Part shown: piece after piece, positions 1 to 64,000 of the stretch
Position numbering within the stretch: position 1 is the first letter of the stretch
Layout of the letters: the number at the start of each line of letters is the position of its first letter
NCBI RefSeq assembly: GCF_058153355.1
Contig: NZ_CM177019.1
Length of the DNA stretch: 64,000 nt
Direction: 5' to 3' (one strand)
The notes under the pieces: model-generated
Database searches by the model: none
What the model was told of the DNA's origin: nothing
Seen by the model: the letters and a program-made list of their open reading frames with translations, nothing else
Made by a program: the position numbers and the translations under genes

Positions 1-21
1 TATCCCTGACAGGAGTAAACA

Positions 22-1428
22 ATGTCAAAGCAACAGATCGGCGTCGTCGGTATGGCAGTGATGGGGCGCAACCTTGCGCTCAACATCGAAAGCCGTGGTT
101 ATACCGTCTCTATTTTCAACCGTTCCCGTGAAAAAACGGAAGAAGTGATTGCCGAAAATCCAGGCAAAAAACTGGTTCCTTACTATACGGTGAAAGAGTT
201 TGTTGAATCTCTGGAAACGCCTCGTCGCATCCTGTTAATGGTGAAAGCAGGTGCAGGCACGGATGCTGCTATTGATTCTCTCAAGCCATACCTCGATAAA
301 GGTGACATCATCATTGATGGTGGTAACACCTTCTTCCAGGACACCATTCGTCGTAACCGTGAGCTTTCTGCAGAAGGCTTTAACTTCATTGGTACCGGTG
401 TTTCCGGCGGTGAAGAGGGGGCGCTGAAAGGGCCGTCCATCATGCCTGGTGGCCAGAAAGAAGCCTATGAACTGGTTGCACCGATCCTGACCAAAATCGC
501 CGCAGTAGCTGAAGACGGGGAGCCATGCGTTACCTATATTGGTGCCGATGGTGCAGGTCACTATGTGAAGATGGTTCACAACGGTATTGAATACGGTGAT
601 ATGCAACTGATTGCTGAAGCCTATTCTCTGCTTAAAGGTGGCCTGAACCTCACCAACGAAGAACTGGCGCAGACCTTTACCGAGTGGAATAACGGTGAAC
701 TGAGCAGCTACCTGATCGACATCACTAAAGACATCTTCACTAAAAAAGATGAAGACGGTAACTACCTGGTTGATGTGATTCTGGATGAAGCAGCAAACAA
801 AGGTACCGGTAAATGGACTAGCCAGAGCGCGCTGGATCTCGGCGAACCGCTGTCGCTGATTACCGAGTCTGTGTTTGCACGTTATATCTCTTCTCTGAAA
901 GATCAGCGCGTTGCCGCGTCTAAAGTTCTCACTGGCCCGAAAGCACAGCCAGCTGGCGAAAAGGCTGAGTTCATCGAAAAAGTTCGTCGTGCGCTGTATC
1001 TGGGCAAAATCGTTTCTTACGCTCAGGGCTTCTCTCAGCTACGCGCCGCGTCTGAAGAGTACAACTGGGATCTGAACTACGGCGAAATCGCGAAGATTTT
1101 CCGTGCTGGTTGCATCATCCGTGCGCAGTTCCTGCAGAAAATCACCGATGCCTATGCCGAAAATCCGCAGATCGCTAACCTGCTGCTGGCTCCGTACTTC
1201 AAGCAAATTGCCGATGACTACCAGCAGGCGCTGCGCGATGTCGTCGCTTACGCAGTACAGAACGGTATCCCGGTTCCGACCTTCGCCGCTGCGGTTGCCT
1301 ATTATGACAGCTACCGTTCTGCTGTTCTGCCTGCGAACCTGATCCAGGCACAGCGTGACTATTTCGGTGCACATACTTATAAGCGCATTGATAAAGAAGG
1401 TGTGTTCCATACCGAATGGTTGGATTAA
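22..1428 (+). CDS. gnd: 6-phosphogluconate dehydrogenase (decarboxylating)
   Basis: 468-aa ORF with N-terminal NADP-binding motif [15 protein letters not shown]; recognised as Gnd; conserved position next to ugd. Confidence 0.96.
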
Positions 1429-1454
1429 TCTGATCTAACTAACAATAAAATTGA

Positions 1455-1487
1455 GGCCCGGCGTATATTGTGCCGGGCTTTTTTTTG
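1455..1487 (+). terminator. Rho-independent terminator after gnd
   Basis: GC hairpin GCCCGGC...GCCGGGC followed by T-run. Confidence 0.7.
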
Positions 1488-1667
1488 CCAATTATCTTAT
1501 AGACTAAATTTCACTGCTTAATATTAACTTAATAAATATCAGCTATTCTTATAAAGAAAATCTGAATTGTTTTTCGTTGCGTTGACCATCGAACAACGTA
1601 GCGTTAAAACTTTTAGCTCTTATCAGGATGCTAAAAACATCATGATTCACAGTTAAGTTAATTCTGA

Positions 1668-2843
<1,176 letters not shown>

Positions 2844-2989
2844 CATCCTGTTATCAGGGCGATTTTCGCCCTGATTCTCTTATGTTCCCTTTGTAATAAT
2901 TCATTATTTTTATCATATATCCTATAGCATTCATGGCGATTATCGCTAAACTATGGCGACTTAAAATTATTTCGTCCGTTAGGGTAATG

Positions 2990-3967
2990 ATGAGAGTAGA
3001 AAATAATAATGTTTCTGGGCAAAACCATGACCCGGAACAGATTAATTTGATTGATTTACTGGTGCAGTTGTGGCGTGGCAAGATGACAATCATCATCTCT
3101 GTCATTGTTGCTATTGCCCTGGCTATCGGGTATCTGGCCGTTGCCAAAGAAAAGTGGACTTCCACAGCTATCGTTACTCAACCTGATGTGGGGCAAATTG
3201 CTGGTTATACCAACGCGATGAATGTGATCTACGGATCGGCTGTACCGAAAGTCTCCGACATTCAGGCTTCACTTATCGGACGTTACAGCACTGCATTCTC
3301 AGCATTAGCGGAAACGCTGGATAACCAGGAAGAAGCAGAAAAGCTGACCATTGAGCCTACCGTCAAAAATCAGTCATTACCTTTAGCAGTTTCTTATGTT
3401 GGTGAAACACCTGAAGGTGCGCAGAAGCAGCTGGCGAAGTATATCCAGCAAGTTGACGACCAGGTAAATGAAGAACTGGAAAAAGACCTGAAAGACAACA
3501 TCGCGTTGCGTATGAAAAACTTGCAGGACTCTCTGAAAACCCAGGAAGTGGTCGCGCAGGAGCAGAAAGATCTGCGTATCCGTCAGATTCAGGAAGCGTT
3601 GCAGTATGCGAATCAGGCGCAGGTGACAAAGCCACAGGTTCAGCAGACTGAAGATGTGACGCAAGATACGTTGTTCCTTTTGGGGAGCGAAGCGCTGGAG
3701 TCGATGATTAAGCATGAGGCGACCCGTCCGTTGGTGTTCTCACCAAACTACTATCAGACTCGTCAAAACCTGCTGGATATCGAAAGCTTAAAAGTTGATG
3801 ATCTTGATATTCATGCTTACCGTTATGTGATGAAACCGACGTTACCTATTCGTCGCGATAGTCCGAAAAAGGCAATCACCTTGATTCTGGCGGTGCTGCT
3901 GGGCGGCATGGTTGGCGCGGGGATTGTGTTGGGGCGTAATGCTCTACGCGATTACAACGCGAAATAA
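2990..3967 (+). CDS. wzzB: O-antigen chain length determinant (regulator of O-antigen length)
   Basis: ORF 2933-3967; start placed at MRVENNNVSGQNHDPEQI to match known WzzB N-terminus; two TM segments flanking a coiled-coil periplasmic domain. Confidence 0.9.
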   Translation: MRVENNNVSGQNHDPEQINLIDLLVQLWRGKMTIIISVIVAIALAIGYLAVAKEKWTSTAIVTQPDVGQIAGYTNAMNVIYGSAVPKVSDIQASLIGRYSTAFSALAETLDNQEEAEKLTIEPTVKNQSLPLAVSYVGETPEGAQKQLAKYIQQVDDQVNEELEKDLKDNIALRMKNLQDSLKTQEVVAQEQKDLRIRQIQEALQYANQAQVTKPQVQQTEDVTQDTLFLLGSEALESMIKHEATRPLVFSPNYYQTRQNLLDIESLKVDDLDIHAYRYVMKPTLPIRRDSPKKAITLILAVLLGGMVGAGIVLGRNALRDYNAK

Positions 3968-3985
3968 TCTTTGCAGCATTAAAGA

Positions 3986-4023
3986 AAACGGGCAGGGTGG
4001 TGACACCTTGCCCGTTTTTTTTG
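3986..4023. terminator. Bidirectional rho-independent terminator between convergent wzzB and hisI
   Basis: Stem ACGGGCAGGGTG/CACCTTGCCCGT followed by T8. Confidence 0.7.
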
Positions 4024-4063
4024 CCGGATGCGACAACAACATCGCATCCGCTTACCCCGCAAC

Positions 4064-4668
4064 TCACTGATGCCGTTTACGCAGGTTCTCAATCACCGTC
4101 GTTAAATCCAGATCCTGATCCTGCAACAACACCAGCAGGTGATACATCAAGTCAGATGCCTCGTTGGTCAGCTCAAAGCGGTCATGTACCGTTGCTGCCA
4201 GCGCAGTTTCCACGCCTTCTTCGCCCACTTTCTGCGCGATGCGTTTGGTGCCGCTGGCATACAGTTTGGCGGTATAGGAGGTTTCCGGGTCGGCAGTTTT
4301 GCGCTCGGCGAGTAGTTGTTCCAGTTGATACAGGAACAGCCACTGGTGAGCGGTGTTGCCGAAGCAGCTGCTGGTGCCTTTGTGGCAGGTTGGCCCGATG
4401 GGATTCGCCAGCACCAGTAACGTGTCGTTGTCGCAGTCCGGCGCAATACTCACCACATTGAGGAAATTGCCCGACGTTTCGCCTTTGGTCCACAGTCGCT
4501 GTTTAGTGCGGGAGAAAAAGGTGACTTTGCCGCTTTCGATGGTTTTGTCTAAGGCTTCCGGGCTCATATAGCCCAGCATTAGCACTTCGCCAGATACCGC
4601 GTGTTGCACAATCACCGGCATCAGTCCGTCGGTTTTTTCCCAGTCCAGTTCGCGACGTTGTTGTTCTG

Positions 4669-4675
<7 letters not shown>
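4064..4675 (-). CDS. hisI: Bifunctional phosphoribosyl-AMP cyclohydrolase / phosphoribosyl-ATP pyrophosphatase
   Basis: 203-aa ORF, last gene of his operon; overlaps hisF. Confidence 0.95.
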
Positions 4676-6753
<2,078 letters not shown>

Positions 6754-6754
<1 letters not shown>

Positions 6755-7820
6755 TACAGCACTCCTTTCGACGAGGGCAGGGTATCGCCTTCCACGCGGA
6801 TGGCCTGGCGCAGGGTGCGACCAAAAGCTTTGAACAGGCTCTCTACACGGTGGTGATCGTTTTTACCTTTGGTTTTCAGGTGCAGGGTCACGCCCATGGT
6901 GTATGAGAGCGAACGGAAGAAGTGCTCGATCATTTCGGTGCTGAGATCGCCCACGCGCTGGTAGGTAAACTCGGCTTTATATTCCAGGTGCGGGCGACCA
7001 GAGATATCCAGCGCGCAGCGGGCAAGGCATTCGTCCATCGGCAGTACAAAACCAAAGCGGCAAATACCGCGTTTGTCGCCAAGAGCAATTTTTAATGCTT
7101 CGCCCAGCGCCAGGCCGGTATCTTCGACGGTGTGGTGATCGTCGATATAGAGGTCGCCTTTGACGTTGATTTCCATCCGGAAACCGCCGTGGGTGGCGAT
7201 CTGATCCAGCATGTGATCAAAGAAGCCAACGCCGGTGTTAATCTTGCTGCCACCTTCGCGATCCAGCCACACCTGGACGTCAATCTGCGTCTCTTTGGTG
7301 TTGCGCACTACATGGGCGTAACGGTCTCGTTTAGTGAGTTGCTCACCAATCATCGGCCAGTTCAGGGCTTCGCGGTCGTAGCGTAAACCATTAATGCCCA
7401 TGTTTTCCGCCAGTTGAATGTCGGTCGCGCGATCGCCAATCACATAACTGTTAGCGCGATCCATCGCTTGCTCAGCCAGATAACGCTCCACCAGTTTTAC
7501 TTTCGGCTTACGGCAGTCGCACTCATCGGCGGGCAGGTGCGGACAAATCAGCACTTCATCAAACTGCACGCCTTGCGAGGTGAAGATCTGCATCATCAGG
7601 TTGTGCGGGCCATCAAAATCCGCCTGCGGGAAACTTTGTGTTCCCAGACCATCCTGATTAGTGATCATCACCAGTTTGTAGCCCGCTTTTTGCAGCTTCA
7701 GCAGCTGAGGGATCACGCCCGGTTCAAAGGCGAGTTTGTCAAAACGGTCCACCTGAAAATCACTCGGCGGTTCGCTAATCAGGGTTCCATCGCGATCGAT
7801 AAAAAGATACTTCTGACTCA

Positions 7821-7821
<1 letters not shown>
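6754..7821 (-). CDS. hisB: Bifunctional histidinol-phosphatase / imidazoleglycerol-phosphate dehydratase
   Basis: ORF 6754-7824; start trimmed to [13 protein letters not shown]. Confidence 0.95.
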
Positions 7822-10192
<2,371 letters not shown>

Positions 10193-10197
10193 GGCGA

Positions 10198-11097
10198 TCA
10201 CTCCATCATCTTCTCAATCGGCAGGACCAGGATTGAACTGGCACCCAGCGCTTTCAGTTTTTCCATCGTTTCCCAGAACAGGGTTTCGCTACTGACCATG
10301 TGCATCGCTACGCGTTGTTGGTCACCCGCCAGCGGCAGAATGGTTGGGCGTTCGGCACCTGGCAGCAGGGCGATGACTTCATCCAGACGTTCGGTCGGTG
10401 CGTGCATCATGATGTATTTTGATTCGCGCGCCTGGATCACACCCTGAATACGGGTCAGCAGTTTGTCGATCAGTTGCTGTTTGGATTCTTCCATTTCGCC
10501 ATCGCGCTGGATCAGGCAGGCTTTCGAGCGGTAGATAACTTCGACTTCGCGCAGGCCGTTAGCTTCCAGCGTGGCACCGGTGGAAACCAGATCGCAAATC
10601 GCATCCGCCAGTCCGGCACGCGGCGCAACTTCGACAGAGCCGTTCAGTAAGCAGGATTTAAAAGAGATACCTTTCTGGTCGAGATAACGCTTGAGCAGGT
10701 GAGGATAAGAGGTGGCGATACGTTTACCATTTAAGGAGAGCGGACCGTCCCAGGCTTCATCAACCGGCGTTGCCAGCGAAAGGCGGCAGCCGCCGAAATC
10801 CAGACGACGCAAGGTAAAGTAGCGCGGATCTTCACCCTGGGCGCGGCGGTTAAGCAGCTCTTCTTCCAGCACGTTTTCGCCGATAATCCCAAGGTCTACC
10901 ACGCCGTCCATTACCAGACCGGGAATGTCATCGTCACGCACGCGCAGAATATCAATCGGCATGTTTTCTGCCATCGCGATCAGGCGCTGGGTGTGAAGAT
11001 TGATTTTAATGCCACAGCGCGCCAGTAATTCGCGTGAGTCATCACTTAAACGGCCGGATTTCTGCATAGCTATGCGTAAACGAGTGTTGTCTGTCAT
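10198..11097 (-). CDS. hisG: ATP phosphoribosyltransferase
   Basis: ORF 10198-11136; start trimmed to [17 protein letters not shown]. Confidence 0.95.
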
Positions 11098-11144
11098 TTT
11101 CTTATTCCTCTTTAAACCTGTCTGAACCGTTAACAACCGCGCAA

Positions 11145-11181
11145 TAAAAAAGCCCCCGGAAGGTGATCTTCCGGGGGCTTT
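11145..11181 (-). promoter_or_regulatory. his operon attenuator terminator
   Basis: Minus-strand hairpin AGCCCCCGGAAGATCACCTTCCGGGGGCT followed by U-run, between hisL and hisG. Confidence 0.85.
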
Positions 11182-11242
11182 CTCATGCGTTCATGCACCA
11201 CTGGAAGATCTGAATGTCTTCCAGCACACATCGCCTGAAAGA

Positions 11243-11293
11243 CTAGTCAGTATGATGGTGATGATGGTGGTGTTTAAATTGAACGCGTGTCAT
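11243..11293 (-). CDS. hisL: his operon leader peptide with seven consecutive His codons
   Basis: Minus-strand ORF atgacacgcgttcaatttaaa + (cac/cat)x7 + actgactag = MTRVQFKHHHHHHHTD. Confidence 0.92.
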   Translation of the reverse strand: MTRVQFKHHHHHHHTD

Positions 11294-11575
11294 AAAAGTC
11301 TCTGTGAATGTTTATTCAACTGATGTCTTTTAACCTAAACCACTTTCACGTTAGAAAGCAAGGGCTTTTTTATATATTTTATGGCGATGGATTTGTTTAA
11401 TGAATGAGCGGGGAAAGGAGGGGGCTAAGAGGACTGTCCTCTAACTTGACAGCACCAAAAAGAGCAAAGTCTGATTTTTCGTCTCGCTGGCAATGTCTTG
11501 ATCTACAAACTAATTAATAAATAGTGAATTAACACCCATCATTGTACAATGAACTGTACAAAAGAGGAGATTTAC

Positions 11576-11827
11576 ATGCGTACAATTAGCTACAGCGAAG
11601 CGCGTCAGAATTTGTCGGCAACAATGATGAAAGCCGTTGAAGATCATGCCCCGATCCTCATTACTCGTCAGAATGGAGAGGCTTGTGTTCTGATGTCACT
11701 CGAAGAATACAACTCGCTGGAAGAGACGGCTTATCTACTGCGTTCCCCCGCTAACGCCCGGAGATTGATGGACTCAATCGATAGCCTGAAATCAGGCAAA
11801 GGAACGGAAAAGGACATTATTGAGTGA
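11576..11827 (+). CDS. yefM: Type II antitoxin YefM
   Basis: 83-aa [37 protein letters not shown] at 11576; overlaps yoeB start. Confidence 0.93.
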
Positions 11828-12078
11828 AACTAATCTGGTCTGAGGAATCATGGGATGATTATCTGTACTGGCAGGAAACAGATAAGCGAATTGTTAAAAA
11901 GATCAATGAACTTATCAAAGATACCCGCAGAACACCATTTGAAGGTAAGGGGAAACCAGAACCCCTGAAACATAATTTGTCAGGTTTCTGGTCCCGACGC
12001 ATTACAGAGGAGCACCGTCTGGTATACGCGGTTACTGATGATTCACTGCTCATTGCAGCATGTCGTTATCATTATTGA
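11824..12078 (+). CDS. yoeB: Type II toxin YoeB (ribosome-dependent mRNA interferase)
   Basis: 84-aa [25 protein letters not shown]; 4-bp overlap with yefM. Confidence 0.93.
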
Positions 12079-12160
12079 ACAGATTCATTCATAGAATGAA
12101 TTGTCAGTTTTGATACGCTAGCGTAGCCTTATAGATCTAAGGTGTATCAGGAGATAACGG

Positions 12161-12985
12161 ATGAAAAAGGTCGCAATTGTCGGGTTAGGGTGGTTAGGCA
12201 TGCCGCTGGCGATGTCACTTTCAGCGCGAGGCTGGCAAGTCACCGGGAGTAAAACCACACAAGATGGTGTCGAAGCGGCCCGAATGAGTGGCATTGATAG
12301 CTATCTGCTTCGCATGGAGCCTGAGTTAGTTTGCGATTCTGACGATCTGGATGCCCTGATGGATGCCGATGCGCTGGTCATTACGCTTCCGGCACGTCGT
12401 AGCGGCCCCGGCGATGAGTTCTATTTACAAGCGGTACAAGAGTTAGTGGATAGCGCGCTGGCCCATCGTATTCCCCGCATTATTTTTACCAGCTCGACAT
12501 CTGTCTATGGCGACGCGCAAGGCACGGTGAAAGAAACCACCCCGCGTAATCCGGTGACCAACAGTGGACGAGTATTAGAAGAACTCGAAGACTGGCTGCA
12601 CAATTTACCCGGTACTTCGGTCGATATTCTGCGTCTTGCGGGCCTGGTCGGACCGGGACGTCATCCCGGACGCTTCTTTGCCGGAAAAACCGCCCCTGAT
12701 GGTGAACATGGTGTTAATTTAGTCCATTTAGAAGATGTTATTGGCGCTATCACTCTGTTGTTACAGGCACCTAAAGGCGGACACATCTATAATATATGTG
12801 CGCCAGCTCACCCTGCGCGTAATGTTTTCTATCCGCAGATGGCCCGTTTATTGGGGCTGGAACCTCCGCAGTTCAGAAATAGTCTGGACAGCGGCAAAGG
12901 TAAGATTATTGATGGCAGTCGGATTTGTAATGAACTGGGATTTGAATACCAGTATCCCGATCCGCTGGTAATGCCGCTGGAGTAA
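12161..12985 (+). CDS. yeeZ: NAD(P)-binding epimerase/dehydratase-family protein
   Basis: 274-aa ORF with N-terminal GLGWLG Rossmann motif; conserved position. Confidence 0.85.
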   Translation: MKKVAIVGLGWLGMPLAMSLSARGWQVTGSKTTQDGVEAARMSGIDSYLLRMEPELVCDSDDLDALMDADALVITLPARRSGPGDEFYLQAVQELVDSALAHRIPRIIFTSSTSVYGDAQGTVKETTPRNPVTNSGRVLEELEDWLHNLPGTSVDILRLAGLVGPGRHPGRFFAGKTAPDGEHGVNLVHLEDVIGAITLLLQAPKGGHIYNICAPAHPARNVFYPQMARLLGLEPPQFRNSLDSGKGKIIDGSRICNELGFEYQYPDPLVMPLE

Positions 12986-13030
12986 ACGATCACGCCAGCA
13001 GGACGCCGCATACACTGCAAGGGGGCGTGT

Positions 13031-13960
13031 ATGAAACCACTGCTGGATGTGTTGATGATCCTCGATGCCTTAGAAAAAGAAGGCAGTTTTGCGGCGGCGT
13101 CGGCCAAACTCTACAAGACGCCGTCCGCTCTGAGTTACACCGTTCACAAGCTGGAAAGCGACCTTAATATTCAATTGCTTGATCGCAGCGGACACCGCGC
13201 TAAATTCACCCGCACCGGAAAAATGTTATTAGAGAAAGGGCGGGAAGTTCTGCATACCGTGCGAGAACTGGAAAAGCAGGCGATCAAACTGCATGAAGGC
13301 TGGGAAAACGAGCTGGTGATTGGCGTGGACGACACCTTCCCTTTTTCTCTGCTTGCGCCACTCATTGAGGCTTTTTATCAACATCATAGCGTGACGCGCC
13401 TGAAGTTTATCAATGGTGTACTCGGTGGTTCATGGGATGCCCTGACTCAGGGGCGAGCGGATATTATTGTTGGCGCGATGCATGAGCCACCATCTTCCAG
13501 TGAGTTTGGTTTCTCTCGGTTGGGCGATCTGGAACAAGTCTTTGCGGTCGCGCCTCATCATCCGTTAGCCCTGGAAGAAGAACCGTTAAACCGTCGTATC
13601 ATTAAACGATATCGGGCGATTGTGGTGGGGGACACTGCACAGGCCGGCGCTTCTACGGCCTCACAACTTCTCGACGAACAAGAAGCTATTACCGTTTTCG
13701 ATTTTAAAACCAAGCTGGAGCTGCAAATTAGCGGCCTCGGCTGCGGCTATTTACCCCGTTATCTGGCGCAACGTTTTCTCGATAGTGGTGCGTTAATCGA
13801 GAAGAAAGTGGTCGCCCAAACCCTCTTTGAACCCGTCTGGATTGGCTGGAATGAACAGACCGCGGGGCTTGCCAGTGGTTGGTGGCGGGACGAAATTTTA
13901 GCAAATAGTGCGATCGCCGGTGTTTATGCAAAATCTGATGACGGAAAATCAGCCATTTAA
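13031..13960 (+). CDS. yeeY: LysR-family transcriptional regulator
   Basis: 309-aa ORF with N-terminal HTH and LysR substrate-binding domain. Confidence 0.85.
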   Translation: MKPLLDVLMILDALEKEGSFAAASAKLYKTPSALSYTVHKLESDLNIQLLDRSGHRAKFTRTGKMLLEKGREVLHTVRELEKQAIKLHEGWENELVIGVDDTFPFSLLAPLIEAFYQHHSVTRLKFINGVLGGSWDALTQGRADIIVGAMHEPPSSSEFGFSRLGDLEQVFAVAPHHPLALEEEPLNRRIIKRYRAIVVGDTAQAGASTASQLLDEQEAITVFDFKTKLELQISGLGCGYLPRYLAQRFLDSGALIEKKVVAQTLFEPVWIGWNEQTAGLASGWWRDEILANSAIAGVYAKSDDGKSAI

Positions 13961-14226
13961 AGAAAAATTATTATGACAAGCCTCTCATTCTCTTGTCATT
14001 TCCCCCCCATTTAGGCACAATGCGCCGCTGTCAAAAAATGACTAAAAACCGACGTTTAATTAGCGTCGGTTATTTTTTGCTTCAAACCAATCATTCATAC
14101 CAAGAGGCCGGGCTTCGTACCGGATAGATATTTACTAAAAATCGACAGTTGTTGTCGCTGAGGAATCCAAAAAAATGGGGCAATTTTTTGCTTACGCGAC
14201 GGTTATCACCGTAAAGGAGAATGACC

Positions 14227-15585
14227 ATGTCGCATAACGTTACTCCAAACACCTCTCGCGTGGAATTGCGTAAAACGCTTACGTTAGTTCCGGTTGTAAT
14301 GATGGGTCTTGCCTATATGCAGCCGATGACGCTGTTTGATACATTTGGTATCGTTTCAGGCCTCACGGATGGTCATGTGCCGACAGCCTATGCGTTCGCA
14401 TTGATTGCGATCCTGTTTACGGCTCTGAGCTACGGGAAGCTGGTTCGCCGCTATCCTTCTGCTGGCTCTGCATACACTTACGCCCAGAAATCCATTAGCC
14501 CGACTGTCGGCTTTATGGTGGGTTGGTCTTCTCTGCTCGACTATCTGTTCGCGCCGATGATCAACATTCTGCTGGCGAAAATCTATTTTGAAGCTCTGGT
14601 GCCTTCCATCCCATCGTGGATGTTTGTGGTGGCGCTGGTGGCCTTTATGACCGCCTTTAACCTGCGTAGTCTGAAATCCGTAGCGAACTTCAACACTGTA
14701 ATCGTCGTGTTGCAGGTAGTGCTGATCGCGGTGATTCTGGGCATGGTTGTTTATGGCGTATTTGAAGGTGAAGGCGCGGGTACGCTGGCGAGCACTCGTC
14801 CGTTCTGGTCTGGCGATGCGCATGTTATCCCGATGATTACCGGGGCGACAATCCTGTGCTTCTCCTTTACCGGCTTTGACGGCATCAGCAACCTGTCGGA
14901 AGAAACCAAAGATGCAGAGCGCGTGATCCCGCGTGCGATTTTCCTGACCGCGCTGATTGGCGGCATGATCTTCATCTTTGCAACTTACTTCCTGCAGCTG
15001 TACTTCCCGGATATCTCTCGCTTTAAAGATCCGGATGCGTCACAGCCTGAAATCATGCTGTACGTTGCGGGTAAAGCGTTCCAGGTTGGCGCGCTGATCT
15101 TCTCCACCATTACCGTACTGGCGTCCGGTATGGCGGCGCATGCAGGCGTAGCGCGTCTGATGTACGTAATGGGGCGTGACGGTGTGTTCCCGAAAAGCTT
15201 CTTCGGTTATGTACACCCGAAATGGCGTACTCCGGCAATGAACATCATCCTGGTTGGCGCGATTGCCTTGCTGGCAATCAACTTCGACCTGGTAATGGCT
15301 ACGGCGCTGATTAACTTTGGTGCGCTGGTGGCGTTCACCTTCGTTAACCTGTCGGTTATTTCGCAGTTCTGGATCCGTGAGAAGCGTAACAAGACGCTGA
15401 AAGATCACTTCCAGTATCTGTTCCTGCCGATGTGTGGTGCGCTGACCGTTGGTGCGCTGTGGGTTAACCTGGAAGAAAGCTCAATGGTTCTGGGTCTGAT
15501 CTGGGCTGCTATCGGTCTGATTTACCTGGCTTGCGTAACCAAGAGTTTCCGTAATCCGGTTCCGCAGTACGAAGACGTAGCATAA
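14227..15585 (+). CDS. plaP: Putrescine importer (APC-family amino acid/polyamine permease)
   Basis: ORF 14221-15585; start set at [16 protein letters not shown]; 12 predicted TM helices. Confidence 0.9.
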
Positions 15586-15603
15586 TCATCTTTTCTAATA
15601 ATA

Positions 15604-15641
15604 AACCGGAGTCGAATGAACATTTGGCTCCGGTTTTTTTA
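15604..15641 (+). terminator. Rho-independent terminator after plaP
   Basis: AACCGGAG...CTCCGGTT hairpin followed by T7. Confidence 0.7.
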
Positions 15642-15763
15642 TTCTTTTTTATCGAAATCCTCATTAATAACCATTTGTTCTAATTTAGAGAATTTGGTTA
15701 TTGGTCTGCATTCCACCAGTCATGAATAATTTCCCCATTAACATTCATCTGGTTAATTAATTT

Positions 15764-16822
15764 ATGTTTTCAATGATATTAAGCGGGCTAATTTGTGGTG
15801 CTCTGCTGGGATTTGTCATGCAGCGTGGGCGTTTTTGCCTGACAGGTGGTTTTCGCGATATGTATATCGCGAAAAATAATCGCATGTTTTACGCCTTGCT
15901 GATTGCAATTTCGGTACAAAGCGTGGGGGTTTTTGCGTTAATTCAGGCGGGCCTACTGACTTACGAAGCCGGGGCGTTCCCGTGGCTTGGTACTGTTATA
16001 GGTGGGTATCTTTTCGGGCTGGGAATTGTTCTGGCGGGTGGATGTGCCACCGGGACCTGGTATCGCGCGGGTGAGGGATTGATCGGCAGTTGGATCGCGC
16101 TTTTCACTTATATGGTGATGAGTGCGGTGATGCGTTCTCCACACGCCAGTGGTTTAAATCAAACCTTGCAGCACTACACTACTGAACATAACTCTATTGC
16201 TGATACTTTTAATTTGTCTGTGTGGCCGTTGGTTGCCGTTTTGCTGGTGATAACGCTCTGGGTGGTGATGAAAGAGTTGAAGAAGCCAAAACTCAAAGTC
16301 GCGACCTTACCGCCGCGCCGAACCGGGATCGCTCATATTCTGTTTGAAAAACGCTGGCATCCCTTTGTCACTGCTGTACTCATCGGTTTGATTGCGCTTT
16401 TAGCCTGGCCCCTGAGTGAAGCAACCGGACGCATGTTTGGGTTAGGAATCACTTCCCCAACGGCCAATATTCTGCAATTTCTGGTCGCGGGTGACGTGAA
16501 ATACATTAACTGGGGCGTTTTCCTGGTGTTAGGGATCTTCGTGGGGTCATTTATTGCAGCCAAAGCGAGCCGTGAGTTCCGCGTTCGCGCTGCTGATGCA
16601 CAAACAACATTACGTAGCGGGTTAGGTGGTGTACTGATGGGCTTCGGTGCCAGCATTGCAGGTGGTTGCTCTATCGGTAATGGACTGGTCATGACTGCAA
16701 TGATGACCTGGCAGGGCTGGATTGGCCTTGTATTTATGATTCTCGGAGTCTGGACTGCGTCCTGGCTTGTGTATGTTCGACCGCAGCGTAAGGCACGACT
16801 GGCAACTGCTGCGGCAAATTAA
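15764..16822 (+). CDS. yeeE: YeeE/YedE-family inner membrane protein (putative thiosulfate/sulfur transporter)
   Basis: 352-aa hydrophobic ORF with two conserved Cys-containing GxCxxG-type segments; upstream of tusA-like yeeD. Confidence 0.88.
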   Translation: MFSMILSGLICGALLGFVMQRGRFCLTGGFRDMYIAKNNRMFYALLIAISVQSVGVFALIQAGLLTYEAGAFPWLGTVIGGYLFGLGIVLAGGCATGTWYRAGEGLIGSWIALFTYMVMSAVMRSPHASGLNQTLQHYTTEHNSIADTFNLSVWPLVAVLLVITLWVVMKELKKPKLKVATLPPRRTGIAHILFEKRWHPFVTAVLIGLIALLAWPLSEATGRMFGLGITSPTANILQFLVAGDVKYINWGVFLVLGIFVGSFIAAKASREFRVRAADAQTTLRSGLGGVLMGFGASIAGGCSIGNGLVMTAMMTWQGWIGLVFMILGVWTASWLVYVRPQRKARLATAAAN

Positions 16823-16835
16823 GTAAGGTGTAAAG

Positions 16836-17063
16836 ATGGCGATTAAAAAGCTGGATGTGGTGACGCAGGTCTGTCCGTTTCCACTCATAGAAGCAAAAGC
16901 AGCACTGGCAGAAATGGCCAGCGGCGATGAGTTGGTAATTGAGTTTGATTGCACCCAGGCAACTGAAGCAATCCCACAGTGGGCGGCAGAAGAAGGACAT
17001 GCCATCACCGATTATCAGCAGATTGGCGATGCAGCGTGGAGCATCACCGTTCAAAAAGCCTGA
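16836..17063 (+). CDS. yeeD: TusA-like sulfurtransferase
   Basis: 75-aa ORF with CPFP motif (VVTQVCPFPLIEAK). Confidence 0.88.
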   Translation: MAIKKLDVVTQVCPFPLIEAKAALAEMASGDELVIEFDCTQATEAIPQWAAEEGHAITDYQQIGDAAWSITVQKA

Positions 17064-17073
17064 CTCAAAATTG

Positions 17074-17099
17074 TCCTCCGCCGTACCAGCGGCGGAGGC
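17074..17099. terminator. Bidirectional hairpin between convergent yeeD and sbcB
   Basis: CCTCCGCCG tacca GCGGCGGAGG stem-loop. Confidence 0.55.
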
Positions 17100-17105
17100 T
17101 TCACA

Positions 17106-18533
17106 TTAGACAATCTCTTCCGCGTACTGCCAAAGCGCTTTTAACAGCGCCACTTTTTCTTTATCGTCGGCATACTGCTGCGCCAGCATCTGAATCTCTT
17201 CTGCATAGCCTTGTAAAAACTCTGGCGTGAAGACCTGGCGGCGGTGCTCCAGCCAGCGTTGCTGCTCGGCATAATCCAGCGTCCCCGGGAAGTTGCGCGC
17301 CCGATAATTGAACAACAGCTTTTCAATTCGTTTATCAACAAAAGTGATATCCAGTGCCGGTAAATTACGCGGCTCGGTTTCCAGCACAATTTTCATTGCT
17401 GCACGATCGGCGTCACTGAAAAAGCCGTTATAAAGCTGTGCATCCACATTATCTGAAGGTGTAAACGGTTCGGCTTCCACGAATATCGCTACCACTTTTT
17501 CACGCACTTGCGGATTTTCACGCAGAATTTTTAGGTTATCGAGGCAATGCTGACGATTAATTCCCAGTCGGTCGGCATCTTCCGGGCGTAGCGTATTCGC
17601 CTGGGCCAGTACCGGACATTTATTGATATGTACCAGCTTAACCGGAACGGCGGCGTTATCGCCAAGATCGGCTTTTGCGGTATATAAACGCTCGCGCAAT
17701 GTGTCGCTATCCAGCTCCAGTAATGGCGAAATGTCTCCTGCCAAATCCACCATAATTACGGCATTGCGATTTTCAGGATGCCACGCCAGCGGTGCCACCC
17801 AGCTTGTATTGCCGCGCCATGCCCCAAACATTCCGGAAACGTGAACCAGGGGTTTCATCTGAGGAACATCAATCAACGCCATTAGTTTGTGTTTATTACG
17901 ATGGGTAAAGAGATAATCAAACAGGCGTGGCTGACGCGTTTTTACCAGTTTTGCCATCGCAATAGTGGCGTACACATCAGCCATCGCATCGTGGGCGTTG
18001 CTATGTTCAATACCATTCGCTTTGGTTAAATGCTCAAGGCGAAAGCTCGGTAGACCGTCATCATTTTCAGGCCAATTTATTCCTTCCGGGCGCAGGGCAT
18101 AACAGGCACGCATAACATCCAGTAAATCCCAGCGCGAGTTATCATGCTGCCAGCTCCAGGCGTAAGGATCGTAGAAATTACGATAAAAAACGTTGCGTGT
18201 GACTTCGTCGTCGAAACGCACATTGTTGTAGCCCAGAATACAGGTCTTCGGTACGGTAAAAAGCGAGTGAATACGGGCGGCAAACGCGGCTTCGTTTTCT
18301 CCTTTCGCTCGTGCCTCCTGCGGGGTAATACCGGTAATTAATACTGCTCCAGGCTGGGGTAAATAGTCATCCGCGGGCTTGCAGTAAAAGACTTCGGGTT
18401 CGCCGATGACATTGAATTCGTCATCGGTGCGAATGGCTGCGAACTGTGCAGGGCGATCTAACGCGGGGTGCGTGCCAAAGGTTTCGTAATCGTGAAACAA
18501 AAAGGTAGATTGTTGCTTACCGTCATTCATCAT
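17106..18533 (-). CDS. sbcB: Exodeoxyribonuclease I
   Basis: ORF 17106-18581; start trimmed to MMNDGKQQSTFLFHDYETFG (DEDDh exonuclease motif). Confidence 0.93.
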   Translation of the reverse strand: MMNDGKQQSTFLFHDYETFGTHPALDRPAQFAAIRTDDEFNVIGEPEVFYCKPADDYLPQPGAVLITGITPQEARAKGENEAAFAARIHSLFTVPKTCILGYNNVRFDDEVTRNVFYRNFYDPYAWSWQHDNSRWDLLDVMRACYALRPEGINWPENDDGLPSFRLEHLTKANGIEHSNAHDAMADVYATIAMAKLVKTRQPRLFDYLFTHRNKHKLMALIDVPQMKPLVHVSGMFGAWRGNTSWVAPLAWHPENRNAVIMVDLAGDISPLLELDSDTLRERLYTAKADLGDNAAVPVKLVHINKCPVLAQANTLRPEDADRLGINRQHCLDNLKILRENPQVREKVVAIFVEAEPFTPSDNVDAQLYNGFFSDADRAAMKIVLETEPRNLPALDITFVDKRIEKLLFNYRARNFPGTLDYAEQQRWLEHRRQVFTPEFLQGYAEEIQMLAQQYADDKEKVALLKALWQYAEEIV

Positions 18534-18741
18534 TAGGTTAAATCCGTTATTTCTGCTGTCTGCCAGAGTATCAAATATCACCGTGCTAATCAGCTTTAGC
18601 GCGACAATTTGACAGCGAGTGACAACAGATCATGTCAGATAAAAATGAGAGGGTAGTCACATTTTCTTGCACTTTATTCCAGCCAGTTCATAAGTATTTC
18701 CGTAAAAAGAACAGCTATTTGAAACTCCTGAGGGTTTGCTG

Positions 18742-19908
18742 TTGAAACGCCGTCTTATTATTGCTGCTTCTTTGTTCATTTTTAACTTATCGTCTGGTTT
18801 TGCGGCGGAAAACATTCCTTTTTCACCTCAGCCTCCACAGATTCATGCCGGGTCCTGGGTACTGATGGATTACACCACCGGTCAGATCCTCACCGCGGGT
18901 AATGAGCATCAACAGCGCAATCCCGCCAGCCTGACAAAGCTGATGACGGGTTATGTCGTGGATCGCGCTATCGATAGTCATCGCATTACGCCAGACGATA
19001 TTGTCACCGTGGGGCGCGATGCGTGGGCGAAAGATAATCCGGTGTTTGTCGGTTCTTCACTGATGTTTTTGAAAGAGGGCGATCGCGTATCGGTACGTGA
19101 TTTAAGCCGTGGTTTAATTGTGGATTCCGGAAATGACGCTTGTGTTGCTCTGGCTGACTATATTGCCGGTGGGCAACGGCAGTTTGTTGAAATGATGAAC
19201 AACTATGCCGAGAAGCTGCATCTCAAGGATACGCATTTTGAAACAGTGCATGGTCTGGATGCACCTGGCCAGCATAGCTCGGCTTATGATTTAGCTGTGC
19301 TTTCTCGCGCTATCATCCACGGCGAGCCCGAGTTTTATCATATGTACAGTGAGAAAAGTCTCACCTGGAACGGTATCACCCAGCAAAACCGTAACGGGTT
19401 GTTGTGGGATAAAACCATGAATGTTGACGGCCTGAAAACGGGTCATACTTCTGGTGCCGGGTTTAATCTCATTGCTTCGGCTGTAGATGGGCAGCGTCGT
19501 CTCATTGCAGTGGTAATGGGGGCTGACAGTGCAAAAGGTCGTGAGGAAGAGGCAAGAAAATTACTGCGTTGGGGGCAACAAAACTTTACTACGGTGCAAA
19601 TTTTGCACCGTGGGAAAAAGGTCGGAACGGAACGCATCTGGTATGGCGATAAAGAAAATATCGACCTGGGAACGGAACAAGAGTTCTGGATGGTGCTACC
19701 GAAAGCCGAAATTCCACATATCAAAGCCAAATATACCCTTGATGGTAAAGAGCTCACCGCGCCAATTAGCGCCCATCAGCGGGTAGGGGAAATTGAACTT
19801 TACGACCGTGATAAACAGGTGGCGCACTGGCCGCTGGTTACCCTGGAATCTGTCGGGGAAGGCAGCATGTTTTCTCGCCTGAGTGATTATTTCCACCATA
19901 AGGCCTGA
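18742..19908 (+). CDS. dacD: D-alanyl-D-alanine carboxypeptidase (PBP6b)
   Basis: ORF with signal peptide and SxxK motif (PASLTKLMT), SGN motif; likely TTG start at 18742 after GAGGG RBS (18736 alternative). Confidence 0.88.
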   Translation: MKRRLIIAASLFIFNLSSGFAAENIPFSPQPPQIHAGSWVLMDYTTGQILTAGNEHQQRNPASLTKLMTGYVVDRAIDSHRITPDDIVTVGRDAWAKDNPVFVGSSLMFLKEGDRVSVRDLSRGLIVDSGNDACVALADYIAGGQRQFVEMMNNYAEKLHLKDTHFETVHGLDAPGQHSSAYDLAVLSRAIIHGEPEFYHMYSEKSLTWNGITQQNRNGLLWDKTMNVDGLKTGHTSGAGFNLIASAVDGQRRLIAVVMGADSAKGREEEARKLLRWGQQNFTTVQILHRGKKVGTERIWYGDKENIDLGTEQEFWMVLPKAEIPHIKAKYTLDGKELTAPISAHQRVGEIELYDRDKQVAHWPLVTLESVGEGSMFSRLSDYFHHKA

Positions 19909-20026
19909 CCTTTCTTTTGCAGCAGACTGGCAGGAGTGCGAGTCTGCTCGCATAATCAACACTCATTCCTTGTGGTTTTAATTTTGCAACTATACTGTAT
20001 ATAAAAACAGCATCAATGGAGGCGTC

Positions 20027-20500
20027 ATGAACTACGAGATTAAGCAGGAAGAGAAACGTACCGTTGCAGGTTTCCATCTCGTTGGCCCGTGGGAACAGAC
20101 GGTAAAGAAAGGTTTTGAGCAGTTGATGATGTGGGTAGATAGCAAAAATATTGTGCCGAAGGAGTGGGTTGCTGTCTATTACGACAATCCGGATGAAACA
20201 CCCGCCGAAAAATTACGCTGCGACACCGTCGTGACGGTACCGAATAACTTTACGCTCCCCGAAAACAGTGAGGGCGTCATTCTGACAGAAATTTCAGGTG
20301 GTCAATATGCGGTGGCGGTGGCTCGTGTAGTCGGTGATGATTTTGCTAAACCCTGGTATCAGTTCTTTAATAGCCTCTTGCAGGACAGTGCTTATGAAAT
20401 GTTACCAAAGCCCTGCTTCGAGGTTTACTTGAACAATGGCGCGGAAGATGGGTACTGGGATATCGAAATGTATGTTGCGGTGCAGCCAAAACATCACTAA
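20027..20500 (+). CDS. sbmC: DNA gyrase inhibitor
   Basis: 157-aa [27 protein letters not shown]; conserved position. Confidence 0.9.
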
Positions 20501-20697
20501 TTCATCTCAGGGCGGTGTGTTAACGCGAAGACCACTCTTTTTTTGAAAGCGAAAAGAGTAAGATGCGCCTTTCAAATTTTTCGCTCCTGCCGGGAAATTA
20601 CACTGTTCCCGGTATGTCCGTCGGATAACTCAGAGGCGCGCCTTCTGGCCGACAGATGTGTTATGAGCGCTTTTCATCTTCATTACGGAGTTTCTGA

Positions 20698-21756
20698 GTG
20701 TGTGCCGATAAGTCATTAAGCCCGTTTGAAATCCGGGTATACCGCCATTACCGCATTGTGCATGGTACTCGGGTCGCGCTGGCATTCCTGCTCACTTTTC
20801 TCATTATCCGCCTGTTTACTATCCCGGAAAGCACCTGGCCGCTGGTCACCATGGTGGTGATTATGGGGCCAATCTCGTTCTGGGGGAACGTTGTCCCTCG
20901 TGCCTTCGAACGTATTGGCGGTACGGTGTTGGGGTCGATTTTAGGTCTTATCGCTCTGCAACTGGAGTTAATTTCGTTACCGCTGATGTTAGTCTGGTGC
21001 GCGGCGGCGATGTTTCTTTGCGGTTGGCTGGCGCTGGGCAAGAAACCGTATCAAGGATTATTGATTGGGGTGACGCTGGCAATTGTTGTGGGTTCCCCGA
21101 CAGGTGAAATTGATACGGCGTTATGGCGAAGCGGCGATGTGATCCTCGGCTCTTTACTGGCAATGTTGTTTACCGGTATCTGGCCACAACGGGCGTTCAT
21201 CCACTGGCGCATTCAACTGGCGAAAAGTCTGACCGAGTATAATCGGGTCTATCAATCTGCATTCTCACCGAACTTACTCGAACGCCCACGTCTGGAAAGC
21301 CATCTACAAAAACTGCTGACCGATGCCGTGAAAATGCGTGGGCTGATTGCGCCCGCCAGCAAAGAAACCCGTATTCCCAAATCGATATATGAAGGTATCC
21401 AGACCATTAACCGCAATCTGGTTTGTATGCTGGAGTTGCAAATCAATGCGTACTGGGCCACGCGCCCCAGCCATTTCGTGTTATTGAACGCGCAAAAACT
21501 TCGTGATACCCAGCACATGATGCAGCAAATACTGCTGAGCCTTGTTCATGCGCTGTACGAAGGTAATCCGCAGCCGGTTTTTGCCAATACGGAAAAATTG
21601 AACGATGCTGTGGAAGAGCTGCGTCAGTTGCTCGATAACCACCATGACCTGAAGGTTGTGGAAACACCAATCTATGGTTATGTGTGGCTGAACATGGAAA
21701 CGGCACATCAGCTTGAGTTGCTATCGAATCTGATTTGCCGGGCCTTGCGCAAATAA
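20698..21756 (+). CDS. yeeA: FUSC-like inner membrane protein
   Basis: 352-aa ORF, N-terminal TM helices; conserved position. Confidence 0.85.
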   Translation: MCADKSLSPFEIRVYRHYRIVHGTRVALAFLLTFLIIRLFTIPESTWPLVTMVVIMGPISFWGNVVPRAFERIGGTVLGSILGLIALQLELISLPLMLVWCAAAMFLCGWLALGKKPYQGLLIGVTLAIVVGSPTGEIDTALWRSGDVILGSLLAMLFTGIWPQRAFIHWRIQLAKSLTEYNRVYQSAFSPNLLERPRLESHLQKLLTDAVKMRGLIAPASKETRIPKSIYEGIQTINRNLVCMLELQINAYWATRPSHFVLLNAQKLRDTQHMMQQILLSLVHALYEGNPQPVFANTEKLNDAVEELRQLLDNHHDLKVVETPIYGYVWLNMETAHQLELLSNLICRALRK

Positions 21757-21927
21757 TTCCTGAACTTCAGAATCATCTTGCTGCTGCTTCGATTCAGCAA
21801 GGATAAAGGGTATGATAGTGAAAAGGGATAAAAGCATTGTCATCTGCGGCAGCTATGAGTAATGTTGGCCCTAACGAATAGCGGTTGCTTAAACGAATCC
21901 GACTCTCACATTATCAGGGGTATAAAA

Positions 21928-22257
21928 ATGGAAACTACCAAGCCTTCATTCCAGGACGTACTGGAATTTGTTCGTCTGTTCCGTCGTAAGAACAAACTGC
22001 AACGTGAAATTCAGGACGTTGAGAAAAAGATCCGTGACAACCAGAAGCGCGTCCTGTTGCTGGACAACCTGAGCGATTACATCAAGCCAGGGATGAGCGT
22101 TGAAGCAATCCAGGGCATCATCGCCAGCATGAAAGGTGACTATGAAGATCGCGTTGACGATTACATCATCAAAAATGCCGAGCTCTCCAAAGAACGCCGC
22201 GATATCTCCAAAAAGCTGAAAGCTATGGGCGAAATGAAAAACGGCGAAGCGAAGTAA
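21928..22257 (+). CDS. yeeX: UPF0265 protein YeeX
   Basis: ORF 21862-22257; start set at [24 protein letters not shown]. Confidence 0.88.
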
Positions 22258-22357
22258 TTCCCGTTTTATTCAATGAGGGTTGCCCGGCAACCCTCATTGC
22301 TCATTGATTCTTATCTGTGTATCACCGTCATCATTCTCATCTGAGAACCAATCGAAA

Positions 22358-22585
22358 TTAACAACAGCCTTCTTCTGTATGCAGCAAGGCAAAAAGTTCT
22401 GTAACTCCATTGTTATTAACTGCACTGGTTACTAACACGTTGTGCGCTCCAGCTTCCCGTAACCAACTTTTCACCAAAGATATTTGTTCCATGCTGGCTA
22501 AATCTGCTTTGGTTACTACTCCAATGACCGGGTGATTCATGGCCCGGTAGGGCGTTTTTACCTCTAATTCCTGCTTCAGCGCTGA
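22358..22585 (-). pseudogene. Fragment of EutP/PduV-like GTPase (yoeF-like island-edge remnant)
   Basis: C-terminal-like peptide ...NHPVIGVVTKADLASMEQISLVKSWLREAGAHNVLVTSAVNNNGVTELFALL with no intact N-terminus; the upstream part of the ORF is antisense to an IS66-like fragment. Confidence 0.4.
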
Positions 22586-22599
22586 GATTCCTGCTTGTT

Positions 22600-22770
22600 G
22601 CCGGAAAAGCAGGCACCTGCCGTCTGAACGGTATCGATCCGGAAGCGTATCTGCGCCATATTCTGAGCATACTGCCGGAATGGCCCTCCAACCGTGTTGA
22701 CGAACTCCTGCCATGGAACGTAGTTCTCACCAATAAATAAGCGTCAATACGGTGCTCCGTTGACGCTGAT
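22600..22770 (+). mobile_element. IS66-family transposase 3' remnant and terminal repeat tip
   Basis: Encodes ...GIDPEAYLRHILSILPEWPSNRVDELLPWNVVLTNK*, matching the C-terminus of the intact IS66-family TnpC at 41197-42768; end sequence resembles the IS66 terminal repeat. Confidence 0.7.
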
Positions 22771-24280
22771 ATGACTTTCCGTGTCAAACCGGAATCTCTA
22801 ATTTTGACGATTTTCTTTTTAGGTTTAATTCCCTGAGGGCGACGTAGCAGTAAATCCGACGGTGAATCACGCTGATATTCGCGGGTTGGATACCGCATTA
22901 CAGAGGTCCGTCATATGAGCCTGCCACTTTCTTACGTCGCGAATCAGCTTTGTTCCGCCGTCGCCAAGCGCTAACGTGGGTTACTCTTGTACCGGGCTAC
23001 GTCGCCTTCAGGGAACTGGTTATTCTCATTTTTTATTTGTGACATTGTGGTTGTTGTGCGACAGACATTGCTATTCGGCCCATATCCCAGATAAAACCCG
23101 CCAGCTCACGTGCAACAGCAACAATTGTAATATTGACATTCTTTCCTTTGGCCTGAAGTTTTCGATACCTCTTACAAAGCCTGAGTTGAGCATCCCATGC
23201 TCTGTCAATGACGGGGCGGGGTAAATTTTCCTGCCTTTTTTGTATTGCCGGACTGATGCGTGCCGGATGACGGTAACTCCACGCTGCCTCGACCAATAGC
23301 TTTCTGGCATAGCTGTTTCCGGCTTTGGTAATGCTGCCCTGATGTCTGCTTCCACCCGATGAATATTCTGATGGCGTGATACCAAACCATGACATCAGTT
23401 GTCGTGGATGTTCAAAACGGGTCAGATCACCCAGTTCAGAAATTAATCCAACCGCAGTAATAAACTGAATCCCTCGCATGGCTTGCAGCGCCTCTACTAC
23501 CGGATACAGCCTCCATTCGGTAACGGCCTCCTTCAGGGCGGATTCCAGCCGTTCACATTGTGCCTGCCGGTCTTCTATTGTACGACGGTGTTCGTCAAAA
23601 GCTAATTGTCGCCAGGGACTTTCGAATGAGTATTTGCTGAGCCAGCGTCGGTGTGCAGGGCCCCAATCTGCTCGCCCGACATAATGGACCCCATGAACCA
23701 GAAGAAACGATTTCAGACGTTGCCTTGCATGCCGTAAATCATCGCGGGCAGATGCCCATGCCCGGGCCAAATCCCGGAATGCCTCATCTTCAATGCCGGG
23801 TACGTAGACAGCAGAAAGATCTCCTGCACGCAGTGAACGCACAAGTCTGATGGCATCACGGCGATCGGTTTTAACCCGCTCCCCCGGTTTTTTCGGGATA
23901 AGTGAGGGGGCGCAGACCATGCAGTCAAAACCGGATTTCACCAGCCGACGATAAAGTCCATAACCACAGGGCCCCGCTTCATAAACGATACTGACCTGCG
24001 ATGACTTTGACCTGAGACGTTTACAAAGATTCTGAATATCAGTAGGTGATGTGCCAATTTTACCCATCAGTTCAACAGGTTCTGAATTGATAGCATAAGC
24101 GACAGTAATCGATTCTTTGTGAACATCTAACCCGACGTACAATGTGTTATTGTTGTTCATGCTGGCCTCCGTGGTGGAAATACCGGGGTGTAGCAACAGC
24201 TCACCCATGCGGCTCTGACAACGATGTTAACCCGCGTTAAATATCCCACGTTGGCCAGCATCTGTCTCACGGAAAGTCAT
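22771..24280 (-). mobile_element. IS110-family insertion sequence, copy 1 (about 1,510 bp, 13-bp imperfect terminal inverted repeats ATGACTTTCCGTG)
   Basis: Identical to copy 2 at 54561-56070 in inverted orientation; ends atgactttccgtg (22771) and cacggaaagtcat (24268-24280). Confidence 0.85.
23033..24160 (-). CDS. IS110-family DEDD transposase/recombinase
   Basis: ORF 23033-24208; start set at MNNNNTLYVGLDVHK; N-terminal RuvC-like DEDD region (GLDVHK, YEAGPCGY, DRRDA) and C-terminal IS110 domain (ITKAGNSYARKLL). Confidence 0.88.
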   Translation of the reverse strand: MNNNNTLYVGLDVHKESITVAYAINSEPVELMGKIGTSPTDIQNLCKRLRSKSSQVSIVYEAGPCGYGLYRRLVKSGFDCMVCAPSLIPKKPGERVKTDRRDAIRLVRSLRAGDLSAVYVPGIEDEAFRDLARAWASARDDLRHARQRLKSFLLVHGVHYVGRADWGPAHRRWLSKYSFESPWRQLAFDEHRRTIEDRQAQCERLESALKEAVTEWRLYPVVEALQAMRGIQFITAVGLISELGDLTRFEHPRQLMSWFGITPSEYSSGGSRHQGSITKAGNSYARKLLVEAAWSYRHPARISPAIQKRQENLPRPVIDRAWDAQLRLCKRYRKLQAKGKNVNITIVAVARELAGFIWDMGRIAMSVAQQPQCHK

Positions 24281-24398
24281 ACTGCCTTACCTTTTCTCAG
24301 GCTATTTTTGCTTTTTTTTGCTTTTCCCCGCCACTTTATGGTGATTATCACATCAATATACATCGATAGATATTAACGTAACTGAAGTGAGGTGAAGC

Positions 24399-25613
24399 AT
24401 GAAATTTGAACGCCATCATGAAATATTGAAACGACTCAGTAAATTCGGTTCTGTAAAAGTATCCGATCTGTCCAATAGCCTCAATGTAACGAAAGAAACT
24501 ATTCGTTCAGATCTTAATGAACTTGCCAGGCTTGGCTATCTGACTCGATGTCATGGCGGTGCTTTTATCGTCCTAGACTCGCTTGATACTATTGCGAAAA
24601 ATGAAATCGCTTATGCGCTTGAAAATTATGATACAGCCCAGGGAATAAAAAAAGGCCACTCAACTATGAAAAGTCAAGTATGCGTTATTGGTTCGTTTAA
24701 TGTTGATATCATCAGTTATTTGCCGAGGCTTCCCACTATCGGAGAATCGCTTCTGGCAAGTAATTTTATATTTTCACCGGGGGGAAAAGGCTGTAACCAG
24801 GCGCTGGCAGCAAGCTTTGCCGATACTGATGTTTATTTCATAACAAAAGTAGGTACAGATCACTTTAGTGATTATGCGATCAACTTTATGAATTCGTCTA
24901 AGATTTATAAAAGTATAATTTATCAAACGAAAGAAACGCAAACCGGAACTGCCACGATCCTTGTTAATGAAGGTACTGGCGATAATGTTATTGCGATCTA
25001 TCCCGGTGCCAACATGACAATGTCGTCCGATGAAATAACTATTCAGAAAGAAGCGATTATTAATTCTGATGTCATACTTCTGCAGCTCGAAACAAATTAT
25101 ACCGCTCTGCAACAAGCGATCACATTGGCGCAAAAAAACAGTATCCCGGTCACTATTAACCCGGCACCCTATAATGATATCGTCAACGAACTTATTCAGG
25201 ATGTTGATTATATCACCCCCAATGAAACAGAAGCTGGTTTACTGTCCGGCATAGACGTACACGATCTTGAATCAGCTAAACGAGCTGCAGAAGCTATCCA
25301 CAATAAAGGGGTAAAAAACACGGTTATCACGCTCGGTAGCAAGGGCTCGCTCGCATTTGATGGCAAAAAATTCATTCATTCGCCAGCGTTTCCAGCGGTC
25401 GTTAAAAATACGGCAGGAGCCGGGGATGCGTTTAACGGCTCTCTGGCATCAGGACTTGCGAAAGGAAAATCACTGGAATCAGCACTGTGTTATGCCAGCG
25501 CCTTTGCATCCCTAGCGGTGGAGACAAGCAATGCTTCCGACATGCCTGAACATGAATCTGTGATACATCGAATTCAGAGTATACATTATCAGCAAACTAT
25601 TTTTACGCATTAA
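24399..25613 (+). CDS. DeoR-type HTH regulator fused to a PfkB/ribokinase-family sugar kinase domain
   Basis: 404-aa ORF; N-terminal 60 aa HTH (VSDLSNSLNVTKETIRSDLNELA), then PfkB motifs (GGKGCNQA; NTAGAGDAFNGSLA). Confidence 0.75.
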   Translation: MKFERHHEILKRLSKFGSVKVSDLSNSLNVTKETIRSDLNELARLGYLTRCHGGAFIVLDSLDTIAKNEIAYALENYDTAQGIKKGHSTMKSQVCVIGSFNVDIISYLPRLPTIGESLLASNFIFSPGGKGCNQALAASFADTDVYFITKVGTDHFSDYAINFMNSSKIYKSIIYQTKETQTGTATILVNEGTGDNVIAIYPGANMTMSSDEITIQKEAIINSDVILLQLETNYTALQQAITLAQKNSIPVTINPAPYNDIVNELIQDVDYITPNETEAGLLSGIDVHDLESAKRAAEAIHNKGVKNTVITLGSKGSLAFDGKKFIHSPAFPAVVKNTAGAGDAFNGSLASGLAKGKSLESALCYASAFASLAVETSNASDMPEHESVIHRIQSIHYQQTIFTH

Positions 25614-25626
25614 GAAGGGACAGAGA

Positions 25627-26385
25627 ATGAATAACACCAAAAAATCACTAAAAGTGCTCTTTATTGGGGAATCCTGGCATATTCATATGATTCATTCAAA
25701 AGGATATGACAGTTTTACCTCAAGTAAATATGAAGAAGGTGCGACCTGGTTACTCCAGTGTCTGAAAAATAGTCAGGTAGATGTCACCTATATGCCAGCA
25801 CATACGGTACAAATTGCCTTCCCTGAAGATGTGGCACAGTTAGAACAATATGATGCCATCGTTATTAGTGATATTGGTAGTAATACTTTCCTGCTACAAA
25901 ATGATACTTTTTATCAGCTTCGCATAAAACCAAACGCTCTCGAACTGATTAAAGAATATGTGAATAACGGTGGTGGGTTATTGATGATTGGCGGCTATCT
26001 CTCATTCATGGGAATTGAAGCAAAAGCCAATTATAAAAATACAGTTCTGGCTGATGTGCTCCCGGTTACGATGTTAGATGGTGACGATCGTGTCGAAAAA
26101 CCAGAGGGTGTTATTGCACAGCCATCACAACCTGAACATCCAGTTATTAAAGGGTTCTCTGAATATCCTTTTTTCCTAGGTTATAACCGGGCGATCGCTA
26201 AAGAAAATGCTGAGGTGGTATTAACAATAAACAACGCTCCATTACTGGTCTTTGGTAACTATCACAACGGGAAAATAGCCTGCTTTATGAGTGACTGTTC
26301 ACCGCACTGGGGTACACAGCAGTTTATGTCCTGGCCGTTCTATACCGCGTTGTGGGTAAATATACTGACTCATATTGCAAGATAA
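25627..26385 (+). CDS. ThuA-like / class I glutamine amidotransferase-like protein
   Basis: 252-aa ORF; family assignment by recognition of the overall sequence pattern, not verified. Confidence 0.55.
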   Translation: MNNTKKSLKVLFIGESWHIHMIHSKGYDSFTSSKYEEGATWLLQCLKNSQVDVTYMPAHTVQIAFPEDVAQLEQYDAIVISDIGSNTFLLQNDTFYQLRIKPNALELIKEYVNNGGGLLMIGGYLSFMGIEAKANYKNTVLADVLPVTMLDGDDRVEKPEGVIAQPSQPEHPVIKGFSEYPFFLGYNRAIAKENAEVVLTINNAPLLVFGNYHNGKIACFMSDCSPHWGTQQFMSWPFYTALWVNILTHIAR

Positions 26386-26441
26386 TAATAATAATGGGGT
26401 AACTCCAGTTACTCCATTTACTATAATAGAAGGATTGATGT

Positions 26442-27407
26442 ATGAAAAAGAATAAGTACTCAACTCCCTTATGGATGCTTGCCACGATTCTTGCGGGTAT
26501 GCTCTCCCCTATGCAATCAGCGGTGAATGGTCAATTAGGTCACTGGTTACAGGATGGTAATGCATGCGCAGTTATCTCCTTTGCCAGTGGTTTAGTCGTG
26601 ATGTTTTTTATTATTATGGCGCGAAAAGAAACCCGGCAACAATTTGCGGCAATTCCTTCTCTGATTAAAAACCGAAAAGTTCCTCTCTGGAACTGGTTTG
26701 CCGGTCTCTGTGGAGCGATGGTGGTATTTTCTGAAGGCGCATCAGCCAGCGCACTCGGGGTCGCAACGTTTCAAACCGCACTGATCTCCGCGCTATTGCT
26801 GTCTGGTTTACTTTGCGATCGCTTTGGTATCGGTGTCGACGAGAAAAAATACTTTACCCCTTATCGCATCATCGGTGCATTATTTGCGGTTATTGCTACG
26901 ATTTTTGTTGTGTCACCTCAGTGGCATTCTACCTCTTTCATCTTACTTGCCATTCTTCCGTTCTTAGCTGGTTTGCTTGCAGGATGGCAGCCCGCTGGAA
27001 ATGCAAAAGTAGCTGAAGCTACGGGATCCATGCTGGTTTCAATCACCTAGAATTTCATCGTTGGATTTTGTGTTTTAGGCACAGCGCTAGCTATTCGTGT
27101 CGCATTAGGGCACGTCACTGTTCAATTACCAGATGTCTGGTGGATGTATCTTGGCGGCCCGCTTGGACTAATGTCTATCGGTTTAATGGCCATTTTGGTC
27201 AGAGGTCTGGGGTTACTGATGCTGGGGGGTGCTTCAACGGCGGGCCAGTTACTGGGATCAGTATTGATTGACGTATTAATTCCATCGCTGGGCAATAGCG
27301 TTTATCTGGTCACGATCATCGGAACACTGTTTGCACTGGTCGGTGCAATTGTTACCACTATTCCGGAATACAGAACCTCGAAAACAATGAAGAAAATGGA
27401 GGTATAA
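26442..27407 (+). pseudogene. DMT-superfamily (YdcZ/DUF606-like) membrane transporter interrupted by an in-frame TAG
   Basis: Two same-frame ORFs (26442-27050, 27144-27407) separated only by TAG at 27048-27050; frame stays open and hydrophobic across the stop. Confidence 0.65.
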
Positions 27408-27483
27408 TCATGAAAGATTATCTACAAACTGTGACGGGCCCCGTCGCCCGTGAAGATATGGGGCTAACACTTTGGATTTGCCC

Positions 27484-28389
27484 CTATATTTCCAGACACC
27501 TGTTATCACTTAACCCATTACTGGCCTGCTGCCGCAGATATTCCCGTGGCGAGCGATAACCCAGTGCACTATGCGGATGCCATTCGTTATAATGCTCGAA
27601 CGCCTCTGCAAGGTTCTTTGCTGCCGTTAACCCGTCTGGTTTAGGCATGATACTGATGTAGTCACGCTTTATCGTTTTCACGAAGCTCTCTGCTATGCCG
27701 TTACTCTCCGGACTCCGCACCGCCGTGTTCTTCGGTTCAAGCCCCAACATCCGGGCAAACTGCCGTGTTTCATTAGCCCGGTAGCATGAACCATTATCCG
27801 TCAGCCACTCTACTGGAGACGCCGGAAGCTCGTTGCCGAAGCGGCGTTCCACCGCTCCCAGCATTACGTCCTGTACTGTTTCACTGTCGAAGCCGCCCGT
27901 AGTGACTGCCCAGTGCAGTGCCTCACGGTCACAGCAGTCCAGCGCGAACGTGACTCGCAGTTTTTCTCCGTTATCACAGCGGAACTCGAACCCGTCAGAG
28001 CACCATCGTTGATTGCTTTCTTTCACGGCCACTTTGCCAGTATGTGCCCGTTTCGATGGCGGTACAGCGGTTTTTCGCTCAAGCAACAGCGCATTCTGGC
28101 GCATGATCCGGTAAACACGTTTGGCATTGATCGCAGGCATACCATCAAGTTCGGCCTGTCTGCGAAGCAGCGCCCATACCCGACGATAACCATACGTGGG
28201 CAGCTCTCCGATAACATGGTGTATACGGAGAAGCACATCCGTATCATCTGAGTGACGGCTGCGGCGACCATCTTTCCAGTCATCGGTTCGTCTGAGAATT
28301 ACGTGCAACTGCGCACGCGACACCCGGAGACAACGGCTGACTAAGCTTACTCCCCATCCCCGGGCAATAAGGGCGCGTGCGCTATCCAC
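27484..28389 (-). CDS. insD: IS2 transposase OrfB (InsD, DDE integrase domain)
   Basis: 301-aa ORF recognised as IS2 OrfB. Confidence 0.9.
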
Positions 28390-28712
28390 TTTTTTGCATG
28401 CCCGTATTCAACGGCTTCTTTAAGGAGTTCATTTTCCATCGTTTTTTTGCCGAGCAGGCGCTGGAGTTCTTTAATCTGCTTCATGGCAGCAGCAAGTTCA
28501 GAGGCAGGAACGACCTGCTCTCCTGCGGCCACAGCAGTAAGACTTCCCTCCTGGTATTGCTTGCGCCAGAGAAATAACTGGCTGGCTGCCACACCGTGTT
28601 GCCGGGCAACAAGGGAGACCGTCATTCCCGGTTCAAAACTCTGCTGAACAATAGCGATCTTTTCCTGTGTAGTACGCCGTCTGCGTTTCTCCGGTCCTAA
28701 GACATCAATCAT
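28347..28712 (-). CDS. insC: IS2 OrfA (InsC, HTH)
   Basis: [41 protein letters not shown]; overlaps orfB in the -1 frame. Confidence 0.9.
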
Positions 28713-29789
28713 CTGCTCTCCAATGACTAGTCTAAAAACTAGTATTAAGACTATCACTTATTTAAGTGATATTGGTTGTCTGGAGATTCAGGGGGCCAGT
28801 CTACACTTCCTCATGAACATCTGTTCAACGATCTTTCCTCTGTTGTGGATGCTCCTTGCTATCCTTTTTCACAACGGCTTGTTGATAAAAAAGTCACGGC
28901 AGAAATCCAGTGGGCATTAAAACACGATCCTTATTGCTGCGCTGATAATATGGACCGCAAACCTATTGAAGATGTGATCTTCGAAATTAATAACTTTATC
29001 TCGCTCGGTGGTCGCACCATTATTGATGCCACAGGGTCTGAGTCTATCGGACGAGATGCGCAGGCATTACGAGAAGTCGCATTAAAAACAGGTCTGAATA
29101 TTGTTGCTTCCTCCGGTCCCTACCTGGAAAAATTTGAAAACCAGAGAATTCATAAAACGGTTGATGAACTGGCGACAACGATCGATAAAGAATTGAATCA
29201 AGGGATTGGCGATACGGATATTCGTGCCGGAATGATCGGTGAAATAGGTGTTTCACCGACATTTACCGAAGCCGAGCATAACAGCTTGCGGGCTGCCTCG
29301 CTGGCACAGATTAACAATCCTCATGTGGCGATGAATATTCACATGCCGGGCTGGCTTCGTCGCGGTGATGAAGTACTCGACATTGTGTTAGGTGAAATGG
29401 GCGTCTCGCCAAATAAAGTCTCTCTCGCACACTCGGATCCGTCAGGAAAAGACGTGGCGTATCAGCGGAAAATGCTTGATAAAGGTGTCTGGCTGGAATT
29501 CGACATGATTGGCCTAGACATTACCTTCCCGAAAGAGGGAATAGCGCCAGGGGTGCAGGAGACTGCCGATGCCGTCGCTCATCTCATTGAGTTGGGATAC
29601 GCCGATCAGCTTGTTCTCAGCCACGATGTCTTCCTTAAACAAATGTGGGCTAAAAATGGCGGTAATGGCTGGGGATTTGTTCCAGATGTTTTTCTGGCCT
29701 ATCTGGCGGAGCGCGGCGTCGATAAAACGATCCTCAAAAAACTCTGTATCGATAATCCCGGACGATTATTGACCGCATAAAACCATTAT

Positions 29790-29812
29790 CCCCCGGCACA
29801 TTGCGCCGGGGG
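29790..29812. terminator. Hairpin between the Php-like gene and the ggt fragment
   Basis: CCCCCGGC acattgc GCCGGGGG. Confidence 0.5.
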
Positions 29813-29819
29813 ATGTCAA

Positions 29820-30150
29820 TTAATACCCCGCCGTTAAATCATCCACCAAGCGCGAGTCGGATGCGCCGTACAACTCACCATCCGACCCAACCATAATGCT
29901 TTGCGTGCTGCCCATCGCCTCATTCAGCGCCACTTTCTGACCTTTTGCATCCAGCAGCTTGAGCGTATCCGGACTAAACCCTTTTCAACACGCAGCTCGT
30001 CCGGCAACCACTGATAGTGGAAACGAGGCGCATTGGTCGCTTCGGCAACATTCATTCCACAATTGATGCTGTTCACCACCATTTGCAGCACGGTAGTGAT
30101 GATCCAGCTACCGGTAACAAAGTGAGTACATAAAGGCCATACTGTCACGA
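29820..30150 (-). pseudogene. ggt: Gamma-glutamyltranspeptidase 3' fragment (frameshifted, 5' end missing)
   Basis: Minus-strand peptides ...IITTVLQMVVNSINCGMNVAEATNAPRFHYQWLPDELRVEKG and, in another frame, ...DSRLVDDLTAGY* match the GGT C-terminus; fragment abuts the ISL3-like element. Confidence 0.7.
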
Positions 30151-31907
30151 ACAGTGCAAAAGTGGCTCTTCCGCAACCTGGGTGAAGATTTTCATGCCAG
30201 TGGACTCATTACCCTCCGCCTAAGTAGTTCAAGTCCGGCTCGACCATACATCTGGCGTATCAGCACCTTCAGGCGATTTACATGACCTTCGACAACACCA
30301 GTACTCCAGCGACTGCTGATTGCCTCACATATAGCCGCAGCATCAGCTTCCATCCCCGCAGCTACGCACCGAAGTTCTGCTGAGCCGCTTTCGTGGACCC
30401 GAGTGAACCAGCTGCTTAGCTGTGATTTATTTTAGGTTTTCAGAATACGGTAGAACTCGAGTACCAGTTGCTGCGCTATTTTCAACTCCGGTTCTTTTTC
30501 ACACATCAGACTAATAAATCGGAAAGCATAATTTTCTTCACCCCTGATTATTCTCCAGGGCATCAACCAGCGGCTTACCCGGGACACTGAAGGAAGTCTT
30601 GCGGCAGTAGTAACCGGTGGGATCCAGCCTTTACGCCATTTGGCAACAGCATCCCTGACGATGGTTTCACTGCCTGTAACCCCCCTGGCCACCATTTCCC
30701 GCCATATCCGGCCGGAGTTATAATTACCACATTCTCGTTGCTCTTTTAACCACTCCCTCCATGGGTCCAGAAGCCCTCGCTTTGGAGGCCTAGTTGACAT
30801 TTCAGGGAATGTTCCTGAACCCACCCAGCGACTGACTGTCACTCGCGACAGGCCTGTAATACGGGATATTTCCCTGAAACTACATCCCTTGTTATGCAGG
30901 GCCATAACCTCTGTCCAACGCTGATGCCGTTTTTTGCGGATGTGCTGTTTAAGGCGTTCCAGACGACGGAGCGATGCTACAGGCACAGATATTTCTGGCT
31001 CAGGTGATTTCTTCAGTGATAACTCTCTGACAACAAGACGTATCAGAGGCATATGTCTGTACATCATTCGTTCAGGCTCATCACCAATATTTTTTAGCAG
31101 GTGCCATCGATCGGCCACCTGTCTGGCCTGAGGTGCACCTTCACGTGCTGCTGTCGCATAGACTCCACTGCGATCACGCGAGACAACCTGTATTTCCGGA
31201 TATTTTCTGAACCAGGTCGCCAGCGTACGCTGATCACGGCCGGGAAGCAGGACGAGGGGACGGTGAGTATCAAGATTGACTATTAACATACCGCAGCAGT
31301 GGCCCCGATGCCACGCCCACTCATCAATACCGACATGAGGCGCGCCTGACTGTTTCGTCTCCGGGGTATTGATAACCCTGCGAAGAAGAGTATCAGCACT
31401 GCAACGGAGACCCGCTGCCGTTGCAGCCCGTTTTCCAGCCTCACCTCCAGCTATTAATCCCAGTTGACGTTGTAAATTTTGTAACGCCTGTGAAGACTGC
31501 TGGTGTGAACCGGCGAAGGGAGCAAGCGACTCGGCAAAAATTTTACGTGAACAAGCCGGGTTACGGCAGTACCAGTGGCGGACGGAAAATACAAGCCATA
31601 GCGTCTGCCCTGAGCAGGGTAGATGCTGTATCCGGCGCCGACGACAACTATGAACAGAGTCGCTACGCTTAAAGCATTCAGGACATTGTGCTGTTTTGCG
31701 TTTTCCGTGGAGATGGAGGGTTATACCGTCAGAGCTAATAATTTGTCGACTGCATCGCCATCCGCAAGGTAACTGTAGAAGTGTCTTAAGAGAGTGCATT
31801 GCGTTGCCCATAACTTAAAACAGCTTAGATCCTTGTTCGCCAGAAAGTTTCATCCATTTTCTTCCACCCAGGTTGCGGAAGAACCACTTTTCATCCGTCG
31901 TTGACAG
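30142..31907 (-). mobile_element. ISL3-family insertion sequence with about 43-bp imperfect terminal inverted repeats
   Basis: Ends ctgtcacgaacagtgcaaaagtgGCTCTTCCGCAACCTGGGTG (30142-) and its inverted complement ending at 31907; encloses the transposase ORF. Confidence 0.75.
30432..31811 (-). CDS. ISL3-family transposase
   Basis: 459-aa ORF with N-terminal zinc-ribbon pattern (CPECFKRSDSVHSCRRRRIQHLPCSGQ...RHWYCRNPACSRKIFAE) typical of ISL3 transposases. Confidence 0.8.
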   Translation of the reverse strand: MGNAMHSLKTLLQLPCGWRCSRQIISSDGITLHLHGKRKTAQCPECFKRSDSVHSCRRRRIQHLPCSGQTLWLVFSVRHWYCRNPACSRKIFAESLAPFAGSHQQSSQALQNLQRQLGLIAGGEAGKRAATAAGLRCSADTLLRRVINTPETKQSGAPHVGIDEWAWHRGHCCGMLIVNLDTHRPLVLLPGRDQRTLATWFRKYPEIQVVSRDRSGVYATAAREGAPQARQVADRWHLLKNIGDEPERMMYRHMPLIRLVVRELSLKKSPEPEISVPVASLRRLERLKQHIRKKRHQRWTEVMALHNKGCSFREISRITGLSRVTVSRWVGSGTFPEMSTRPPKRGLLDPWREWLKEQRECGNYNSGRIWREMVARGVTGSETIVRDAVAKWRKGWIPPVTTAARLPSVSRVSRWLMPWRIIRGEENYAFRFISLMCEKEPELKIAQQLVLEFYRILKT

Positions 31908-32094
31908 ATGTGAAGTATGCGGGAGAAAAAGTGAATATCTAACTGTAATAACTCAGACCGGTACGAGTACTCGGAACGTCTACAATCATTCAGGGCAAAG
32001 TGCTAAAATTTCTCTATCCCGGGATGCCCCTACCAACGCAGCACTCCCGGAGATATCATTACAGCTCTGCAACTGATTTCCGCGACTGAACCGC

Positions 32095-32505
32095 TCAGTT
32101 CCTATCCTTCCAGTTGCCTTCCTGCAGCCCCCCCTCCCTGCTGTATACCCCGGTACCACAACGCGGGCAGCACTTTTCTCCTTCATAATCTTCGTCACAC
32201 ATCACACAAAACCACTTTCTCACCTTCACCGTATAATCCGGAACCGTCATACCCTGCAGATGCAAACGACGGGCCTCTTTCTCTGCCGGGTCAAGCCAGG
32301 TGCATCGCAGCAGGATTTTCTCAGCGACAGTCATCTGGTCATGTTCAAACCACGGTGGTTGTCCGTCATTGCCCCGCTGAAGTGTTAACGGGCATCCACA
32401 GGACACACAGCACAAAACGTCCTGGCGGTTGTGCTTCGCTGCTTCTTTCGCCGTAACAAAATGGCCTTTGCTGTCATTCGCCATATAACAGTTCAGAATT
32501 CGCAT
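32095..32505 (-). CDS. Cysteine-rich putative zinc-binding protein (paralog B)
   Basis: Start MRILNCYMANDSKGH after GGAGGAA RBS; CxxC...WFEH...CxxC-x7-CxxC pattern; tandem paralog of the upstream gene. Confidence 0.6.
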   Translation of the reverse strand: MRILNCYMANDSKGHFVTAKEAAKHNRQDVLCCVSCGCPLTLQRGNDGQPPWFEHDQMTVAEKILLRCTWLDPAEKEARRLHLQGMTVPDYTVKVRKWFCVMCDEDYEGEKCCPRCGTGVYSREGGLQEGNWKDRN

Positions 32506-32900
32506 ATTTCCTCCTGAGTTGTCCGGGGAATACTGAATCCTCCGGTCTGGCAGTGTGTGCAGTACCGCTCCCCATAATAATCGTGGTGACATTGTCTGCA
32601 GTGCCAGCTGGCTTTACGCACCACGGGTAAGGCACCCGGTACGAATTGCTGCAGACGTTTAATCAACTGTATTTCTCTGCGCTCCGGCCTGACATAAGGG
32701 CACTGTTGACCGTGCTCTGTCAGCCTGTCGTCAGTGTGTTCAAACCAGGGAAGTTCAGTGTCGTATTGCGGATGGTATCTGAGTGCACTGCCACACAAGT
32801 GGCAGGTGTAGTTAGCATAAGGTGCGGCCTGTGCAGTACGGGCGCCCGTCAGACGTCCGTTGCCATCAAGAGCGATAAAGGATTTTGCGTACATAGCCAT
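32493..32900 (-). CDS. Cysteine-rich putative zinc-binding protein (paralog A)
   Basis: 135-aa ORF MAMYAKSFIALDG...; CHLC...WFEH...CRQCHHDYYGERYCTHC; overlaps the start of paralog B. Confidence 0.6.
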   Translation of the reverse strand: MAMYAKSFIALDGNGRLTGARTAQAAPYANYTCHLCGSALRYHPQYDTELPWFEHTDDRLTEHGQQCPYVRPERREIQLIKRLQQFVPGALPVVRKASWHCRQCHHDYYGERYCTHCQTGGFSIPRTTQEEICEF

Positions 32901-33153
32901 ATTCCTCAGCCGCCAGACGACACGCAGGCAACAGCCGTCCCGGTACGGGCAGCGTGGTCAGGGTGTGAATGGCGGTTCAGTTAAAATCTGGACTGGAGTT
33001 TGGGTAAAGCAGGCTGGTTGCTGTTACAGCACTGTGGTTGTCACACAATGGAACACTGACGTAAAAAACAGTCAGTGGGCGAGTGGATACATCGTTGCCG
33101 CCAGACAACAACCCATACTTTTGGTTTGCCGGATATTGGCGCGCCAGTCGTGC

Positions 33154-33723
33154 TCAACTCCGGCTACAGCCAAAATTGCGCTCACCGGTGCAGTGAGCTT
33201 TGGTATGTTCCTTCGCCAGATAGTCAGCACGTTCCAGCACCTGCTGAAAGCCAGTGTCATCATCGCGTTCCAGCCACACCGCCGGCCAGGCCGGAAAATG
33301 CACCAGCGTGGCATGGCACCCGACATCCACTCCCAGGGCACTGCACCACGCCTGTTTAATCATCCCGGCCAGTGATCCCGGAGCACGGTAATCACCGGCA
33401 CGACACCAGGTATCCCGGTTAACCAGCAGCATCAGGTGATAGTGTTTTTTACCTTTGCACTCCCCAAACTCCCGGGCCCAGACGTAATGCAGGGTTGTGG
33501 GATGCACGCGTTTACCTTCCCGATGCTTACGTTTCTGGTAAGCGTCGATTCGGGCTTTCAGGGCATTGATGAAGCGGGATATCACAGCTGCGTCCGTTGC
33601 TGCCGGTACATCCGGGAAACGCAGGTCAACCCGCAATGCCGTCAGGCGGGGATGAACATTCAGTGCGTGCCGCACCGTCTCACGAATACGTTGCTGCCAG
33701 AAGGGGTTGTATTTGTAGGTCAT
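33154..33723 (-). CDS. YagK/YfjJ-family (inovirus Gp2-like) island protein
   Basis: ORF 33154-33759; start at MTYKYNPFWQQRIRETVRHALNVHPRLTALRVDLRFP, matching the YfjJ/YagK N-terminus. Confidence 0.7.
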   Translation of the reverse strand: MTYKYNPFWQQRIRETVRHALNVHPRLTALRVDLRFPDVPAATDAAVISRFINALKARIDAYQKRKHREGKRVHPTTLHYVWAREFGECKGKKHYHLMLLVNRDTWCRAGDYRAPGSLAGMIKQAWCSALGVDVGCHATLVHFPAWPAVWLERDDDTGFQQVLERADYLAKEHTKAHCTGERNFGCSRS

Positions 33724-35248
33724 GGTTAAATCTCCGTATGGTTCATACGGAATAGCCACGTCGTAAAAAATGCGCAGAGTCCCTGAAGTGACCTCCGGCA
33801 GGACACTGTCTCAGGCACTCTGTGATACCCCAACTATCGTCTCCGGACTGACGGTTGAATTTTCAGCGTTGTTTTTTTAATGTAAAAAACCGGTTACGGG
33901 TAAGGCTGTGAGGAGGGAGTGATGGTGATACGCAAAAAGAAGTGCAGGGACTGTGGAAACGCGATTACTCATAATACATGTTGCCCGTATTGTGGTTCTG
34001 TCGACCCCTTCGGCTATTACCGGAATACAGACCGTATCGTTACCATACTGCTGGCACTGATTATTGTGGTCCTGCTGACTACTGTCAGCGTCAGTCAGTG
34101 TGTATATACTGTGTAGCTGGTGAGATAACGGTTCATGTATCCCCTGAGCTGACAGTGTACCGGGTATATTAAGCGTAACCGACAGGTTCTCCTTCATACC
34201 ATATTAAATTTTTCCAGGTATTGCCGCTGCCTTATTTCGTCCCATACAGGAAAACTCGTCTGGGTTTCTGACAAATACGCGAAACTCACAGCCCCTCAAT
34301 ATCAACCACACGCTGTAAGCCGGTAATACCTGAAAATCAGCCTATTACCGCCCGCGCCTCCGTTACCGAACGCTCAGGTGACCAGACTGAAGCCCAGCAC
34401 GCACTCGTAAAATTTGCGGTCAGTTCCGTCAGTCAGTGGGCAACCGCAGAGTTACGGGCTTCCAGGTCCACAGGAGTGAGTCTATAACGCGTGTGGGAAA
34501 TCATTTTTTCTGGCGTTGACAGAACGCCTTACGGGCTGCCACTTACCCGGTGTCCCGCAATACAGCCTTAGTGTTCCGTTATCGGGGATCAGGACGCACC
34601 GCAACAACCGGGGAAGTATTTCTGGTTAGAGCTGTGTCAAGAGGGATTTCTCAGCCCCTCACTCACCGGCTCAGTCTCAGGGCAGAAGCATTAATACGCT
34701 CAGTTCATGTCTTATACAGGAATGGGCATGGGGGGAGCTGGCGTGTCACTGCTGATTTTACGCATCAGCGTTCATGTATCTGCACTCTGATACAGAATGC
34801 TTCACAGCGCTCTGTTACCGGAGAGATTTACTCTCTTAGGTTATTCTGGCAAATCCTTTACGTTACTCTCTGATGACTTCTTATATTTATAATACCAATC
34901 AGACAACCTTATCCCATCGGTGATATCAGTCTCCTGCTCGCCAGGAACGGGCTGACTCACTGTAACCACCTCCGAAAACAACTCTGCAATTATCAGAACG
35001 CCTGCTTCTCTCCCTGTCCTCACGAAAACTATCCCCTCTTTATCGCGCGTGCGTGCGGAAGCATCTTTTCGCAACAACCCCCCCGGGATTCCGCTACGGC
35101 TCTGCCATCGCAATCCCCCCGTTTATCTCCGGACAGCCACATTCCCGATTATTTTTTACGTTTCTCCCCGGTTGTTATGCCGGTGAAGGTGGCGCGCTGT
35201 TTTCATGACCACACCGGCTGGTTTAACAACATCCGGAGGAACATTCTC

Positions 35249-35455
35249 ATGGCTACCCCAGTTTCGCTGATGGATGACCAGATGGTCGACATGGCGTTTA
35301 TCACTCAACTGACCGGCCTAACCGATAAGTGGTTTGACAAACTCATCAAAGATGGGGGCTTTCCTGCGCCCATCAAAATGGGGCGCAGCTCCCGCTGGCT
35401 GAAAAGTGAAGTGGAAGCCTGGCTGCAGGCGCGTATTGCACAGTCCCGTCCGTAA
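35249..35455 (+). CDS. AlpA-family prophage regulatory protein (excisionase-like HTH)
   Basis: MATPVSLMDDQMVDMAFITQLTGLTDKWFDKLIKDGGFPAPIKMGRSSRWLKSEVEAWL; GGAGGA RBS 8 nt upstream. Confidence 0.8.
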   Translation: MATPVSLMDDQMVDMAFITQLTGLTDKWFDKLIKDGGFPAPIKMGRSSRWLKSEVEAWLQARIAQSRP

Positions 35456-35548
35456 TTTTTAACCACTAACCCTTCGCCCACAGCAGACGCAATCTCCGGC
35501 CTGCCGGCGGCGCTCTGCTGCCTGTTATCCCCCGTGAGGAATATGAAA

Positions 35549-36151
35549 ATGAAACAACAGTATCAGACCCGTTACGAGCTGCTCCATGAAAACTACCAGA
35601 AATGGCTGACCGGCTTCACCCGGCACGCCGTATCATGGGGCGTGTGTCATCCGAATATCTACTATTTCCATAATCTGACGCCCGGGTGGGTGTCATTCAA
35701 TGGCGAAAAACCGGAGATTGCCATCGTTCCCCAGAGTCTGCACCGGCTGATTTATGGTCCGGACAAACGGAGCTCCCCGTCCCTGGATGATGATCTGGTG
35801 GTGAATTTATGCACCAGCGAACACCTGCTGGTTCATCATCCGATGCTGGAAGGGATCCTGCTGTCTGAATGTGAGCGCCTGAAGCAACATTCTCTGGCAA
35901 ACAAACTGATCAGCCTCTTCCGTCAGTTTGGCGGCACGGAGTTACGTCTCAAACTGGTCTGGCTCTGCTGGCTTGACTTAATGACCGGAAACAGCCTTGA
36001 CGACTGGACGAAAAACCTGAAACACAAATCAGAAAAAGATCTGGAGCAATGGATCATTGCACGTCAGGGTCAGAGTGAACCACTGACAAATCTGATGGAT
36101 CAGTACGTGCTTATGGCATACCGTACATCGGTTGATGCCGCTCACAGTTGA
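35549..36151 (+). CDS. Hypothetical island protein
   Basis: About 200-aa ORF directly downstream of the alpA-like gene; no family recognised. Confidence 0.5.
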   Translation: MKQQYQTRYELLHENYQKWLTGFTRHAVSWGVCHPNIYYFHNLTPGWVSFNGEKPEIAIVPQSLHRLIYGPDKRSSPSLDDDLVVNLCTSEHLLVHHPMLEGILLSECERLKQHSLANKLISLFRQFGGTELRLKLVWLCWLDLMTGNSLDDWTKNLKHKSEKDLEQWIIARQGQSEPLTNLMDQYVLMAYRTSVDAAHS

Positions 36152-37012
36152 TGTCTGAGAACCACAGGCTGGCAGCAGAAAACCAGCCCTGTGGTAAAAT
36201 ACAGTAATAGCGGCGTACATCAGGCACGCCGCTCACTCGTCCACAGATCATATACGTCATTATACTGCGCGATAACGGAGGGCTTCAGCACCCGGTCATT
36301 TCTGAGCGGGTATGAATACCATTGATGATGCGAAGCAGCCACGGGCAGAAACGTTCTTCACAACCAGGTGCCTCCATCTTCACTGCAGTCTGAATGTGCC
36401 GGCTTGTTATCCACCAGAAATGGTATGCTCCGGTACATGCATACCCCGGAGACTATAAACGCACTGAATCATAGCCTCCCACCTCAGCAGGAGGCAGTCA
36501 GCTTTCAGGCGGAAAAACGTTGCAGTTAAAGATCGTGAGAATCGCTGTTTCGTTGCATAGCAACCCGAACAGTTGTAGTGAAACATTTTACCTGCATCAG
36601 CACATGGTCAGGCGCCGTCTGTATGGCGTGGAATACTGATGTTTCGGCTGATGGCAAGCCTCATTCTCTGTGGAAACAGGGGCGCGCATTAGCTTCTCAA
36701 CCAGAGAGTGTCACAAAGACAAATATTGCTGAAAATCGCATTCATCGTTCAGGCGTGAATGCCCGGAGACAAAAGCCGCTGTCCACACAGTCCCCCTCTG
36801 ACCTGAACAAAAAGCATACACACAACAGGCTCACCTGACCCCGAAAAACCATAACTTCAGCAATACCAGTGACACCAGCACGTTACCTCAGTGCCACATC
36901 TTCAGACCGCGATCAATCTGAAATGTGACTATCGGGGCAATATCCCTGCTTTGTGGTACACGATAACCAGAAAACATCCCCTGAACCGCCAGCCAGAAAG
37001 ACTGGCCACAAA

Positions 37013-38970
<1,958 letters not shown>

Positions 38971-40404
38971 AAGGGGTAAGCTGAAATCGTTTATGGATTA
39001 CATCGACATATGCCTGGCAGAGAATGTCCGGAATGACGAGGTTATCTTTGCGGAGATTAAGGCAATGGTATACGGGCCGACGTTCCATGCCGCGTTACTA
39101 CATTCAGCCCGGACGTAAAATGCGCCCGTCAAAAAGAACGGTTCGCTTCGAAACTCAGCCAGGATACCACCTCTCCGCCACACCCGAGAAGAAGTTGATA
39201 TGGTGGTTGCCGGACAACAGCGCTCCTGGATTGACTGCTGCATCACTCAACCACGCTGAATATCAAAGGAGAGCGTTACCGGTTAAAAGAGAAACGTAAA
39301 GCTGTGGTGATGACCCAAAACGCAACGCCTGTCAGTGAGGATGAAATGGTGAAAAGCGGACAGCATCAGTAACGGAAGTATCTTAGCGGGTACGAAAATG
39401 GCAGGATCGTGACATTGACAGAATATCTCCTGATCATCCTGAATGACTGCAGTTGCTGTAGAAAAGTAAGCTGTCTCCACCCACGGCACCACTTAACAGG
39501 CATTCCGTAACTTCCCCCAGACTTACTATGACGCATTATCGGTGCACTGAAAACGGGAGAGTGCGCTTAAAACCGCAGACCGCATGCGGGTGTTACTGCA
39601 TGACAGTCTGGCCGTATTGTGAGATGTCGGCAGGAACCGATGTCCGCGCAGGGGGGAACTTCCTGCAGTACCTGACGCTTCAAATGGTATTAACCGTAGG
39701 GTGTTGTTGGTTCCGGATCGCGGAAATGGGAGCACAGGTCTGCTACGGGGTGTACCTCTGACAGTATATCCGGCTCGCTCATCTGACAGCCTCTCTCCCG
39801 GAAAAGACCAAAAATGAGATCGTCTCCTCAACAGCAGAGAAGAGGTCTTGACAGACAGGCTACATTGCATACGATTTATGAAGAAAAAGACAGCAAATAT
39901 GGAGGTTATAGCGGAGAATACCCTACGAAATTCCTATGAAAAACGATTGAAAAAAATATCAAATTCGATTCGTTTTTATATGCTTTTTGGGAGCGTGGCG
40001 ATGACGAACTGTTGCATGTGCAGAGGAGAATGCACCCGGAAGCACCAGAATCATCCAGAAAGGCAGAACGATTACGCATCAAACCAGGAGACAGCAATAT
40101 CAAGGTAATATACTGATTTAAAATGAATTTACAGCAATACGTAAAAACATTTTTTACTTAAAGGAGACAGATGCGCTGAAGAGAGTGCAGGTATTTTTAT
40201 ATAAAAATGAGAAGTTTACGGGATGTATATCCGGCACACTATGACCGGAGAATATCAGTCAAGCTTAAAAAGACAATAAATACAGTGAGTTAAATACACA
40301 GAGAAAACGTAGTATCAGAGGGTACATCTGTAAGCGTCTTATCAGGACCGTCTGGCAAATTCCCGATGCTTTGGACAAAGTATCCACCACTAAATTAATA
40401 GTGG

Positions 40405-40833
40405 GTGATAAAAATGTCAGATATACAAAAAAATGCCTCTCCGGGAAGGCCTAAAGGGTGCCTGAATTATCCTCCTGAATTCAAACAACGACTCATAGAA
40501 GCATCATTCCAGCCAGGTGTTTCAATTTCCAGACTGGCCCTGGACAATGGTATTAATGCCAATCTGTTGTTCAAATGGCGTCAGAAATGGCGGCAGGGGA
40601 AGATAAAATTGCCATCATCAGAATCAGGCAGAGAATCTCAGTTAATTCCTGTCACTATTGATGCCCAACTCCCAACTGCTCCGGCTAATGAGCCACTGAC
40701 CGCAAGACCGTCAGTAACACCGGAAATACACAGCATCTCCTGTGAGATTACGTTCAGAAACGGCACCCTTCGGTTGAACGGGGCAGTGAATGAAAATCTG
40801 CTGTCCTTGCTTATACAGGAGCTGAGACGGTGA
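40405..40833 (+). CDS. IS66 family accessory protein TnpA (Orf1)
   Basis: 142-aa ORF, first gene of the IS66 module. Confidence 0.85.
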   Translation: MIKMSDIQKNASPGRPKGCLNYPPEFKQRLIEASFQPGVSISRLALDNGINANLLFKWRQKWRQGKIKLPSSESGRESQLIPVTIDAQLPTAPANEPLTARPSVTPEIHSISCEITFRNGTLRLNGAVNENLLSLLIQELRR

Positions 40834-41177
40834 TATCTCTCCCTGCAGGTTCGCGTATCTGGCTGGTTGCAGGTATCACCGATATGCGAAATGGCTTTAA
40901 CGGCCTGGCCTCAAAAGTTCAGAACGTCCTGAAGGATGACCCGTTCTCCGGGCATCTGTTCATCTTCCGCGGACGCCGGGGTGACCAGATAAAAGTGTTG
41001 TGGGCTGACAGTGACGGACTGTGCCTCTTCACCAGACGCCTGGAGCGGGGCCGCTTCGTCTGGCCGGTCACCCGTGACGGCAAGGTGCACCTTACTCCGG
41101 CCCAGTTATCCATGCTTCTTGAGGGCATCGACTGGAAACACCCGAAACGAACGGAACGCGCTGGCATCCGCATATAA
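40830..41177 (+). CDS. IS66 family TnpB (Orf2)
   Basis: 115-aa ORF MISLPAGSRIWLVAGITDMRNGFNGL typical of IS66 Orf2. Confidence 0.88.
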   Translation: MISLPAGSRIWLVAGITDMRNGFNGLASKVQNVLKDDPFSGHLFIFRGRRGDQIKVLWADSDGLCLFTRRLERGRFVWPVTRDGKVHLTPAQLSMLLEGIDWKHPKRTERAGIRI

Positions 41178-41196
41178 CCCGTTGTAAAGTGAGGAT

Positions 41197-42768
41197 ATGG
41201 ACACCTCACTTGCTCATGAGAATGCCCGCCTGCGGGCACTGTTGCAGACGCAACAGGACACCATCCGCCAGATGGCGAAATACAACCGCCTGCTCTCACA
41301 GCGGGTGGCGGCTTATGCTTCCGAAATCAACCGGCTGAAGGCGCTGGTTGCAAAACTGCAGCGCATGCAGTTCGGTAAAAGCTCAGAAAAACTTCGTGCA
41401 AAAACCGAACGGCAGATACAGGAAGCACAGGAGCGAATCAGCGCTCTTCAGGAAGAAATGGCGGAAACGCTGGGTGAGCAATATGACCCGGTACTGCCAT
41501 CTCCCCTGCGCCAGTCTTCAGCCCGTAAACCGTTACCTGCCTCACTTCCCCGTGAAACCCGGGTCATCCGTCCGGAAGAGGAATGCTGCCCGGCCTGTGG
41601 TGGCGAACTCAGTTCTCTGGGATGTGATGTGTCAGAGCAACTGGAGCTTATCAGCAGCGCCTTTAAGGTTATCGAAACACAACGTCCGAAACTGGCCTGT
41701 TGCCGGTGCGACCATATCGTGCAGGCTCCGGTGCCTTCAAAACCCATTGCACGCAGTTATGCCGGAGCGGGGCTTCTGGCCCATGTTGTCGCTGGAAAAT
41801 ATGCAGACCATCTGCCGTTATACCGCCAGTCAGAAATATACCGTCGTCAGGGCGTGGAGCTGAGCCGTGCCACACTGGGGCGCTGGACAGGTGCTGTTGC
41901 TGAACTGCTGGAACCGCTGTATGACATCCTGCGCCAGTATGTGCTGATGCCCGGTAAAGTCCATGCCGATGATATCCCCGTTCCGGTCCAGGAGCCGGGC
42001 AGCGGTAAAACAAGGACTGCCCGGCTGTGGGTCTACGTTCGTGATGACCGTAACGCCGGTTCGGAAATGCCTCCGGCGGTCTGGTTCGCGTACAGCCCGG
42101 ACCGGAAAGGTATCCATCCACAGAATCATCTGGCCGGTTACAGCGGAGTGCTTCAGGCCGATGCTTACGGTGGTTACCGGGCGTTGTACGAATCCGGCAG
42201 AATAACGGAAGCCGCATGTATGGCTCATGCCCGGAGAAAAATCCACGATGTGCATGCAAGAGTGCCCACCGACATCACCACGGAAGCCCTGCAGCGTATC
42301 GGTGAACTGTATGCCATCGAGGCAGAGGTCCGGGGCTGTTCAGCAGAACAGCGTCTGGCGGCAAGAAAAGCCAGAGCCGCGCCACTGATGCAGTCACTGT
42401 ATGACTGGATACAGCAACAGATGAAAACACTGTCGCGTCACTCGGACACGGCAAAAGCGTTCGCATACCTGCTGAAACAGTGGGATGCACTGAACGTGTA
42501 CTGCAGTAATGGCTGGGTGGAAATCGACAACAACATCGCAGAGAACGCCTTACGGGGAGTGGCCGTAGGCCGGAAAAACTGGCTCTTCGCGGGTTCTGAC
42601 AGCGGTGGTGAACATGCTGCGGTGTTGTACTCGCTGATCGGCACATGCCGTCTGAACAATGTGGAGCCAGAAAAGTGGCTGCGTTACGTCATTGAACATA
42701 TCCAGGACTGGCCGGCAAACCGGGTACGCGATCTGTTGCCCTGGAAAGTTGATCTGAGCTCTCAGTAA
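41197..42768 (+). CDS. IS66 family transposase TnpC (Orf3)
   Basis: 523-aa ORF with leucine-zipper N-terminus, CxxC zinc motif, DDE domain, C-terminus ...[10 protein letters not shown]. Confidence 0.9.
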
Positions 42769-42967
42769 ATATCAATACGGTTCTGGCGAGCCGCTTACGT
42801 ACATCTTACAACAGAGACTGAATTTCCGGTTTTTCATAACCGGCGCATTCCGGAAAGTGCAGGCGGCCCGGAGGTTTTCTGACGCCACTACCTGGTAGAT
42901 TGTTCTGTACATCATGTACGGAGGTTTTTGTTTGCTTTTTTAAAATCTGCAAATGTGAGAAAAGCAG

Positions 42968-44131
42968 GTGAGGTGTATTGTGGGAAAGGAACTGGATGAT
43001 ATCTGCACCAGCTGTCCGTATATCGATGCTGTAAAACGGCACAAACAACAGCTCGGTGCCATAGAGGAATATACACAGTGGTTAAAAAAAGAACCACGGG
43101 CATCTTATTTTTTTCTGTTCCAGCTGTATACCCGCATTCACAATACATTTTTCTCCCAAAAGCAACAACTCCCGTTCACTCCCGGTGGCACTCACTGCCC
43201 GGAACCTGATGTCACCCTTCGGGACTTAACGCTTTCCCCTGGCTACCACAGTGATTATGCCCCTCAACCCATTCCGGAGATGGACAGTTCTGCTGTTGTT
43301 CCCCCAACTAATGAAAACACCTCGCCTCCGGAAGATACTCCCGACAACACTCCGGCCGGAGGCAATACCGGACAAGCGGAAAAGACCAGAAACGCAGGAC
43401 TCACACCCATTCCTGAAAAACGTTCAGGAATGCCCCCGGAACATCTGCGGTTTGCCACGGGGTTTCCATCGCAACCGAAGATTGCCGGTCCCAGAGAAAA
43501 GCCGATGCGCACCGTGCATCCGGATAAAATCTACCGTGAAATTATATGGTTCTGCTCCAGTTACCTGCTGAAATCCGGACCAGAGGCTACGAGGACGATT
43601 ATCAACTCAGTATTCTCTGAATGGGCCAGCATAAACAATGATTACCCCTCCCCCTTTTCGTGGGTGGACAGCAGGGACAGTGAACAGTGTGACTGGTTAT
43701 GGAACGCCATGCAGGTCCGGTGTGTGGGAACCCCGCTGAATCCCCTTACCCCGGAGCAGAAATACTGGTTTGCCTGCGCCACGTTTGATAACTGGGAGGG
43801 CTGGAATGAGCAACAGGTACAGTTTTTACTGGAAAGTAATCCCAGACGGAACAGAGCGAAGTTTACGCAGGTCTCCTTCCAGGCCCCCAGGATTCAGCAT
43901 AAAGCGATTCTTCTTGATGAGCTGAAAAGTGCCCGGGAGCAACAAAAAAGGCGTGATGAACGTGCTGATGGTTCCGTCCCTCTGAAACTGTCCGGAAAAA
44001 TCCACAAACAGCTTGAAAGTATTGCCCGAAGTCGTGGTGTCCTCCCAAAAAAACTGCTGAATGAAATGATTGAGCAGGCGTACCATGATTTGGTGGCAAC
44101 CAGGCAGAACTGCCAAATCGATTCCAGATAA
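42968..44131 (+). CDS. Hypothetical protein with Pro/Thr-rich linker and C-terminal ribbon-helix-helix-like segment
   Basis: 387-aa ORF; no ATG near the 5' end (GTG start at 42968 or 42980 assumed); low-complexity PPTNENTSPPEDTPDNTPAGG region. Confidence 0.5.
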   Translation: MRCIVGKELDDICTSCPYIDAVKRHKQQLGAIEEYTQWLKKEPRASYFFLFQLYTRIHNTFFSQKQQLPFTPGGTHCPEPDVTLRDLTLSPGYHSDYAPQPIPEMDSSAVVPPTNENTSPPEDTPDNTPAGGNTGQAEKTRNAGLTPIPEKRSGMPPEHLRFATGFPSQPKIAGPREKPMRTVHPDKIYREIIWFCSSYLLKSGPEATRTIINSVFSEWASINNDYPSPFSWVDSRDSEQCDWLWNAMQVRCVGTPLNPLTPEQKYWFACATFDNWEGWNEQQVQFLLESNPRRNRAKFTQVSFQAPRIQHKAILLDELKSAREQQKRRDERADGSVPLKLSGKIHKQLESIARSRGVLPKKLLNEMIEQAYHDLVATRQNCQIDSR

Positions 44132-44159
44132 TTTCAGACAGATATTATTTCCGTGAATC

Positions 44160-44198
44160 CCCCGCCACCTTTCCGGTGCGCGGGGTTTTGTCTTTTTT
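44160..44198 (+). terminator. Rho-independent terminator between the 387-aa ORF and the YeeP-like GTPase gene
   Basis: CCCGCCACC...GGTGCGCGGGG stem followed by GTTTTGTCTTTTTT. Confidence 0.6.
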
Positions 44199-44214
44199 CA
44201 CCGGGAATACATGT

Positions 44215-44874
44215 ATGAATCCGTCTGATGCCATTGAGGCAATTGAAAAACCGCTCTCCTCCCTGCCTTACTCACTTTCCCGTCACATCCTGGAACATCT
44301 GCGCAAACTCACCAGTCACGAACCCGTGCCTGGCATTATGGGTAAAAGCGGGGCCGGTAAATCCTCACTCTGTAATGCGCTGTTTCAGGGGGAGGTCACC
44401 CCGGTCAGTGATGTTCACGCCGGCACCCGGGAAGTGCAGCGCTTCCGTCTGAATGGCCATGGTCACAGCATGGTTATCACTGACCTGCCCGGGGTGGGCG
44501 AGAGCCGGGACAGGGATGCAGAGTATGAAGCCCTGTACCGTGACATTCTGCTCGAACTGGACCTGGTACTGTGGCTGATTAAAGCCGATGACCGTGCCCT
44601 GTCTGTGGATGAGTATTTCTGGCGACACATCCTGCACCGGGGACATCAGCGGGTACTGTTTGTGGTGATGCAGGCCGATAAAACGGAGCCCTGCCATGAA
44701 TGGGATATGGCCGGTATTCAGCCTTCTCCCGCAGAGGCACAGAACATTCGCGAAAAAACGGAGGCGGTATTCCGTCTGTTCCGGCCCGTACATCGGGTTG
44801 TTGCCGTATCGGCCCGCACCGGCTGGGAACTGAACCCGGTGGTGATGTACCAGGCTGTTGTTACAGATTTTTAA
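44215..44874 (+). CDS. Small GTPase of the YeeP/YfjP/YkfA island family
   Basis: Start MNPSDAIEAIE; P-loop GIMGKSGAGKSS, DLPG switch II, QADK-type G4; K-12 has yeeP at the equivalent island position. Confidence 0.8.
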   Translation: MNPSDAIEAIEKPLSSLPYSLSRHILEHLRKLTSHEPVPGIMGKSGAGKSSLCNALFQGEVTPVSDVHAGTREVQRFRLNGHGHSMVITDLPGVGESRDRDAEYEALYRDILLELDLVLWLIKADDRALSVDEYFWRHILHRGHQRVLFVVMQADKTEPCHEWDMAGIQPSPAEAQNIREKTEAVFRLFRPVHRVVAVSARTGWELNPVVMYQAVVTDF

Positions 44875-45050
44875 CTCCATGAAAACACTATGCAAACGCA
44901 GCCATACCCGGGTTGTCCCCTTGCGTTGTGTTTCTCAAGTTAATAGAATACATCAATCGTTACTATCATATCGATCGTTATAAACAATCGTTTGTAGTAA
45001 ATGACCTCCTCCGTGGTTGTCATGAAAATGCGTCTTAGGAAGGTTAAATA

Positions 45051-47447
45051 ATGCACGAAAAGAACATCGCCCTGCTTTGTGATGAAGCCGACCGACTTTT
45101 GCAACTGAACATTAATCTGCTCCGGCAAATGGTTGAGGAGCCAGATGTGTTATCTGACAGTAAGAACGAAAACAGACTGCTTTTTGATAAACAGAAAGCA
45201 CTGAAAAGAATTGAGGAGCTGGAGGGCGAACAAATCAAAACCGCCCGCAGGGAGATGGTGCTGGCTGTTGTCGGCACGATGAAAGCAGGCAAATCAACCA
45301 CCATCAACGCCATTGTGGGGCAGGAAATTCTGCCTAACCGTAACCGCCCCATGACCTCTGTACCGACGCTCATCCGCCACGTTCCCGGAAAAACTGAGCC
45401 GGTTCTCCATCTGGAACATATTCAGCCTGTCCGCAATTTATTAATCACACTGCAGGAAAAACTCGCCACCCCGGCAGGACAGCAGGTCGCACAGACCCTG
45501 CAGCAAACCGGGGATACCCGCGAACTGCTGGATATTCTGACGGATGATGGCTGGCTCAAAAATGAATACCACGGGGAGGAGGAAATCTTTACCGGACTGG
45601 CATCGTTAAACGATCTGGTTCGTCTTGCTGCGGCAATGGGGACTGAATTTCCTTTTGATGAATACGCAGAAGTGCAGAAACTGCCGGTGATCGACGTGGA
45701 ATTCAGCCATCTGGTGGGGATGGATGCATGCCAGGGAACACTCACACTGCTGGATACCCCCGGCCCTAATGAGGCCGGACAACCGCAGATGGAAGTGATG
45801 ATGCGGGATCAACTGCAGAAAGCCTCTGCGGTTCTGGCTGTGATGGATTACACCCAGATGAACTCAAAAGCGGATGAAGACGTCCGTAAAGAGCTTAATG
45901 CCATTGCTGACGTATCAGCCGGCCGCCTGTTTGTACTGGTCAATAAATTTGATGAGAAAGACCGCAATGGCGATGGGGCAGATGCCGTACGCCAGAAAGT
46001 TCCGGCAATGCTGAACAGCGATGTGCTGCCCGCCTCCCGCGTTTATCCCGGATCCTCACGCCAGGCATACCTGGCTAACCGTGCGCTTCATGAGTTACGG
46101 AAAAACGGAACCCTTCCTGTTGATGAAGCCTGGGTCGATGATTTTATCAGAGGTGCCTTCGGTTGCATGAAAAAAGAATACGTCTGTAAAGACAGTGAAC
46201 TGGCAACTGAAGGGGCGACAGACCTGTGGGAAGGCTCACTTATCGATCAACTGATAACGGAAGTCATACAGAGCTCACATTCCAGAGCTGCGGCACTGGC
46301 GGTTGACTCTGCCGCCGCAAAACTGATGCAGAATGCAGAAAATATCAGTGAATACCTGTTGTTACGCCATCAGGGGCTACAGCAAAGCATTCAGTCACTG
46401 CAGTCGCATATCACCAGCCTGCTTGCGGATATCCGGGAAATCGCGGACTGTCAGGAGCAGATGACCACTGATGTCAGAATGGCCATGGAGGAGATCGATA
46501 CTAAAACCCGGGAATTACTGACGGGGGTCTGCACCTCACTGGAAGAGGAGCTGAATGACTATTTCAGAAGCGGTAAACGCAAAGAACAGCAAATGCTGGA
46601 GGAAGAAGACGCAGAACAACGAAGGTCTCAGTCCGGATTATGGGGGAAAATTTCTCAATGGTCCGGTATCAACAACCAGGGCCGGGAGGATTACAGGAAA
46701 CGAGATTTTGCCCCGGACAGCCCCGAAATAAAATTCAGTGATCGCAGGGAAGCCCTTGAACTGATGACGCAAATCGAATCGACCGTGACCAGCCTGCACC
46801 GTGAGGCTGAAGCACAGTTCCGGCCTGAGCTGGAGAAAATCGTCAGCGGGATTGAAACAGGTTTTCGTGGCACGGCCCTGTACGCCACAGAAAACATTGC
46901 CGGTCGCATCAATGCCCGCCTGGAGGATGAGGGCTTTACCGTAAAAATCAGTTTTCCGGCAGTCAGCCAGTTACAGACCCGGCTCGCGGTAAAAATAAAT
47001 CTGAGTGCGCTTATGGAGGAAAGAACGGAGACCGTCACCCGTCGCCGTCGGCAGAGTGGCGTATGGGGAACCGTTTGTCGATGGTTTGGCACCAGTGACC
47101 TGGGCTGGGAAAACTATGACGAGGATGTGAGTCGCAGCGTGATCAATATCAACAAGGTCAGAGAGGAAGTTATGTCACTGACCCGGGCATATTTCGGGGA
47201 GCTGCAGGCATCCATTGAGCAGGATATTAACCAGCCCGTCCGCCAGGAAATCGATGCCTTTTTCTGCGCATTCAGGGAGAAAGTTGAACAACTGCGTAAC
47301 ACGCTGATTCAGAGCTCTGAAGATCATAAACGCGATCAGCAGGCGCAGGAACGGCTTACCGGGCGACTTCAGGCATTAAATGAAAGGGTTCCTGAGCTCA
47401 TTACTGACAGTAAGGCGCTGAGGGAAGAGCTGGAGACAATGCTGTGA
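45051..47447 (+). CDS. Bacterial dynamin-like large GTPase
   Basis: 798-aa ORF; GTPase motifs G1 GTMKAGKST, G3 DTPG, G4 NKFD in the N-terminal third; long helical, coiled-coil-rich C-terminal region; AGGAAGG RBS. Confidence 0.8.
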   Translation: MHEKNIALLCDEADRLLQLNINLLRQMVEEPDVLSDSKNENRLLFDKQKALKRIEELEGEQIKTARREMVLAVVGTMKAGKSTTINAIVGQEILPNRNRPMTSVPTLIRHVPGKTEPVLHLEHIQPVRNLLITLQEKLATPAGQQVAQTLQQTGDTRELLDILTDDGWLKNEYHGEEEIFTGLASLNDLVRLAAAMGTEFPFDEYAEVQKLPVIDVEFSHLVGMDACQGTLTLLDTPGPNEAGQPQMEVMMRDQLQKASAVLAVMDYTQMNSKADEDVRKELNAIADVSAGRLFVLVNKFDEKDRNGDGADAVRQKVPAMLNSDVLPASRVYPGSSRQAYLANRALHELRKNGTLPVDEAWVDDFIRGAFGCMKKEYVCKDSELATEGATDLWEGSLIDQLITEVIQSSHSRAAALAVDSAAAKLMQNAENISEYLLLRHQGLQQSIQSLQSHITSLLADIREIADCQEQMTTDVRMAMEEIDTKTRELLTGVCTSLEEELNDYFRSGKRKEQQMLEEEDAEQRRSQSGLWGKISQWSGINNQGREDYRKRDFAPDSPEIKFSDRREALELMTQIESTVTSLHREAEAQFRPELEKIVSGIETGFRGTALYATENIAGRINARLEDEGFTVKISFPAVSQLQTRLAVKINLSALMEERTETVTRRRRQSGVWGTVCRWFGTSDLGWENYDEDVSRSVININKVREEVMSLTRAYFGELQASIEQDINQPVRQEIDAFFCAFREKVEQLRNTLIQSSEDHKRDQQAQERLTGRLQALNERVPELITDSKALREELETML

Positions 47448-48349
47448 CTTCACCATTTATTCAACAAATTGCTGATAACCGGGTATGTCAGGTACTCACC
47501 TGTCTTCCTGAAAAATTTGTGGTTGATTTCGCAAACGGAATCGATGTTGCACAGGAGCATATCCGCACGGCCGGAGAGAGCACGTTCTTCCGGCGTTTAA
47601 AAGAGGGGCTGACCGGCGAAGGCGCTGCACGGCAGAATGCCATCAATGCGTCGCTTGCACAGGGCGTTGAGGCGTCCCTGCGCTGGCTGACGGAGATGAC
47701 AACGTCACTTGCCACCACAAACTACGCGATTACCCGGGTAAACGACAGGGTCAGTTCACTGGTCAGTGATACAGCCAGGCTGGCGCATTATTCCGCAGAT
47801 ACGCGGGAGCAGTTACTCACCCTGGCCGATCAGGTTCACCATAAACTGAATCATCTTGAAGAAAAACTCCACCGTGTTGACCAGGTTCAGCGGGCGCAGT
47901 TACATCTTGAGCAGATATTCTCATGGTGGAGCGCCGGGCGATATGCGTCATTTTCCCCTGCCGGACGTTGTTATGTGGCACTTGAAGAGCTTCGCTGGGG
48001 CGCGTTTGGTGATGTGATACGTCAGAGCGAAACAGGCCAGGTTAACCAGCTACTGGATATTCTCAGACATAAAGCATTAACGCAGATGGCACAGGAGAGT
48101 GGCGGTAGTGCAACCGTGCGTCTGAACACTCTGGACTGGCTTGGTGGTCAGGGCCGGGAGCAGGCAGATAACGAGTGGCATGACGCGATTAACTGGCTGG
48201 GAGACTGGTGCAGTGAAGAGCAGCATCCGGTGATCTGGTCAACCACGCAGGCTGCAGAACACTTACCGGTTCGCATGCCTCGCCTCTGCTCTGCAGAACG
48301 CCTCTCTGAAAGTATGGTCGATGAAATATTTCAGAAGGGGGCTGCATGA
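47444..48349 (+). CDS. Helical partner protein of the dynamin-like GTPase (no nucleotide-binding motif)
   Basis: 301-aa ORF; start overlaps upstream stop (ATGA) and its stop overlaps the downstream start. Confidence 0.7.
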   Translation: MTSPFIQQIADNRVCQVLTCLPEKFVVDFANGIDVAQEHIRTAGESTFFRRLKEGLTGEGAARQNAINASLAQGVEASLRWLTEMTTSLATTNYAITRVNDRVSSLVSDTARLAHYSADTREQLLTLADQVHHKLNHLEEKLHRVDQVQRAQLHLEQIFSWWSAGRYASFSPAGRCYVALEELRWGAFGDVIRQSETGQVNQLLDILRHKALTQMAQESGGSATVRLNTLDWLGGQGREQADNEWHDAINWLGDWCSEEQHPVIWSTTQAAEHLPVRMPRLCSAERLSESMVDEIFQKGAA

Positions 48350-49416
48350 GTACAGAAATGAAAACGGGGCTGGTGCTGTCCGGTGGCGGGGCGGTGGGCG
48401 CTTATCAGGCGGGAGTGGTTAAGGCACTGGCAGAGTGTGGTACACAGATCAGCATGGTTTCAGGGGCCAGCATTGGCGCATTCAATGGTGCCATTATCGC
48501 GGCCTCTCCCGATCTGTCAGAAGCTGCCGTACGCCTGGAGGCGCTCTGGGATCATCTGGGGAATAATCAGGTGCTGTCGGTAAACAGATTGGTTTACTTT
48601 TCATTGCTGAAAAAATTGTTCCAGGCAATGAACCTCTGCCAGATCCCCGGACGTGCAGGAGCACTGCTTACGACGCTTCTTCGCCATATATCGACAATCA
48701 ACGGGTTTGACAATCTGATGGCTCAGCCGTTGTTGTCAGATGAGCCCCTGACAGCGCTGATGGATCATTATCTTGATACTGATGCTCTGGCAGACGGGCT
48801 ACCGCTGTATGTGTCGCTGTACCCCACAGAAGGGGGCATGCAGGATATTATTGACTGCATTCGTGCTGAACTGGGTGTCGGAACCACGAAAAACGCCGTT
48901 TTTCAGCATATCCAGAGCCTGCCCCGCGGACAGCAGAAAGAGGCTCTGCTTGCGTCAGCCGCGCTGCCCCTGCTGTTCCGTCCCCGTGAGGTTCAGGGGA
49001 CAATGTTCGGTGATGGTGGTATGGGAGGATGGCGAAATATGCAGGGAAATACCCCTGTGACGCCTCTGGTCGATGCCGGATGCAATATGGTGATTGTGAC
49101 GCATCTGAGTGACGGTTCTTTATGGGATCGCCAGGCTTTTCCGGACACCACAATCCTTGAGATCCGTCCCCGGAAAAGGCTGAAATATGCAGGTGATGGT
49201 GGCAACAGCGGCGGTCTGCTCAGTTTTACATCGGCACATACCGACGCCTGGCGTCAGCAGGGCTATGAAGACACGATGCTGGCGATGGAGCATATCCGGA
49301 AACCGCTGGCAGCACGTCAGGCACTGACCCGGTCAGAGGCGGTATTGCAGAAAAGCCTGGATATAACGGAAGAGGCAGATTTGGCACTGAGAAACGCGAT
49401 GGCCCGGATTAAATAA
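48346..49416 (+). CDS. Patatin-like phospholipase
   Basis: 356-aa ORF with oxyanion-hole motif SGGGAVG, nucleophile elbow GASIG (GxSxG) and catalytic DGG (FGDGGMGG). Confidence 0.85.
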   Translation: MSTEMKTGLVLSGGGAVGAYQAGVVKALAECGTQISMVSGASIGAFNGAIIAASPDLSEAAVRLEALWDHLGNNQVLSVNRLVYFSLLKKLFQAMNLCQIPGRAGALLTTLLRHISTINGFDNLMAQPLLSDEPLTALMDHYLDTDALADGLPLYVSLYPTEGGMQDIIDCIRAELGVGTTKNAVFQHIQSLPRGQQKEALLASAALPLLFRPREVQGTMFGDGGMGGWRNMQGNTPVTPLVDAGCNMVIVTHLSDGSLWDRQAFPDTTILEIRPRKRLKYAGDGGNSGGLLSFTSAHTDAWRQQGYEDTMLAMEHIRKPLAARQALTRSEAVLQKSLDITEEADLALRNAMARIK

Positions 49417-49746
49417 AGACGCCCCAAAGAAACGCCACCGCCTGTGGTGGTGTTTTTCCTGTCTGGTGTTATTGAAAATATTTTCATATATATATTACCT
49501 GAGAGAAAGTTTTACCCCTCACCTGTCAATTCACTCACTGGAAATTTAATTATGAAATTACCTGTAAAGTTATTAATGAGCCTTATATCTCTGGTCAGCG
49601 TTATTGCACGTGCCGGGGAATATAAAAATTACAGCCGGGATGAAATAAAATACTGGCGATATACATCATACAAGGGGGGGAAACTTCCGGAAGGTTTCAC
49701 TGATGAGAAATTTTCCAGCGCCATTTACAACGGAAGAATATTTACA

Positions 49747-50235
49747 ATGAAACGTTTACATACCCTTATGTTATTTCTGGCGGTTCTGTTCACGGGCTTT
49801 AACTTTAACGCAGAAGCGGCTACCGTAAAACAAGCTCTTAGTTGTAACCCGGAAGCCTGGGCTGAACAACCTGGAGCGTGTCCATCAACGTACGAGTTGT
49901 ACGAAGGTGACGCTACCTACAAAGCCGCTATCGACAAAGCATTAAAACCGGTCGGACTGAGCGGCATGTTCGGTAAAGGCGGCTATATGGATGGCCCTGG
50001 TGGAGGTATCACGCCAGTAAACATTAACGGTACAGTCTGGTTCCAGGGCGACGGTTGCAAAGCCAATACCTGCGGCTGGGACTTTATCGTAACACTCTAT
50101 AACCCAAAAACCCATGAAGTTGTTGGCTACCGTTACTTTGGTTTAGATGACCCGGCCTACCTGGTTTGGTTCGGTGAAATTGGCGTGCATGAATTCGCGT
50201 ATCTGGTGAAAAACTACGTAGCTGCGGTTAACTAA
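49747..50235 (+). CDS. Secreted protein, possibly Ivy-like (inhibitor of vertebrate lysozyme fold)
   Basis: Signal peptide MKRLHTLMLFLAVLFTGFNFNAEA; loop GDGCKANTCGWDFIV resembles the Ivy CKPHDCG motif; same frame is open upstream to an ATG at 49552 with a second signal-like segment, so the start is uncertain. Confidence 0.5.
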   Translation: MKRLHTLMLFLAVLFTGFNFNAEAATVKQALSCNPEAWAEQPGACPSTYELYEGDATYKAAIDKALKPVGLSGMFGKGGYMDGPGGGITPVNINGTVWFQGDGCKANTCGWDFIVTLYNPKTHEVVGYRYFGLDDPAYLVWFGEIGVHEFAYLVKNYVAAVN

Positions 50236-50250
50236 TTTAAGGAGTCTATC

Positions 50251-50661
50251 ATGAAAACTTTTATCAAAACTTTACTCGTTGCTGTAACTATTCTGTTCTC
50301 TGTCTTCGCTACTGCGAAACAAGTAAAACTGCCAAATAACATCAAATACGTTAATACTACAGAAGCGTTTTCCTGTACCGAAATTGACGGTATGAATTGC
50401 CAGACAAAGAATCAGTTCAACTATAAAGATAACAGCTATGTTTTCGTGCTTGAACGTGGTGGTGCCTGGTGCTACGACTACACTGTCTCGGTAGTTAACC
50501 TGAAAACCGGGAAAGCACAAATGATTGAATACGGGGACAATCAACTGTGCTCAGGTAGCAACAAACCGTTCTTCGAAATCAAAAATGGCGTACCGACGGT
50601 AGGAGTCATCGACACATCCGGAAAACCTGTCGTTGTAGCCCAGGACAAACTTAAAATCTAA
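50251..50661 (+). CDS. Small secreted protein with four cysteines
   Basis: 136-aa ORF with signal peptide MKTFIKTLLVAVTILFSVFATA; AAGGAG RBS. Confidence 0.6.
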   Translation: MKTFIKTLLVAVTILFSVFATAKQVKLPNNIKYVNTTEAFSCTEIDGMNCQTKNQFNYKDNSYVFVLERGGAWCYDYTVSVVNLKTGKAQMIEYGDNQLCSGSNKPFFEIKNGVPTVGVIDTSGKPVVVAQDKLKI

Positions 50662-50804
50662 GGAGTAAACCATGCGTTTCTCTGCACATTATTAATATCA
50701 AAGGTAAATACAGCCCCAGCCATTGTTACCGGAAAGCCGCTTAATGCGTGGCTCGCCAGTGAAAGGCCTCTCAGACAATAAACCTTATTCATTTCACCCG
50801 TCAG

Positions 50805-50836
50805 GCCGCGTCTTCTCCGGGAGACGCGGCTTTTTT
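50805..50836 (+). terminator. Rho-independent terminator closing the dynamin/patatin/secreted-protein block
   Basis: GCCGCGTCT tctccgg GAGACGCGGC followed by T6. Confidence 0.75.
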
Positions 50837-50881
50837 CATTTATTGCACCAGTAAATCTTAACCACCGATAAGGAGCAAAGT

Positions 50882-51703
50882 ATGCGATTAGCAAGTCGTT
50901 TTGGTTATGCTGCAAACCAGATACGCCGTGACCGTCCGCTGACACATGAAGAACTGATACGCCATGTACCCAGTATTTTTGGGGAAGACCGGCACACCTC
51001 CCGCAGTGAACGGTATGCGTACATTCCCACCATTACCGTCCTGGAAAATCTGCAGCGGGAAGGCTTTCAGCCGTTCTTCGCCTGCCAGACCCGTGTGCGC
51101 GACCCGGGCCGCCGGGGATACACAAAACACATGCTGCGTCTGCGGCGGGCCGGAGAGATAAACGGAGAACATGTCCCTGAAATTATTCTGCTCAACTCTC
51201 ATGACGGTACCTCCAGCTACCAGATGCTGCCGGGTTACTTCAGGTTCGTCTGCCAGAACGGGTGCGTCTGTGGCCAGTCTCTGGGGGAAGTGCGTGTTCC
51301 ACACCGGGGAAATGTAGTGGAGAAAGTTATCGAAGGGGCTTACGAGGTGGTGGGCGTGTTTGACCGGATAGAGGAGAAGCGTGATGCCATGCAGTCGCTG
51401 GTCCTGCCGCCACCGGCACGCCAGGCGCTGGCACAGGCGGCACTGACTTACCGTTATGGTGACGAACATCAGCCCGTCACCACCGCCGACATTCTGACGC
51501 CGCGACGCCGGGAGGATTACGGTAAGGACCTGTGGAGCGCATATCAGACCATCCAGGAGAATATGCTGAAAGGCGGGATTTCCGGTCGCAGTGCAAAAGG
51601 AAAACGTATCCATACCCGGGCCATTCACAGCATTGATACCGACATTAAGCTCAATCGCGCATTGTGGGTGATGGCAGAAACGATGCTGGAGAGCCTGCGC
51701 TGA
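50882..51703 (+). CDS. DUF932-family island protein (YfjQ-like)
   Basis: 273-aa ORF MRLASRFG...EIILLNSHDGTSSYQMLPG; recognised as the conserved CP4-type island family. Confidence 0.75.
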   Translation: MRLASRFGYAANQIRRDRPLTHEELIRHVPSIFGEDRHTSRSERYAYIPTITVLENLQREGFQPFFACQTRVRDPGRRGYTKHMLRLRRAGEINGEHVPEIILLNSHDGTSSYQMLPGYFRFVCQNGCVCGQSLGEVRVPHRGNVVEKVIEGAYEVVGVFDRIEEKRDAMQSLVLPPPARQALAQAALTYRYGDEHQPVTTADILTPRRREDYGKDLWSAYQTIQENMLKGGISGRSAKGKRIHTRAIHSIDTDIKLNRALWVMAETMLESLR

Positions 51704-51784
51704 TGCCGTTTCCCTGAGTGAGGGAATCATTCAGCTTTCGTTCCTGAAAAACACACATTTATTTGTTATTTAAGGAGTTATCTC

Positions 51785-52264
51785 ATGAAAACCGTTTCTC
51801 AGAATACCCCCACAATTTATTCAGCTACAACACCAGAGAATAATCCGCCTCAGTTGGTTGCCAGCCTCGTCCCTGATGAACAGCGCATCAGCTTCTGGCC
51901 GCAGCATTTTGGCCTCATTCCACAGTGGGTGACCCTGGAGCCCCGTGTCTTCGGCTGGATGGACCGTCTGTGCGAAGACTACTGCGGTGGTATCTGGAAT
52001 CTGTACACCCTGAACAACGGCGGGGCATTTATGGCACCCGAACCGGATGACGATGATGACGAAACATGGGTACTGTTCAATGCCATGAACGGTAACCGCG
52101 CAGAAATGAGCCCGGAAGCCGCCGGTATTGCCGCCTGTCTGATGACGTACAGTCATCATGCCTGTCGTACGGAGAATTATGCCATGACGGTCCATTATTA
52201 CCGGTTGCGGGATTACGCCCTGCAGCATCCGGAATGCAGCGCCATTATGCGCATCATCGACTGA
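51785..52264 (+). CDS. Antirestriction protein (KlcA/ArdB-like, YfjX family)
   Basis: 159-aa ORF with acidic DDDDDE stretch and the WPQHFG...CEDYCGG pattern of island antirestriction proteins. Confidence 0.75.
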   Translation: MKTVSQNTPTIYSATTPENNPPQLVASLVPDEQRISFWPQHFGLIPQWVTLEPRVFGWMDRLCEDYCGGIWNLYTLNNGGAFMAPEPDDDDDETWVLFNAMNGNRAEMSPEAAGIAACLMTYSHHACRTENYAMTVHYYRLRDYALQHPECSAIMRIID

Positions 52265-52279
52265 ATGGAGAGAAGCACA

Positions 52280-52756
52280 ATGCAACAACTTTCCTTTCTG
52301 CCCGGAGAGATGACGCCCGGCGAGCGCAGCCTCATTCAACGGGCCCTGAAAACCCTGGACCGCCATCTTCATGAACCCGGCGTGGCCTTCACCTCCACCC
52401 GTGCAGCACGGGAATGGCTGATTCTGAACATGGCGGGACTGGAGCGTGAAGAATTCCGGGTGCTGTATCTGAACAACCAGAATCAGCTGATTGCCGGTGA
52501 AACCCTCTTCACCGGCACCATCAACCGCACGGAAGTCCATCCCCGGGAAGTGATTAAACGCGCCCTGTACCACAATGCCGCTGCCGTGGTACTGGCACAC
52601 AATCACCCGTCCGGTGAAGTCACACCCAGTAAGGCAGACCGGCTTATCACCGAACGTCTGGTACAGGCACTGGGCCTGGTGGATATCCGGGTGCCGGACC
52701 ATCTGATAGTCGGTGGCAACCAGGTTTTCTCCTTTGCCGAACATGGTCTGCTTTAA
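52280..52756 (+). CDS. yeeS: RadC-like JAB-domain protein
   Basis: Start MQQLSFLPGEM; JAMM-like motif HNHPSGEVTPSKAD. Confidence 0.85.
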   Translation: MQQLSFLPGEMTPGERSLIQRALKTLDRHLHEPGVAFTSTRAAREWLILNMAGLEREEFRVLYLNNQNQLIAGETLFTGTINRTEVHPREVIKRALYHNAAAVVLAHNHPSGEVTPSKADRLITERLVQALGLVDIRVPDHLIVGGNQVFSFAEHGLL

Positions 52757-52818
52757 CCCTTCACAACCACATCACACCTGTTTTCACTTTTATCTTCTGT
52801 CTTCAGAGGTATCCCATT

Positions 52819-53040
52819 ATGAAAATTATCACCCGTGGTGAAGCCATGCGTATTCACCAACAACATCCGACATCCCGTCTTTTTCCGTTCTGTACCGGTA
52901 AATACCGCTGGCACGGCAGTGCTGAAGCGTATACCGGTCGTGAAGTGCAGGATATTCCCGGTGTGCTGGCCGTGTTTGCTGAACGCCGTAAGGACAGTTT
53001 TGGTCCGTATGTCCGGCTGATGAGCGTCACCCTGAACTGA
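52819..53040 (+). CDS. yeeT: DUF987 protein YeeT
   Basis: 73-aa ORF MKIITRGEAMRIHQQHP...; conserved position before cbeA. Confidence 0.85.
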   Translation: MKIITRGEAMRIHQQHPTSRLFPFCTGKYRWHGSAEAYTGREVQDIPGVLAVFAERRKDSFGPYVRLMSVTLN

Positions 53041-53113
53041 GTGGGAATTCTGATGAGCAGAATTATCGCCACTACCGGACCATTCTTAGCCGATTTTCTG
53101 TAAGGATTTTATC

Positions 53114-53482
53114 GTGTCAGACACACTCCCCGGGACAACACTTCCCGACGACAATCACGACCGCCCCTGGTGGGGGCTGCCCTGCACCGTGACGCCCTGT
53201 TTCGGGGCACGTCTGGTGCAGGAGGGTAACCGGTTGCATTACCTTGCCGACCGCGCCGGTATCAGAGGCCTGTTCAGCGATGCAGATGCGTACCACCTGG
53301 ACCAGGCCTTTCCGCTGCTGATGAAACAACTGGAACTCATGCTCACCAGCGGTGAACTGAATCCCCGCCATCAGCATACCGTCACGCTGTATGCAAAAGG
53401 GCTGACCTGCAAAGCCGATACCCTCAGCAGTTGTGGTTACGTTTATCTGGCTGTTTATCCGACGCCCGAAATGAAAAATTAA
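53114..53482 (+). CDS. cbeA: Type IV antitoxin CbeA (YeeU)
   Basis: 122-aa ORF matching CbeA/YeeU. Confidence 0.88.
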   Translation: MSDTLPGTTLPDDNHDRPWWGLPCTVTPCFGARLVQEGNRLHYLADRAGIRGLFSDADAYHLDQAFPLLMKQLELMLTSGELNPRHQHTVTLYAKGLTCKADTLSSCGYVYLAVYPTPEMKN

Positions 53483-53570
53483 CTCTCCAGAATAGCCTTC
53501 TGCTACGGCCTGGTGTTTTCACCACGCCACTTTTCCATTTTTATATCTGCATATCAGGAAAATCTTCAGT

Positions 53571-53944
53571 ATGAAAACATTACCTGTATTACCCGGGCAG
53601 GCGGCCAGTTCTCGCCCGTCTCCTGTTGAAATCTGGCAGATACTGCTGTCCCGACTGCTGGACCAGCACTATGGCCTCACACTGAATGACACACCTTTTG
53701 CCGATGAACGTGTGATTGAGCAGCATATTGAGGCAGGCATTTCACTGTGTGATGCGGTGAACTTTCTCGTGGAAAAATACGCGCTGGTGCTACCGACCAG
53801 CCGGGATTCAGCGCCTGTACCCGCTCTCAGTTAATAAACAGCATCGATATCCTCCGGGCTCGCAGGGCGACCGGCCTGATGACCCGCGACAATTACAGAA
53901 CGGTAAATAACATTACCCTGGGTAAGTATCCGGAGGCGAAATGA
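53571..53944 (+). pseudogene. cbtA: Type IV toxin CbtA (YeeV), frameshifted
   Basis: ORF stops at 53834 after 87 aa; N-terminus matches CbtA and the C-terminal third continues in another frame to TGA at 53942-53944. Confidence 0.7.
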
Positions 53945-54135
53945 TGACACTGGAAGCCGACAGCGTTAACGTACAGGCGCTGGATATGGGGCACATTGTC
54001 GTTGACATTGATGGTGTTAATATCACTGAACTGATTAATAAGGCCGCTGAAAACGGTTATTCACTCCGCGTGGTGGATGACCGTGACTCTACCGAAACAC
54101 CGGCAACTTATGCCAGCCCTCACCAGTTGCTGTAA
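53941..54135 (+). CDS. yeeW: CP4-44-type island protein YeeW
   Basis: 64-aa ORF MMTLEADSVNVQALDMGHIVVDIDG; overlaps cbtA stop. Confidence 0.8.
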   Translation: MMTLEADSVNVQALDMGHIVVDIDGVNITELINKAAENGYSLRVVDDRDSTETPATYASPHQLL

Positions 54136-54490
54136 GACAATGCAGTGATGCAGGGTATAGTGCCATTAACCACAGAAACAGCACTGTTGTCCTGTATTAA
54201 GCAGGCAAGAGAAGATGTCCTTACCCTGCGCCATCTGCAGCTTCTGCACCAGAACCGGTGAATCTCACTCAACAGGCTTCATTTCCCCTGACGCCAGCCT
54301 GAATACAGCTGGCGTTTTCATTTATAAACAGAAAGGAAAACCGATAATAATGGAATGGACGCCCCGACCATGAAGCAACGGTAGGATATTACTGATAAAC
54401 CTTCCAGTGGAGGTGCGTTATGGCCGTTTTAACGATTAGCATTGACCTGACAAAAAATGAATTCCAAATCCACGGTCTGGGTAGGAACAG

Positions 54491-54552
54491 AAAAATCTAA
54501 GCTCAGAAAACGGATTAAAGTAAAAATCTAAGCTCAGAAAACGGATTAAAGT
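54491..54552 (+). repeat. Perfect 31-bp tandem duplication (2 copies) abutting the left end of IS110-family copy 2
   Basis: aaaaatctaagctcagaaaacggattaaagt at 54491-54521 and again at 54522-54552. Confidence 0.9.
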
Positions 54553-54560
54553 AAGGCAGT

Positions 54561-56070
54561 ATGACTTTCCGTGAGACAGATGCTGGCCAACGTGGGATAT
54601 TTAACGCGGGTTAACATCGTTGTCAGAGCCGCATGGGTGAGCTGTTGCTACACCCCGGTATTTCCACCACGGAGGCCAGCATGAACAACAATAACACATT
54701 GTACGTCGGGTTAGATGTTCACAAAGAATCGATTACTGTCGCTTATGCTATCAATTCAGAACCTGTTGAACTGATGGGTAAAATTGGCACATCACCTACT
54801 GATATTCAGAATCTTTGTAAACGTCTCAGGTCAAAGTCATCGCAGGTCAGTATCGTTTATGAAGCGGGGCCCTGTGGTTATGGACTTTATCGTCGGCTGG
54901 TGAAATCCGGTTTTGACTGCATGGTCTGCGCCCCCTCACTTATCCCGAAAAAACCGGGGGAGCGGGTTAAAACCGATCGCCGTGATGCCATCAGACTTGT
55001 GCGTTCACTGCGTGCAGGAGATCTTTCTGCTGTCTACGTACCCGGCATTGAAGATGAGGCATTCCGGGATTTGGCCCGGGCATGGGCATCTGCCCGCGAT
55101 GATTTACGGCATGCAAGGCAACGTCTGAAATCGTTTCTTCTGGTTCATGGGGTCCATTATGTCGGGCGAGCAGATTGGGGCCCTGCACACCGACGCTGGC
55201 TCAGCAAATACTCATTCGAAAGTCCCTGGCGACAATTAGCTTTTGACGAACACCGTCGTACAATAGAAGACCGGCAGGCACAATGTGAACGGCTGGAATC
55301 CGCCCTGAAGGAGGCCGTTACCGAATGGAGGCTGTATCCGGTAGTAGAGGCGCTGCAAGCCATGCGAGGGATTCAGTTTATTACTGCGGTTGGATTAATT
55401 TCTGAACTGGGTGATCTGACCCGTTTTGAACATCCACGACAACTGATGTCATGGTTTGGTATCACGCCATCAGAATATTCATCGGGTGGAAGCAGACATC
55501 AGGGCAGCATTACCAAAGCCGGAAACAGCTATGCCAGAAAGCTATTGGTCGAGGCAGCGTGGAGTTACCGTCATCCGGCACGCATCAGTCCGGCAATACA
55601 AAAAAGGCAGGAAAATTTACCCCGCCCCGTCATTGACAGAGCATGGGATGCTCAACTCAGGCTTTGTAAGAGGTATCGAAAACTTCAGGCCAAAGGAAAG
55701 AATGTCAATATTACAATTGTTGCTGTTGCACGTGAGCTGGCGGGTTTTATCTGGGATATGGGCCGAATAGCAATGTCTGTCGCACAACAACCACAATGTC
55801 ACAAATAAAAAATGAGAATAACCAGTTCCCTGAAGGCGACGTAGCCCGGTACAAGAGTAACCCACGTTAGCGCTTGGCGACGGCGGAACAAAGCTGATTC
55901 GCGACGTAAGAAAGTGGCAGGCTCATATGACGGACCTCTGTAATGCGGTATCCAACCCGCGAATATCAGCGTGATTCACCGTCGGATTTACTGCTACGTC
56001 GCCCTCAGGGAATTAAACCTAAAAAGAAAATCGTCAAAATTAGAGATTCCGGTTTGACACGGAAAGTCAT
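54561..56070 (+). mobile_element. IS110-family insertion sequence, copy 2 (inverted relative to copy 1)
   Basis: Ends atgactttccgtg (54561) and cacggaaagtcat (to 56070); internal sequence identical to copy 1 over all inspected ORFs. Confidence 0.85.
54681..55808 (+). CDS. IS110-family DEDD transposase/recombinase
   Basis: Same 375-aa protein as copy 1; GGAGG RBS at 54671. Confidence 0.88.
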   Translation: MNNNNTLYVGLDVHKESITVAYAINSEPVELMGKIGTSPTDIQNLCKRLRSKSSQVSIVYEAGPCGYGLYRRLVKSGFDCMVCAPSLIPKKPGERVKTDRRDAIRLVRSLRAGDLSAVYVPGIEDEAFRDLARAWASARDDLRHARQRLKSFLLVHGVHYVGRADWGPAHRRWLSKYSFESPWRQLAFDEHRRTIEDRQAQCERLESALKEAVTEWRLYPVVEALQAMRGIQFITAVGLISELGDLTRFEHPRQLMSWFGITPSEYSSGGSRHQGSITKAGNSYARKLLVEAAWSYRHPARISPAIQKRQENLPRPVIDRAWDAQLRLCKRYRKLQAKGKNVNITIVAVARELAGFIWDMGRIAMSVAQQPQCHK

Positions 56071-56740
56071 ATCAGCGTTAATGGAGAATCATATTGATGC
56101 TTATTTATTGGTGAGAACTACGTTCCATGGCAGGAGTTCATCAATACGGTTGGAAGGTTATTCCGGCAGTACGCTCAGGATATGGCGCAGATACGCTTCC
56201 GGATCAATGTCGTTCAGAAGGCAAGTGCCGATAAGCCCATACAACAGTGCACTGCGCTCGCCGCCGAAGAACATAAAGTTTTTATTTCCGAGACAGATGG
56301 CACAAAGGGCTTTTTCCGCGGCATTATGTCTGCCTCCGCCTGACCGTCAACACTGTAATAACAGAGTGCGCCCCACTGATTCAGTACACAGCTGAACCAT
56401 TCTCCCAGTCTGGATTTTTGGATAGCGTGGCATTTTTCTCCACCATGCATGCAGTGAGTCCAGTAACAGTTTGCTCTTCTTCTGCCTGACCACAAGATGT
56501 GCTGGACTGGTAAACGATGGGGATACCTGCTTACGCGAGAGCAATAAGTGGCTGGCCACAATTCTCGGTACAAAACTCTGCTGAATAGCAGCGATTTTCC
56601 CAGCGTGGTGCGTCGTTTGCATTTTACTGGTTCTAAGTTAACAATTATCTGTTCACTAATGACTACTCTAAAAACTTGTATCAGGACTATCACTTATTTA
56701 AGTGATATTGGTTGTCTGGAGATTCAGGGGGCCAGTCTAT
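56071..56740 (-). mobile_element. Composite IS remnant: IS66-like tnpC 3' fragment plus IS2-like terminal fragment
   Basis: 56071-56400 encodes an IS66 TnpC C-terminal tail on the minus strand, about 85-90% identical to the remnant at 22600-22770; 56650-56740 is an IS2-type terminal repeat (GGGGGCCAGTCTA). Confidence 0.65.
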
Positions 56741-58012
56741 AAACTTTTTACAAAAGGATGAATGCAGAAGGTTACTCTAATGGCCAGAGTGATGACAATG
56801 ATGGTCAGACGTTGACCTGCAGAAACTGCATTTTAATTGGTCTATAAAGTCTGCAAGAGGAATCAGGGTCAGATCAGTGAGTCTTATCGCGGCCCGAAGC
56901 TATGACTGAAAGAAGGCTGGATACAGAATTGCAACAATTTGGCAATGTCAGAACACAGAAGCTTTGCAAGCAGGTGAAAGGTTATGTCTAGCAAAAGGAG
57001 TATATCAGAATACATCTACTGATGTACAAAACACAACAATAGCTTCATGATATATAAATACGTGATGACGAGTGGTACTCCGCATGGTTATTTAACTTCT
57101 CAGCACCACTAATGATCCTGAGCAACTTCGTATTTGGGCCATTGCCATGGAGTAGAAAGCTGTGTCTGAGAATGCAGAATTTGAGAAAAGAATTCGCTTT
57201 CTTGGAGAGCTTCTGAAAATGGCACGCTAACAACGTTTTGTTAAAAAATGTGAATCACTTGCCGGGGCTGCATTTTCTATTCGAGGAGAATGTTGACGTA
57301 GATATTACAGAAATCTCAGCGCATCAGGATAAACTGCTACCTTAGGTCAACCACCAAAAGAAAATACAATACGTCCAGTTTGTATGCCTTTAATAACACA
57401 TCTTTTAAATGTTGAAGAATTATCCCGCCTGCTGAAGAACGTTGCTCTGAGTGTGATAAACCTTTTTATTCTTGATGATGTCAGCGAGAAGATGGAATAT
57501 ATCCCCGACTGGGTCGTGGTTACCCGGTTAAACATCTGGTGGCGCTAATAAATCTGGCAAGTCACATTCTGTTGAATGCTGTGACAGTGCCTTACCGAGA
57601 GAGCGAAATTGTGGTGTTCTAGTGCATAGTCGCCACCATTCCGGATAATTCTATTGCGTTGTTTTACAAGTTCTTTTACAGCGCAGATCTGTCGCTGACG
57701 TTGAATCAATAGCCTGGATTTCAGAACACAATGCCCGTTTGCTGGTTGGTCCGGCAGTAGCATTAATTCATTATCTGAATGAAATGTGTCAATCCACAGA
57801 AACCGCTGTCAATGACACATTTTGTCGGACGTTAACACGAGAAAGTCTGGCTATTCCGTAATGCCATCTTATTTCGTAATGGATTGAGAATGCTGGATTT
57901 TTAATTATATTACGCGCAGTATTAATCGCGTAAATGTTTTGCGGTCAGCAACGGTGGGGGATCCATTGTTCTGTTCAATGAATACCATCATACATTTGAA
58001 TCAGGAGTCGGT

Positions 58013-58558
58013 ATGATGATTTTGGTGACGGGGGGCGCACGGAGCGGGAAGAGTCGCCACGCAGAGGCGCTTATTGGGGACTCTTCACAGGTTCTGTATA
58101 TCGCTACCTCGCAAATCCTTGATGATGAGATGGCTGCACGGATAGAACATCATCGGCAAGGCCGCCCGGCGCACTGGCGCACAGTGGAGCGCTGGCAACA
58201 TCTTGATGAATTAATTCATGCAGACATTAACCCGAATGAGGTTGTGTTGCTGGAATGCGTTACCACAATGGTGACTAATCTGTTGTTTGATTATGGCGGC
58301 GATAAAGACCCTGATGAATGGGATTATCAGGCGATGGAACAGGCGATTAATGCTGAGATTCAGTCGTTGATTGCTGCCTGCCAACGTTGCCCCGCAAAGG
58401 TTGTATTAGTGACTAACGAAGTGGGAATGGGGATTGTGCCGGAGAGTCGTCTGGCACGACATTTTCGTGATATTGCCGGGCGGGTAAATCAGCAGTTGGC
58501 CGCTGCGGCAAATGAAGTATGGCTGGTGGTTTCGGGTATTGGAGTAAAAATCAAATGA
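58013..58558 (+). CDS. cobU: Adenosylcobinamide kinase / adenosylcobinamide-phosphate guanylyltransferase
   Basis: 181-aa [21 protein letters not shown] with P-loop. Confidence 0.93.
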
Positions 58559-59322
58559 GTAAATTATTTTGGGCGATGCTCTCATTTATTACGCGTCTGC
58601 CTGTACCGCGTCGCTGGTCCCAGGGACTGGATTTCGAGCATTATTCTCGCGGTATTATTACTTTTCCTTTAATTGGATTATTGCTTGGCGCGATTAGCGG
58701 GCTGGTCTTCATGGTGCTGCAGGCATGGTGTGGCGTACCACTGGCGGCACTGTTTAGCGTACTTGTGCTGGCGCTGATGACCGGGGGATTCCACCTGGAC
58801 GGCCTCGCCGATACCTGTGATGGCGTATTTTCTGCACGTAGCCGCGATCGCATGTTGGAAATCATGCGTGATAGCCGTTTAGGCACCCATGGCGGTCTGG
58901 CATTGATTTTTGTTGTACTGGCAAAGATTCTGGTATTAAGCGAGTTGGCTCTGCGTGGCGAACCGATCCTTGCATCGCTGGCGGCAGCATGTGCGGTCAG
59001 CCGCGGGACTGCCGCATTATTGATGTATCGTCATCGTTATGCGCGGGAAGAAGGGCTTGGCAATGTGTTCATTGGCAAAATTGATGGGCGACAAACCTGC
59101 GTCACACTCGGCTTAGCCGCTATTTTTGCTGCCGTATTATTGCCGGGTATGCATGGTGTGGCTGCTATGGTGGTGACGATGGTGGCGATTTTCATCCTCG
59201 GTCAGCTTCTCAAACGTACGCTGGGCGGGCAAACCGGCGATACGCTGGGAGCTGCTATAGAGCTTGGTGAACTGGTCTTCCTGCTGGCACTGCTATCTGG
59301 CACTGCTATAAAGAGACGTGAC
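58555..59322 (+). CDS. cobS: Cobalamin synthase; no stop codon, reads through in frame into cobT
   Basis: [17 protein letters not shown]...; ORF tool reports one 627-aa ORF 58519-60402; 13-bp direct repeat CTGGCACTGCTAT at 59284-59296 and 59297-59309 sits where the stop is expected. Confidence 0.8.
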
Positions 59323-60402
59323 ATGCAAACACTTGCCGATTTACTGAATACGATCCCTGCTATCGATCCTGCCGCTATGTCGCGTGCACAACGGCATATT
59401 GACGGGTTACTCAAACCTGTTGGTAGCCTGGGAAGGCTGGAGGCGCTTGCCATACAACTGGCGGGAATGCCGGGGTTGAATGGCATACCGCATGTGGGCA
59501 AAAAAGCGGTACTGGTTATGTGTGCCGATCACGGCGTCTGGGAGGAAGGGGTCGCTATTTCCCCAAAAGAAGTGACAGCCATTCAGGCTGAAAATATGAC
59601 CCGCGGAACAACCGGCGTGTGTGTGCTGGCAGCACAAGCGGGCGCTAACGTCCACGTAGTTGATGTTGGTATTGATAGTGCTGAGCCTATCCCCGGGCTT
59701 ATCAACATGCGTGTCGCACGAGGTAGCGGCAATATTGCTTCAGCTCCGGCAATGAGTCGCCGTCAGGCTGAAAAGTTGCTTTTGGACGTCATATGTTATA
59801 CGCGGGAGCTGGCAAAAAACGGTGTCACGCTGTTTGGTGTAGGTGAACTGGGGATGGCAAACACGACACCGGCAGCGGCAATAGTCAGCACAATCACTGG
59901 CCGGGATCCTGAAGAAGTGGTTGGGATTGGCGCAAACCTGCCGACAGATAAACTGGCTAATAAAATTGATGTTGTGCGCCGGGCGATTACGTTGAATCAA
60001 CCAAATCCGCAGGATGGCGTTGATGTCCTGGCAAAAGTGGGTGGATTTGATTTGGTCGGAATGGCTGGCGTGATGTTAGGCGCTGCTTCCTGCGGTTTAC
60101 CCGTGTTGCTGGATGGATTTCTTTCTTATGCTGCCGCGCTCGCAGCCTGCCAGATGTCTCCTGCAATCAAACCGTATCTCATTCCTTCTCACCTGTCGGC
60201 AGAAAAAGGGGCGCGTATTGCGCTGTCGCATTTGGGGCTGGAGCCTTATCTCAATATGGAGATGCGTTTAGGTGAGGGGAGTGGCGCAGCTCTGGCGATG
60301 CCCATCATCGAAGCTGCCTGTGCGATATATAACAACATGGGCGAACTTGCTGCCAGTAATATTGTTCTACCGGGGAATACGACTTCTGATTTGAACAGTT
60401 AA
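59323..60402 (+). CDS. cobT: Nicotinate-nucleotide--dimethylbenzimidazole phosphoribosyltransferase
   Basis: Region beginning [40 protein letters not shown], 359 aa to stop at 60402. Confidence 0.9.
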
Positions 60403-60466
60403 AAACGAAAAGTCTGATAAAAGCTATACTTAACGGATAGCTTTCGCGACTTAGGAAAGGGACATG

Positions 60467-61399
60467 ATGCGTCGTGTAAATATTTTTTGCTCATTTGCTC
60501 TGCTTTTTGCCAGCCAAAATAGCCTGGCGGTAACTTATCCATTACCTCCAGAGGGTAGCCGTTTAGTGGGGCAGTCGCTTACTGTAACTGTTCCTGATCA
60601 CAATACTCAGCCGCTGGAGACTTTTGCCGCACAATACGGGCAAGGGTTAAGTAATATGCTGGAAGCGAATCCGGGCGCTGATGTTTTTTTGCCGAAGCCT
60701 GGCTCACAACTCACCATTCCGCAGCAACTGATTTTGCCCGCCACTGTTCGTAAAGGGATTGTGGTTAACGTCGCTGAAATGCGTCTTTATTACTATCCGC
60801 CAGACAGTAATACAGTGGAAGTCTTTCCTATTGGTATCGGCCAGGCTGGGCGAGAAACCCCGCGTAACTGGGTGACTACCGTTGAACGTAAACAAGAAGC
60901 ACCAACCTGGACGCCAACGCCGAACACCCGGCGCGAATATGCGAAACGAGGGGAGAGTTTGCCCGCATTTGTTCCTGCGGGGCCCGATAACCCCATGGGG
61001 CTGTACGCGATTTATATTGGCAGGTTGTATGCCATCCACGGTACCAATGCCAATTTTGGTATTGGGCTCCGTGTAAGTCAGGGCTGTATTCGTCTGCGTA
61101 ATGACGATATCAAATATCTGTTTGATAATGTTCCTGTAGGCACTCGTGTACAAGTTATTGATCAGCCAGTGAAATACACAACGGAACCGGATGGTTCAAA
61201 GTGGCTGGAAGTTCATGAGCCGCTGTCGCGCAATCGTGCAGAATATGAGTCTGACCGAAAAGTGCCATTGCCGGTAACCCCATCTTTGCGGGCGTTTATC
61301 AACGGGCAAGAAGTTGATGTAAATCGCGCAAATGCTGCGTTGCAACGTCGATCGGGAATGCCTGTGCAAATTAGTTCTGGTTCAAGACAGATGTTTTAA
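60467..61399 (+). CDS. ldtA: L,D-transpeptidase
   Basis: ORF 60464-61399; signal peptide, LysM-like and YkuD catalytic domain (HGT...SQGCIRL). Confidence 0.9.
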
Positions 61400-61421
61400 G
61401 AGCGTTGATAATTAGAAAGTA

Positions 61422-61450
61422 AAAAGCCTGCTCGAAAGCAGGCTTTTTTG
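61422..61450. terminator. Hairpin terminator between ldtA and tRNA-Asn
   Basis: AAGCCTGC tcgaaa GCAGGCTT followed by T-run. Confidence 0.7.
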
Positions 61451-61454
61451 AATT

Positions 61455-61530
61455 TGGCTCCTCTGACTGGACTCGAACCAGTGACATACGGATTAACAGT
61501 CCGCCGTTCTACCGACTGAACTACAGAGGA
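61455..61530 (-). tRNA. asnV: tRNA-Asn (GTT anticodon)
   Basis: Minus-strand 76-nt sequence TCCTCTGTAGTTCAGTCGGTAGAACGGCGGACTGTTAATCCGTATGTCACTGGTTCGAGTCCAGTCAGAGGAGCCA. Confidence 0.95.
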
Positions 61531-61856
61531 ATCGTGTGAACGGGGCGCATATTAATGGCAGTGCATGGTGATGTCAAAGGGTGAAATGCATTTTTTTGTT
61601 TGTTTGCTGCCAATTTCAACAAAGTGGTGAGCTTTCAATCTTATTGGGTAATGAACCATCGTGGTGCATACCCTCCTTTTATAGGGCAGGTGAATGCGAC
61701 TGCAGATAAAAAGAGCCAATGACGAATCTATCATAATCTCTTATTTGACAGTTGGTTAGCTTGCGCATCAACGCCAAAATAGAACTGGCAAGCATCTTGC
61801 ATTCTGGTTGTAAGTAATGGCGGCACTTGGGCCGACTCTTAAAAACCGGAGGCAAC

Positions 61857-62774
61857 ATGAACTTCAGACGCCTGAAATACTTCGTAAAAATTGTAGATAT
61901 TGGTAGCCTGACCCAGGCTGCTGAAGTATTGCATATCGCACAACCAGCGCTCAGCCAGCAGGTTGCCACACTGGAAGGTGAGTTTAATCAACAACTTTTG
62001 ATTCGCACAAAACGGGGCGTTACGCCAACTGACGCCGGAAAAATTCTCTATACCCATGCGCGGGCCATTTTACGTCAGTGTGAGCAGGCCCAACTGGCGG
62101 TGCATAACGTTGGTCAGGCATTATCGGGGCAAGTCTCGATTGGCTTTGCGCCAGGAACCGCTGCGTCATCCATCACCATGCCCTTATTACAGGCGGTTCG
62201 CGCTGAATTCCCGGAGGTCGTTATCTATCTTCATGAAAATAGCGGTGCAGTGCTTAACGAAAAACTGATAAATCACCAACTCGATATGGCGGTGATTTAT
62301 GAGCATTCCCCTGTGGCTGGTGTATCCAGTCAGGCTTTACTGAAAGAAGATCTTTTCCTGGTAGGGACTCAAGATTGTCCGGGGCAAAGCGTTGATGTTA
62401 ATGCTATTGCGCAAATGAACCTCTTTCTTCCCAGTGATTACAGTGCTGTTAGACTTCGTGTTGATGAGGCTTTTTCCCTACGGCGACTCACGGCAAAAGT
62501 CATTGGTGAAATTGAGTCTATTGCCACGCTTACCGCAGCGATTGCCAGCGGCATGGGCGTTGCAGTATTACCCGAATCGGCCGCGCGTTCGTTATGTGGC
62601 GCAGTAAACGGGTGGATGTCACGCATTACCACACCTTCCATGAGTCTCTCTTTGTCATTAAATTTACCCGCCAGAGCGAACTTATCACCACAGGCACAGG
62701 CAGTGAAAGAGTTGTTAATGTCAGTGATGAGTTCTCCAGTGATGGAAAAAAGGCAGTGGCAATTGGTGAGCTAA
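61857..62774 (+). CDS. nac: Nitrogen assimilation control protein (LysR family)
   Basis: Start MNFRRLKYFVKIVDIGSLTQAAEVLHIAQPALSQQV; ORF 61827-62774. Confidence 0.88.
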   Translation: MNFRRLKYFVKIVDIGSLTQAAEVLHIAQPALSQQVATLEGEFNQQLLIRTKRGVTPTDAGKILYTHARAILRQCEQAQLAVHNVGQALSGQVSIGFAPGTAASSITMPLLQAVRAEFPEVVIYLHENSGAVLNEKLINHQLDMAVIYEHSPVAGVSSQALLKEDLFLVGTQDCPGQSVDVNAIAQMNLFLPSDYSAVRLRVDEAFSLRRLTAKVIGEIESIATLTAAIASGMGVAVLPESAARSLCGAVNGWMSRITTPSMSLSLSLNLPARANLSPQAQAVKELLMSVMSSPVMEKRQWQLVS

Positions 62775-62875
62775 GCGTTATATCGGGATGGAATAAGATG
62801 CGGGTTTTTATTATTTGTTATGCCGGGCATTAGACTTTAACAATAACGGAAAATCTGAACTGCCCGGAGTTTACC

Positions 62876-63826
62876 GTGAATTTCCAACAACTAAAGATAA
62901 TCCGCGAGGCTGCACGTCAGGATTACAACCTGACAGAGGTTGCGAATATGCTTTTTACCTCACAGTCCGGCGTCAGCCGTCATATTCGGGAACTGGAGGA
63001 TGAACTTGGCATCGAAATATTTGTTCGACGAGGTAAGCGACTGCTGGGCATGACTGAACCGGGCAAAGCATTACTGGTCATTGCAGAACGTATTCTGAAT
63101 GAAGCCAGTAATGTTCGTCGGCTTGCAGACCTGTTTACCAACGATACGTCTGGCGTTCTCACTATTGCAACGACGCATACTCAGGCACGTTATAGTTTGC
63201 CAGAGGTCATTAAATCTTTTCGCGAACTTTTCCCGGAGGTTCGGCTCGAGCTAATCCAGGGGACGCCACAGGAAATTGCGACGTTGTTGCATAATGGTGA
63301 AGCTGATATTGGTATCGCCAGCGAGCGTTTGAGTAATGACCCGCAGCTCGTCGCCTTCCCGTGGTTTCGTTGGCACCATAGTTTGCTTGTTCCACTCGAT
63401 CATCCCTTGACGCAAATTACACCATTGACGCTGGAATCAATAGCGAAGTGGCCGTTAATCACTTACCGACAGGGGATTACGGGGCGCTCACGTATTGATG
63501 ACGCATTTGCCCGCAAAGGTTTGCTGGCAGATATTGTATTAAGTGCGCAGGATTCTGATGTCATTAAAACCTATGTTGCTCTTGGGCTTGGGATCGGAAT
63601 AGTTGCCGAACAATCCAGCGGTGAACAAGAGGAAAAGAATTTAATCCGCCTGGATACGCGGCATCTTTTTGATGCTAATACTGTCTGGTTGGGACTGAAG
63701 CGAGGACAACTTCAGCGTAACTATGTCTGGCGCTTTCTGGAACTTTGTAATGCAGGGCTTTCAGTTGAGGATATCAAGCGGCAGGTGATGGAAAACAGTG
63801 AAGAGGAAATTGATTATCAGATATAG
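62876..63826 (+). CDS. cbl: CysB-like LysR-family regulator
   Basis: 316-aa ORF MNFQQLKIIREAARQDYNLTEVANMLFTSQSGVSRHI; conserved position between nac and tRNA-Asn. Confidence 0.88.
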   Translation: MNFQQLKIIREAARQDYNLTEVANMLFTSQSGVSRHIRELEDELGIEIFVRRGKRLLGMTEPGKALLVIAERILNEASNVRRLADLFTNDTSGVLTIATTHTQARYSLPEVIKSFRELFPEVRLELIQGTPQEIATLLHNGEADIGIASERLSNDPQLVAFPWFRWHHSLLVPLDHPLTQITPLTLESIAKWPLITYRQGITGRSRIDDAFARKGLLADIVLSAQDSDVIKTYVALGLGIGIVAEQSSGEQEEKNLIRLDTRHLFDANTVWLGLKRGQLQRNYVWRFLELCNAGLSVEDIKRQVMENSEEEIDYQI

Positions 63827-63828
63827 CA

Positions 63829-63856
63829 AAAAGCCCGCTATAAAAGCGGGCTTTTC
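63829..63856. terminator. Hairpin terminator after cbl
   Basis: AAAGCCCGC tataaaa GCGGGCTTT. Confidence 0.65.
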
Positions 63857-63863
63857 AGAAATT

Positions 63864-63939
63864 TGGCTCCTCTGACTGGACTCGAACCAGTGACATACGG
63901 ATTAACAGTCCGCCGTTCTACCGACTGAACTACAGAGGA
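63864..63939 (-). tRNA. asnU: tRNA-Asn (GTT anticodon), second copy
   Basis: Same 76-nt minus-strand sequence as 61455-61530. Confidence 0.95.
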
Positions 63940-64000
63940 ATCGCTGTTGAGGCACATCTTAACGGCGAAAAATCTTTTGTCAAACCCGATTTTTAATTTT

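Follow-up and report, generated by a model that had tools for sequence, protein, structure and literature searches.

Known Dam/OxyR Switches and Dynamin-Type Operons

Phase variation by Dam and OxyR is a textbook example of a bacterial epigenetic switch, and to our knowledge it is known in E. coli for only one gene family, Ag43/Cah. At agn43 (flu), OxyR acts as a repressor and methylation of three GATC sites abolishes its binding. Expression is locked OFF when dam is mutated and locked ON when oxyR is mutated or Dam is overproduced, and switching occurs at a rate of approximately 1e-3 per generation (PMC2909390, PMC3764049, PMC4872104, PMC13337833). The gtr and opvAB systems of Salmonella, which were horizontally acquired, also have OxyR half-sites placed over GATCs and give rise to heritable ON and OFF lineages (PMC2909390, PMC4856963).

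Dynamin-type systems described in bacteria include the RdcA(YjdA/CrfC)-RdcB(YjcZ) pair of E. coli K-12 and LeoABC/Eleos, neither of which has been reported to be phase-variable. The locus described here, in which a switch of the agn43 type precedes a dynamin operon, is apparently an undescribed member of the Dam/OxyR switches. Full-text literature searches for dynamin together with OxyR, GATC or phase variation, whose coverage did not extend to subscription journals, returned no description of such a switch.

Genomic Context of the Locus

The DNA analyzed (hereafter the window) is a stretch of 64,000 nucleotides from contig NZ_CM177019.1 of assembly GCF_058153355.1. It represents an Escherichia-type chromosome, in which gnd, ugd, the his operon and sbcB are followed by an IS-rich island and then by cobUST, tRNA-Asn, nac and cbl, and the island is located at the chromosomal site of the K-12 CP4-44 element. 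The closest relative of the window, and the closest complete genome, is E. coli VL7S7 (L011), which is collinear with the window to the left (gnd-his-sbcB) and to the right (cobUST-nac-cbl) of the island. The island itself (approximately 24.3-56 kb) is inverted and rearranged in comparison with VL7S7, with IS elements at the breakpoints. An insertion relative to another close relative, L001, was found at 40330-42798; it contains an IS66-family transposase gene (41197-42768), and the open reading frames at 40405-40833 and 40830-41177 resemble IS66 accessory genes.

On the 3' side of the dynamin operon, DUF932, an antirestriction gene, yeeS, yeeT, cbeA, cbtA and yeeW were identified. A patch at 52863-53364, located 3' of the antirestriction/yeeS-type genes and towards the cbeA-cbtA toxin-antitoxin genes, shows dense substitutions and a 6-bp indel when compared with VL7S7, which suggests a recombination tract between paralogous CP4-type islands.

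The Dynamin/RdcB/Patatin Operon

The first gene of the operon (45051-47447, plus strand, as are all genes of the operon) encodes a dynamin-family GTPase, a full-length paralogue of CrfC/RdcA (YjdA) that matches Pfam Dynamin_N and NCBIfam CrfC (E=1e-166). Because its CrfC score of 556 bits is below the cut-off of 1146, the protein should be considered a paralogue and not an equivalog. It is followed by genes for an RdcB/YjcZ-family protein (47444-48349; Pfam YjcZ, E=4e-70) and a patatin-like phospholipase (48346-49416; Pfam Patatin, E=3e-24), and then by two hypothetical genes (49552-50235 and 50251-50661) that are annotated in L001 and belong to no Pfam family. The latter two probably complete a five-gene operon, in agreement with the five co-regulated genes of MP1 (PMC12922286).

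The operon resembles the RdcA-RdcB pair of K-12 in its Dynamin_N and YjcZ domains and in the full-length alignment of its dynamin to CrfC. However, the dynamin of the window falls below the CrfC cut-off (approximately 30% identity is reported in PMC12922286), and the additional patatin phospholipase distinguishes the operon from both RdcA-RdcB and LeoABC/Eleos. Membership in Eleos was also considered and ruled out, as PADLOC provided only a marginal LeoBC match (E=9e-5 over 60 residues) and no LeoA match. Judging from the family names and the discussion in PMC12922286, the cargo might function in membrane remodelling or defence.

Repeats in the Intergenic Region

The original prediction for this DNA had drawn attention to three ATCGTT direct repeats in an AT-rich stretch before the dynamin gene, which were regarded as an operator. 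A string search of the window confirmed the three copies on the plus strand (44956-44961, 44974-44979 and 44987-44992), whose extended forms are cAATCGTTa, cGATCGTTa and cAATCGTTt at distances of 18 and 13 bp. The stretch is indeed A+T-rich (72%, compared with a window mean of 50%) and is followed by the Shine-Dalgarno sequence AGGAAGG of the dynamin gene (45037-45043) and its ATG at 45051. The length of 176 bp given for the gap between the open reading frames (44875-45050) is also right for the window, while the GTPase gene of relatives ends at the position equivalent to 44833.

As a hexamer, ATCGTT is not enriched in the window (42 occurrences observed and 36 expected). In simulated 64-kb sequences, approximately one non-overlapping triple of any hexamer within 31 bp could be found (at least one in 57% of the sequences), and the real window contains four. 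Three copies of the ancestral 8-mer CGATCGTT were present in 0 of 200 simulations. The bare hexamer statistic is thus unremarkable, and the significance of the repeats comes from their homology to a characterised switch. These frequencies would be in line with a chance repeat in an A+T-rich spacer that has no function, a reading to which we give hardly any credence in view of the position-by-position homology described below, its conservation across E. coli and E. albertii, and the finding that orthologous sites are unmethylated in vivo.

Homology to the Switches of flu/agn43 and cah

A 220-bp intergenic region including the repeats was detected in 1985 of 5426 complete E. coli genomes, invariably ahead of the dynamin gene. 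Its weakest match was instead the sequence that separates a yeeP-like GTPase gene from cah, which is the Ag43 homologue in O157:H7. A module with homology to the regulatory regions of flu/agn43 and cah, comprising both promoter and switch, could be delimited at 44834-44999 on the plus strand (73.5% BLAST match 5' of cah). The common allele contains CGATCG three times and hence three GATC Dam sites, and a 70-mer with the three GATCs is identical in 816 of the approximately 2000 complete genomes carrying the region. In the first and third repeats, aligned relatives have CGATCG where the window has CAATCG, which implies that the ancestral element contained three GATC Dam sites and that the AATC copies of the window are derived. 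Moreover, the bases following GATC differ among relatives (GATCGCT, GATCATT and GATCGGT). Taken together with the derived AATC copies, this variation points to the palindromic Dam site (C)GATC(G), and not ATCGTT, as the functional unit. Of the predicted operator, a regulatory protein-binding element in the promoter region of the dynamin operon is therefore retained, and the ATCGTT iteron as its unit is abandoned.

The three GATCs of the dynamin type align one-to-one with those of flu and cah, all three being invariant, with spacings of 18 + 13 bp in the dynamin type versus 19 + 13 bp in flu and cah. From the -35 element to GATC-III, the dynamin type shows 76% identity to cah and 70% to flu, compared with 74% between cah and flu. 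Downstream of GATC-III the similarity of the dynamin type drops to 52%, and homology stops approximately 10 nt past the third site. This pattern indicates that the operon inherited an Ag43 promoter-switch module and that the cargo changes approximately 10 nt after GATC-III. Judged by the alignment, homology of the three-GATC element to the agn43-type switch is very probable.

With regard to distribution, the linkage between the three-GATC switch and the dynamin operon was also observed in E. albertii. A pattern scan of metagenomes yielded 120 switches, 96 of them in front of Ag43-like genes and 20 in front of the dynamin gene; the downstream sequences of the other four were too short to be classified, and no third type of cargo was found among the 120 matches. 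All three GATCs are retained in 41 of 42 related switches that were retrieved regardless of sites. Within the dynamin-type loci, which show little diversity, no significant difference in variability could be found between GATC columns (1/12 variable) and their flanks (19/122). A search for distant dynamin relatives yielded only E. albertii in the scan of genome contigs and only E. coli proteins of 93-100% identity in the protein search, which makes a deep phylogenetic footprint impossible.

In a separate observation, on the one viral contig that matched (IMG/VR; L049, 769-816), a three-GATC switch of the cah type and approximately 110 nt from the start of its leader abut phage late genes (DUF968, antiterminator Q, holin and terminase), with no autotransporter gene, which is probably a prophage junction or rearrangement.

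Predicted Promoter and Leader

A sigma-70 promoter could be assigned by homology to the K-12 flu promoter, with a predicted -35 element TTGCGT (44921-44926) and a predicted -10 element TAGAAT (44944-44949) on the plus strand, separated by a spacer of 17 bp. CTTG is invariant in comparison with flu and cah, and TAATAGAAT is invariant in dynamin-, cah- and flu-type loci. The elements in the window are arranged in the order TTGCGT(44921)-17 bp-TAGAAT(44944)-ACATC-AATCGTTACTATCATATC-GATCGTTATAAAC-AATCGTTTGTAG. Another pair, TTAATA-18-TATCAT, had been proposed by a generic promoter scan and was dropped in favour of the homology-defined elements.

In the K-12 annotation, the 5' end of the flu leader/IsrC is the G of GATC-I. 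The flu start was reportedly mapped at GATC-I by Wallecha et al. in 2002, with an OxyR footprint from -16 to +42. By analogy, transcription of the dynamin operon is predicted to start at 44955, giving a leader of approximately 96 nt. The repeats would then lie at and just 3' of the start (+1 to +35), and not 5' of a promoter. No terminator was found between the upstream GTPase gene and the switch, so that read-through may add to the expression of the operon.

In the minimum-energy structure of the leader, ACCUCCUCC (45004-45043) is paired with AGGAAGG, the Shine-Dalgarno sequence; this structure was not significantly different from that of shuffled sequences (z = -0.67). An Rfam scan of 44000-46000 provided no match at E<=1, including IsrC.

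Several features are thus common to this locus and to agn43 (flu) and cah, including the position directly 3' of a yeeP-like GTPase gene within a CP4-type island, the TTG of the -35 element, the 17-bp spacer, the -10 element TAGAAT, the (here predicted) start at GATC-I, the 13-bp spacing between GATC-II and GATC-III, and the placement of three GATCs, unmethylated in vivo in CFT073, inside an OxyR-type site. On the other hand, the cargo is not a surface autotransporter but a cytoplasmic dynamin/RdcB/patatin operon, GATC-I and GATC-II are 18 bp apart in the dynamin type and 19 bp apart in agn43/cah, and the window allele lacks two of the three GATCs. The dynamin switch also differs from flu in its short leader, which has no homology to the long leader/IsrC of flu, and in its better match to the OxyR consensus.

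Genes Upstream of the Switch

The gene directly upstream of the switch is a truncated and frameshifted yeeP-like GTPase gene (44176-44874, plus strand; Pfam MMR_HSR1/Dynamin_N). In comparison with L001, L011 and others, a 251-bp deletion with its junction at approximately 44830-44832 has removed part of the 3' region of this gene and shifted the frame, and the open reading frame consequently ends at 44874, not at the equivalent of 44833. The same deletion junction was found in an independent assembly (L170). A yeeP-like gene or remnant is present upstream of the switch in all 23 loci compared.

Farther upstream, an open reading frame at 42968-44131 (plus strand) encodes a hypothetical protein of 387 aa, which had been described as RHH-like and proposed as the dedicated regulator acting on the ATCGTT iterons. 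The presence of three direct repeats near the promoter and the location of this gene 0.8 kb upstream on the same strand fit such an arrangement. However, no family or DNA-binding domain could be assigned to the protein in five libraries (Pfam, NCBIfam, PADLOC, PHROGs and PDB sequences), and in 20 of 23 related loci no copy of the gene occurs within 4 kb upstream of the switch, so that the co-inherited, linked gene for a DNA-binding protein that marks an iteron-type system was not found. In addition, the conserved unit is GATC, and Ag43 genes, whose regulators are OxyR and Dam, have this element as well. Control by this protein is therefore considered very unlikely, and its description as RHH-like could not be upheld, although the more general proposal that the dynamin operon has its own control appears to be right.

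A Candidate OxyR-Type Site

A sequence resembling an OxyR-tetramer site, ATCAATCGTTACTAT-CATATCG-ATCGTTATAAACAAT, is located at 44952-44988. When scored against the consensus ATAGnTnnnAnCTAT-N7-ATAGnTnnnAnCTAT, as quoted in PMC2909390, the window allele matches at 15 of 20 positions and the common dynamin allele with three GATCs at 16, while K-12 flu and O157 cah reach 14/20 and 13/20, respectively. The site is the best match to the OxyR consensus in the window on both strands (128 kb searched). According to our own binomial estimate, a match of 15-16/20 is expected by chance about once per 128 kb, and it carries weight because it occupies the position homologous to the OxyR site of agn43. The first ATAG element has its consensus G at the G of GATC-I, the spacer ends with the G of GATC-II, and the G of GATC-III falls on a consensus T position. 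This candidate OxyR-tetramer site would span approximately -4 to +34 and cover all three GATCs. Compared with Salmonella gtr/opvAB, which have four GATCs and alternative OxyR sites 5' of the promoter and where OxyR also activates, the dynamin switch appears to resemble agn43 in having only one repressor-type site, which lies over the start.

Two other places in the window attracted attention, both unlike the switch and probably incidental: a 14/20 match to the OxyR consensus at 1510-1546, in the A+T-rich gnd-ugd intergenic region, and three GATCs within 18 bp at 7198-7215, inside hisB.

Methylation and Expression in Other Strains

Evidence from living cells is provided by published data on E. 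coli CFT073. In the supplementary SMRT table of Blow et al. 2016 (PMC4752239), the GATCs of CFT073 that are unmodified on both strands include 268724/268737/268755 and 2358454/2358472/2358485, as well as both agn43 triplets (1225386/405/418 and 3491586/605/618). Verification of the coordinates demonstrated that the first set corresponds to GATC-III/II/I of one CFT073 dynamin switch and the second to GATC-I/II/III of the other. All six orthologous sites are thus shielded from Dam in vivo in the manner of OFF-phase agn43. In Table 2 of PMC4752239 the cluster is placed "upstream of TonB dependent receptor"; in fact, the TonB receptor gene of CFT073 is just a neighbour that diverges from the yeeP remnant.

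Two more unmethylated GATCs of CFT073, 26 bp apart (NC_004431, 2357478 and 2357504; L047 ~979-1008), were noted in the same data (PMC4752239). They are located directly 5' of the TonB-dependent receptor gene and constitute a separate protected site beside the dynamin switch, and Table 2 of that study merges both clusters under "TonB dependent receptor".

Some protein occupies the dynamin-switch sites in CFT073, and non-methylation by itself does not give its identity. A Dam-sensitive switch of the same architecture might be bound by a protein other than OxyR, such as another LysR-type or island-encoded factor, Lrp, SeqA or H-NS. The SMRT data, which reveal protection and not the protector, would fit this reading, and both the A+T-richness of the region (72%) and the I-II spacing, 1 bp shorter than in agn43, could be cited in its favour. 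By eye, the region shows only a weak resemblance to the H-NS nucleation motif. Against this reading, direct homology links the second half-site (GATC-II to GATC-III) to its counterpart in agn43, the whole site fits the OxyR consensus better than agn43 does, and agn43 needs no further factor. Binding by a protein other than OxyR is accordingly regarded as improbable, and a Dam/OxyR phase-variation mechanism is considered likely for the common three-GATC allele, largely by analogy with agn43.

Expression data are available for MP1. In an RNA-seq study of 2026, the homologous five-gene dynamin/RdcB/phospholipase operon was the most strongly differential gene set between the wild type and an otherwise isogenic prophage-cured derivative, the reads multi-mapping between two operon copies; the difference was present under every condition and did not follow prophage induction. 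According to the authors, the regulation of such dynamins was undescribed (PMC12922286). A heritable phase state that was set at the construction of the derivative would account for this difference (cf. PMC3764049), which could also be a real prophage effect.

Loss of GATC Sites in the Window Allele

The window contains one GATC and two AATC sites in place of the three GATCs. A G>A change at 44955 has converted GATC-I (44955-44958; GATC in L001, L002, L004, L005, L010, L011 and others) and another at 44986 has converted GATC-III (44986-44989, by comparison with relatives), leaving GATC-II (44973-44976) as the sole Dam site. In comparison with L001 and VL7S7, these two changes are among very few differences. 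Both together were not found in any complete E. coli genome (best match 98.6% over 70 bp). Single losses occur in three complete genomes, at site I in L007 and at site III in L006 and L008, and GATC-II has become AATC in L026, one of the 42 switches retrieved regardless of sites. All GATC losses observed, at each of the three sites, are GATC>AATC and never GATT, despite the palindromic CGATCG; this bias could reflect selection, a strand-specific mutation process or base-calling bias.

As a separate variant, L033 (CP002211.1), also one of these 42 switches, has a 1-bp deletion between GATC-I and GATC-II, which shortens the spacing from 18 to 17 bp and could alter switching.

Methylation is linked to base-calling error. 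It might therefore be asked whether the AATC sites of the window are sequencing or base-calling artefacts at GATCs of unusual methylation state and the strain really has a three-GATC switch, especially as the five losses (two in the window and those in L006/L008, L007 and L026) are all G>A on the same strand, which could be a systematic caller error, and as the double change is seen in no complete genome. Against this, the approximately 200 other GATCs of the window show no such change relative to close relatives. In addition, the identical double AATC, together with the same 251-bp deletion, recurs in the assembly of an independent public run (Logan SRR31441161, L170), which argues that the double-AATC allele is real. 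An artefact thus seems unlikely. A general GATC>AATC artefact was also rejected after all differences of the window from its two close relatives had been listed, of which only the two switch sites showed this change.

If the allele is taken as real, one methylatable GATC remains within a nearly intact OxyR-like site, and methylation should no longer exclude OxyR. By analogy with agn43, the operon of the window would then be locked or biased OFF, which we consider somewhat more likely than not. The direction of locking is uncertain because the G>A change at 44955 hits the consensus G of an OxyR half-site. It is possible, though doubtful, that this change weakens OxyR binding and leads to an intermediate or low constitutive expression, comparable with the "partial" level of agn43 expression observed when neither protein acts (PMC4872104). 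It is unlikely that the window allele retains switching.

Proposed Model of Switching

The comparisons demonstrate the homology, the architecture of promoter and site, the match to the consensus, the unmethylated state of the orthologous sites in CFT073, and a double mutant that is both rare and reproducible. From them we infer the binding of OxyR, the reversibility of switching and the direction of locking. According to the model, the switch would have moved, along with its sigma-70 promoter, from its place 3' of a yeeP-like GTPase gene to a position ahead of the dynamin/RdcB/patatin operon. In the common allele, transcription would start at the G of GATC-I. If OxyR arrives first after replication, RNA polymerase would be blocked and the GATCs shielded from Dam, resulting in a heritable OFF state; if Dam methylates the sites first, OxyR would be excluded and the operon would be ON. 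In the window allele, a single methyl group probably fails to exclude OxyR, and the operon would most likely be locked or strongly biased OFF; low constitutive expression caused by weakened OxyR binding would be the less likely alternative.

Implications

Combining these observations, a broader picture may be proposed, which we consider about as likely to be right as wrong: a promoter and three-GATC OxyR cassette that is portable and tied to the 3' ends of yeeP-like GTPase genes would, in addition to its role at Ag43 adhesins, make the cytoplasmic dynamin/RdcB/patatin operon, with a putative function in membrane defence, bistable in approximately one third of E. coli strains, with recurrent, strand-specific AATC "locked" alleles, among which the window would represent a double hit. 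The cassette is found before the dynamin/phospholipase operon in approximately 37% of complete E. coli genomes. The window allele, with two of its three GATCs lost, offers a natural mutant for the number of methyl marks needed.

If the model is true, the unmethylated "TonB-receptor" cluster of CFT073 and the "prophage-induced" dynamin operon of MP1 would be reinterpreted, and expression studies of the island would hinge on the colony picked. It would also offer a tangible starting point for the regulation of bacterial dynamin operons, which has been stated to be undescribed (PMC12922286). Moreover, epigenetic bistability would extend from surface adhesins to a cytoplasmic module, possibly one with an anti-phage or membrane-repair role.

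Follow-up and report, generated by a model that had tools for sequence, protein, structure and literature searches.

Two short genes for small secreted proteins lie directly downstream of a gene for a patatin-like phospholipase in a genomic island of E. coli, and their position raises the question of what the two proteins are and whether they serve the phospholipase. An earlier note on this DNA described the first protein as Ivy-like, and suggested that one or both may be immunity or modulator proteins for the neighbouring enzyme in the manner of Tle/Tli pairs. The window analysed here (the whole stretch of 64,000 nt) belongs to an E. coli chromosome and contains a CP4-44-like island adjoining yeeA/sbmC. 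The two genes, which we call ORF1 and ORF2, form part of a cassette in the variable cargo slot of the CP4-44-type island, flanked on one side by the YeeP-like GTPase/dynamin-RdcB-patatin genes and on the other by a DUF932-antirestriction-RadC-CbeA/CbtA module; all features described below lie on the + strand. A terminator-like hairpin at 49436..49452 (a 7-bp stem with 5 GC pairs, then TTTTT), located 20 nt past the patatin stop codon, splits the dynamin-RdcB-patatin operon from the cassette, and its sequence is 97% conserved in a sister island (L003). A second, strong intrinsic-terminator-like hairpin at 50803..50832 (a 13-bp stem with 8 GC pairs, then TTTTCATTT) closes the cassette 5' of the DUF932 gene. 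In the interval from the patatin terminator to ORF1, a scan for the sigma-70 consensus revealed no convincing promoter, and a search of Rfam found no RNA families in 49000-51200.

The first step is to establish where ORF1 begins. The long open reading frame at 49552-50235 encodes 227 aa, and is annotated by PGAP as a hypothetical protein (WP_000775500). As the earlier note had recognised, the frame is open upstream to an ATG at 49552, and these additional 65 codons encode a second signal-peptide-like segment (best 12-residue Kyte-Doolittle average 2.7), which was taken to be either an unusual N-terminal extension or a fusion with a leader ORF. Of these two options the extension falls, whereas the fusion stands in substance: the segment 49552..49746 is an in-frame stump of another gene, encoding a 180-aa secreted protein and retained intact by sister islands (49% identity over 63 aa to L003:7098-7640, E 4e-18). 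In a comparison of two E. coli alleles, the stump carries 0 synonymous and 5 non-synonymous changes, and ORF1 carries 22 and 14, respectively. The stump is the 5' remnant of that gene, joined in frame to ORF1 by a deletion, and we rejected the 227-aa form as a functional protein. The true start of ORF1 is the internal Met codon at 49747-49749, preceded by a ribosome-binding site GGAAGA at 49732-49737, giving a precursor of 162 aa (49747..50235); many ORF1 alleles begin at this internal Met. Translation from 49552 could turn the internal signal peptide into a stop-transfer anchor, holding the Ivy domain in the cytoplasm. An annotation artefact is also exposed here, since the fused 227-aa form serves as the annotation reference and intact 160-aa alleles are consequently labelled as pseudogenes.

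The N-terminus of ORF1 has a basic n-region, a 12-residue hydrophobic core and the n-h-c pattern of a signal peptide, with predicted cleavage between AEA and A, and that of ORF2 is similarly n-h-c signal-peptide-like, ending at the boundary of ATA and K (best 12-residue Kyte-Doolittle averages of 2.5 and 2.9, respectively). From these sequence features both proteins are predicted to be exported, ORF1 by the Sec route to the periplasm. Each protein has exactly four Cys, so that both the signal peptides and the Cys counts agree with what had been read from the sequence before; a lipoprotein status of either protein was ruled out, as neither has a lipobox Cys. The disulfide pairs of ORF1 are presumed to be Cys33-Cys45 and Cys104-Cys109, on the grounds of adjacency and of homology to the Ivy loop disulfide rather than from the structural model.

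Is ORF1 a member of the Ivy family? Direct searches with the ORF1 and ORF2 sequences of the window against Pfam, NCBIfam, PADLOC and PDB returned nothing significant. Pfam Ivy does not match ORF1 even at E<=10, sister alleles are also under its threshold (best E 0.015), and NCBIfam NF007443 gives 11.6 bits (E 0.19) for ORF1 and 20.3 bits for one other allele (P0014), against a cutoff of 180. A narrow profile of ORF1 alleles (A1) ranked Ivy second in PDB at E = 1 only, and a scan of 1.84 billion proteins was thus needed to establish the link. In that scan, a profile of island and phage ORF1 alleles recovered relatives at E 1e-21 to 1e-4, among them a group of intermediate sequences (A7) with loops of the CEAHNCG / CKPHACP type. 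All 18 of the 18 intermediates pass Pfam Ivy at E<=1e-3, and against PDB they match Ivy chains only (1GPQ, 1XS0, 4PS6 and 1UUZ; E 1e-13 to 6e-10), while hhalign joins the island alleles to them with 99.8% probability (E 3.7e-29 over 127 columns). Furthermore, tblastn found Klebsiella plasmid genes annotated as 'Ivy family c-type lysozyme inhibitor' with 31% identity to ORF1 (E 1e-10). An AlphaFold2 model of ORF1 (pLDDT 88.1, pTM 0.79) has Ivy structures as its top eight Foldseek matches in PDB (probability 1.00, target-normalised TM 0.63-0.73), the ninth match having an E of about 0.7; this fold result depends in part on the homology result, because the AlphaFold alignment included Ivy-family sequences. 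By profile comparison and predicted fold, then, ORF1 is a divergent, remote homologue of the Ivy family, and the label of the earlier note, together with the structural comparison that it had proposed, is borne out.

The resemblance to Ivy had originally been drawn from a string in ORF1, GDGCKANTCGWDFIV, which is indeed present, and in which the likeness to the CKPHDCG loop of Ivy proves to be exact in frame: the ORF1 loop CKANTCG aligns with CKPHDCG in the pattern C-K-x-x-x-C-G, retaining the Cys frame, the Lys and the Gly. The Pro, His and Asp of the Ivy loop are replaced, so that the key His, the residue that in Ivy enters the active site of lysozyme, is lost. Loops of other ORF1 alleles read CKANACG, CKSNACG, CKAHACG and CKSDACG, the His position thus being occupied by N, H or D, with the His kept in some cases (CKAHACG in P0014 and P0016); in the intermediate Ivy clade the loop His is nearly invariant. 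The Ivy loop is essential to inhibition, as established by mutagenesis (PMC4262234). It is possible, judging from the loop residues, that ORF1 without the Pro, His and Asp has lost inhibition or fulfils a non-inhibitory binding role.

ORF2 (50251..50661; WP_000846713) is a precursor of 136 aa, preceded by an AAGGAGT ribosome-binding site read from the sequence at 50239..50245, and it is predicted to be a periplasmic, all-beta orphan protein of the family phrog_8968. The profile of this family matches it at E 2.6e-45, with residues 1-131 aligned to positions 1-133 of 135, and homologues are found in SPN3US-like jumbo phages (33-37% identity) and in Salmonella islands (about 32% identity), the four Cys being invariant or nearly so throughout the family. 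Its AlphaFold model (pLDDT 76) has seven strands and finds no fold match outside its own family; Pfam and PDB yielded no sequence match, and no structural likeness was found to the solved inhibitors MliC/PliC, PliG and PliI. The possibility that ORF2 is a paralogue of ORF1 was rejected, as their folds differ.

Where did the two genes come from? A block at 49740..50693, comprising ORF1, ORF2 and 21 nt of a third gene, is colinear with jumbo-phage genomes, with blastn identities of 77.6% over 959 nt to one phage contig (L013:9994-10942) and 69% to another (L008). Phage contigs of 168-225 kb carry the order YfjT-like / 130 aa / Ivy-like / ORF2-like / 129 aa / ... / SMC, in which the SMC protein shares 60-69% identity with its counterparts in Seoulvirus and in related jumbo phages of Erwinia. 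The 129-aa secreted protein (phrog_5248), which directly follows ORF2 in the phage cassette, explains a 7-codon ORF (MRFSAHY followed by a stop, 50672-50695) that had been suspected of being a truncated third member: it corresponds to the first 21 nt of the 129-aa gene, the full-length form of which starts MRFICALAFFF / MRLVCVLAFFF in L008 and L029. The stump of this third gene (50660..50695) includes a ribosome-binding site at 50660-50666 that is, as previously noted, identical to the AAGGAGT before ORF2. Homology to L013 continues to window position 50693 and then ends, and the stump is also present in the sister island L003; a MAFFT alignment of the DNA was uninformative on its identity, which was settled by blastn.

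ORF1 and ORF2, to judge by this colinearity, arrived as one block common to jumbo phages. The phage link of ORF1 is drawn from metagenomic and IMG/VR contigs, plus a single 222-kb entry submitted as a 'plasmid' of Enterobacter; a tblastn search of 50,697 deposited phage genomes gave no match to ORF1. The GC content of the cassette block (44.8%) is that of the phage contigs (43.6-45.1%) as against 53% for the dynamin operon, and on GC content alone we infer a transfer from phage to island, the reverse being possible. The locus is most likely a shortened version of a gene cassette for small secreted proteins that is found in jumbo phages of about 222 kb, similar to SPN3US and Asesino. More generally, the slot 5' of the DUF932/antirestriction module in CP4-type islands emerges as a recurring site of interchangeable small periplasmic proteins, whose families, including relatives of K-12 YfjT, are common to islands and jumbo phages.

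A trimmed cassette raises the question of whether its remaining genes still function. Both genes flanking the pair have been cut to stumps, ORF2 is missing from some sister islands, which have a 131-aa gene in pseudogenised form, ORF1 might be misdirected by the in-frame fusion, and the allele of the window has no loop His, all of which would fit a degraded cassette whose two ORFs are functionless remnants hitch-hiking on a successful island. However, the pair is present at >=80% coverage in 2247 of the 5426 complete E. coli genomes (41%), including the O157:H7 Sakai SpLE2 and O104:H4, and in more than 2200 genomes the reading frames and ribosome-binding sites are intact. The aligned ORF1 alleles share all four Cys and the core residues without exception. 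Moreover, comparison with phage and island homologues gives dN/dS values of 0.14-0.19 (ORF1) and 0.13-0.25 (ORF2), at 7-40% amino-acid divergence, and one allele is transcribed and strongly regulated: in RNA-seq of E. coli MP1 lysogens, the most up-regulated genes are a five-gene cluster that includes an Ivy-like allele (PMC12922286), a cluster we identified through its RefSeq record, assuming that its locus-tag numbers match those of GenBank. ORF1 and ORF2 are real genes under purifying selection, not chance ORFs, and we regard the notion of decaying cargo as quite improbable.

If the genes function, the adjacent phospholipase is the nearest candidate partner. Among the 2247 E. coli genomes with both ORFs, 1822 have the cassette next to the patatin gene, small secreted proteins of some kind lie 3' of patatin in every island variant examined, and in the MP1 lysogens the up-regulation of dynamin, RdcB and patatin extends to the Ivy-like allele and to the 180-aa secreted protein (PMC12922286). 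Nevertheless, the patatin has no signal peptide (best Kyte-Doolittle average 1.4), and its start overlaps the RdcB stop just as the RdcB start overlaps the dynamin stop, an arrangement indicative of translational coupling which assigns the enzyme to a cytoplasmic gene module; a partner in the periplasm would be unable to protect its producer from such a patatin, and a terminator-like hairpin stands between the two. The predicted fold of ORF1 is, moreover, that of a glycosidase inhibitor and not of a lipase inhibitor, Pfam, PADLOC and PDB comparisons of ORF1 and ORF2 revealed no similarity to Tli proteins, and at this locus PADLOC gave only weak effector-phospholipase matches.

As for linkage to the dynamin and patatin genes in other genomes, which the earlier note took to bear on its idea, it holds within the E. 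coli island lineage but fails elsewhere. Both ORFs occur in jumbo phages without patatin, a homologue of ORF2 occurs in Salmonella islands without patatin, and Ivy-like genes sit beside DUF932/DUF905, again without patatin, on Klebsiella plasmids and in an island on a bacterial contig (L034). Conversely, some patatin islands are without ORF2 and others without both genes, and one recombinant island has kept ORF1 and ORF2 with only a stub of the patatin gene. The patatin linkage in E. coli represents one island lineage, not a set of independent associations. Consequently, a role of either protein as a Tle/Tli-type immunity or modulator protein seems to us the most improbable of the readings discussed here, and the pair is not supported as an immunity system dedicated to this enzyme.

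The Ivy homology and predicted fold of ORF1 suggest a more conventional function, that of an extra periplasmic inhibitor of animal c-, g- or i-type lysozymes by which host-associated E. coli would withstand innate immunity, with the phage copies being moron-like cargo. Carriage by some 41% of complete E. coli genomes, the pathogens named above among them, would fit such a role, as would the alleles in which the loop His is kept. Yet E. coli already possesses canonical ivy and mliC (PMC10139938), the allele of the window lacks three residues (Pro, His and Asp) of a loop shown by mutagenesis to be essential (PMC4262234), and the closest relatives reside in genomes akin to those of lytic Seoulvirus and allied jumbo phages, for which protection from animal lysozyme has no obvious benefit; we consider this explanation unlikely. 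A further alternative is that ORF1 restrains an enzyme of its own element or host, such as the phage SLT-domain transglycosylase or host MltB-type lytic transglycosylases, in order to time lysis or limit wall damage and not to keep out other phages. Ivy is known to inhibit bacterial lytic transglycosylases (PMC10139938; also stated in a passage of PMC3660660 that cites Clarke 2010), and a gene for an SLT-domain transglycosylase lies about 7 kb 3' of the cassette in phage contigs. However, no SLT gene is linked to the island copy, and such self-directed control appears to us highly improbable.

We think it reasonably probable, by analogy with Ivy, that ORF1 of this phage-derived cassette instead acts as a periplasmic inhibitor of a foreign muramidase or lytic transglycosylase. 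In such a mechanism the loop CKANTCG of the mature protein, stapled by its disulfide, would enter the active-site cleft of a periplasmic peptidoglycan glycosidase and block the enzyme as Ivy does, with a phage tail-associated lysin, an endolysin or the effector of a competitor as candidate targets. The loop His is replaced and the closest relatives belong to phages, which makes a muramidase or lytic transglycosylase of phage or bacterial origin a likelier target than an animal c-type lysozyme. The outcome would be protection of the envelope, either as superinfection exclusion or as resistance to lysis from without, and ORF2 would probably act in the periplasm as well, on a different component of the envelope or of a phage. 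Going further, one may tentatively picture an Ivy protein, encoded among other small secreted proteins in enterobacterial jumbo phages of about 222 kb, whose re-tooled loop neutralises the wall-cutting enzymes of rival phages, in the manner of T4 Spackle, and whose cassette was captured by islands and is co-regulated with dynamin-RdcB-patatin as a lysogen-induced envelope defence against phages or lysis; we offer this fuller scenario as a conjecture that may well not hold.

Of the two genes, which are present in about 41% of complete E. coli genomes and have so far been annotated as 'hypothetical protein', ORF1 is now identifiable as a divergent Ivy-family protein. A full-text literature search, including a comparative review of jumbo phages (PMC7824862), uncovered no account of phages that encode an Ivy homologue. 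If a phage-borne Ivy with an altered loop does act as proposed, the targets of this scaffold would extend beyond animal lysozyme and host lytic transglycosylases to conflicts between phages, or between phages and their hosts.

Among known systems, the closest comparison is with Ivy itself (PF08816; YkfE of E. coli, 1GPQ/1XS0, and Ivyp1 of P. aeruginosa, 1UUZ/4PS6), with whose solved members ORF1 shares about 18-21% identity. Both are small periplasmic proteins exported by the Sec route (as predicted from sequence for ORF1), both have helices packed on a five-stranded antiparallel sheet (again predicted for ORF1), and both carry, at a homologous position, a disulfide-closed six-residue loop followed by Gly. 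Unlike the solved Ivy proteins, ORF1 has an extra N-terminal Cys pair, which is common to a large uncharacterised Ivy-related clade, and ORF1 genes sit in jumbo phages and mobile islands whereas Ivy is encoded at the core ivy locus. The Tle/Tli pairs of type VI secretion resemble the locus in that a gene for a small periplasmic protein lies directly 3' of a lipase gene; they differ in that the present locus has no T6SS context, is surrounded by genes of a CP4-type island, and has its patatin in an operon with dynamin and RdcB.

The gp083-gp086 cluster of SPN3US (Seoulvirus) shares with the phage form of the cassette an identical gene order 5' of the phage SMC gene, the ORF2 family phrog_8968 being represented by gp084 and the third gene, phrog_5248, by gp083. 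The members of this cluster, of PHROGs 8968, 5248 and 9424, and K-12 YfjT (PF27224) are small secreted Cys-containing proteins. In SPN3US, however, the position of ORF1 is held by an unrelated protein annotated with 163 aa (gp085), and the Ivy-like gene is confined to islands and to a related phage clade that appears to be undeposited. A functional parallel is offered by Spackle (gp61.3) of phage T4, which inhibits the tail lysozyme gp5 in the periplasm and confers superinfection exclusion (PMC7677548). Although Spackle, an alpha-helical bundle with an allosteric mode of action, has no evolutionary relationship to Ivy (PMC7677548), it is, like ORF1, a small phage-encoded protein with a signal peptide (in ORF1 a predicted one), and its logic is the one that we propose, purely by inference, for ORF1: the blocking of a periplasmic peptidoglycan hydrolase as a means of withstanding superinfection or lysis from without.

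Both small ORFs reported by the earlier note downstream of the phospholipase gene are present, at 49552-50235 (ORF1, as annotated) and 50251-50661 (ORF2), and each encodes exactly four cysteines, as claimed. Their N-termini do resemble signal peptides (best 12-residue hydropathy 2.5 in ORF1 and 2.9 in ORF2, versus 1.4 in the patatin), with putative AXA-type cleavage sites, and neither contains a lipobox. An internal methionine of ORF1 (49747) has GGAAGA upstream, while AAGGAGT precedes ORF2 (50239-50245) and, in a second copy (50660-50666), the 7-codon ORF MRFSAHY plus stop (50672-50695). Compared with homologues whose protein sequences diverge by 7-40%, dN/dS is 0.14-0.19 for ORF1 and 0.13-0.25 for ORF2. 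Of 5426 complete E. coli genomes, 2247 carry the pair intact, O157:H7 Sakai (SpLE2) and O104:H4 among them. Consequently, although the two might alternatively be viewed as decaying cargo, these ratios and this prevalence identify them as real genes under selection.

Searches with ORF1 alone returned no Pfam match even at E<=10 and nothing relevant in PDB (phmmer), and its score against NCBIfam NF007443 (11.6 bits, cutoff 180) is so far under the equivalog cutoff that an Ivy orthologue is ruled out. A word-indexed search retrieved E. coli alleles only, many of which are 160-161 aa long, begin at the internal methionine and share 58-81% identity; their four cysteines are invariant and their loop follows the pattern CK[AS][NHD][AT]CGW. 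A profile of the alleles ranked Ivy (1GPQ) second in PDB, at E = 1 only, and Pfam gave sub-threshold Ivy matches for five of eight alleles and no other family. When 1.84 billion representative proteins were scanned exhaustively with hmmsearch, 57 matched at E<=1e-3, and the remoter of these (E 1e-21 to 1e-4) carry loops such as CEAHNCG, CKPHACP and CKAHDCS. Eighteen full-length intermediates were selected, every one of which passes Pfam Ivy at E<=1e-3, and a profile of these alone matched the four Ivy sequences in PDB and nothing else (E 1.3e-13 to 6e-10). Aligned by hhalign with the intermediates, the island alleles alone gave 99.8% probability (E 3.7e-29, 127 columns), with CKANTCG placed against CExHNCG. 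As an independent line, tblastn linked ORF1 to Klebsiella plasmid genes (31% identity over 93% of ORF1, E 1e-10) annotated by PGAP as ‘Ivy family c-type lysozyme inhibitor’. Finally, the structure prediction proposed in the earlier note places Ivy first: with an AlphaFold2 model of ORF1 (pLDDT 88, pTM 0.79), Ivy chains take the first eight places among the Foldseek matches in PDB (target-normalised TM 0.63-0.73), and the match in ninth place stands at E 0.7. Since profile searches, tblastn and the predicted structure agree, we consider the note's Ivy-like assignment well supported, and homology to Ivy and an Ivy fold established on sequence and modelling grounds.

The loop string noticed in ORF1, GDGCKANTCGWDFIV, was recovered; however, of the CKPHDC loop, which is strictly conserved in canonical Ivy and essential by mutagenesis (PMC4262234), it lacks Pro, His and Asp. 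Across ORF1 alleles the His position is occupied by N in the window, H in P0014 and P0016, and D in P0006. ORF1 is a member of an unannotated, loop-altered Ivy subfamily common to jumbo phages and CP4-type islands. This identification is solid and widely applicable, concerning 41% of complete E. coli genomes, whereas the function itself is putative. Ivy-like domains also occur fused to a conserved ~170-aa C-terminal domain with the motif NTIW..F.N..G..LWQACG (homologues P0088, P0090 and P0129; L021:3836-4909; L034:6001-6945), in genes immediately upstream of DUF932 or DUF905 genes of CP4-like modules, and, in the homologue P0122, fused to a further C-terminal region of ~300 aa.

The 227-aa frame had been read as either an unusual N-terminal extension or a fusion with a leader ORF, and the second option holds where the first does not. 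The 65-residue extension matches the N-terminus of a 180-aa secreted protein (49% identity over 63 residues, E 4e-18). In sister islands with the P0014 allele, the patatin gene is followed by an intact gene for that protein, a pseudogenised copy of a 131-aa gene and a 160-aa Ivy-like gene that has its own RBS and is immediately followed by the third-gene stump, ORF2 being absent. Between two E. coli alleles compared, the stump of the 180-aa gene shows 0 synonymous and 5 non-synonymous differences, against 22 and 14 in ORF1, and so lacks ORF1-like constraint, while the ORF1 RBS is kept at the deletion junction. Given this homology, lack of constraint and retained RBS, we judge from sequence that the 227-aa annotation is an artefact, created when a deletion joined two genes in frame, and that the locus probably produces the 162-aa form. 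PGAP labels the intact 160-aa allele of E. coli MP1 (L023:3484-3972, SID94_RS19700) a pseudogene ‘missing N-terminus’, because it takes the fused form as reference; hundreds of genomes are probably affected by this artefact.

The cassette has its closest counterparts in phages. By blastn, 49740-50693 is colinear with the metagenomic contig L013 (77.6% identity, 959 nt), the match ending 21 nt into the third gene, which bears out the reading of the 7-codon ORF as a truncated third member. A common gene order (YfjT-like, 128-131 aa, Ivy-like of 160-161 aa, ORF2-like of 136 aa, 129 aa, 158 aa, 202 aa, SMC-like of 834 aa, acetyltransferase, SLT) is found in L013 (168 kb), phage contig L008 (64 kb), three IMG/VR viral genomes (L028-L030, 221-225 kb) and an Enterobacter record (L020, 222 kb). 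The SMC-like protein is 60-69% identical to Erwinia and Salmonella jumbo-phage counterparts. SPN3US has the same order from gp086 to gp080, but with the unrelated gp085 in place of the Ivy-like gene, suggesting gene replacement within a conserved cassette; gp085 (L011:3487-3978) is a secreted, Cys-containing protein, 163 aa as annotated. In GC content the cassette (44.8%) fits the phage contigs (43.6-45.1%) and not the dynamin operon (53%). No paper that connects Ivy with jumbo phages came to light in our literature searches. The Enterobacter record, NZ_CP134650.1, is described as Enterobacter ludwigii ‘plasmid unnamed1’ (222,441 bp, circular, non-mobilizable); with the cassette of small secreted proteins, the SMC-like protein and SLT in jumbo-phage order, and a size that fits the IMG/VR genomes, it probably represents the genome of a jumbo phage that accompanies the isolate via pseudolysogeny or a carrier state.

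ORF2 belongs to PHROG 8968 (E 2.6e-45), a family with no assigned function, and has homologues in SPN3US-like (Seoulvirus) jumbo phages of Salmonella, Erwinia, Proteus and E. coli (33-37% identity, including SPN3US gp084) and in Salmonella (~32%, annotated ‘secreted protein’); the third cassette gene (phrog_5248) is a weak paralogue. No family member matched Pfam or PDB, and the model (pLDDT 76, pTM 0.71), all-beta with seven strands, showed no likeness to MliC/PliC, PliG, PliI or any Tli. ORF2 is an orphan.

In the E. coli chromosome the locus is a CP4-44-type integrative island, 49400-50900 being 100% identical to many complete genomes. The order in the annotated record NZ_CP023834 is GTPase, dynamin-family, RdcB-family, patatin-like phospholipase, WP_000775500 (227 aa), WP_000846713 (136 aa), DUF932, antirestriction, YeeS (RadC/JAB), YeeT, CbeA/CbtA, yeeA and sbmC, the two WP entries being ‘hypothetical proteins’. 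The dynamin-like (CrfC/RdcA-like, 798 aa, 45051-47447), RdcB-like (301 aa, 47444-48349) and patatin-like (356 aa, 48346-49416) genes overlap by 4 nt (47444-47447, 48346-48349) and are therefore translationally coupled; PADLOC gave weak LeoBC and effector-phospholipase matches here, and nothing stronger. Strain 4/2-1 has an IS21-family ISEc12 between the GTPase and dynamin genes (L001:1818-4120), where the window (44176-48349 compared) has no IS, and an internal stop in the RdcB-like gene (L001:7045-7950), which is intact in the window. The window's GTPase ORF has 232 aa, against 243-291 aa in homologues elsewhere. Downstream of the island, two minus-strand tRNA-Asn (GTT) genes (61455-61530, 63864-63939) are presumably part of the asn tRNA cluster, going by E. 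coli K-12 genome organisation. A terminator-like hairpin follows the patatin gene (49436-49452), and the cassette ends with another, strong one (50803-50832), located within the 185 nt between third-gene stump and DUF932 start (50696-50880), a stretch matching no Rfam family; from 50751 on it is 93% identical to a sister island (L003:8548-8850) that has ~120 nt more there.

The earlier note had also proposed that ORF1 and ORF2 are immunity or modulator proteins of the patatin, in the style of Tle/Tli pairs. They do adjoin the patatin gene in 1822 of 2247 E. coli carrier genomes, yet these form one island lineage, and linkage is lost elsewhere: patatin is lacking in the jumbo phages, at the Salmonella locus where the ORF2 homologue lies between GTPase and DUF905/DUF932 genes (with neither dynamin nor Ivy-like gene), and in a Klebsiella IncFIB plasmid and the L034 island of another bacterial assembly, where Ivy-like genes, some with the ~170-aa C-terminal domain, lie just upstream of DUF905/DUF932. 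One E. coli recombinant retains ORF1 and ORF2 behind a truncated Ag43 gene and a patatin stub. Because linkage is lost, the patatin has no export signal, the hairpin at 49436-49452 intervenes and neither ORF showed similarity to Tli families, the immunity role is not supported. In other patatin islands the small secreted proteins are different ones, or ORF2 is missing; the slot after patatin consequently acts as an array of exchangeable periplasmic proteins, of which some have K-12 CP4-57 relatives (YfjT). In E. coli DEF2 (L035:4661-6739) it holds three proteins, a YfjT-like one of 168 aa, one of 212 aa related to the 180-aa protein, and one of 161 aa; in the sister island L003 the 180-aa protein itself is encoded, at 7098-7640.

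A genuine link between the Ivy-like gene and the patatin operon lies in expression. When E. coli MP1 carries Kapi1 as a lysogen, its strongest up-regulation is reported for the five-gene cluster SID94_19700-19720, for which a dynamin-based phage defence was proposed (PMC12922286). In RefSeq these genes are dynamin, RdcB, patatin, the 180-aa secreted protein and the P0014 Ivy-like allele, assuming that GenBank and RefSeq tag numbers correspond; on that assumption, the link is real co-upregulation.

By analogy with Ivy and lysozyme, mature ORF1 would bind a peptidoglycan glycosidase in the periplasm via its disulfide-stapled loop. Ivy also inhibits lytic transglycosylases (PMC10139938; Clarke 2010, as cited in PMC3660660), and self-directed control of an SLT or a host lytic transglycosylase is a rival explanation, as is classical inhibition of host lysozyme, for which the family and fold speak. 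In view of the substituted loop His and of nearest relatives that belong to jumbo phages, our preferred candidate for the target of ORF1 is a muramidase or transglycosylase of phage or bacterial origin, and its putative role is envelope protection, whether as superinfection exclusion or as resistance to lysis from without. T4 Spackle (PMC7677548) would then be a functional analogue of ORF1, to which it is structurally unrelated.

Follow-up and report, generated by a model that had tools for sequence, protein, structure and literature searches.

The cbeA-cbtA locus and the island around it

The stretch of DNA that we analysed (64,000 nucleotides, hereafter the window) carried a cbeA-cbtA gene pair followed by yeeW, all of them transcribed rightward together with two upstream island genes. 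The features of this block are listed here with their window coordinates:

52265-52756, positive strand: yeeS (RadC-like JAB, Pfam match), upstream, co-directional island gene
52819-53040, positive strand: yeeT (DUF987, Pfam match), upstream, co-directional island gene
53114-53482, positive strand: cbeA (yeeU), type IV antitoxin gene, intact, 122 aa, GTG start
53571-53944, positive strand: cbtA (yeeV) pseudogene, entire former coding region, 374 bp as against 375
53571-53789, positive strand: cbtA codons 1-73 in the native frame (tblastn, 100% against K-12 CbtA)
between 53790 and 53791, positive strand: position of the lost base, G of CGT (Arg74), seen as a gap column in the alignment
53790-53834, positive strand: out-of-frame tail of the 87-aa product, 14 residues plus TAA (53832-53834), from translation
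53792-53944, positive strand: cbtA codons 75-124 plus TGA, an untranslated remnant in the -1 frame relative to the start (tblastn, 100%)
53941-54135, positive strand: yeeW (DUF5983 N-terminal domain), intact (PF25638, 101.4 bits)

The position of cbeA directly upstream of cbtA, on the same strand and inside the yeeS-yeeT-...-yeeW block, is that of a type IV toxin-antitoxin (TA) module, and the order and spacing of the two genes were as in K-12 and E. coli C. The first-pass annotation of this DNA had described cbeA as full length, and the profile search bore this out: the 122-aa product matched PF06154, the CbeA antitoxin family, with 178.5 bits over model positions 1-100 of 101. Over its whole length (residues 1-122) it could also be aligned with 2H28, the solved structure of YeeU, the only difference being G108 versus D108, and it is the same protein as WP_001285585.1, encoded in E. 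coli C and FDAARGOS_943. The difference at residue 108 corresponds to a nonsynonymous change relative to K-12 at position 53436 (codon 108, 53435-53437), which gives Gly here and Asp in K-12. E. coli C and FDAARGOS_943 have Gly108 as well, as does 2INW, a related protein of solved structure, and Asp108 may be a change on the K-12 side. A connection of G108 with the cbtA frameshift was ruled out, since FDAARGOS_943 has G108 together with an intact cbtA.

Downstream of cbtA, the aligned yeeW sequence was the same as in K-12 and E. coli C. Its ATG overlapped the former cbtA stop codon (ATGA), and the GGAGG located 6 nt upstream of this ATG was kept; the yeeW start now lies 107 nt past the end of cbtA translation. 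A programmed frameshift has been hypothesised in DUF5983 proteins encoded beside cbtA (2026, PMC13294457). Just after yeeW there was a 38-aa ORF (54145-54261), and at about the same relative position downstream of yeeW the PGAP annotation of E. coli C and FDAARGOS_943 shows a partial DUF957 gene whose N-terminus is missing.

The island was bracketed by two inverted copies of an IS110-family element (22612-24294 in the negative strand and 54548-56229 in the positive strand), 98.9% identical to each other over 1,683 bp. The encoded protein corresponded to the NCBIfam entry 'IS110 family RNA-guided transposase'; its orthologue bears the PGAP name ISSso6-like. In comparison with E. coli C and K-12, the approximately 31 kb between the IS copies, including cbeA-cbtA-yeeW, was inverted relative to both flanks, with breakpoints at 22767 and 54523, as if recombination between the two copies had turned it around. 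Of the complete E. coli genomes in the collection, none covered 80% or more of window positions 39001-64000. The element was inserted between ...ggattaaagta and agcgtcaacgg..., a site that is empty in E. coli C, and its ends (54555-54580 and 22770-22800) presented the subterminal inverted repeats ATGACTTTCCGTG and CACGGAAAGTCAT. Beyond the transposase ORF there were some 265 nt of non-coding DNA that could hold an IS1111-type guide RNA; an Rfam search of the IS returned no match at the gathering score. Directly left of the rightmost IS110 copy we found a 31-bp tandem duplication (aaaatctaagctcagaaaacggattaaagta) at 54493-54523 and 54524-54554. E. coli C has a single copy of this unit. Three genomes have the yeeW-IS junction in common with the window, and in these, as well as in the nine other listed matches, the matched span fell short of the query length by 31 bp. 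The duplication may be real and linked to the IS insertion, or it may be an assembly artefact.

In FDAARGOS_943, where the element occupies the same site and the segment is not inverted, the cbtA gene is undamaged. Therefore, the IS insertion and the frameshift are independent events, and the neighbouring IS110 insertion was discarded as the source of the lesion. Other features recognised in the window were a block of minus-strand ORFs (4064-11267) that is presumably the his operon and lies directly downstream of a His leader; the sRNA STnc240 at 14006-14080; and two tRNA-Asn genes (61455-61530 and 63864-63939) flanking the far end of the island.

A missing base in cbtA and its product

The window, K-12 MG1655 and E. 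coli C were aligned over 1,161 columns. Apart from the cbeA change at 53436, the window departed from K-12 by one gap in cbtA and by one substitution downstream of yeeW. The cbtA gap is the G of the CGT codon for Arg74, absent between 53790 (C) and 53791 (T). When this G was put back, 375 of 375 bases were identical to the cbtA genes of K-12 MG1655 and FDAARGOS_943; this is the comparison with intact alleles that had been proposed as a check. The frame shift reported by the first-pass annotation is thus real, although its location at 53795-53800 was some 5-10 bases too far downstream, and the end that it gave for the cbtA frame, 53834, was confirmed by translation: from 53571 the frame comprised 73 native and 14 out-of-frame residues, i.e., 87 aa, up to the TAA at 53832-53834. 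In a tblastn search, residues 1-73 and 75-124 of K-12 CbtA were each 100% identical to the window, in two different frames, and the C-terminal part could indeed be read in another frame, as had been claimed, from 53792 to the TGA at 53942-53944. An internal restart for this fragment was looked for, and its frame contained no ORF of 30 aa or more beginning with ATG, GTG or TTG. The one-base gap relative to the K-12 orthologue, the premature stop and the PGAP label 'frameshifted' together describe a frameshift pseudogene.

The deletion destroyed codon 74 and removed the last 51 residues of CbtA from the product, equivalent to 35% of the Pfam domain. Against the CbtA family profile (PF06755) the 87-aa product scored 128.7 bits, well above the cut-off of 25, over model positions 1-73 of 112 only, whereas the G-repaired gene covered positions 1-112; the complete domain is therefore not encoded in one frame. 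An alignment of 30 full-length members of the family, which share 69-96% identity with K-12 CbtA, showed that 19 of the 44 family-invariant columns lie within the lost residues 74-124, including R74-T75-D76 and the block S91-I-D-I-L-R-A-R98. The same alignment served for an AlphaFold2 model, whose confidence was moderate (the mean pLDDT was 68.9, with lower values for the C-terminal part). It predicted five helices: those at 18-34, 46-54 and 59-69, with the highest pLDDT, are retained, and those at 87-101 and 106-116 belong to the lost part. The PDB held no solved structure of a CbtA-family protein. From the extent of the loss we infer that the truncated 87-aa product is non-toxic or nearly so, and that the cbeA-cbtA module is toxin-null here.

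CbtA exerts its toxicity by binding FtsZ and MreB, and the affected cells are lemon-shaped. Interaction of CbtA with MreB requires R15 and that with FtsZ requires F65 (Heller et al., PMC5624674). Both residues fall within the retained residues 1-73, so that some residual activity is possible on sequence alone. The 87-aa product might then be a functional, attenuated mini-CbtA that binds FtsZ and/or MreB through its N-terminal helices and is kept for that purpose, either to inhibit division weakly or to compete with the full-length paralogous toxins. Besides R15 and F65, this idea draws on the three retained helices with the best pLDDT, on a start codon and upstream region that are as in K-12 and on the very high frequency of the allele (see below); C-terminal truncations of YeeV made by Tan et al. 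in 2011 reportedly still gave filamentation. However, the family's best-conserved block (R74-T75-D76, S91-R98 and G102-L103) is gone, and descent explains the high frequency equally well. Moreover, the variants of the 87-aa product found in carriers include D40N (418 contigs), V19I and L38M, all at family-invariant columns, a pattern that fits drift and not purifying selection. Four of the nine substitutions in these variants were at columns conserved at 90% or more, close to the neutral expectation of 45/73, the numbers being small. Such changes would indicate relaxed constraint and argue against a maintained function. On balance we regard a functional mini-CbtA as unlikely, and its more specific version, in which helices 1-3, R15, F65 and the novel 14-residue tail form a maintained FtsZ/MreB-binding attenuated inhibitor or decoy, as slightly more doubtful still. 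If true, such a mini-protein would explain the presence of one 'broken' allele in about one quarter of E. coli genomes, O157:H7 included.

Distribution and origin of the frameshifted allele

Toxin-null decay of an inherited module, the reading that we prefer, supposes that the missing G is genuine, and the first-pass annotation had offered an assembly indel as the alternative. We searched 5,426 complete E. coli genomes for exact copies of the 81-mer centred on the deletion and of the intact 82-mer with the G restored, and obtained 1,486 and 1,776 records, respectively, each count including at most about 45-50 partial matches. Among the carriers of the deletion were E. coli C and strains of O157:H7, O104:H4 and O145. 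The segment spanning cbeA to yeeW (1,022 bp, with the deletion) was 100% identical in at least 40 listed complete genomes, among them E. coli C, O104:H4 outbreak strains and O145; around the deletion, identity with E. coli C was 100% over 2,408 bp, again with the base missing. In E. coli C this same allele is annotated by PGAP as a cbtA pseudogene, 'frameshifted', and the exact 87-aa product occurred on at least 1,000 public contigs under YeeV or CbtA names. The sequence context, GGTGC[G]TACC, contains no homopolymer.

A sequencing or assembly error in the window, with the gene intact in the organism, is conceivable in that single-base indels are the commonest assembly error and that the near-identical island of FDAARGOS_943 carries an intact cbtA. 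Against it, the same base is missing at the same position in 1,486 complete-genome records from many laboratories and platforms, the identity with E. coli C extends across the deletion, the deleted G is outside any homopolymer run and the truncated product recurs on so many contigs. In view of the allele counts, the PGAP label and the sequence context, an error specific to the window is therefore very unlikely, and we reject it; the earlier suggestion of an assembly indel found no support. Least probable of all, to the point of being negligible, is a residual, low-level synthesis of full-length CbtA through programmed -1 ribosomal frameshifting or transcriptional slippage: the C-terminal frame is open from 53753, a -1 shift anywhere within 53753-53831 would join the two halves and a run of five A's (53772-53776; GAAAAAT, 53771-53777) lies in this zone, but five A's are too short for efficient slippage, none of the codon-phased heptamers in 53571-53834 was of the X XXY YYZ type, a shift at the A run would turn Y70-A71-L72-V73-R74 into IRAGA and so alter invariant or nearly invariant positions, and the deletion is a plain loss relative to the intact allele, which needs no frameshift device; programmed frameshifting was accordingly ruled out.

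There remains the genuine deletion. It is highly probable that the module in the window is the cbeA-cbtA type IV TA system of a CP4-44-like cryptic prophage island with a real, inherited one-base deletion in cbtA. By the counts given above, the frameshifted cbtA is evidently an old allele, inherited across whole lineages and present in about one quarter of complete E. coli genomes. The first-pass interpretation of a lost toxin and a retained antitoxin as TA-module decay holds, the gene being a frameshifted copy of a functional toxin that PGAP classes as a pseudogene; the decay is not private to this genome, since the same deletion is found in 1,486 complete-genome records.

Because the deletion is the same throughout and its haplotype hardly varies, a single origin is indicated, and we propose that the deletion would have arisen once, descent and recombination then accounting for its spread. 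In one variant (120 contigs) this frameshift tail was joined to another N-terminal haplotype, I24T plus S27T; both substitutions also occur in other cbtA alleles, and the combination suggests recombination. The island was 99.8% identical to K-12, as against 98.7% for the adjacent chromosomal segment from tmaR to dacD, and this lower divergence of the island is consistent with exchange of island DNA between lineages.

The frameshifted allele is already known, in the sense that public annotation records it as a pseudogene and as a truncated protein, and there is nothing mechanistically new in it; we found no paper that discusses the frameshifted form of this specific cbtA allele. Its importance goes little beyond correct annotation: the genome carries a common toxin-null cbtA and an orphan cbeA. 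An inventory of TA systems that lists the locus as an active type IV module would be wrong for carriers such as O157:H7, O104:H4 and E. coli C, and the complete E. coli genomes, almost evenly split between the intact gene and one identical null allele, would constitute a natural knockout set for CbtA.

The orphan antitoxin and related systems

CbeA does not bind the toxin but stabilises FtsZ and MreB polymers, and it also counters other FtsZ inhibitors (PMC5624674). Any one of the antitoxins CbeA, YafW and YfjZ neutralises the whole set of three paralogous toxins; deletion of the antitoxin genes is possible, and the operon lacks autoregulation (PMC5371832). Since CbeA acts on FtsZ and MreB and cross-neutralises, an orphan cbeA would be cheap and potentially useful beside paralogous toxins. 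We propose that the gene would have been kept on account of its low cost and of an action on the targets rather than on the toxin, and that the orphan CbeA could still buffer the paralogous toxins YkfI and YpjF and other division inhibitors. A tblastn search of the 64-kb window revealed no second cbtA/cbeA copy that the orphan antitoxin could serve. At megablast sensitivity, the median E. coli genome contained three such modules, and some carriers of the deletion, e.g., E. coli C, a single cbtA-like locus. Cross-protection cannot explain the retention of cbeA in E. coli C, because only that one locus was seen at this sensitivity; in such single-locus strains the gene may persist through too little time for its loss or through drift.

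The closest known system is the orthologous locus in the CP4-44 island of K-12, which shares with the window the gene order yeeS-yeeT-cbeA-cbtA-yeeW and likewise adjoins tmaR-yeeA-sbmC-dacD-sbcB. The two loci presented three differences across 1,161 aligned bases, and a chance match is therefore not an issue. The island cargo differs, being flu and yeeR in K-12 and a patatin-like phospholipase and a dynamin-family gene in both the window and E. coli C; the latter island also has the same gene order from yeeS to yeeW as the window. The cbtA genes of K-12 and the window are the same except for the one G that is absent from the window, so that the toxin frame is whole in the K-12 CbtA/CbeA pair and broken at codon 74 here, where only 73 native residues are encoded. 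The pairs YkfI/YafW (CP4-6) and YpjF/YfjZ (CP4-57) belong to the same two Pfam families and have the same mode of action as CbtA/CbeA, but they are separate loci that do not occur in the 64-kb window, YkfI and YpjF having 58-62% protein identity to CbtA (PMC5624674). Finally, the module in the window is the same in every respect as the cbtA allele that PGAP labels 'frameshifted' in E. coli C, O157:H7, O104:H4 and others; the difference from those carriers is that here it lies inside the approximately 31-kb segment inverted between two IS110-family copies.

Follow-up and report, generated by a model that had tools for sequence, protein, structure and literature searches.

The DNA analyzed here, a stretch of 64,000 nucleotides (the window), carries a perfect 31-bp tandem duplication directly beside the left end of a copy of the insertion sequence ISSso6. 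The duplication is real and common to a small lineage, not an assembly artefact, and it is confined to one small E. coli (Shigella-like / EIEC-like) lineage. We regard it as probably being a recent, neutral and lineage-restricted tandem duplication of the slippage type. Two parts of this explanation we infer: that the repeat arose by slippage, and that it lies next to the IS end incidentally.

The repeat was first pointed out in an earlier note, made from the sequence alone, which described a perfect 31-bp tandem duplication at 54491-54552. This was confirmed both by Tandem Repeats Finder, which gives a tract at 54491-54554 with a period of 31, 2.1 copies, 100% matches and a score of 128, and by an exact count of the 31-mer AAAAATCTAAGCTCAGAAAACGGATTAAAGT, which has two occurrences in the window and none in 100 shuffles. 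The two units stand head to tail, are perfect copies and have zero intervening bases, as is expected of a slippage-type duplication. The periodicity runs two nucleotides (AA) past the second unit, which leaves the phase of the duplication ambiguous by 0–2 nt. Since the tract is 2 × 31 + 2 nt, there is a microhomology of two nucleotides (AA) at the boundaries of the duplication, of the kind which slippage uses, the signal being weak in such an A-rich sequence. The earlier note placed the end of the second unit 8 bp before the start of the inverted repeat of the element. The adjacency holds, but the spacing is 7 nt (AAGGCAG, 54553-54559) with the inverted repeat starting at 54560; this inverted repeat is subterminal, and comparisons with empty sites place the true IS boundary at 54554-54556. 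The periodic tract stops 0–3 nt from this boundary. It was also correct that copy 1 of the element, which lies on the minus strand, is without the repeat; its flank shows none. The coordinates of the features discussed are collected in Table 1.

Table 1. Positions of the tandem repeat, of ISSso6 and of the neighbouring element remnants (positions in the window, except in the last row).
Feature	Position	Strand	Basis or remark
Tandem unit 1, AAAAATCTAAGCTCAGAAAACGGATTAAAGT	54491..54521	+	Extra copy compared with all comparators
Tandem unit 2 and the 2 nt (AA) continuing the periodicity	54522..54554	+	Unit 2 itself 54522-54552
N-terminal stub of an old IS110-family transposase pseudogene (not ISSso6)	54420..54550	+	Alignment and RefSeq annotation in SCEC020023
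GTAAG, forming the left half of the target of ISSso6; outer tip of a terminal inverted repeat left from an IS66-family element	54551..54555	+	GTAAGCGTCAACGG in K-12-like genomes; GTAAGCGTTAATGG at VL7S7 empty site B
ISSso6 copy 2, 1520 bp	54556..56075	+	Empty versus occupied sites; RefSeq 'IS110-like element ISSso6 family transposase'
Left subterminal inverted repeat TATGACTTTCCGTG, 14 bp	54560..54573	+	Partner at 56058-56071
ISSso6 transposase gene, 375 aa	54681..55808	+	Pfam DEDD_Tnp_IS110 (PF01548) E=2.4e-11; Transposase_20 (PF02371) E=8.1e-24
ISSso6 non-coding region, 267 bp, presumed to encode a seekRNA	55809..56075	+	Position according to the IS1111-family rule (PMC11187229)
Right subterminal repeat CACGGAAAGTCATA	56058..56071	+	In the downstream non-coding region of ISSso6
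Rest of the IS66-family right-end remnant: split inverted repeat (CGTTAATGG...) and transposase 3' end	56076..56496	-	Pfam, VL7S7 annotation
ISSso6 copy 1, sequence identical to copy 2	22766..24285	-	In a second IS66-type tip, GTAAG at 24286-24290
ISSso6 right-end duplications	L001 4553-4771 (FDAARGOS_943); L032 2895-3100; L033 2895-3056		Positions within fetched loci

The repeat is located in the debris of several mobile elements. Upstream of it cbeA, a frameshifted cbtA and yeeW form the end of a CP4-44-like island. The cbtA gene (53571-53834) has a 1-bp deletion at 53791 compared to FDAARGOS_943, which results in a truncated toxin of 87 aa; this truncated CbtA protein is very widespread, with an exact match in 11,870 index blocks. 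Next follows the stub of the old IS110-family gene, which opens with an ATG at 54420 and has both 31-bp units inside it. At 26 aa the stub is too short for Pfam. In SCEC020023 a longer pseudogene is found, annotated by RefSeq as 'IS110 family transposase, frameshifted; internal stop', which in the alignment reads on as ...GGATTAAA followed by CGTTCC. In K-12-like genomes the pseudogene is cut after GGATTAAA by an uninterrupted GTAAGCGTCAACGG, after which comes the 3' end of a transposase gene on the opposite strand. The GTAAG between the repeat and ISSso6 thus belongs neither to the IS nor to the ordinary flank, being the tip of an IS66-type inverted repeat which ISSso6 has split. The last two bases of the unit (GT) are part of this tip, and the duplication must therefore be younger than the IS66-type insertion. 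On the other side of ISSso6 the remnant of the IS66-family element continues with a 38-aa open reading frame (56158-56274) which matches Pfam DDE_Tnp_IS66_C with 33.7 bits, and the VL7S7 annotation has a partial 'IS66 family transposase' here. The locus illustrates how nested IS debris builds up, from the IS110-family stub over the IS66 tip to ISSso6.

ISSso6 agrees with the description of the IS1111 family (PMC11187229): its DEDD transposase has an IS110-type C-terminal domain, its inverted repeats are subterminal, and the transposase gene is followed by a long non-coding region. The 14-bp subterminal repeats and the downstream non-coding region are shared with IS1111-family elements including ISEc11, and so is the oriented, duplication-free insertion into the conserved terminal repeat of another mobile element (PMC11187229). 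The terminal extensions total 8 nt (e.g. 5+3) in ISSso6, as compared to the usual 7+3 or 6+3 in the family (PMC11187229). The non-coding region is presumed, from its position, to encode a seekRNA; when ISSso6 was compared with Rfam no seekRNA or bridge RNA matched, and the guide-like strings GTAAG and ATATCAGCGT in the non-coding region were spotted by eye only. Two empty sites could be compared with occupied ones, site A in K-12-like genomes and site B in VL7S7. Both read GTA-AG^CGT and no bases had been added at insertion, in agreement with the general finding that IS1111-family insertion adds no bases (PMC11187229). At 12 sites in genomes and 8 sites on metagenome contigs the left flank ends with (G/A)TAAG and the right flank starts with CG(T/C), and several of the ISSso6 copies directly precede intact IS66-family elements. 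Taken over the 2 empty and ~20 occupied sites, the insertion is oriented, goes into one specific target and takes place without added bases, as in the IS1111 family. ISSso6 thus consistently inserts into the conserved tip of IS66-family inverted repeats. Because both junctions carry the AG core, the boundaries of the element can be shifted left by up to 2 nt. In the papers searched ISSso6 was mentioned incidentally only, with no description of a preference for IS66 tips, and the left end of ISSso6 had no match in the GTDB representative genomes.

A separate observation concerns the right end of ISSso6. In 3 of ~13 copies a segment of the right-end non-coding region is tandemly duplicated, with lengths of 106, 205 and 161 bp. 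Each of these duplications begins right after an internal AG (ATATCAG/CGT, GTTAG/CGCT and GAAAG/TGG, the slash marking the start), in guide-like sequence, which suggests either self-targeting of the DNA encoding the seekRNA or slippage between target mimics. They are reminiscent of ISPpu9, an IS110-family element with modular circles, whose small-RNA module, situated downstream of the transposase gene, is also found on its own (PMC12288879). There it is the element's own non-coding module that is concerned, and not flank DNA as in the 31-bp repeat.

A single unit is found at the locus in ~4,077 of 5,426 complete E. coli genomes (seen as matches 31 nt shorter than the query), and it was verified base by base in 12 fetched loci. 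ISSso6 occupies the identical site, next to a single unit, in FDAARGOS_943, VL40, VL7S7 and an NCTC assembly. A 48-nt probe matching the unit-unit junction only had no match in the 5,426 complete E. coli genomes, in the GTDB representatives or in the metagenome contigs; the window's own genome is absent from the complete assemblies searched. One unit is also present in the closest relative, VL7S7, which is 100% identical in the first 8 kb and differs by 3 SNPs in 24 kb. The comparison of the same junction in related strains, which was proposed along with the original observation, shows a single unit in all comparators, including the four genomes with ISSso6 in place. Judged from these alignments the single unit is the ancestral state and the duplication is derived. 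Since VL7S7 carries ISSso6 at the same site with one unit, the IS came first and the duplication later. By parsimony the order of events would be the IS110-family gene, the IS66-type insertion, the ISSso6 insertion and finally the 31-bp duplication.

The segment between the two ISSso6 copies has its own history. This 30-kb part of the island (24294-54547) is inverted compared to VL7S7, FDAARGOS_943 and two NCTC assemblies. The inversion recombined through the two inverted ISSso6 copies and swapped their flanks, so that the right flank of site A now follows copy 1 and the right flank of site B follows copy 2. In VL7S7 site B is without ISSso6. The other members of the lineage that were found are short-read contigs which break at the IS.

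It was important to consider whether the repeat could have been created by assembly or finishing, either as an unmerged 31-base k-mer overlap or as a gap-filling error at a repeat boundary. Several features could point in this direction: 31 is often chosen as k-mer size, the two copies of the repeat match perfectly and lie at the edge of a repeated sequence, and public complete assemblies offered no second look at the window's own genome, which was missing among those searched. We used read-derived Logan contigs (k=31), which were retrieved via strain-specific protein alleles from the window. Contig 158 of SRR31441161 is 100% identical to the window from 42771 to 54520 and ends with ...GGATTAAAG, i.e., at position 30 of the unit. 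Contig 323 of SRR8656992 has 3 SNPs compared to the window and the same length and end. In a simulation of a k=31 de Bruijn graph the flank unitig ends at 54520 when the duplication is present; when one unit is deleted it runs 30 nt further into GTAAGGCAGTATGAC... A control contig from the same run, covering the left junction of copy 1, reads 29 nt into the IS. The contigs end as simulated with the duplication and the control differs from them, and it follows that the junction k-mers are present in the reads of two runs. Absence of the duplication from raw reads had been named in the earlier note as one outcome which would count against it; the two independent read sets show the junction signature, and the repeat came out as real. 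An artefact is thus very unlikely: the contigs of two runs stop where the cycle of period 31 dictates, whereas the control IS junction behaves as a simple repeat edge. Moreover, the duplicated bases are unique flank, and an unmerged de Bruijn overlap would have given the first k-1 bases of the repeated sequence. Finally, the window contains several resolved IS copies, which indicates a long-read or finished assembly.

Spontaneous short tandem duplications arise by slipped-strand mispairing or by RecA-independent template misalignment. The 31-bp repeat resembles this class: it is perfect and head to tail, is tens of bp long, has minimal microhomology at its ends, derives from a single-copy ancestor and is located in a neutral place. 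It is unlike the general class in lying 0–3 nt from an IS boundary. The type of event, a short tandem duplication by slippage, is already well known. We propose that a primer-template misalignment (replication slippage or some other RecA-independent illegitimate event) took place across the AA microhomology, at the junction between the dead IS110-family gene stub and the tip of the IS66-family inverted repeat, and after ISSso6 had inserted next door. Such an event would push the older flank DNA 31 bp further away and leave the nearest 31 bp and the GTAAG half of the target unchanged. Three options had been offered for the origin of the repeat, recombination or excision at the element end, a duplicated regulatory site and replication slippage. 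With perfect copies, relatives with a single unit and the AA microhomology the last of these gives the best fit, the mechanism itself being deduced from these traits. The microhomology, two nucleotides in an A-rich sequence, speaks weakly for slippage. A second perfect tandem duplication private to this strain (CTGGCACTGCTAT twice, 13 bp, 59284-59309) is located over 3 kb away from the nearest end of ISSso6, which belongs to copy 2. It lies at the end of cobS, where it removes the stop codon and gives an in-frame CobS-CobT fusion of 615 aa. This 13-bp duplication was in none of the 5,426 E. coli genomes searched and is present in a Logan contig of SRR31441161, i.e., it is supported by reads. 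Because it lies far from an IS, it demonstrates that small tandem duplications arise in this lineage without an IS end. As it stands the 31-bp repeat is a neutral strain marker with a possible use in typing of one small EIEC-like lineage.

The close fit between the end of the repeat and the end of the element invites another explanation, which is the main rival and which we consider less likely: that activity at the boundary between the ISSso6 left end and its flank left the duplication behind as a scar. A nick or a replication start at the boundary would expose a flank 3' end, ...AAAGTAA, the AA of which could re-pair 31 nt upstream and be extended again, with the outcome that the last 31 bases of the flank would be copied twice before synthesis entered the IS. 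The source might be nicking by the transposase, abortive or replicative circle formation, or a recombination intermediate stalled at the edge of homology during the 30-kb inversion. The periodicity stops within 0–2 nt of the IS boundary (54554 against 54554-54556); a random hit within a few nucleotides of one of the ~14 IS termini in the 64 kb would have a chance below ~1%, by a rough estimate which allows for the concentration of neutral DNA. ISSso6 was already in place when the duplication arose, and the lineage carries an inversion whose recombinant junction is this same IS copy. The duplication and the 30-kb inversion are both derived states of one lineage, which hints at a shared cause. 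Tandem duplications after internal AG sites at the right end of 3 of ~13 ISSso6 copies can also be counted in favor of the scar. Circle formation by ISEc11 takes place without detectable regeneration of the empty site (PMC11187229), which leaves room for nicking or replication steps at IS ends.

Against a scar it counts that the duplication was found once only: the flanks of ~20 other ISSso6 insertions (in genomes and metagenome contigs) showed none, and neither did the same site in four other genomes. The crossover is in AA and thereby off the AG core, no mechanism has been published for flank duplications in the family of ISSso6, and the right-end duplications are internal to the element and have a different anatomy. 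The earlier note held the juxtaposition unlikely to be coincidental; the meeting of repeat and IS boundary is indeed striking, yet it is one unreplicated event. Were the scar interpretation true, the repeat would be the first sequence footprint suggesting that a primer terminus is exposed in vivo at the donor junction of an IS1111-type RNA-guided element, and it would bear on whether circles of IS1111-family elements are formed by nicking and replication or by clean conservative excision.

Two more specific ways in which an element could have made the repeat were tried and rejected. Exchange at the AG core between sister copies, with the AG at 54489-90 recombining with the AG of the junction, predicts a 34-bp unit ending in AAG; the unit actually found is 31 bp long and joined in AA. 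DDE transposons make target-site duplications, which are 8 bp in the IS66 family. The 31-bp repeat is like these in being a short direct repeat beside the end of a mobile element; it is unlike them in that both copies are on one side, that its length of 31 bp is wrong and that the right flank of ISSso6, which begins CGTTAATGG..., holds no matching copy. The suggestion that the repeat is a footprint of excision or site-specific recombination is left without support: FDAARGOS_943, VL40, VL7S7 and the NCTC assembly have ISSso6 with a single unit, the ~20 other junctions are clean, insertion in this family adds no bases (PMC11187229), and the unit has 31 and not 34 bp.

Whether the repeat does anything for the cell or for the IS was also considered. 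It is located in a dead pseudogene, and 31 is not a multiple of three. A scan for promoters and terminators found nothing sigma-70-like or terminator-like within the repeat or spanning it, and the region as a whole had as many sites as shuffles lead one to expect. In folding, the region was not significantly structured compared to shuffles (z = -1.1). There is no sign of a function of the 31-bp repeat. A duplicated regulatory site, as had been suggested, does not agree with the lack of a promoter, a terminator or a significant fold there, the 31 bp next to the IS being unchanged. One can still imagine a selected regulatory change, in which the duplication formed a new promoter or a site for protein binding that reads into ISSso6, or offered the element a second pseudo-target. 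The repeat is indeed situated ~130-190 bp upstream of the transposase start, and integrated IS1111 elements lack a complete internal promoter (PMC11187229). With zero sigma-70-like sites in or across it, the fold at z = -1.1, the 31 bp beside the IS the same after the event as before it, and an internal junction, AAAGTAAAAATC, without the GTAAG^CG target found at all insertion sites, we find such a change very unlikely.

Two further differences and repeats in the window deserve mention. At 40330-42798 there is a 2.47-kb insertion with open reading frames of 142, 115 and 523 aa, a putative IS66-family layout and an 8-bp target duplication. It is absent from VL7S7 and common to both Logan runs, the contigs of which start 28 nt inside it. 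At 24305-24325, 15-35 bp from the left end of copy 1, a 10-bp near-tandem repeat (AAAAGCAAAA twice) is found. The same repeat is present at the empty site B of VL7S7, and it is therefore ancestral and unrelated to ISSso6.

What the first reader, a model, noticed from the sequence alone, without database searches (positions are those of the whole stretch)
55809..56070. Long structured non-coding 3' end of the IS110-family element: candidate bridge (guide) RNA
The element has only about 120 bp before the recombinase start but 262 bp of non-coding sequence after its stop, and carries short subterminal inverted repeats, the layout of IS1111-group members whose non-coding RNA lies in the 3' end. 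Within this region an 18-nt arm CCCTGAAGGCGACGTAGC (55828-55845) can pair with GCTACGTCGCCCTCAGGG (55994-56011) with one mismatch, enclosing about 145 nt: a long-range helix typical of a structured RNA. IS110-family recombinases are known to use an element-encoded bridge RNA to specify target and donor. The same region exists in copy 1 at 22771-23032 on the minus strand.
Basis: partly seen in the sequence, partly recalled or inferred. Interest (0 to 1): 0.55.

Follow-up and report, generated by a model that had tools for sequence, protein, structure and literature searches.

The report
Bridge (guide) RNA gene of ISSso6
The non-coding tail of this mobile element (ISSso6) very probably encodes a folded guide RNA that tells the element's recombinase where to insert (the tip of IS66-type elements) and how to recognise its own ends. 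This is a known kind of system, and this element was already listed as having one.

Summary
The element is ISSso6: 1520 bp, 54556-56075 on the + strand, with an identical inverted copy at 22766-24285. That domain is conserved at 72-84% nucleotide identity in 47 distinct relatives. More distant relatives (transposase 46-53% identical) keep the stem with unrelated sequence.

Inside the domain are two internal loops whose single-stranded segments co-vary with DNA.
- Target loop: UUAGCGCU (55867-74) is complementary to core AG plus right target. GUAAG (55906-10) is identical to left target plus core.
- Donor loop: CUGU (55938-41) is complementary to the left end of the element. AUAUCAG (55963-69) is identical to its right end plus core. 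The next base matches the first target base, like a handshake guide.

Five independent ISSso6 insertions all lie in GTA-AG|CG(T/C)(T/C)A, 5 bp inside the terminal repeat of IS66-family elements.

Read on the opposite DNA strand, the architecture is the same as the IS621 bridge RNA. Durrant et al. 2024 (Suppl. Table 5) already list ISSso6 as carrying a bridge RNA in its right end. So this is a correct call of a known thing, with no expression data. Interest is low to moderate.

The parts
54556..56075 (+). ISSso6 copy 2, 1520 bp counting one copy of the AG core. Copy 1 is the identical inverted copy at 22766-24285.
   Evidence: RefSeq names the gene 'IS110-like element ISSso6 family transposase'. 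Ends come from the empty site L001 and five occupied sites. The two copies are 1520/1520 identical.
54560..54573 (+). Left subterminal inverted repeat TATGACTTTCCGTG. It is preceded by GCAG (54556-59), the first four bases of the right-donor half-site.
   Evidence: I3, 14 nt, 100% complementary
54681..55808 (+). Recombinase gene, 375 aa from the MNNNN start. An upstream in-frame ATG lies at 54633.
   Evidence: NCBIfam NF033542 'IS110 family RNA-guided transposase', 273.9 bits. Distant match to the solved IS621 and ISCro4 transposases, E about 2e-5, C-terminal domain only.
55824..56014 (+). Bridge RNA domain, about 191 nt, bounded by basal stem P1 (55824-45 with 55993-56014).
   Evidence: Block conserved at 72-84% nt identity in relatives. 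P1 has compensatory changes and is kept with unrelated sequence in L081, L083, L090, L094 and L089. There are 142 G-U cells in the helices, summed from the pair types; these would be A-C mismatches on the other strand, so the + strand is the RNA strand.
55855..55924 (+). Target-binding arm: stems P3 (55855-58/55921-24), P4 (55862-65/55914-17) and hairpin P5/P6 (55877-55902), enclosing the target-binding internal loop.
   Evidence: P4 changes GC to AU in ISSso6 and L005. P5 changes AU to GC. P6 has 10 and 17 double changes.
55867..55874 (+). Right-target guide UUAGCGCU. It is complementary to the top strand of core AG plus CG(T/C)TAA.
   Evidence: Alignment columns 58-63 are 74-100% complementary to core2 and RT1-5 across relatives. 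Cognate pairs score 8.44 of 11, non-cognate 4.64. It is the perfect complement of the L095 flank AGCGCTAA.
55906..55910 (+). Left-target guide GUAAG. It is identical to the top strand GTA plus core AG, so it pairs with the bottom strand.
   Evidence: Columns 99-101 are 77-94% identical to LT-3..-1, and columns 102-103 are an invariant AG. All five ISSso6 sites have GTAAG.
55929..55983 (+). Donor-binding arm: stem P8 (55929-33/55979-83) and hairpin P7 (55945-60), enclosing the donor-binding internal loop.
   Evidence: P8 is extended or altered compensatorily in L092 (CACGACG/CGUCGUG) and L094 (GCGACG/CGUCGC).
55938..55941 (+). Right-donor guide CUGU. It pairs with GCAG, the first four bases of the element, using one G-U pair. 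The full guide register is 55937-55942.
   Evidence: On 30 distinct guide/end combinations, position -7 with RD4 pairs in 83% against 42% shuffled, and -6 with RD3 in 67% against 31% (0 of 2000 shuffles each). The RD3-5 block scores 2.00 against 1.11 (0 of 5000).
55963..55970 (+). Left-donor guide AUAUCAG, identical to the last 5 nt of the element plus core AG. C55970 follows it and is identical to the first base of the right target (handshake-like).
   Evidence: The guide co-varies with the right end: ATATC, ATCAG, ATAAC, ATGAG, ATAAG and others. The element's own 5-mer follows TTGACN in 67 of 84 loci, against 1.4% for foreign 5-mers. Column 163 equals RT1 in 93% and never equals RD1.
55989..55995 (+). 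UACUGCU in the junction next to P1, complementary to G-GCAGTA of the left end. Status uncertain.
   Evidence: 7-nt complementarity in ISSso6. It is conserved in relatives whose left end is NCAGTA. It is not reproduced in L082, L083, L090, L092, L094 or L089, which have other ends.
56054..56059 (+). TTGACA, a probable -35 box. In the excised circle it lies 17 nt from CAGTAT of the left end, which would form a junction promoter.
   Evidence: Read directly from the sequence. TTGAC is kept in nearly all relatives. Junction promoters are described for this family (PMC11187229, PMC12288879). Function is inferred.
56058..56075 (+). Right subterminal inverted repeat CACGGAAAGTCATA, followed by TC and the core AG at the element end.
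56076..56084 (+). Right half of the target, CGTTAATGG. Together with GTAAG at 54551-55 it forms the tip of an IS66-family terminal inverted repeat.
   Evidence: Empty IS66-family ends read GTAAGCGT(T/C)AA(T/C)GGAG.

Best explanation
Window 55824-56014 (+ strand) encodes the bridge RNA, also called seekRNA, of the IS1111-group element ISSso6.

The RNA folds into a long basal stem that carries two arms.

Target-binding loop. [quoted passage not shown] Together they specify 5'-GTA-AG-CG(C/T)TAA-3'. This is the tip of the terminal inverted repeat of IS66-family elements, and insertion falls 5 bp inside that tip.

Donor-binding loop. Its 5' side, CUGU, pairs with the first bases of the element (GCAG). 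[quoted passage not shown] One further base (C55970) matches the first target base. In IS621 a base in this position, the handshake guide, pairs only after strand exchange.

Inferred steps, not shown here. The DEDD/serine recombinase binds this RNA. The RNA holds the excised circle junction and the target together. Strands are exchanged at the AG core. The RNA is most likely cut from the 3' part of the transposase transcript, which in the circular form would start at a promoter made by joining TTGACA (right end) to CAGTAT (left end).

Shown here: the structure, the guide-to-DNA correspondence and its covariation. Inferred from IS621, ISEc11, ISPa11 and ISKpn4: transcription, protein binding and catalysis.
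For: Identity of the element and its ends.

Recombinase family: (NF033542, 273.9 bits). Homologues carry PF01548 and PF02371.

Conservation of the non-coding domain: 72-84% nt identity, while the transposases are only 70-81% aa identical.

Structure: 98.2% of cells paired against 34-42% for slid controls; 9 pairs changed on both sides; 0 of 500 shuffles as good. Relatives at 46-53% transposase identity keep the basal stem with unrelated sequence.

Target guides: mutual-information map. Cognate pairs score 8.44 of 11, non-cognate 4.64, sd 1.69, over 23 distinct guide combinations. The five ISSso6 sites all match.

Donor guides: the left-donor guide follows at least nine different right-end types; 67 of 84 loci carry their own 5-mer, against 1.4% for foreign 5-mers. 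Right-donor guide covariation: 0 of 2000 and 0 of 5000 shuffles.

Strand: 142 G-U cells in the helices, summed.

Literature: the ISSso6 bridge RNA is listed as detected in the right end (PMC11208160, Suppl. Table 5). In IS1111-type seekRNAs the top-strand match lies 5' of the bottom-strand match, as found here (PMC11187229).
Against: No expression, processing or protein-binding data exist for ISSso6. Rfam 15 gives no match. No sigma-70-like promoter lies just upstream and no intrinsic terminator follows on the + strand, so the RNA ends are unknown.

In ISSso6 itself the right-donor guide makes only 4 pairs, one of them G-U. Across relatives the full six-position right-donor guide score separates cognate from non-cognate only modestly (about 4.0-4.2 against 2.9 of 6). 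Several guides contain mismatches; for example copy 1's flank CGTCAA mismatches A55869.

The relatives are related by descent, so shuffle controls overstate significance. However, guide classes were de-duplicated and many independent guide/target switches are seen.
Confidence: 0.9

Rival explanations
1. It is a target-only seekRNA. Only the target-binding arm (about 55855-55924, 70 nt) would be the functional guide. The element ends would be recognised by the protein through the 14-bp subterminal inverted repeats, and the 3' arm would be scaffold or processing signal.
For: Siddiquee et al. found that a short 70-100 nt RNA holding only the target matches was sufficient for ISEc11 (PMC11187229). 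In ISSso6 the right-donor guide pairs only 4 bases. Long subterminal repeats are conserved.
Against: The segment after hairpin P7 tracks the last five bases of the element through at least nine different end types. The 5' side of the same loop tracks RD3-RD4. The next base tracks the first target base and never the donor's own base. A pure scaffold would not show this.
Confidence: 0.07
2. It is a structured 3' UTR, attenuator or terminator of the transposase mRNA, or a chance palindrome, with no guide function.
For: The region lies directly after the stop codon. Both strands fold about equally well. No family match in Rfam.
Against: No run of T follows the stem. The loops, not only the stems, are specifically matched to flanking DNA and switch together with the target in 23 guide classes. 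The domain is conserved as strongly as the protein.
Confidence: 0.02
3. It is a small protein-coding gene, for example the 150-aa ORF at 55943-56395.
For: An ORF is listed there.
Against: The ORF runs across the element end into the IS66 remnant, so it cannot belong to the element. Relatives differ by 1-2-nt indels and by compensatory pair changes rather than codon-wise changes.
Confidence: 0.01

Closest known systems
IS621 bridge RNA (IS110 group; Durrant et al. 2024, Hiraizumi et al. 2024)
   Same: There are two internal loops. Each has a 5' segment and a 3' segment that pair with opposite strands of the two half-sites and overlap at a 2-nt core. The core AG here is CT, as in IS621, when read on the other strand. 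A handshake-like base follows the core-pairing end of one donor guide. With the DNA read on the opposite strand, guide order and strand usage coincide with IS621: LTG 5', RTG 3', RDG plus handshake guide on the 3' side.
   Different: The RNA is encoded in the right end, downstream of the gene, not in the left end. So the RNA is transcribed in the opposite sense relative to the polarity of the recombination site. The two arms sit on a 20-bp basal stem in a three-way junction. The element has a long (14-bp) subterminal inverted repeat. No handshake base was detected on the target loop. The recombinase is 375 aa and only distantly similar (E = 2e-5, C-terminal domain only).
seekRNAs of the IS1111-type elements ISEc11, ISPa11, ISKpn4 and ISPst6 (Siddiquee et al. 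2024)
   Same: The RNA lies in the downstream non-coding region. The segment that pairs with the top strand lies 5' of the one that pairs with the bottom strand, and the two matches overlap at the insertion point. Subterminal repeats are present. A junction promoter is probable. Natural retargeting occurs by guide replacement among relatives.
   Different: The transposase is longer (375 aa against 330-350) and belongs to a separate branch; in the aligned sequences of Durrant's Suppl. Table 5 its N-terminus resembles that of IS1533. Explicit donor guides could be mapped here. No biochemical data exist for ISSso6.
[quoted passage not shown]
   Same: An IS1111-group element whose specific target is a fixed position inside the terminal inverted repeat of another mobile element.
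   Different: The target here is the tip of IS66-family insertion sequences (GTAAG|CG...), 5 bp from the end.

Membership tests
IS110-family bridge RNA / seekRNA | Encoded in a non-coding end of an element whose only gene is a DEDD (RuvC-like) plus Tnp-domain recombinase | tested here: met
   NCBIfam NF033542, 273.9 bits against a cut-off of 140. Homologues carry PF01548 and PF02371. The RNA domain lies between the stop codon and the right end.
IS110-family bridge RNA / seekRNA | Conserved secondary structure supported by covariation | tested here: met
IS110-family bridge RNA / seekRNA | Target-binding loop: two segments pair with opposite strands of the left and right target, overlap at the core and change together with the target | tested here: met
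IS110-family bridge RNA / seekRNA | Donor-binding loop: two segments pair with the two element ends around the same core | tested here: met
   The left-donor guide is strongly supported. The right-donor guide is supported at RD3-RD4 but makes only 4 pairs in ISSso6 itself.
IS110-family bridge RNA / seekRNA | The RNA is made, binds the recombinase and is required for excision and insertion | not testable with these tools
   No expression or biochemical data. Inferred from IS621 and ISEc11 (PMC11208160, PMC11187229).
IS110-family bridge RNA / seekRNA | Match to a curated or published covariance model | tested here: inconclusive
   Rfam 15 gives no match at E <= 10, and I could not check whether Rfam holds such a family at all. 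The published models of Durrant et al. are not available here, but their Suppl. Table 5 reports a hit in the right end of ISSso6.
IS1111 group of the IS110 family | Subterminal inverted repeats of 7-17 bp; short left end and long right end | tested here: met
   14-bp repeat. Left end 125 nt, right end 267 nt.
IS1111 group of the IS110 family | Transposase of about 330-350 aa with a GL-P----S(t)G motif (Siddiquee et al. 2024) | tested here: inconclusive
   The protein is 375 aa and has GITPSEYSSG, which fits G--P----SG but has I in place of L. Durrant's table assigns it to IS1111.

The most novel reading that the evidence does not exclude
In the ISSso6 clade the regular right-donor guide is reduced to about 4 pairs. 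A second segment, UACUGCU (55989-95), is complementary to the same left end. It sits in the three-way junction and overlaps the top of the basal stem. It could be an extra, fifth guide or a switch in which opening the apical pairs of the stem is coupled to donor binding. If so, donor recognition in this clade would differ from the IS621 scheme.
Probability: 0.12. Interest if true: 0.45.

Novelty: already known. Interest (0 to 1): 0.27.

Why it matters
It confirms that a sequence-only reader can spot a bridge RNA gene. It also gives, for ISSso6, an explicit guide map and the natural target: position 5 of the IS66-family terminal repeat, 5'-GTAAG|CG(C/T)TAA. I did not find either in the papers searched.

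The relatives collected here give a covariation-backed map of all four guides and one handshake position for a right-end (IS1111-type) bridge RNA. They show that its logic equals that of IS621 read on the other strand. This may help anyone engineering IS1111-type systems. It does not open a new question.

Tried and rejected
- Rfam 15 scan of 54000-56600 at E <= 10 found only a chance REN-SRE hit.
- The promoter and terminator scan found nothing convincing next to the RNA.
- RNAalifold paired CGG of GACGG with CC.G after the basal stem, and UGAU with ACCG. I replaced these with stem P8 (GACGG/CCGUC), because L092 and L094 extend that stem compensatorily.
- The variable linker AUAU (55925-28) was tested as a guide. 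It shrinks to 1 nt in distant relatives and matches nothing.
- UACUGCU (55989-95) was first taken as the right-donor guide. It is not reproduced in relatives with other left ends.
- A search for any RNA segment of at least 5 nt complementary to core plus right donor in eight elements gave no consistent location. The metagenome set then fixed the register relative to hairpin P7.
- A handshake base after the left-target guide (alignment column 104, compared with RD1) was looked for by eye on the flank and guide table. No consistent match was seen.
- No covariance model of my own was built.

Full report
**What is there**

The window holds two copies of ISSso6. RefSeq annotates the gene as 'IS110-like element ISSso6 family transposase'. 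Copy 2 lies on the + strand and copy 1 on the - strand. They are 1520/1520 identical.

The ends were fixed by comparison with an empty site. Locus L001 has exactly the left flank of copy 1 and reads ...GAGAAAAG-GTAAG-CGTTAATGGAG... Intact ISEc23 and IS682 ends read the same way. Occupied sites read GTA-AG-[GCAGTATGAC...GTCATATC-AG]-CGT... So the element is 54556-56075, the crossover core is AG, and the target is 5 bp inside the tip of the terminal inverted repeat of IS66-family elements.

Five independent ISSso6 insertions all show GTA-AG | AG-CG(T/C)(T/C)A(A/C). They comprise the two in the window and three from other E. coli chromosomes or a plasmid.

**Check of the observation**

The helix is real: 20 nt, 95% complementary, 147 nt between the arms. 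It is part of an MFE fold more stable than shuffles (z = -4.0). The other strand folds about as well (z = -4.4), so energy does not name the strand.

The non-coding right end is 267 nt (55809-56075) and the left end 125 nt. The subterminal inverted repeat is 14 bp.

**Comparative evidence for structure**

A genome scan returned 77 relatives, mostly Burkholderiaceae, with transposases 70-81% identical. Positions 16-206 of the non-coding region, exactly the stem-enclosed domain, are 72-84% identical at the nucleotide level. This is as conserved as the protein. An alignment of 47 distinct sequences (A2) shows invariant blocks interrupted by a few hypervariable blocks.

I tested a structure with six helices:
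- P1: 55824-45 with 55993-56014
- P3: 55855-58 with 55921-24
- P4: 55862-65 with 55914-17
- P5/P6: a hairpin at 55877-902
- P8: 55929-33 with 55979-83
- P7: a hairpin at 55945-60

It has 98.2% of cells paired, against 34-42% when partners are slid. Nine pairs show changes on both sides, and 0 of 500 shuffles do as well. RNAalifold independently found P1, P3, P4, P5/P6 and P7.

Relatives whose transposase is only 46-53% identical keep a long basal stem of entirely different sequence, for example GAGGGCGGGGCC/GGUCCCGCCCUC in L083. The helices contain 142 G-U cells (summed). These would be A-C mismatches on the other strand, so the + strand is the RNA strand.

**Target-binding loop**

I compared every alignment column with every flanking DNA position.
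- Columns 63 to 58 are complementary, in antiparallel order, to the second core base and RT1-RT5 (74-100% complementary, MI 0.5-1.3).
- Columns 99-101 are identical to the three bases left of the core (77-94%) and are followed by an invariant AG.

Across 23 distinct guide combinations, cognate RNA/flank pairs score 8.44 of 11. Non-cognate pairs score 4.64 (sd 1.69).

In ISSso6 the two segments are UUAGCGCU (55867-74) and GUAAG (55906-10). They lie on the 5' and 3' sides of the internal loop between P4 and P5. UUAGCGCU is the perfect complement of AGCGCTAA, the flank found at L095. With the CGTTAA ends it makes one G-T pair, and with CGTCAA one mismatch in addition. The order, top-strand match 5' of bottom-strand match, is the one reported for IS1111-type seekRNAs (PMC11187229).

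**Donor-binding loop**

In the close relatives the element ends are invariant, so more distant ones were needed. Eight elements from the representative search already showed the pattern. The 7 nt after hairpin P7 equal the last five bases of the element plus the core: AUAUCAG with ...ATATC-AG, AUCAGAG with ...ATCAG-AG (L083, L090), and AUAACAG with ...ATAAC-AG (L094).

A metagenome scan with the conserved P7 hairpin gave 120 loci and 17 different 5-mers at this place. In 67 of the 84 loci that have a TTGACN box downstream, the locus's own 5-mer follows that box. Foreign 5-mers do so in 1.4% of cases. So AUAUCAG (55963-69) is the left-donor guide.

The base after it (C55970, column 163) equals the first base of the right target in 93% of relatives. 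It never equals the donor's own first base. The handshake guide of IS621 behaves this way: it pairs only after strand exchange, and pairing with its own DNA is inhibitory (PMC11208158).

Thirty-four metagenomic elements with both ends fixed the register of the fourth guide. It occupies positions -8 to -3 before P7, on the 5' side of the same loop, and pairs with RD5..RD1 and the second core base. Examples are AUGGUC with GACCAT, ACCGUC with GACGGT and CUUCUC with GAGAAG. On 30 distinct combinations, -7:RD4 is paired in 83% against 42% shuffled, and -6:RD3 in 67% against 31% (0 of 2000 shuffles each). The RD3-5 block scores 2.00 against 1.11 (0 of 5000). In ISSso6 this guide is short: CUGU (55938-41) pairs with GCAG, one pair being G-U.

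**How it compares with what is known**

Suppose the DNA is read on the opposite strand. The core becomes CT. The 5' segment of each loop is then identical to 'left half-site plus core', and the 3' segment is complementary to 'core plus right half-site'. The handshake base follows the 3' donor guide. This is the IS621 scheme (PMC11208160; PMC11208158).

The real differences are these:
- The RNA lies in the right end and is therefore transcribed in the opposite sense relative to site polarity.
- The two arms sit on a 20-bp basal stem.
- The subterminal repeat is long.
- The recombinase is only remotely similar to IS621 (E = 2e-5, C-terminal domain).

Durrant et al. predicted bridge RNAs in 93% of IS1111 elements. 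Their Supplementary Table 5 has the row 'ISSso6 / RE / IS1111'. The existence of this RNA has therefore been predicted in print. I found no paper that describes its guides or its target; six papers mention ISSso6, none in this context by title or abstract.

**What is not shown**

Rfam 15 has no match. No promoter-like site lies just upstream and no terminator follows. By analogy with ISEc11, the RNA would be cut out of the transposase transcript. In the excised circle that transcript could start at TTGACA (56054-59) - N17 - CAGTAT, formed across the junction. This is read from the sequence and its function is inferred. Transcription, processing, protein binding and catalysis are all inferred.

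**Unresolved detail**

UACUGCU (55989-95), in the junction next to P1, is complementary to G-GCAGTA of the left end. It is conserved wherever the end is NCAGTA. Relatives with other ends have nothing equivalent. It may be chance, a clade-specific extra contact, or a switch.

**Verdict**

This is a correct identification of a known kind of element in an already catalogued member. The value added here is the explicit guide map and the target.

Noticed in passing
window 22766-24285 and 54556-56075, with the segment 24286-54555 between them: The flanks of the two identical, inverted ISSso6 copies are exchanged. The empty site L001 equals copy-1 left flank plus copy-2 right flank. The reciprocal junction (copy-2 left plus copy-1 right) is contiguous at 100% identity in the listed best hits and covers at least 80% of the query in 3213 E. 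coli genomes. The roughly 30-kb segment between the copies has therefore been inverted by recombination between them.
   Followed up: yes
window 54491-54552: An exact 31-bp tandem duplication (AAAAATCTAAGCTCAGAAAACGGATTAAAGT, two copies) abuts the IS66 tip and ISSso6 left junction. Genomes with the uninterrupted site have a single copy (record span 209 against a query of 240). Its origin is unexplained.
   Followed up: partly
L045 (Paraburkholderia domus contig), about 1450-1671: The last roughly 108 nt of the element are duplicated in tandem. The junction lies at the internal ATATCAG, the DNA that encodes the left-donor guide, which is a perfect copy of the real right end plus core. The guide-coding DNA may act as a pseudo-donor site.
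   Followed up: partly
L043/L046 (Paraburkholderia and Caballeronia genomes) and L083-L088 (metagenomes): Elements whose transposases are 74-76% and 48% identical to ISSso6's respectively carry near-identical target guides. They sit in the same target, CGGTTTAG|TCC. For L083-L086 this lies next to an IS91-type transposase and integrase module. This is a second case of one target shared by diverged recombinases.
   Followed up: partly
L001 565-787 (E. coli BEC1-S17-ESBL-09): Another IS110-like transposase gene (ISEc45 family) begins about 70 bp beyond the annotated IS66-type transposase fragment (385-492) whose tip ISSso6 uses in other strains. I did not check whether it is inserted within that remnant.
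   Followed up: no
window 53114-53834: ORFs that I recognise from memory as resembling the YeeU/YeeV (CbeA/CbtA) antitoxin and toxin of CP4-44-type cryptic prophages lie just upstream of copy 2. CobU- and CobS/CobT-like ORFs lie downstream, at 58013-60402. These were not tested with any tool.
   Followed up: no

What the first reader, a model, noticed from the sequence alone, without database searches (positions are those of the whole stretch)
56058..56420. Both IS110-family copies are inserted at the same position in the tip of two diverged IS66-like ends
On the recombinase-distal side each copy abuts ...cacggaaagtcat|ATCAGCGT(C/T)AA(C/T)GGAG..., which aligns with the terminal inverted repeat (GTAAGCG...) and 3' end of an IS66-family tnpC. 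The two flanking IS66-like remnants (22600-22770 and 56071-56400) differ at several positions, so they are different, older IS66-like copies rather than one duplicated region. On the other side both copies are preceded by the same 10 bp GTAAGGCAGT. This indicates sequence-specific targeting of IS66-family ends by this element.
Basis: seen in the sequence. Interest (0 to 1): 0.5.

Follow-up and report, generated by a model that had tools for sequence, protein, structure and literature searches.

The report
RNA-guided ISSso6 lands in IS66 tips
Two identical copies of the known insertion sequence ISSso6 sit three bases inside the tips of two different old IS66-type elements because its own guide RNA matches a short motif (GTA^AGCG-Y-TAAC) that IS66 ends happen to carry, but the same element also lands at ordinary chromosomal sites with that motif.

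Summary
Two 100% identical copies of ISSso6 (IS110 family, IS1111 type) each abut an IS66-family terminal repeat at the same nucleotide. The two IS66 remnants are only 88% alike.

The boundaries need correcting. Empty alleles in other E. coli show a 1520-bp element (54554-56073 +; 22768-24287 -). Of the "shared 10 bp GTAAGGCAGT", only GTA is IS66 tip. AGGCAGT is the element's own 7-nt left extension.

A survey of about 20 further junctions shows a short target, (G)TA^AGCG(C/T)TAAC. About half the sites are IS66-family ends of at least five sequence types. The rest are unrelated, for example inside tkt, inside sopA and in an intergenic site.

The 3' non-coding region folds into a conserved RNA. 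One internal loop carries CGTTAGCGCT (complement of AG+CGCTAACG) and GTAAG (same sense as GTA+AG). Across 31 relatives with other targets, these two segments covary with their own flanks (z about 9 and 8 against permutation).

So this is bridge/seekRNA-guided insertion. IS66 tips are frequent near-cognate targets, not the exclusive ones. Close relatives carry guides tuned to other IS66 tip variants. The result is a known element with a known mechanism and a newly defined target. Interest is modest.

The parts
54554..56073 (+). ISSso6 copy B, complete 1520-bp element: 7-nt left extension AGGCAGT, 13-bp subterminal repeats, 3-nt right extension ATC
   Evidence: 100% identical to copy A. RefSeq annotates matching DNA as an ISSso6 family transposase. 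Boundaries come from empty alleles.
22768..24287 (-). ISSso6 copy A, complete 1520-bp element
   Evidence: boundaries from empty alleles.
54681..55808 (+). Transposase/recombinase gene of copy B (375 aa from MNNNN; an upstream ATG at 54633 would give 391 aa)
   Evidence: Pfam DEDD_Tnp_IS110 and Transposase_20. The first ~100 residues shown of the ISfinder ISSso6 protein printed in a paper supplement are identical.
23033..24160 (-). Transposase gene of copy A
   Evidence: Identical ORF.
54561..54573 (+). Left subterminal inverted repeat ATGACTTTCCGTG (copy B)
   Evidence: Perfect 13-bp complement of 56058-56070.
56058..56070 (+). Right subterminal inverted repeat CACGGAAAGTCAT (copy B). TTGACA at 56054-56059 is conserved in all relatives and is a likely -35 box of a circle-junction promoter (inferred).
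55824..56020 (+). Structured non-coding RNA region (bridge RNA / seekRNA) closed by a long basal stem
   Evidence: MFE z-score -4.64. Consensus structure over 33 relatives has compensatory pairs.
55865..55875 (+). Target guide 1 (5' strand of the target-binding loop): CGTTAGCGCTT, the reverse complement of A+AG+CGCTAACG. [quoted passage not shown]
   Evidence: Positions 55872-55869 are complementary to right-flank positions +1..+4 in 87-97% of 31 relatives. Permutation test: 153/248 against 95.8+-6.0. The L004 site matches the guide at all 8 right-flank positions.
55906..55910 (+). Target guide 2 (3' strand of the same loop, 55903-55913): GTAAG, same sense as left flank GTA plus core AG. It pairs with the bottom strand.
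   Evidence: 55906-55908 match left-flank positions -3..-1 in 80-93% of relatives. Permutation test: 98/155 against 55.3+-5.5.
55963..55971 (+). ATATCAG+CG. ATATCAG is invariant and same sense as the right end ATATC plus core AG (candidate donor guide). The next base tracks the first base of the right flank (handshake-like).
   Evidence: 55970 equals right-flank position +1 in 97% of relatives; alignment. Assignment is by analogy with the IS621 handshake guides (PMC11208158).
55989..55994 (+). TACTGC, conserved, complementary to GCAGTA of the left end. Tentative second donor guide.
   Evidence: Conserved in the alignment. No covariation was detected with the only variable donor position, so this stays tentative.
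56074..56497 (+). IS66-family remnant 2, read inward from position 4 of its terminal repeat (AGCGTTAATGGAG...), with the tnpC 3' end on the - strand
   Evidence: 83% identical to ISEc23-type element positions 4-445. Annotated as an IS66 family transposase in genomes with the empty allele.
22612..22767 (-). IS66-family remnant 1 (AGCGTCAACGGAGCACCG...), the K-12 yeeW-yoeF remnant
   Evidence: 96% identical to ISEc23-type element positions 4-159. K-12 empty site.
54551..54553 (+). GTA: the first three bases of the IS66-type terminal repeat, cut off from the rest of it by copy B
   Evidence: Empty allele GTAAGCGTCAACGG.
24288..24290 (-). GTA tip cut off by copy A
   Evidence: Empty allele.

Best explanation
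The element is ISSso6, an IS1111-type member of the IS110 family. It moves by RNA-guided recombination.

Its 3' non-coding region encodes a structured RNA. One internal loop of that RNA carries two short guides:
[quoted passage not shown] The recombinase then joins the circularised element (junction ...CATATC-AG-GCAGTATG...) to any DNA reading GTA-AG-CG(C/T)TAAC. Orientation is fixed and no target duplication results.

IS66-family terminal repeats begin GTAAGCG and often continue T(C/A/T)AAC. They are therefore multi-copy near-cognate sites. Insertion falls 3 bp (or 5 bp, counting the shared AG) inside the repeat and separates its tip from the rest.

Both window copies arose this way at two independent IS66 remnants. 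A later recombination between the two inverted copies inverted the ~30 kb between them and swapped their flanks.

**Shown:** identity of the element, exact boundaries, target motif, independence of the sites, conserved RNA structure, guide-flank covariation.

**Inferred:** that the RNA is made, binds the recombinase and is required; the donor-loop assignment; the circular intermediate.
For: - **Identity and domains:**
- **IS1111-type anatomy:**
  - 13-bp subterminal repeats, 7-nt and 3-nt extensions and no duplication, all fixed by four empty alleles.
  - These are the features described for the family in PMC11187229.
- **Target motif:** from 14 right flanks and 15 left flanks, GTA in 14-15/15 left flanks, AGCG in 13-14/14 right flanks, Y at +5 in 13/14, then T/A, A, A.
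- **Guide match:** the NCR holds the exact reverse complement of AAGCGCTAACG. The L004 site pairs at all 8 right-flank positions. Occupied sites pair at 4-8 of 8 positions, apart from the decayed-copy outlier (L007/L008) and one IS66 end type (L011/L012). Unoccupied GTAAGCGY sites in the window pair at 2-4.
- **Covariation:** in 31 relatives (70-95% protein identity, different targets) the NCR is conserved except two short segments that track each element's own flanks.
- **Permutation of flanks among elements:** 153 against 95.8+-6.0 (max 116 of 5000), and 98 against 55.3+-5.5 (max 79).
- **Structure:**
  - Both segments lie on opposite strands of one internal loop.
  - The loop is closed by stems with compensatory changes: CCAC:GTGG against CCGC:GCGG, and an inner hairpin pair with 12 double changes.
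- **Handshake-like base:** 55970 tracks right-flank position +1 in 97% of relatives, matching the IS621 handshake-guide logic.
- **Prior classification:** a published table lists ISSso6 as IS1111 group with a predicted bridge RNA in the right end.
Against: - No experimental data exist here on the RNA or on transposition.
- Rfam has no matching family.
- The donor-binding loop could not be resolved. No NCR column covaried with the only variable donor position, and predicted pairings around ATATCAG differ between methods.
- The guide is not a perfect match to the IS66 tips that it occupies. There is one mismatch plus one wobble at the ISEc23-type end, and only 3-4 of 8 positions pair at two tnpA-side end types. 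Mismatch tolerance, or selection for harmless sites, must therefore be invoked.
- One decayed 98% variant sits at AGTGAATG, which fits poorly.
- Some flanks have been swapped by recombination between copies, so left and right flanks are not always from one event.
Confidence: 0.85

Rival explanations
1. ISSso6 and its close relatives are specialised parasites of IS66-family ends. The guide is kept tuned to IS66 tips, and non-IS66 sites are off-target accidents of a recent burst in Shigella and enteroinvasive E. coli.
For: - IS66-type ends make up roughly 40-50% of distinct sites. The minimal 8-mer GTAAGCGY occurs about as often as chance predicts in ordinary DNA: 5 in this 64-kb window against 3.4 expected.
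- At least five IS66 end sequence types are occupied, on both ends of the element.
- The Serratia relative (90% identical) carries CGTTGACGCT, a perfect complement of the ISEc23-type tip AGCGTCAACG.
- The 85% relative carries GGCTACGCT and sits at three IS66-type ends.
- The Salmonella relative (95%) sits at an IS66-like repeat.
- Old decayed remnants at IS66 ends are widespread in E. coli.
Against: - ISSso6's own guide is a perfect match to a non-IS66 sequence (AGCGCTAACG), not to any IS66 tip seen here.
- The Serratia relative's sequenced site is not an obvious IS66 end.
- Most Burkholderiaceae relatives target unrelated sequences.
- The excess at IS66 ends could come from selection. Insertions in dead elements are harmless and persist, whereas insertions in genes are purged.
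- The sample is small and partly chosen by flank.
Confidence: 0.35
2. The two copies and their IS66-like flanks are one segmental duplication (or a duplication plus an inversion) rather than two insertions.
For: The inverted repeat found by the repeat finder spans the IS plus about 160 bp of IS66-like flank.
Against: - The IS copies are 100% identical, but the flanks are only 88% identical.
- DNA beyond GTA on the other side is unrelated.
- Each site has its own uninterrupted allele in other genomes.
Confidence: 0.01
3. The recombinase protein itself recognises the IS66 terminal repeat, and the RNA complementarity is coincidental.
For: Subterminal repeats of the element are probably protein-recognised. 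Older literature assumed protein recognition for IS1111-type targeting of transposon ends.
Against: - Insertions occur at non-IS66 sites that share only the short motif.
- Guide segments covary with flanks across relatives whose proteins are 70-95% identical.
- There is an experimental precedent for RNA guidance in both subfamilies (PMC11187229, PMC11208160).
Confidence: 0.03

Closest known systems
ISEc11, ISKpn4, ISPa11 (IS1111-type elements with a 3' seekRNA; Siddiquee et al. 2024, PMC11187229)
   Same: - DEDD recombinase.
- 11-13-bp subterminal repeats with 7-nt and 3-nt terminal extensions.
- Long non-coding region downstream of the gene.
- No target duplication.
- Guide complementary to the top strand placed 5' of the guide complementary to the bottom strand.
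- Natural retargeting among relatives by changes confined to the guide segments.
   Different: - The target is different: GTA^AGCGYTAAC.
- The recombinase is longer (375 aa against 330-350 aa) and only about 17-25% identical to other catalogued members.
- The RNA has not been shown experimentally for ISSso6.
IS621 bridge RNA system (Durrant et al. 2024, PMC11208160; Hiraizumi et al. 2024, PMC11208158)
   Same: - An internal target-binding loop whose two strands read the two DNA strands on either side of a 2-nt core.
- The core AG is CT on the other strand, as in IS621.
- A base next to the donor guide tracks the target, like the IS621 handshake guides.
   Different: - The RNA lies at the 3' end, not the 5' end.
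- Guide polarity relative to the gene is flipped.
- The left target arm is only 3 nt plus core.
- The subterminal repeats are long.
- The donor loop architecture is unresolved here.
IS4321/IS5075 (target the 38-bp ends of Tn21-family transposons) and the IS1111-attC group (target integron attC sites)
   Same: An IS1111-type element that repeatedly lands at one fixed position and orientation inside the recombination end of another mobile element.
   Different: - The host element here is the IS66 family.
- The association is not exclusive: about half of the sites are ordinary DNA carrying the motif.
- What I know of IS4321/IS5075 rests on the title and citations of Partridge & Hall 2003, which could not be opened.

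Membership tests
IS110 family, IS1111 group (element ISSso6) | Recombinase with an N-terminal DEDD (RuvC-like) domain and a C-terminal Transposase_20 domain | tested here: met
   PF01548 at 2.6e-11 and PF02371 at 8.2e-24. RefSeq names matching DNA an ISSso6 family transposase. The sequence agrees with the ISfinder ISSso6 protein fragment.
IS110 family, IS1111 group (element ISSso6) | Subterminal inverted repeats of about 11-13 bp | tested here: met
   Perfect 13 bp, ATGACTTTCCGTG / CACGGAAAGTCAT.
IS110 family, IS1111 group (element ISSso6) | Terminal extensions beyond the repeats, 7 bp on the left and 3 bp on the right, with no target duplication | tested here: met
   Four empty alleles give AGGCAGT (7) and ATC (3). 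AG is shared with the target. The rule is stated in PMC11187229.
IS110 family, IS1111 group (element ISSso6) | Long non-coding region downstream of the recombinase gene | tested here: met
   265 nt (55809-56073), against 127 nt upstream of the MNNNN start codon.
IS110 family, IS1111 group (element ISSso6) | Recombinase length typical of the group (330-350 aa) and clear full-length similarity to IS1111-type proteins | tested here: not met
   The protein is 375 aa and only about 17-25% identical to other ISfinder entries in the published matrix. This is a typical feature rather than a defining one. A published table still files ISSso6 under IS1111.
IS110 family, IS1111 group (element ISSso6) | Circular intermediate with a junction promoter | not testable with these tools
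   Only indirect evidence: TTGACA is conserved in the right end of all relatives, and joining the ends would place CAGTAT 17 nt downstream (reading of the sequence).
Bridge RNA / seekRNA-guided recombinases | Conserved structured RNA in the non-coding end | tested here: met
   z = -4.64. The consensus structure has 48 pairs, 8 of them with compensatory changes, over 33 sequences.
Bridge RNA / seekRNA-guided recombinases | An internal loop whose two strands are complementary to opposite DNA strands on either side of the insertion point and change with the target | tested here: met
   Column-by-column covariation, permutation tests, loop placement.
Bridge RNA / seekRNA-guided recombinases | A second loop that reads the element's own joined ends (donor) | tested here: inconclusive
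   Conserved ATATCAG and TACTGC match the ends. The ends hardly vary, no covariation was found, and the loop geometry is unclear.
Bridge RNA / seekRNA-guided recombinases | The RNA is bound by the recombinase and is required for movement | not testable with these tools
   Needs an experiment.
Bridge RNA / seekRNA-guided recombinases | Match to a curated RNA family | tested here: not met
   No Rfam 15 hit at E <= 1 in 54400-56500. This reflects the content of the library more than the RNA.
Elements dedicated to the ends of another mobile element (IS4321/IS5075-like behaviour) | Insertions confined to the terminal repeat of the host element | tested here: not met
   At least 7 distinct non-IS66 sites, two of them with proven empty alleles in core chromosomal DNA.

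The most novel reading that the evidence does not exclude
The enterobacterial ISSso6 lineage may be an RNA-guided hyperparasite of IS66-family elements. Its guide would be kept near the conserved IS66 tip GTAAGCG and retuned to local tip variants. Examples are the Serratia relative, whose guide is a perfect complement of the ISEc23-type tip, and the 85% relative, tuned to the GTAAGCGTA variant.

Insertion 3 bp inside the repeat would disable that IS66 end while giving ISSso6 a harmless, mobile, multi-copy landing pad. If so, it would be a third documented class of IS1111-type elements living in the ends of other mobile DNA, alongside those targeting Tn21 ends and attC sites.
Probability: 0.35. 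Interest if true: 0.5.

Novelty: new member of a known kind. Interest (0 to 1): 0.35.

Why it matters
- **A defined target and boundaries for ISSso6.** ISSso6 is one of the elements tracked in Shigella sonnei and enteroinvasive E. coli genomics. The corrected 1520-bp boundaries help annotation and insertion-site mapping.
- **A natural data set on mismatch tolerance.** The insertion sites show how much mismatch a bridge/seekRNA-guided recombinase tolerates in nature: the seed GTA-AG-CGY plus variable extension. That bears on off-target prediction for engineered bridge recombinases.
- **A covariation set for IS1111-type bridge RNAs.** About 30 relatives share one scaffold but have many different targets.
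- **An explanation for a recurrent pairing.** It shows why ISSso6 and IS66 remnants co-occur in E. coli islands and invasion plasmids, and how identical copies drive inversions.

None of this overturns current understanding.

Tried and rejected
- **Rfam scan** of the element and flanks found nothing.
- **Apparent guide swap.** A 95.6% copy that matches only the first 1328 bp looked like a natural guide swap. It is a copy truncated by another IS fragment.
- **Single-sequence MFE.** It pairs GCUGAU with AUCAGC and buries the candidate donor guide. The family alignment does not support that helix, so I did not use it.
- **Donor covariation.** I looked for NCR columns that covary with the variable donor base after the core (G/T/A). 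There was no clear signal.
- **Burkholderia targets.** I suspected that GTAAGCGCGGCAATC (L038, L072) and the Variovorax site (L080) were also IS66 ends. The ORFs in the L038 and L072 flanks show no obvious IS66 genes, by eye and without a family scan. L080 is too short to tell.
- **Negative control.** I considered the third IS66 element in the window as a clean negative control. Its tips pair poorly with the guide, but one occupied IS66 end type (L011/L012) pairs almost as poorly, so it is only weak evidence.
- **Literature.** Partridge & Hall 2003 could not be opened. Searches found no paper describing the ISSso6 target or IS66-end targeting.
- **Census bias.** The junction query lists one place per record and is biased toward its own flank, so I did not use it to estimate the share of IS66 sites.
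Full report
**1. What is in the window**

The repeat finder reports one long inverted repeat, 22612-24293 against 54548-56229, at 99% complementarity. Aligning the two regions shows three zones:
- a 1510-bp core that is 100% identical, bounded by perfect 13-bp inverted repeats (ATGACTTTCCGTG ... CACGGAAAGTCAT);
- on one side, about 160 bp of flank that is similar but clearly diverged;
- on the other side, only GTAAGGCAGT in common, then unrelated DNA.

The core encodes a 375-aa protein (391 aa from an upstream ATG) with the DEDD_Tnp_IS110 and Transposase_20 domains. RefSeq annotates identical DNA in E. coli as "IS110-like element ISSso6 family transposase". The protein agrees with the ISfinder ISSso6 sequence printed in a paper supplement.

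**2. The flanks are IS66-family ends, and the boundaries need correcting**

The diverged flanks match an intact ISEc23-type IS66-family element from its fourth base inward:
- 22767-22612 at 96% to element positions 4-159;
- 56074-56497 at 83% to positions 4-445.

The intact element ends GTAAGCGTCAACGGAGCACCG on its tnpC side and GTAAGCGTAAACCGAC on its tnpA side. The two window remnants share 138/156 bases.

Almost all hits to the flank in 6109 E. coli records start at query base 4, after ATC. This suggested that ATC belongs to the IS. K-12 (DH5a) confirms it. Between yeeW and the EutP-like fragment it reads ...cggattaaaGTAAGCGTCAACGGAGCACCG... with no insert.

The inserted DNA is therefore AGGCAGT + 1510 bp + ATC = 1520 bp. 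AG is present at both junctions but only once in the empty site.

A 13-bp subterminal repeat, 7-nt and 3-nt extensions, a long downstream non-coding region and no target duplication are exactly the features given for the IS1111 type (PMC11187229). A published table files ISSso6 as IS1111 group with a predicted bridge RNA in the right end.

**3. Two independent sites and an inversion**

In K-12 the left flank of copy B (yeeW side) is contiguous with the right flank of copy A (yoeF-yeeX side). The reciprocal join, left flank of copy A plus right flank of copy B, is found uninterrupted at 100% over 180 bp in the best-matching E. coli genomes, including Nissle 1917. Its best match is 99% identical or better in 1424 records. 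There it is annotated as an IS66 family transposase remnant.

So there were two separate insertions into two different IS66 remnants. Recombination between the two inverted, identical copies then inverted the ~30 kb between them. A segmental duplication is excluded.

**4. Where else the element sits**

I read junctions from five E. coli records. I read ten more places that encode the identical protein and were chosen without regard to flank, and two decayed remnants.

Every copy has N...(G/A)TA | AGGCAGT on the left and ATC | AG... on the right.

*Right flanks at IS66-type ends:*
- AGCGTCAACGGAG and AGCGTTAATGGAG (this window);
- AGCGTAAACTGACCGCC (L016, followed by IS66 tnpA, tnpB and tnpC genes);
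- AGCGTACAGCCTGAACC (L011 and L012, likewise);
- AGCGTAAAGCCTGTG (L020, a remnant widespread in E. coli);
- an old, decayed remnant at another tnpC-side end (L019).

*Right flanks at non-IS66 sites:*
- AGCGCTAACGGGTG (L004, intergenic on the nhaA side);
- AGCGTTAACGTAAC (L009);
- AGCGTTAAGCGTAT (L013, inside tkt);
- AGCGTTACGTTCC (L005, invasion plasmid near virF);
- AGCGCTGGGAGC (L006, splitting a sopA pseudogene);
- AGCGCTATGCGC (L010, L014 and L018);
- AGCGCTCCGAG (L015).

With the 1520 bp removed, the L004 and L013 flanks match uninterrupted DNA at 100% over 140 bp in other E. coli genomes. This both confirms the boundaries and proves insertion into ordinary chromosomal DNA.

But what they share is a motif of about 11 bp, not an IS66 end.

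**5. The guide RNA**

The 265-nt region after the stop codon folds far better than shuffles (z = -4.64). It contains CGTTAGCGCTT (55865-55875), the exact reverse complement of AAGCGCTAACG, and GTAAG (55906-55910).

To test whether these are guides, I collected relatives. The protein has thousands of homologues at 70-95% identity in Salmonella, Serratia and above all Burkholderiaceae. One scan of species-representative genomes returned 77 loci.

Their ends are nearly the same as in ISSso6...GTCATATC|AG on the right, and (T/A)|AG(G/T/A)CAGTATGAC on the left. Their flanks differ widely.

The aligned non-coding regions are strongly conserved except for two short segments, which track each element's own flanks. 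For example:
- ACACAGCT with flank AGCTGTG;
- AGAACGCT with AGCGTTC;
- AAGATACT with AGTATCT;
- on the other segment, GAACAAG with left flank GAACA+AG, and CCATAG with CCAT+AG.

A blind scan of every flank position against every variable alignment column gave three results:
- 55872-55869 are complementary to +1..+4 in 87-97% of 31 elements;
- 55906-55908 are the same sense as -3..-1 in 80-93%;
- 55970 is the same sense as +1 in 97%.

Permuting flanks among elements gave 153/248 paired positions for own flanks, against 95.8+-6.0 (maximum 116 in 5000 permutations). For the left guide it gave 98/155 against 55.3+-5.5 (maximum 79).

The consensus structure places the two segments on opposite strands of one internal loop (55866-55876 and 55903-55913). 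The loop is closed on the outside by CCAC:GTGG, which becomes CCGC:GCGG in the Burkholderiaceae. On the inside it is closed by a hairpin with up to 12 double compensatory changes per pair.

This is the anatomy of a target-binding loop. The order, top-strand complement first, is the one reported for IS1111-type seekRNAs. Read on the other strand, the core is CT and the loop has the IS621 layout.

The invariant ATATCAG (55963-55969) equals the right end plus core. The next base tracks the target, as the IS621 handshake guides do. TACTGC (55989-55994) complements the left end. I could not settle the geometry of the donor loop.

**6. How well the guide explains the sites, and the IS66 question**

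Scoring right-flank positions +1..+8 against the guide:

| Site | Pairing |
|---|---|
| L004 (intergenic) | 8/8 |
| L009 | 7 + 1 wobble |
| Window IS66 ends | 6 + 1 or 2 wobbles |
| Other occupied sites | 3-5 Watson-Crick pairs, plus up to 2 wobbles |
| Decayed 98% copy at AGTGAATG (L007/L008) | 2 + 3 wobbles |
| Five unoccupied GTAAGCGY sites in the window | 2-4 |
| Both tips of a third, intact IS66-family element (40330-42797: GTAAGCGTCTTATC and GTAAGCGGCTCGCC) | 2 or fewer |

So the seed is GTA-AG-CGY, and extension matches raise the chance of use.

IS66 tips are over-represented relative to the roughly chance-level frequency of the 8-mer. This could reflect their extended match (AAC, G), their copy number, or survival of harmless insertions. 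These data cannot separate those causes.

Close relatives point to a lineage habit:
- The Salmonella element (95%) has the same guide and sits at an IS66-like repeat.
- The Serratia element (90%) carries CGTTGACGCT, a perfect complement of the ISEc23-type tip, although its sequenced site is GTAAGCGTTATTCC.
- An 85% relative from metagenomes carries GGCTACGCT and sits at three IS66-type ends, next to IS66 genes.

Most Burkholderiaceae relatives target other sequences.

**7. Verdict**

Insertion is sequence-specific and IS66 ends are a major target class. But the determinant is a short RNA-read motif, and IS66 is not required.

The element and the mechanism are known. The defined target, the covariation set and the IS66 association were not found in the literature I could search. 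I rate it a new member of a known kind, of modest interest.

Noticed in passing
window 24288-54553: The ~30 kb between the two inverted ISSso6 copies is inverted relative to the K-12 and Nissle arrangement. Copy B's left flank and copy A's right flank are contiguous in K-12. The reciprocal pair is contiguous in other E. coli genomes, including Nissle 1917. The likely cause is homologous recombination between the identical copies.
   Followed up: yes
window 54492-54553: A perfect 31-bp tandem duplication (aaaatctaagctcagaaaacggattaaagta x2) ends exactly at the left junction of copy B. K-12 has one copy. The cause is unknown: slippage, or a by-product of IS activity.
   Followed up: partly
window 40330-42797: A third, apparently intact IS66-family element (ORFs 40405-40833, 40830-41177, 41197-42768). 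Its tips GTAAGCGTCTTATCAGG and GTAAGCGGCTCGCCAG are unoccupied and pair poorly with the ISSso6 guide.
   Followed up: partly
L014 2890-3095; L015 2890-3051; L062 right flank: Partial tandem copies of the element's right end. The right end (ATC) is joined to the element's own non-coding region at AGCGCTTGGCGACGG (the DNA encoding the guide, which contains the palindrome AGCGCT) or at AGTGGCAGGCTC. This looks like self-targeting of the guide-encoding DNA.
   Followed up: partly
L026, L027, L029, L037, L041, L042, L048, L052, L067: In several Burkholderiaceae relatives the right junction reads TC|AA. In all of these except L042 the left junction reads |AG. Donor and target cores therefore appear to differ by one base. 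This could inform where the strands are cut.
   Followed up: no
L016 versus L004: The same left flank (nhaA side, ...gacggctGTA) is joined in one genome to the matching intergenic right flank, and in another to an IS66 tnpA-side end. This is further flank swapping by recombination between copies.
   Followed up: no
window 28660-28803 and 56596-56739: A 144-nt direct repeat at 84% identity, just beyond IS66 remnant 2 and about 28 kb upstream. Not identified.
   Followed up: no
L020 and about 20 listed E. coli records with the same 28%-coverage match (rows H16-H36): A recurrent decayed ISSso6 remnant (part of the gene plus the last ~80 bp, with most of the guide region deleted) is fixed next to an IS66 tnpA-side end. 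This indicates an old insertion that predates the active copies.
   Followed up: partly
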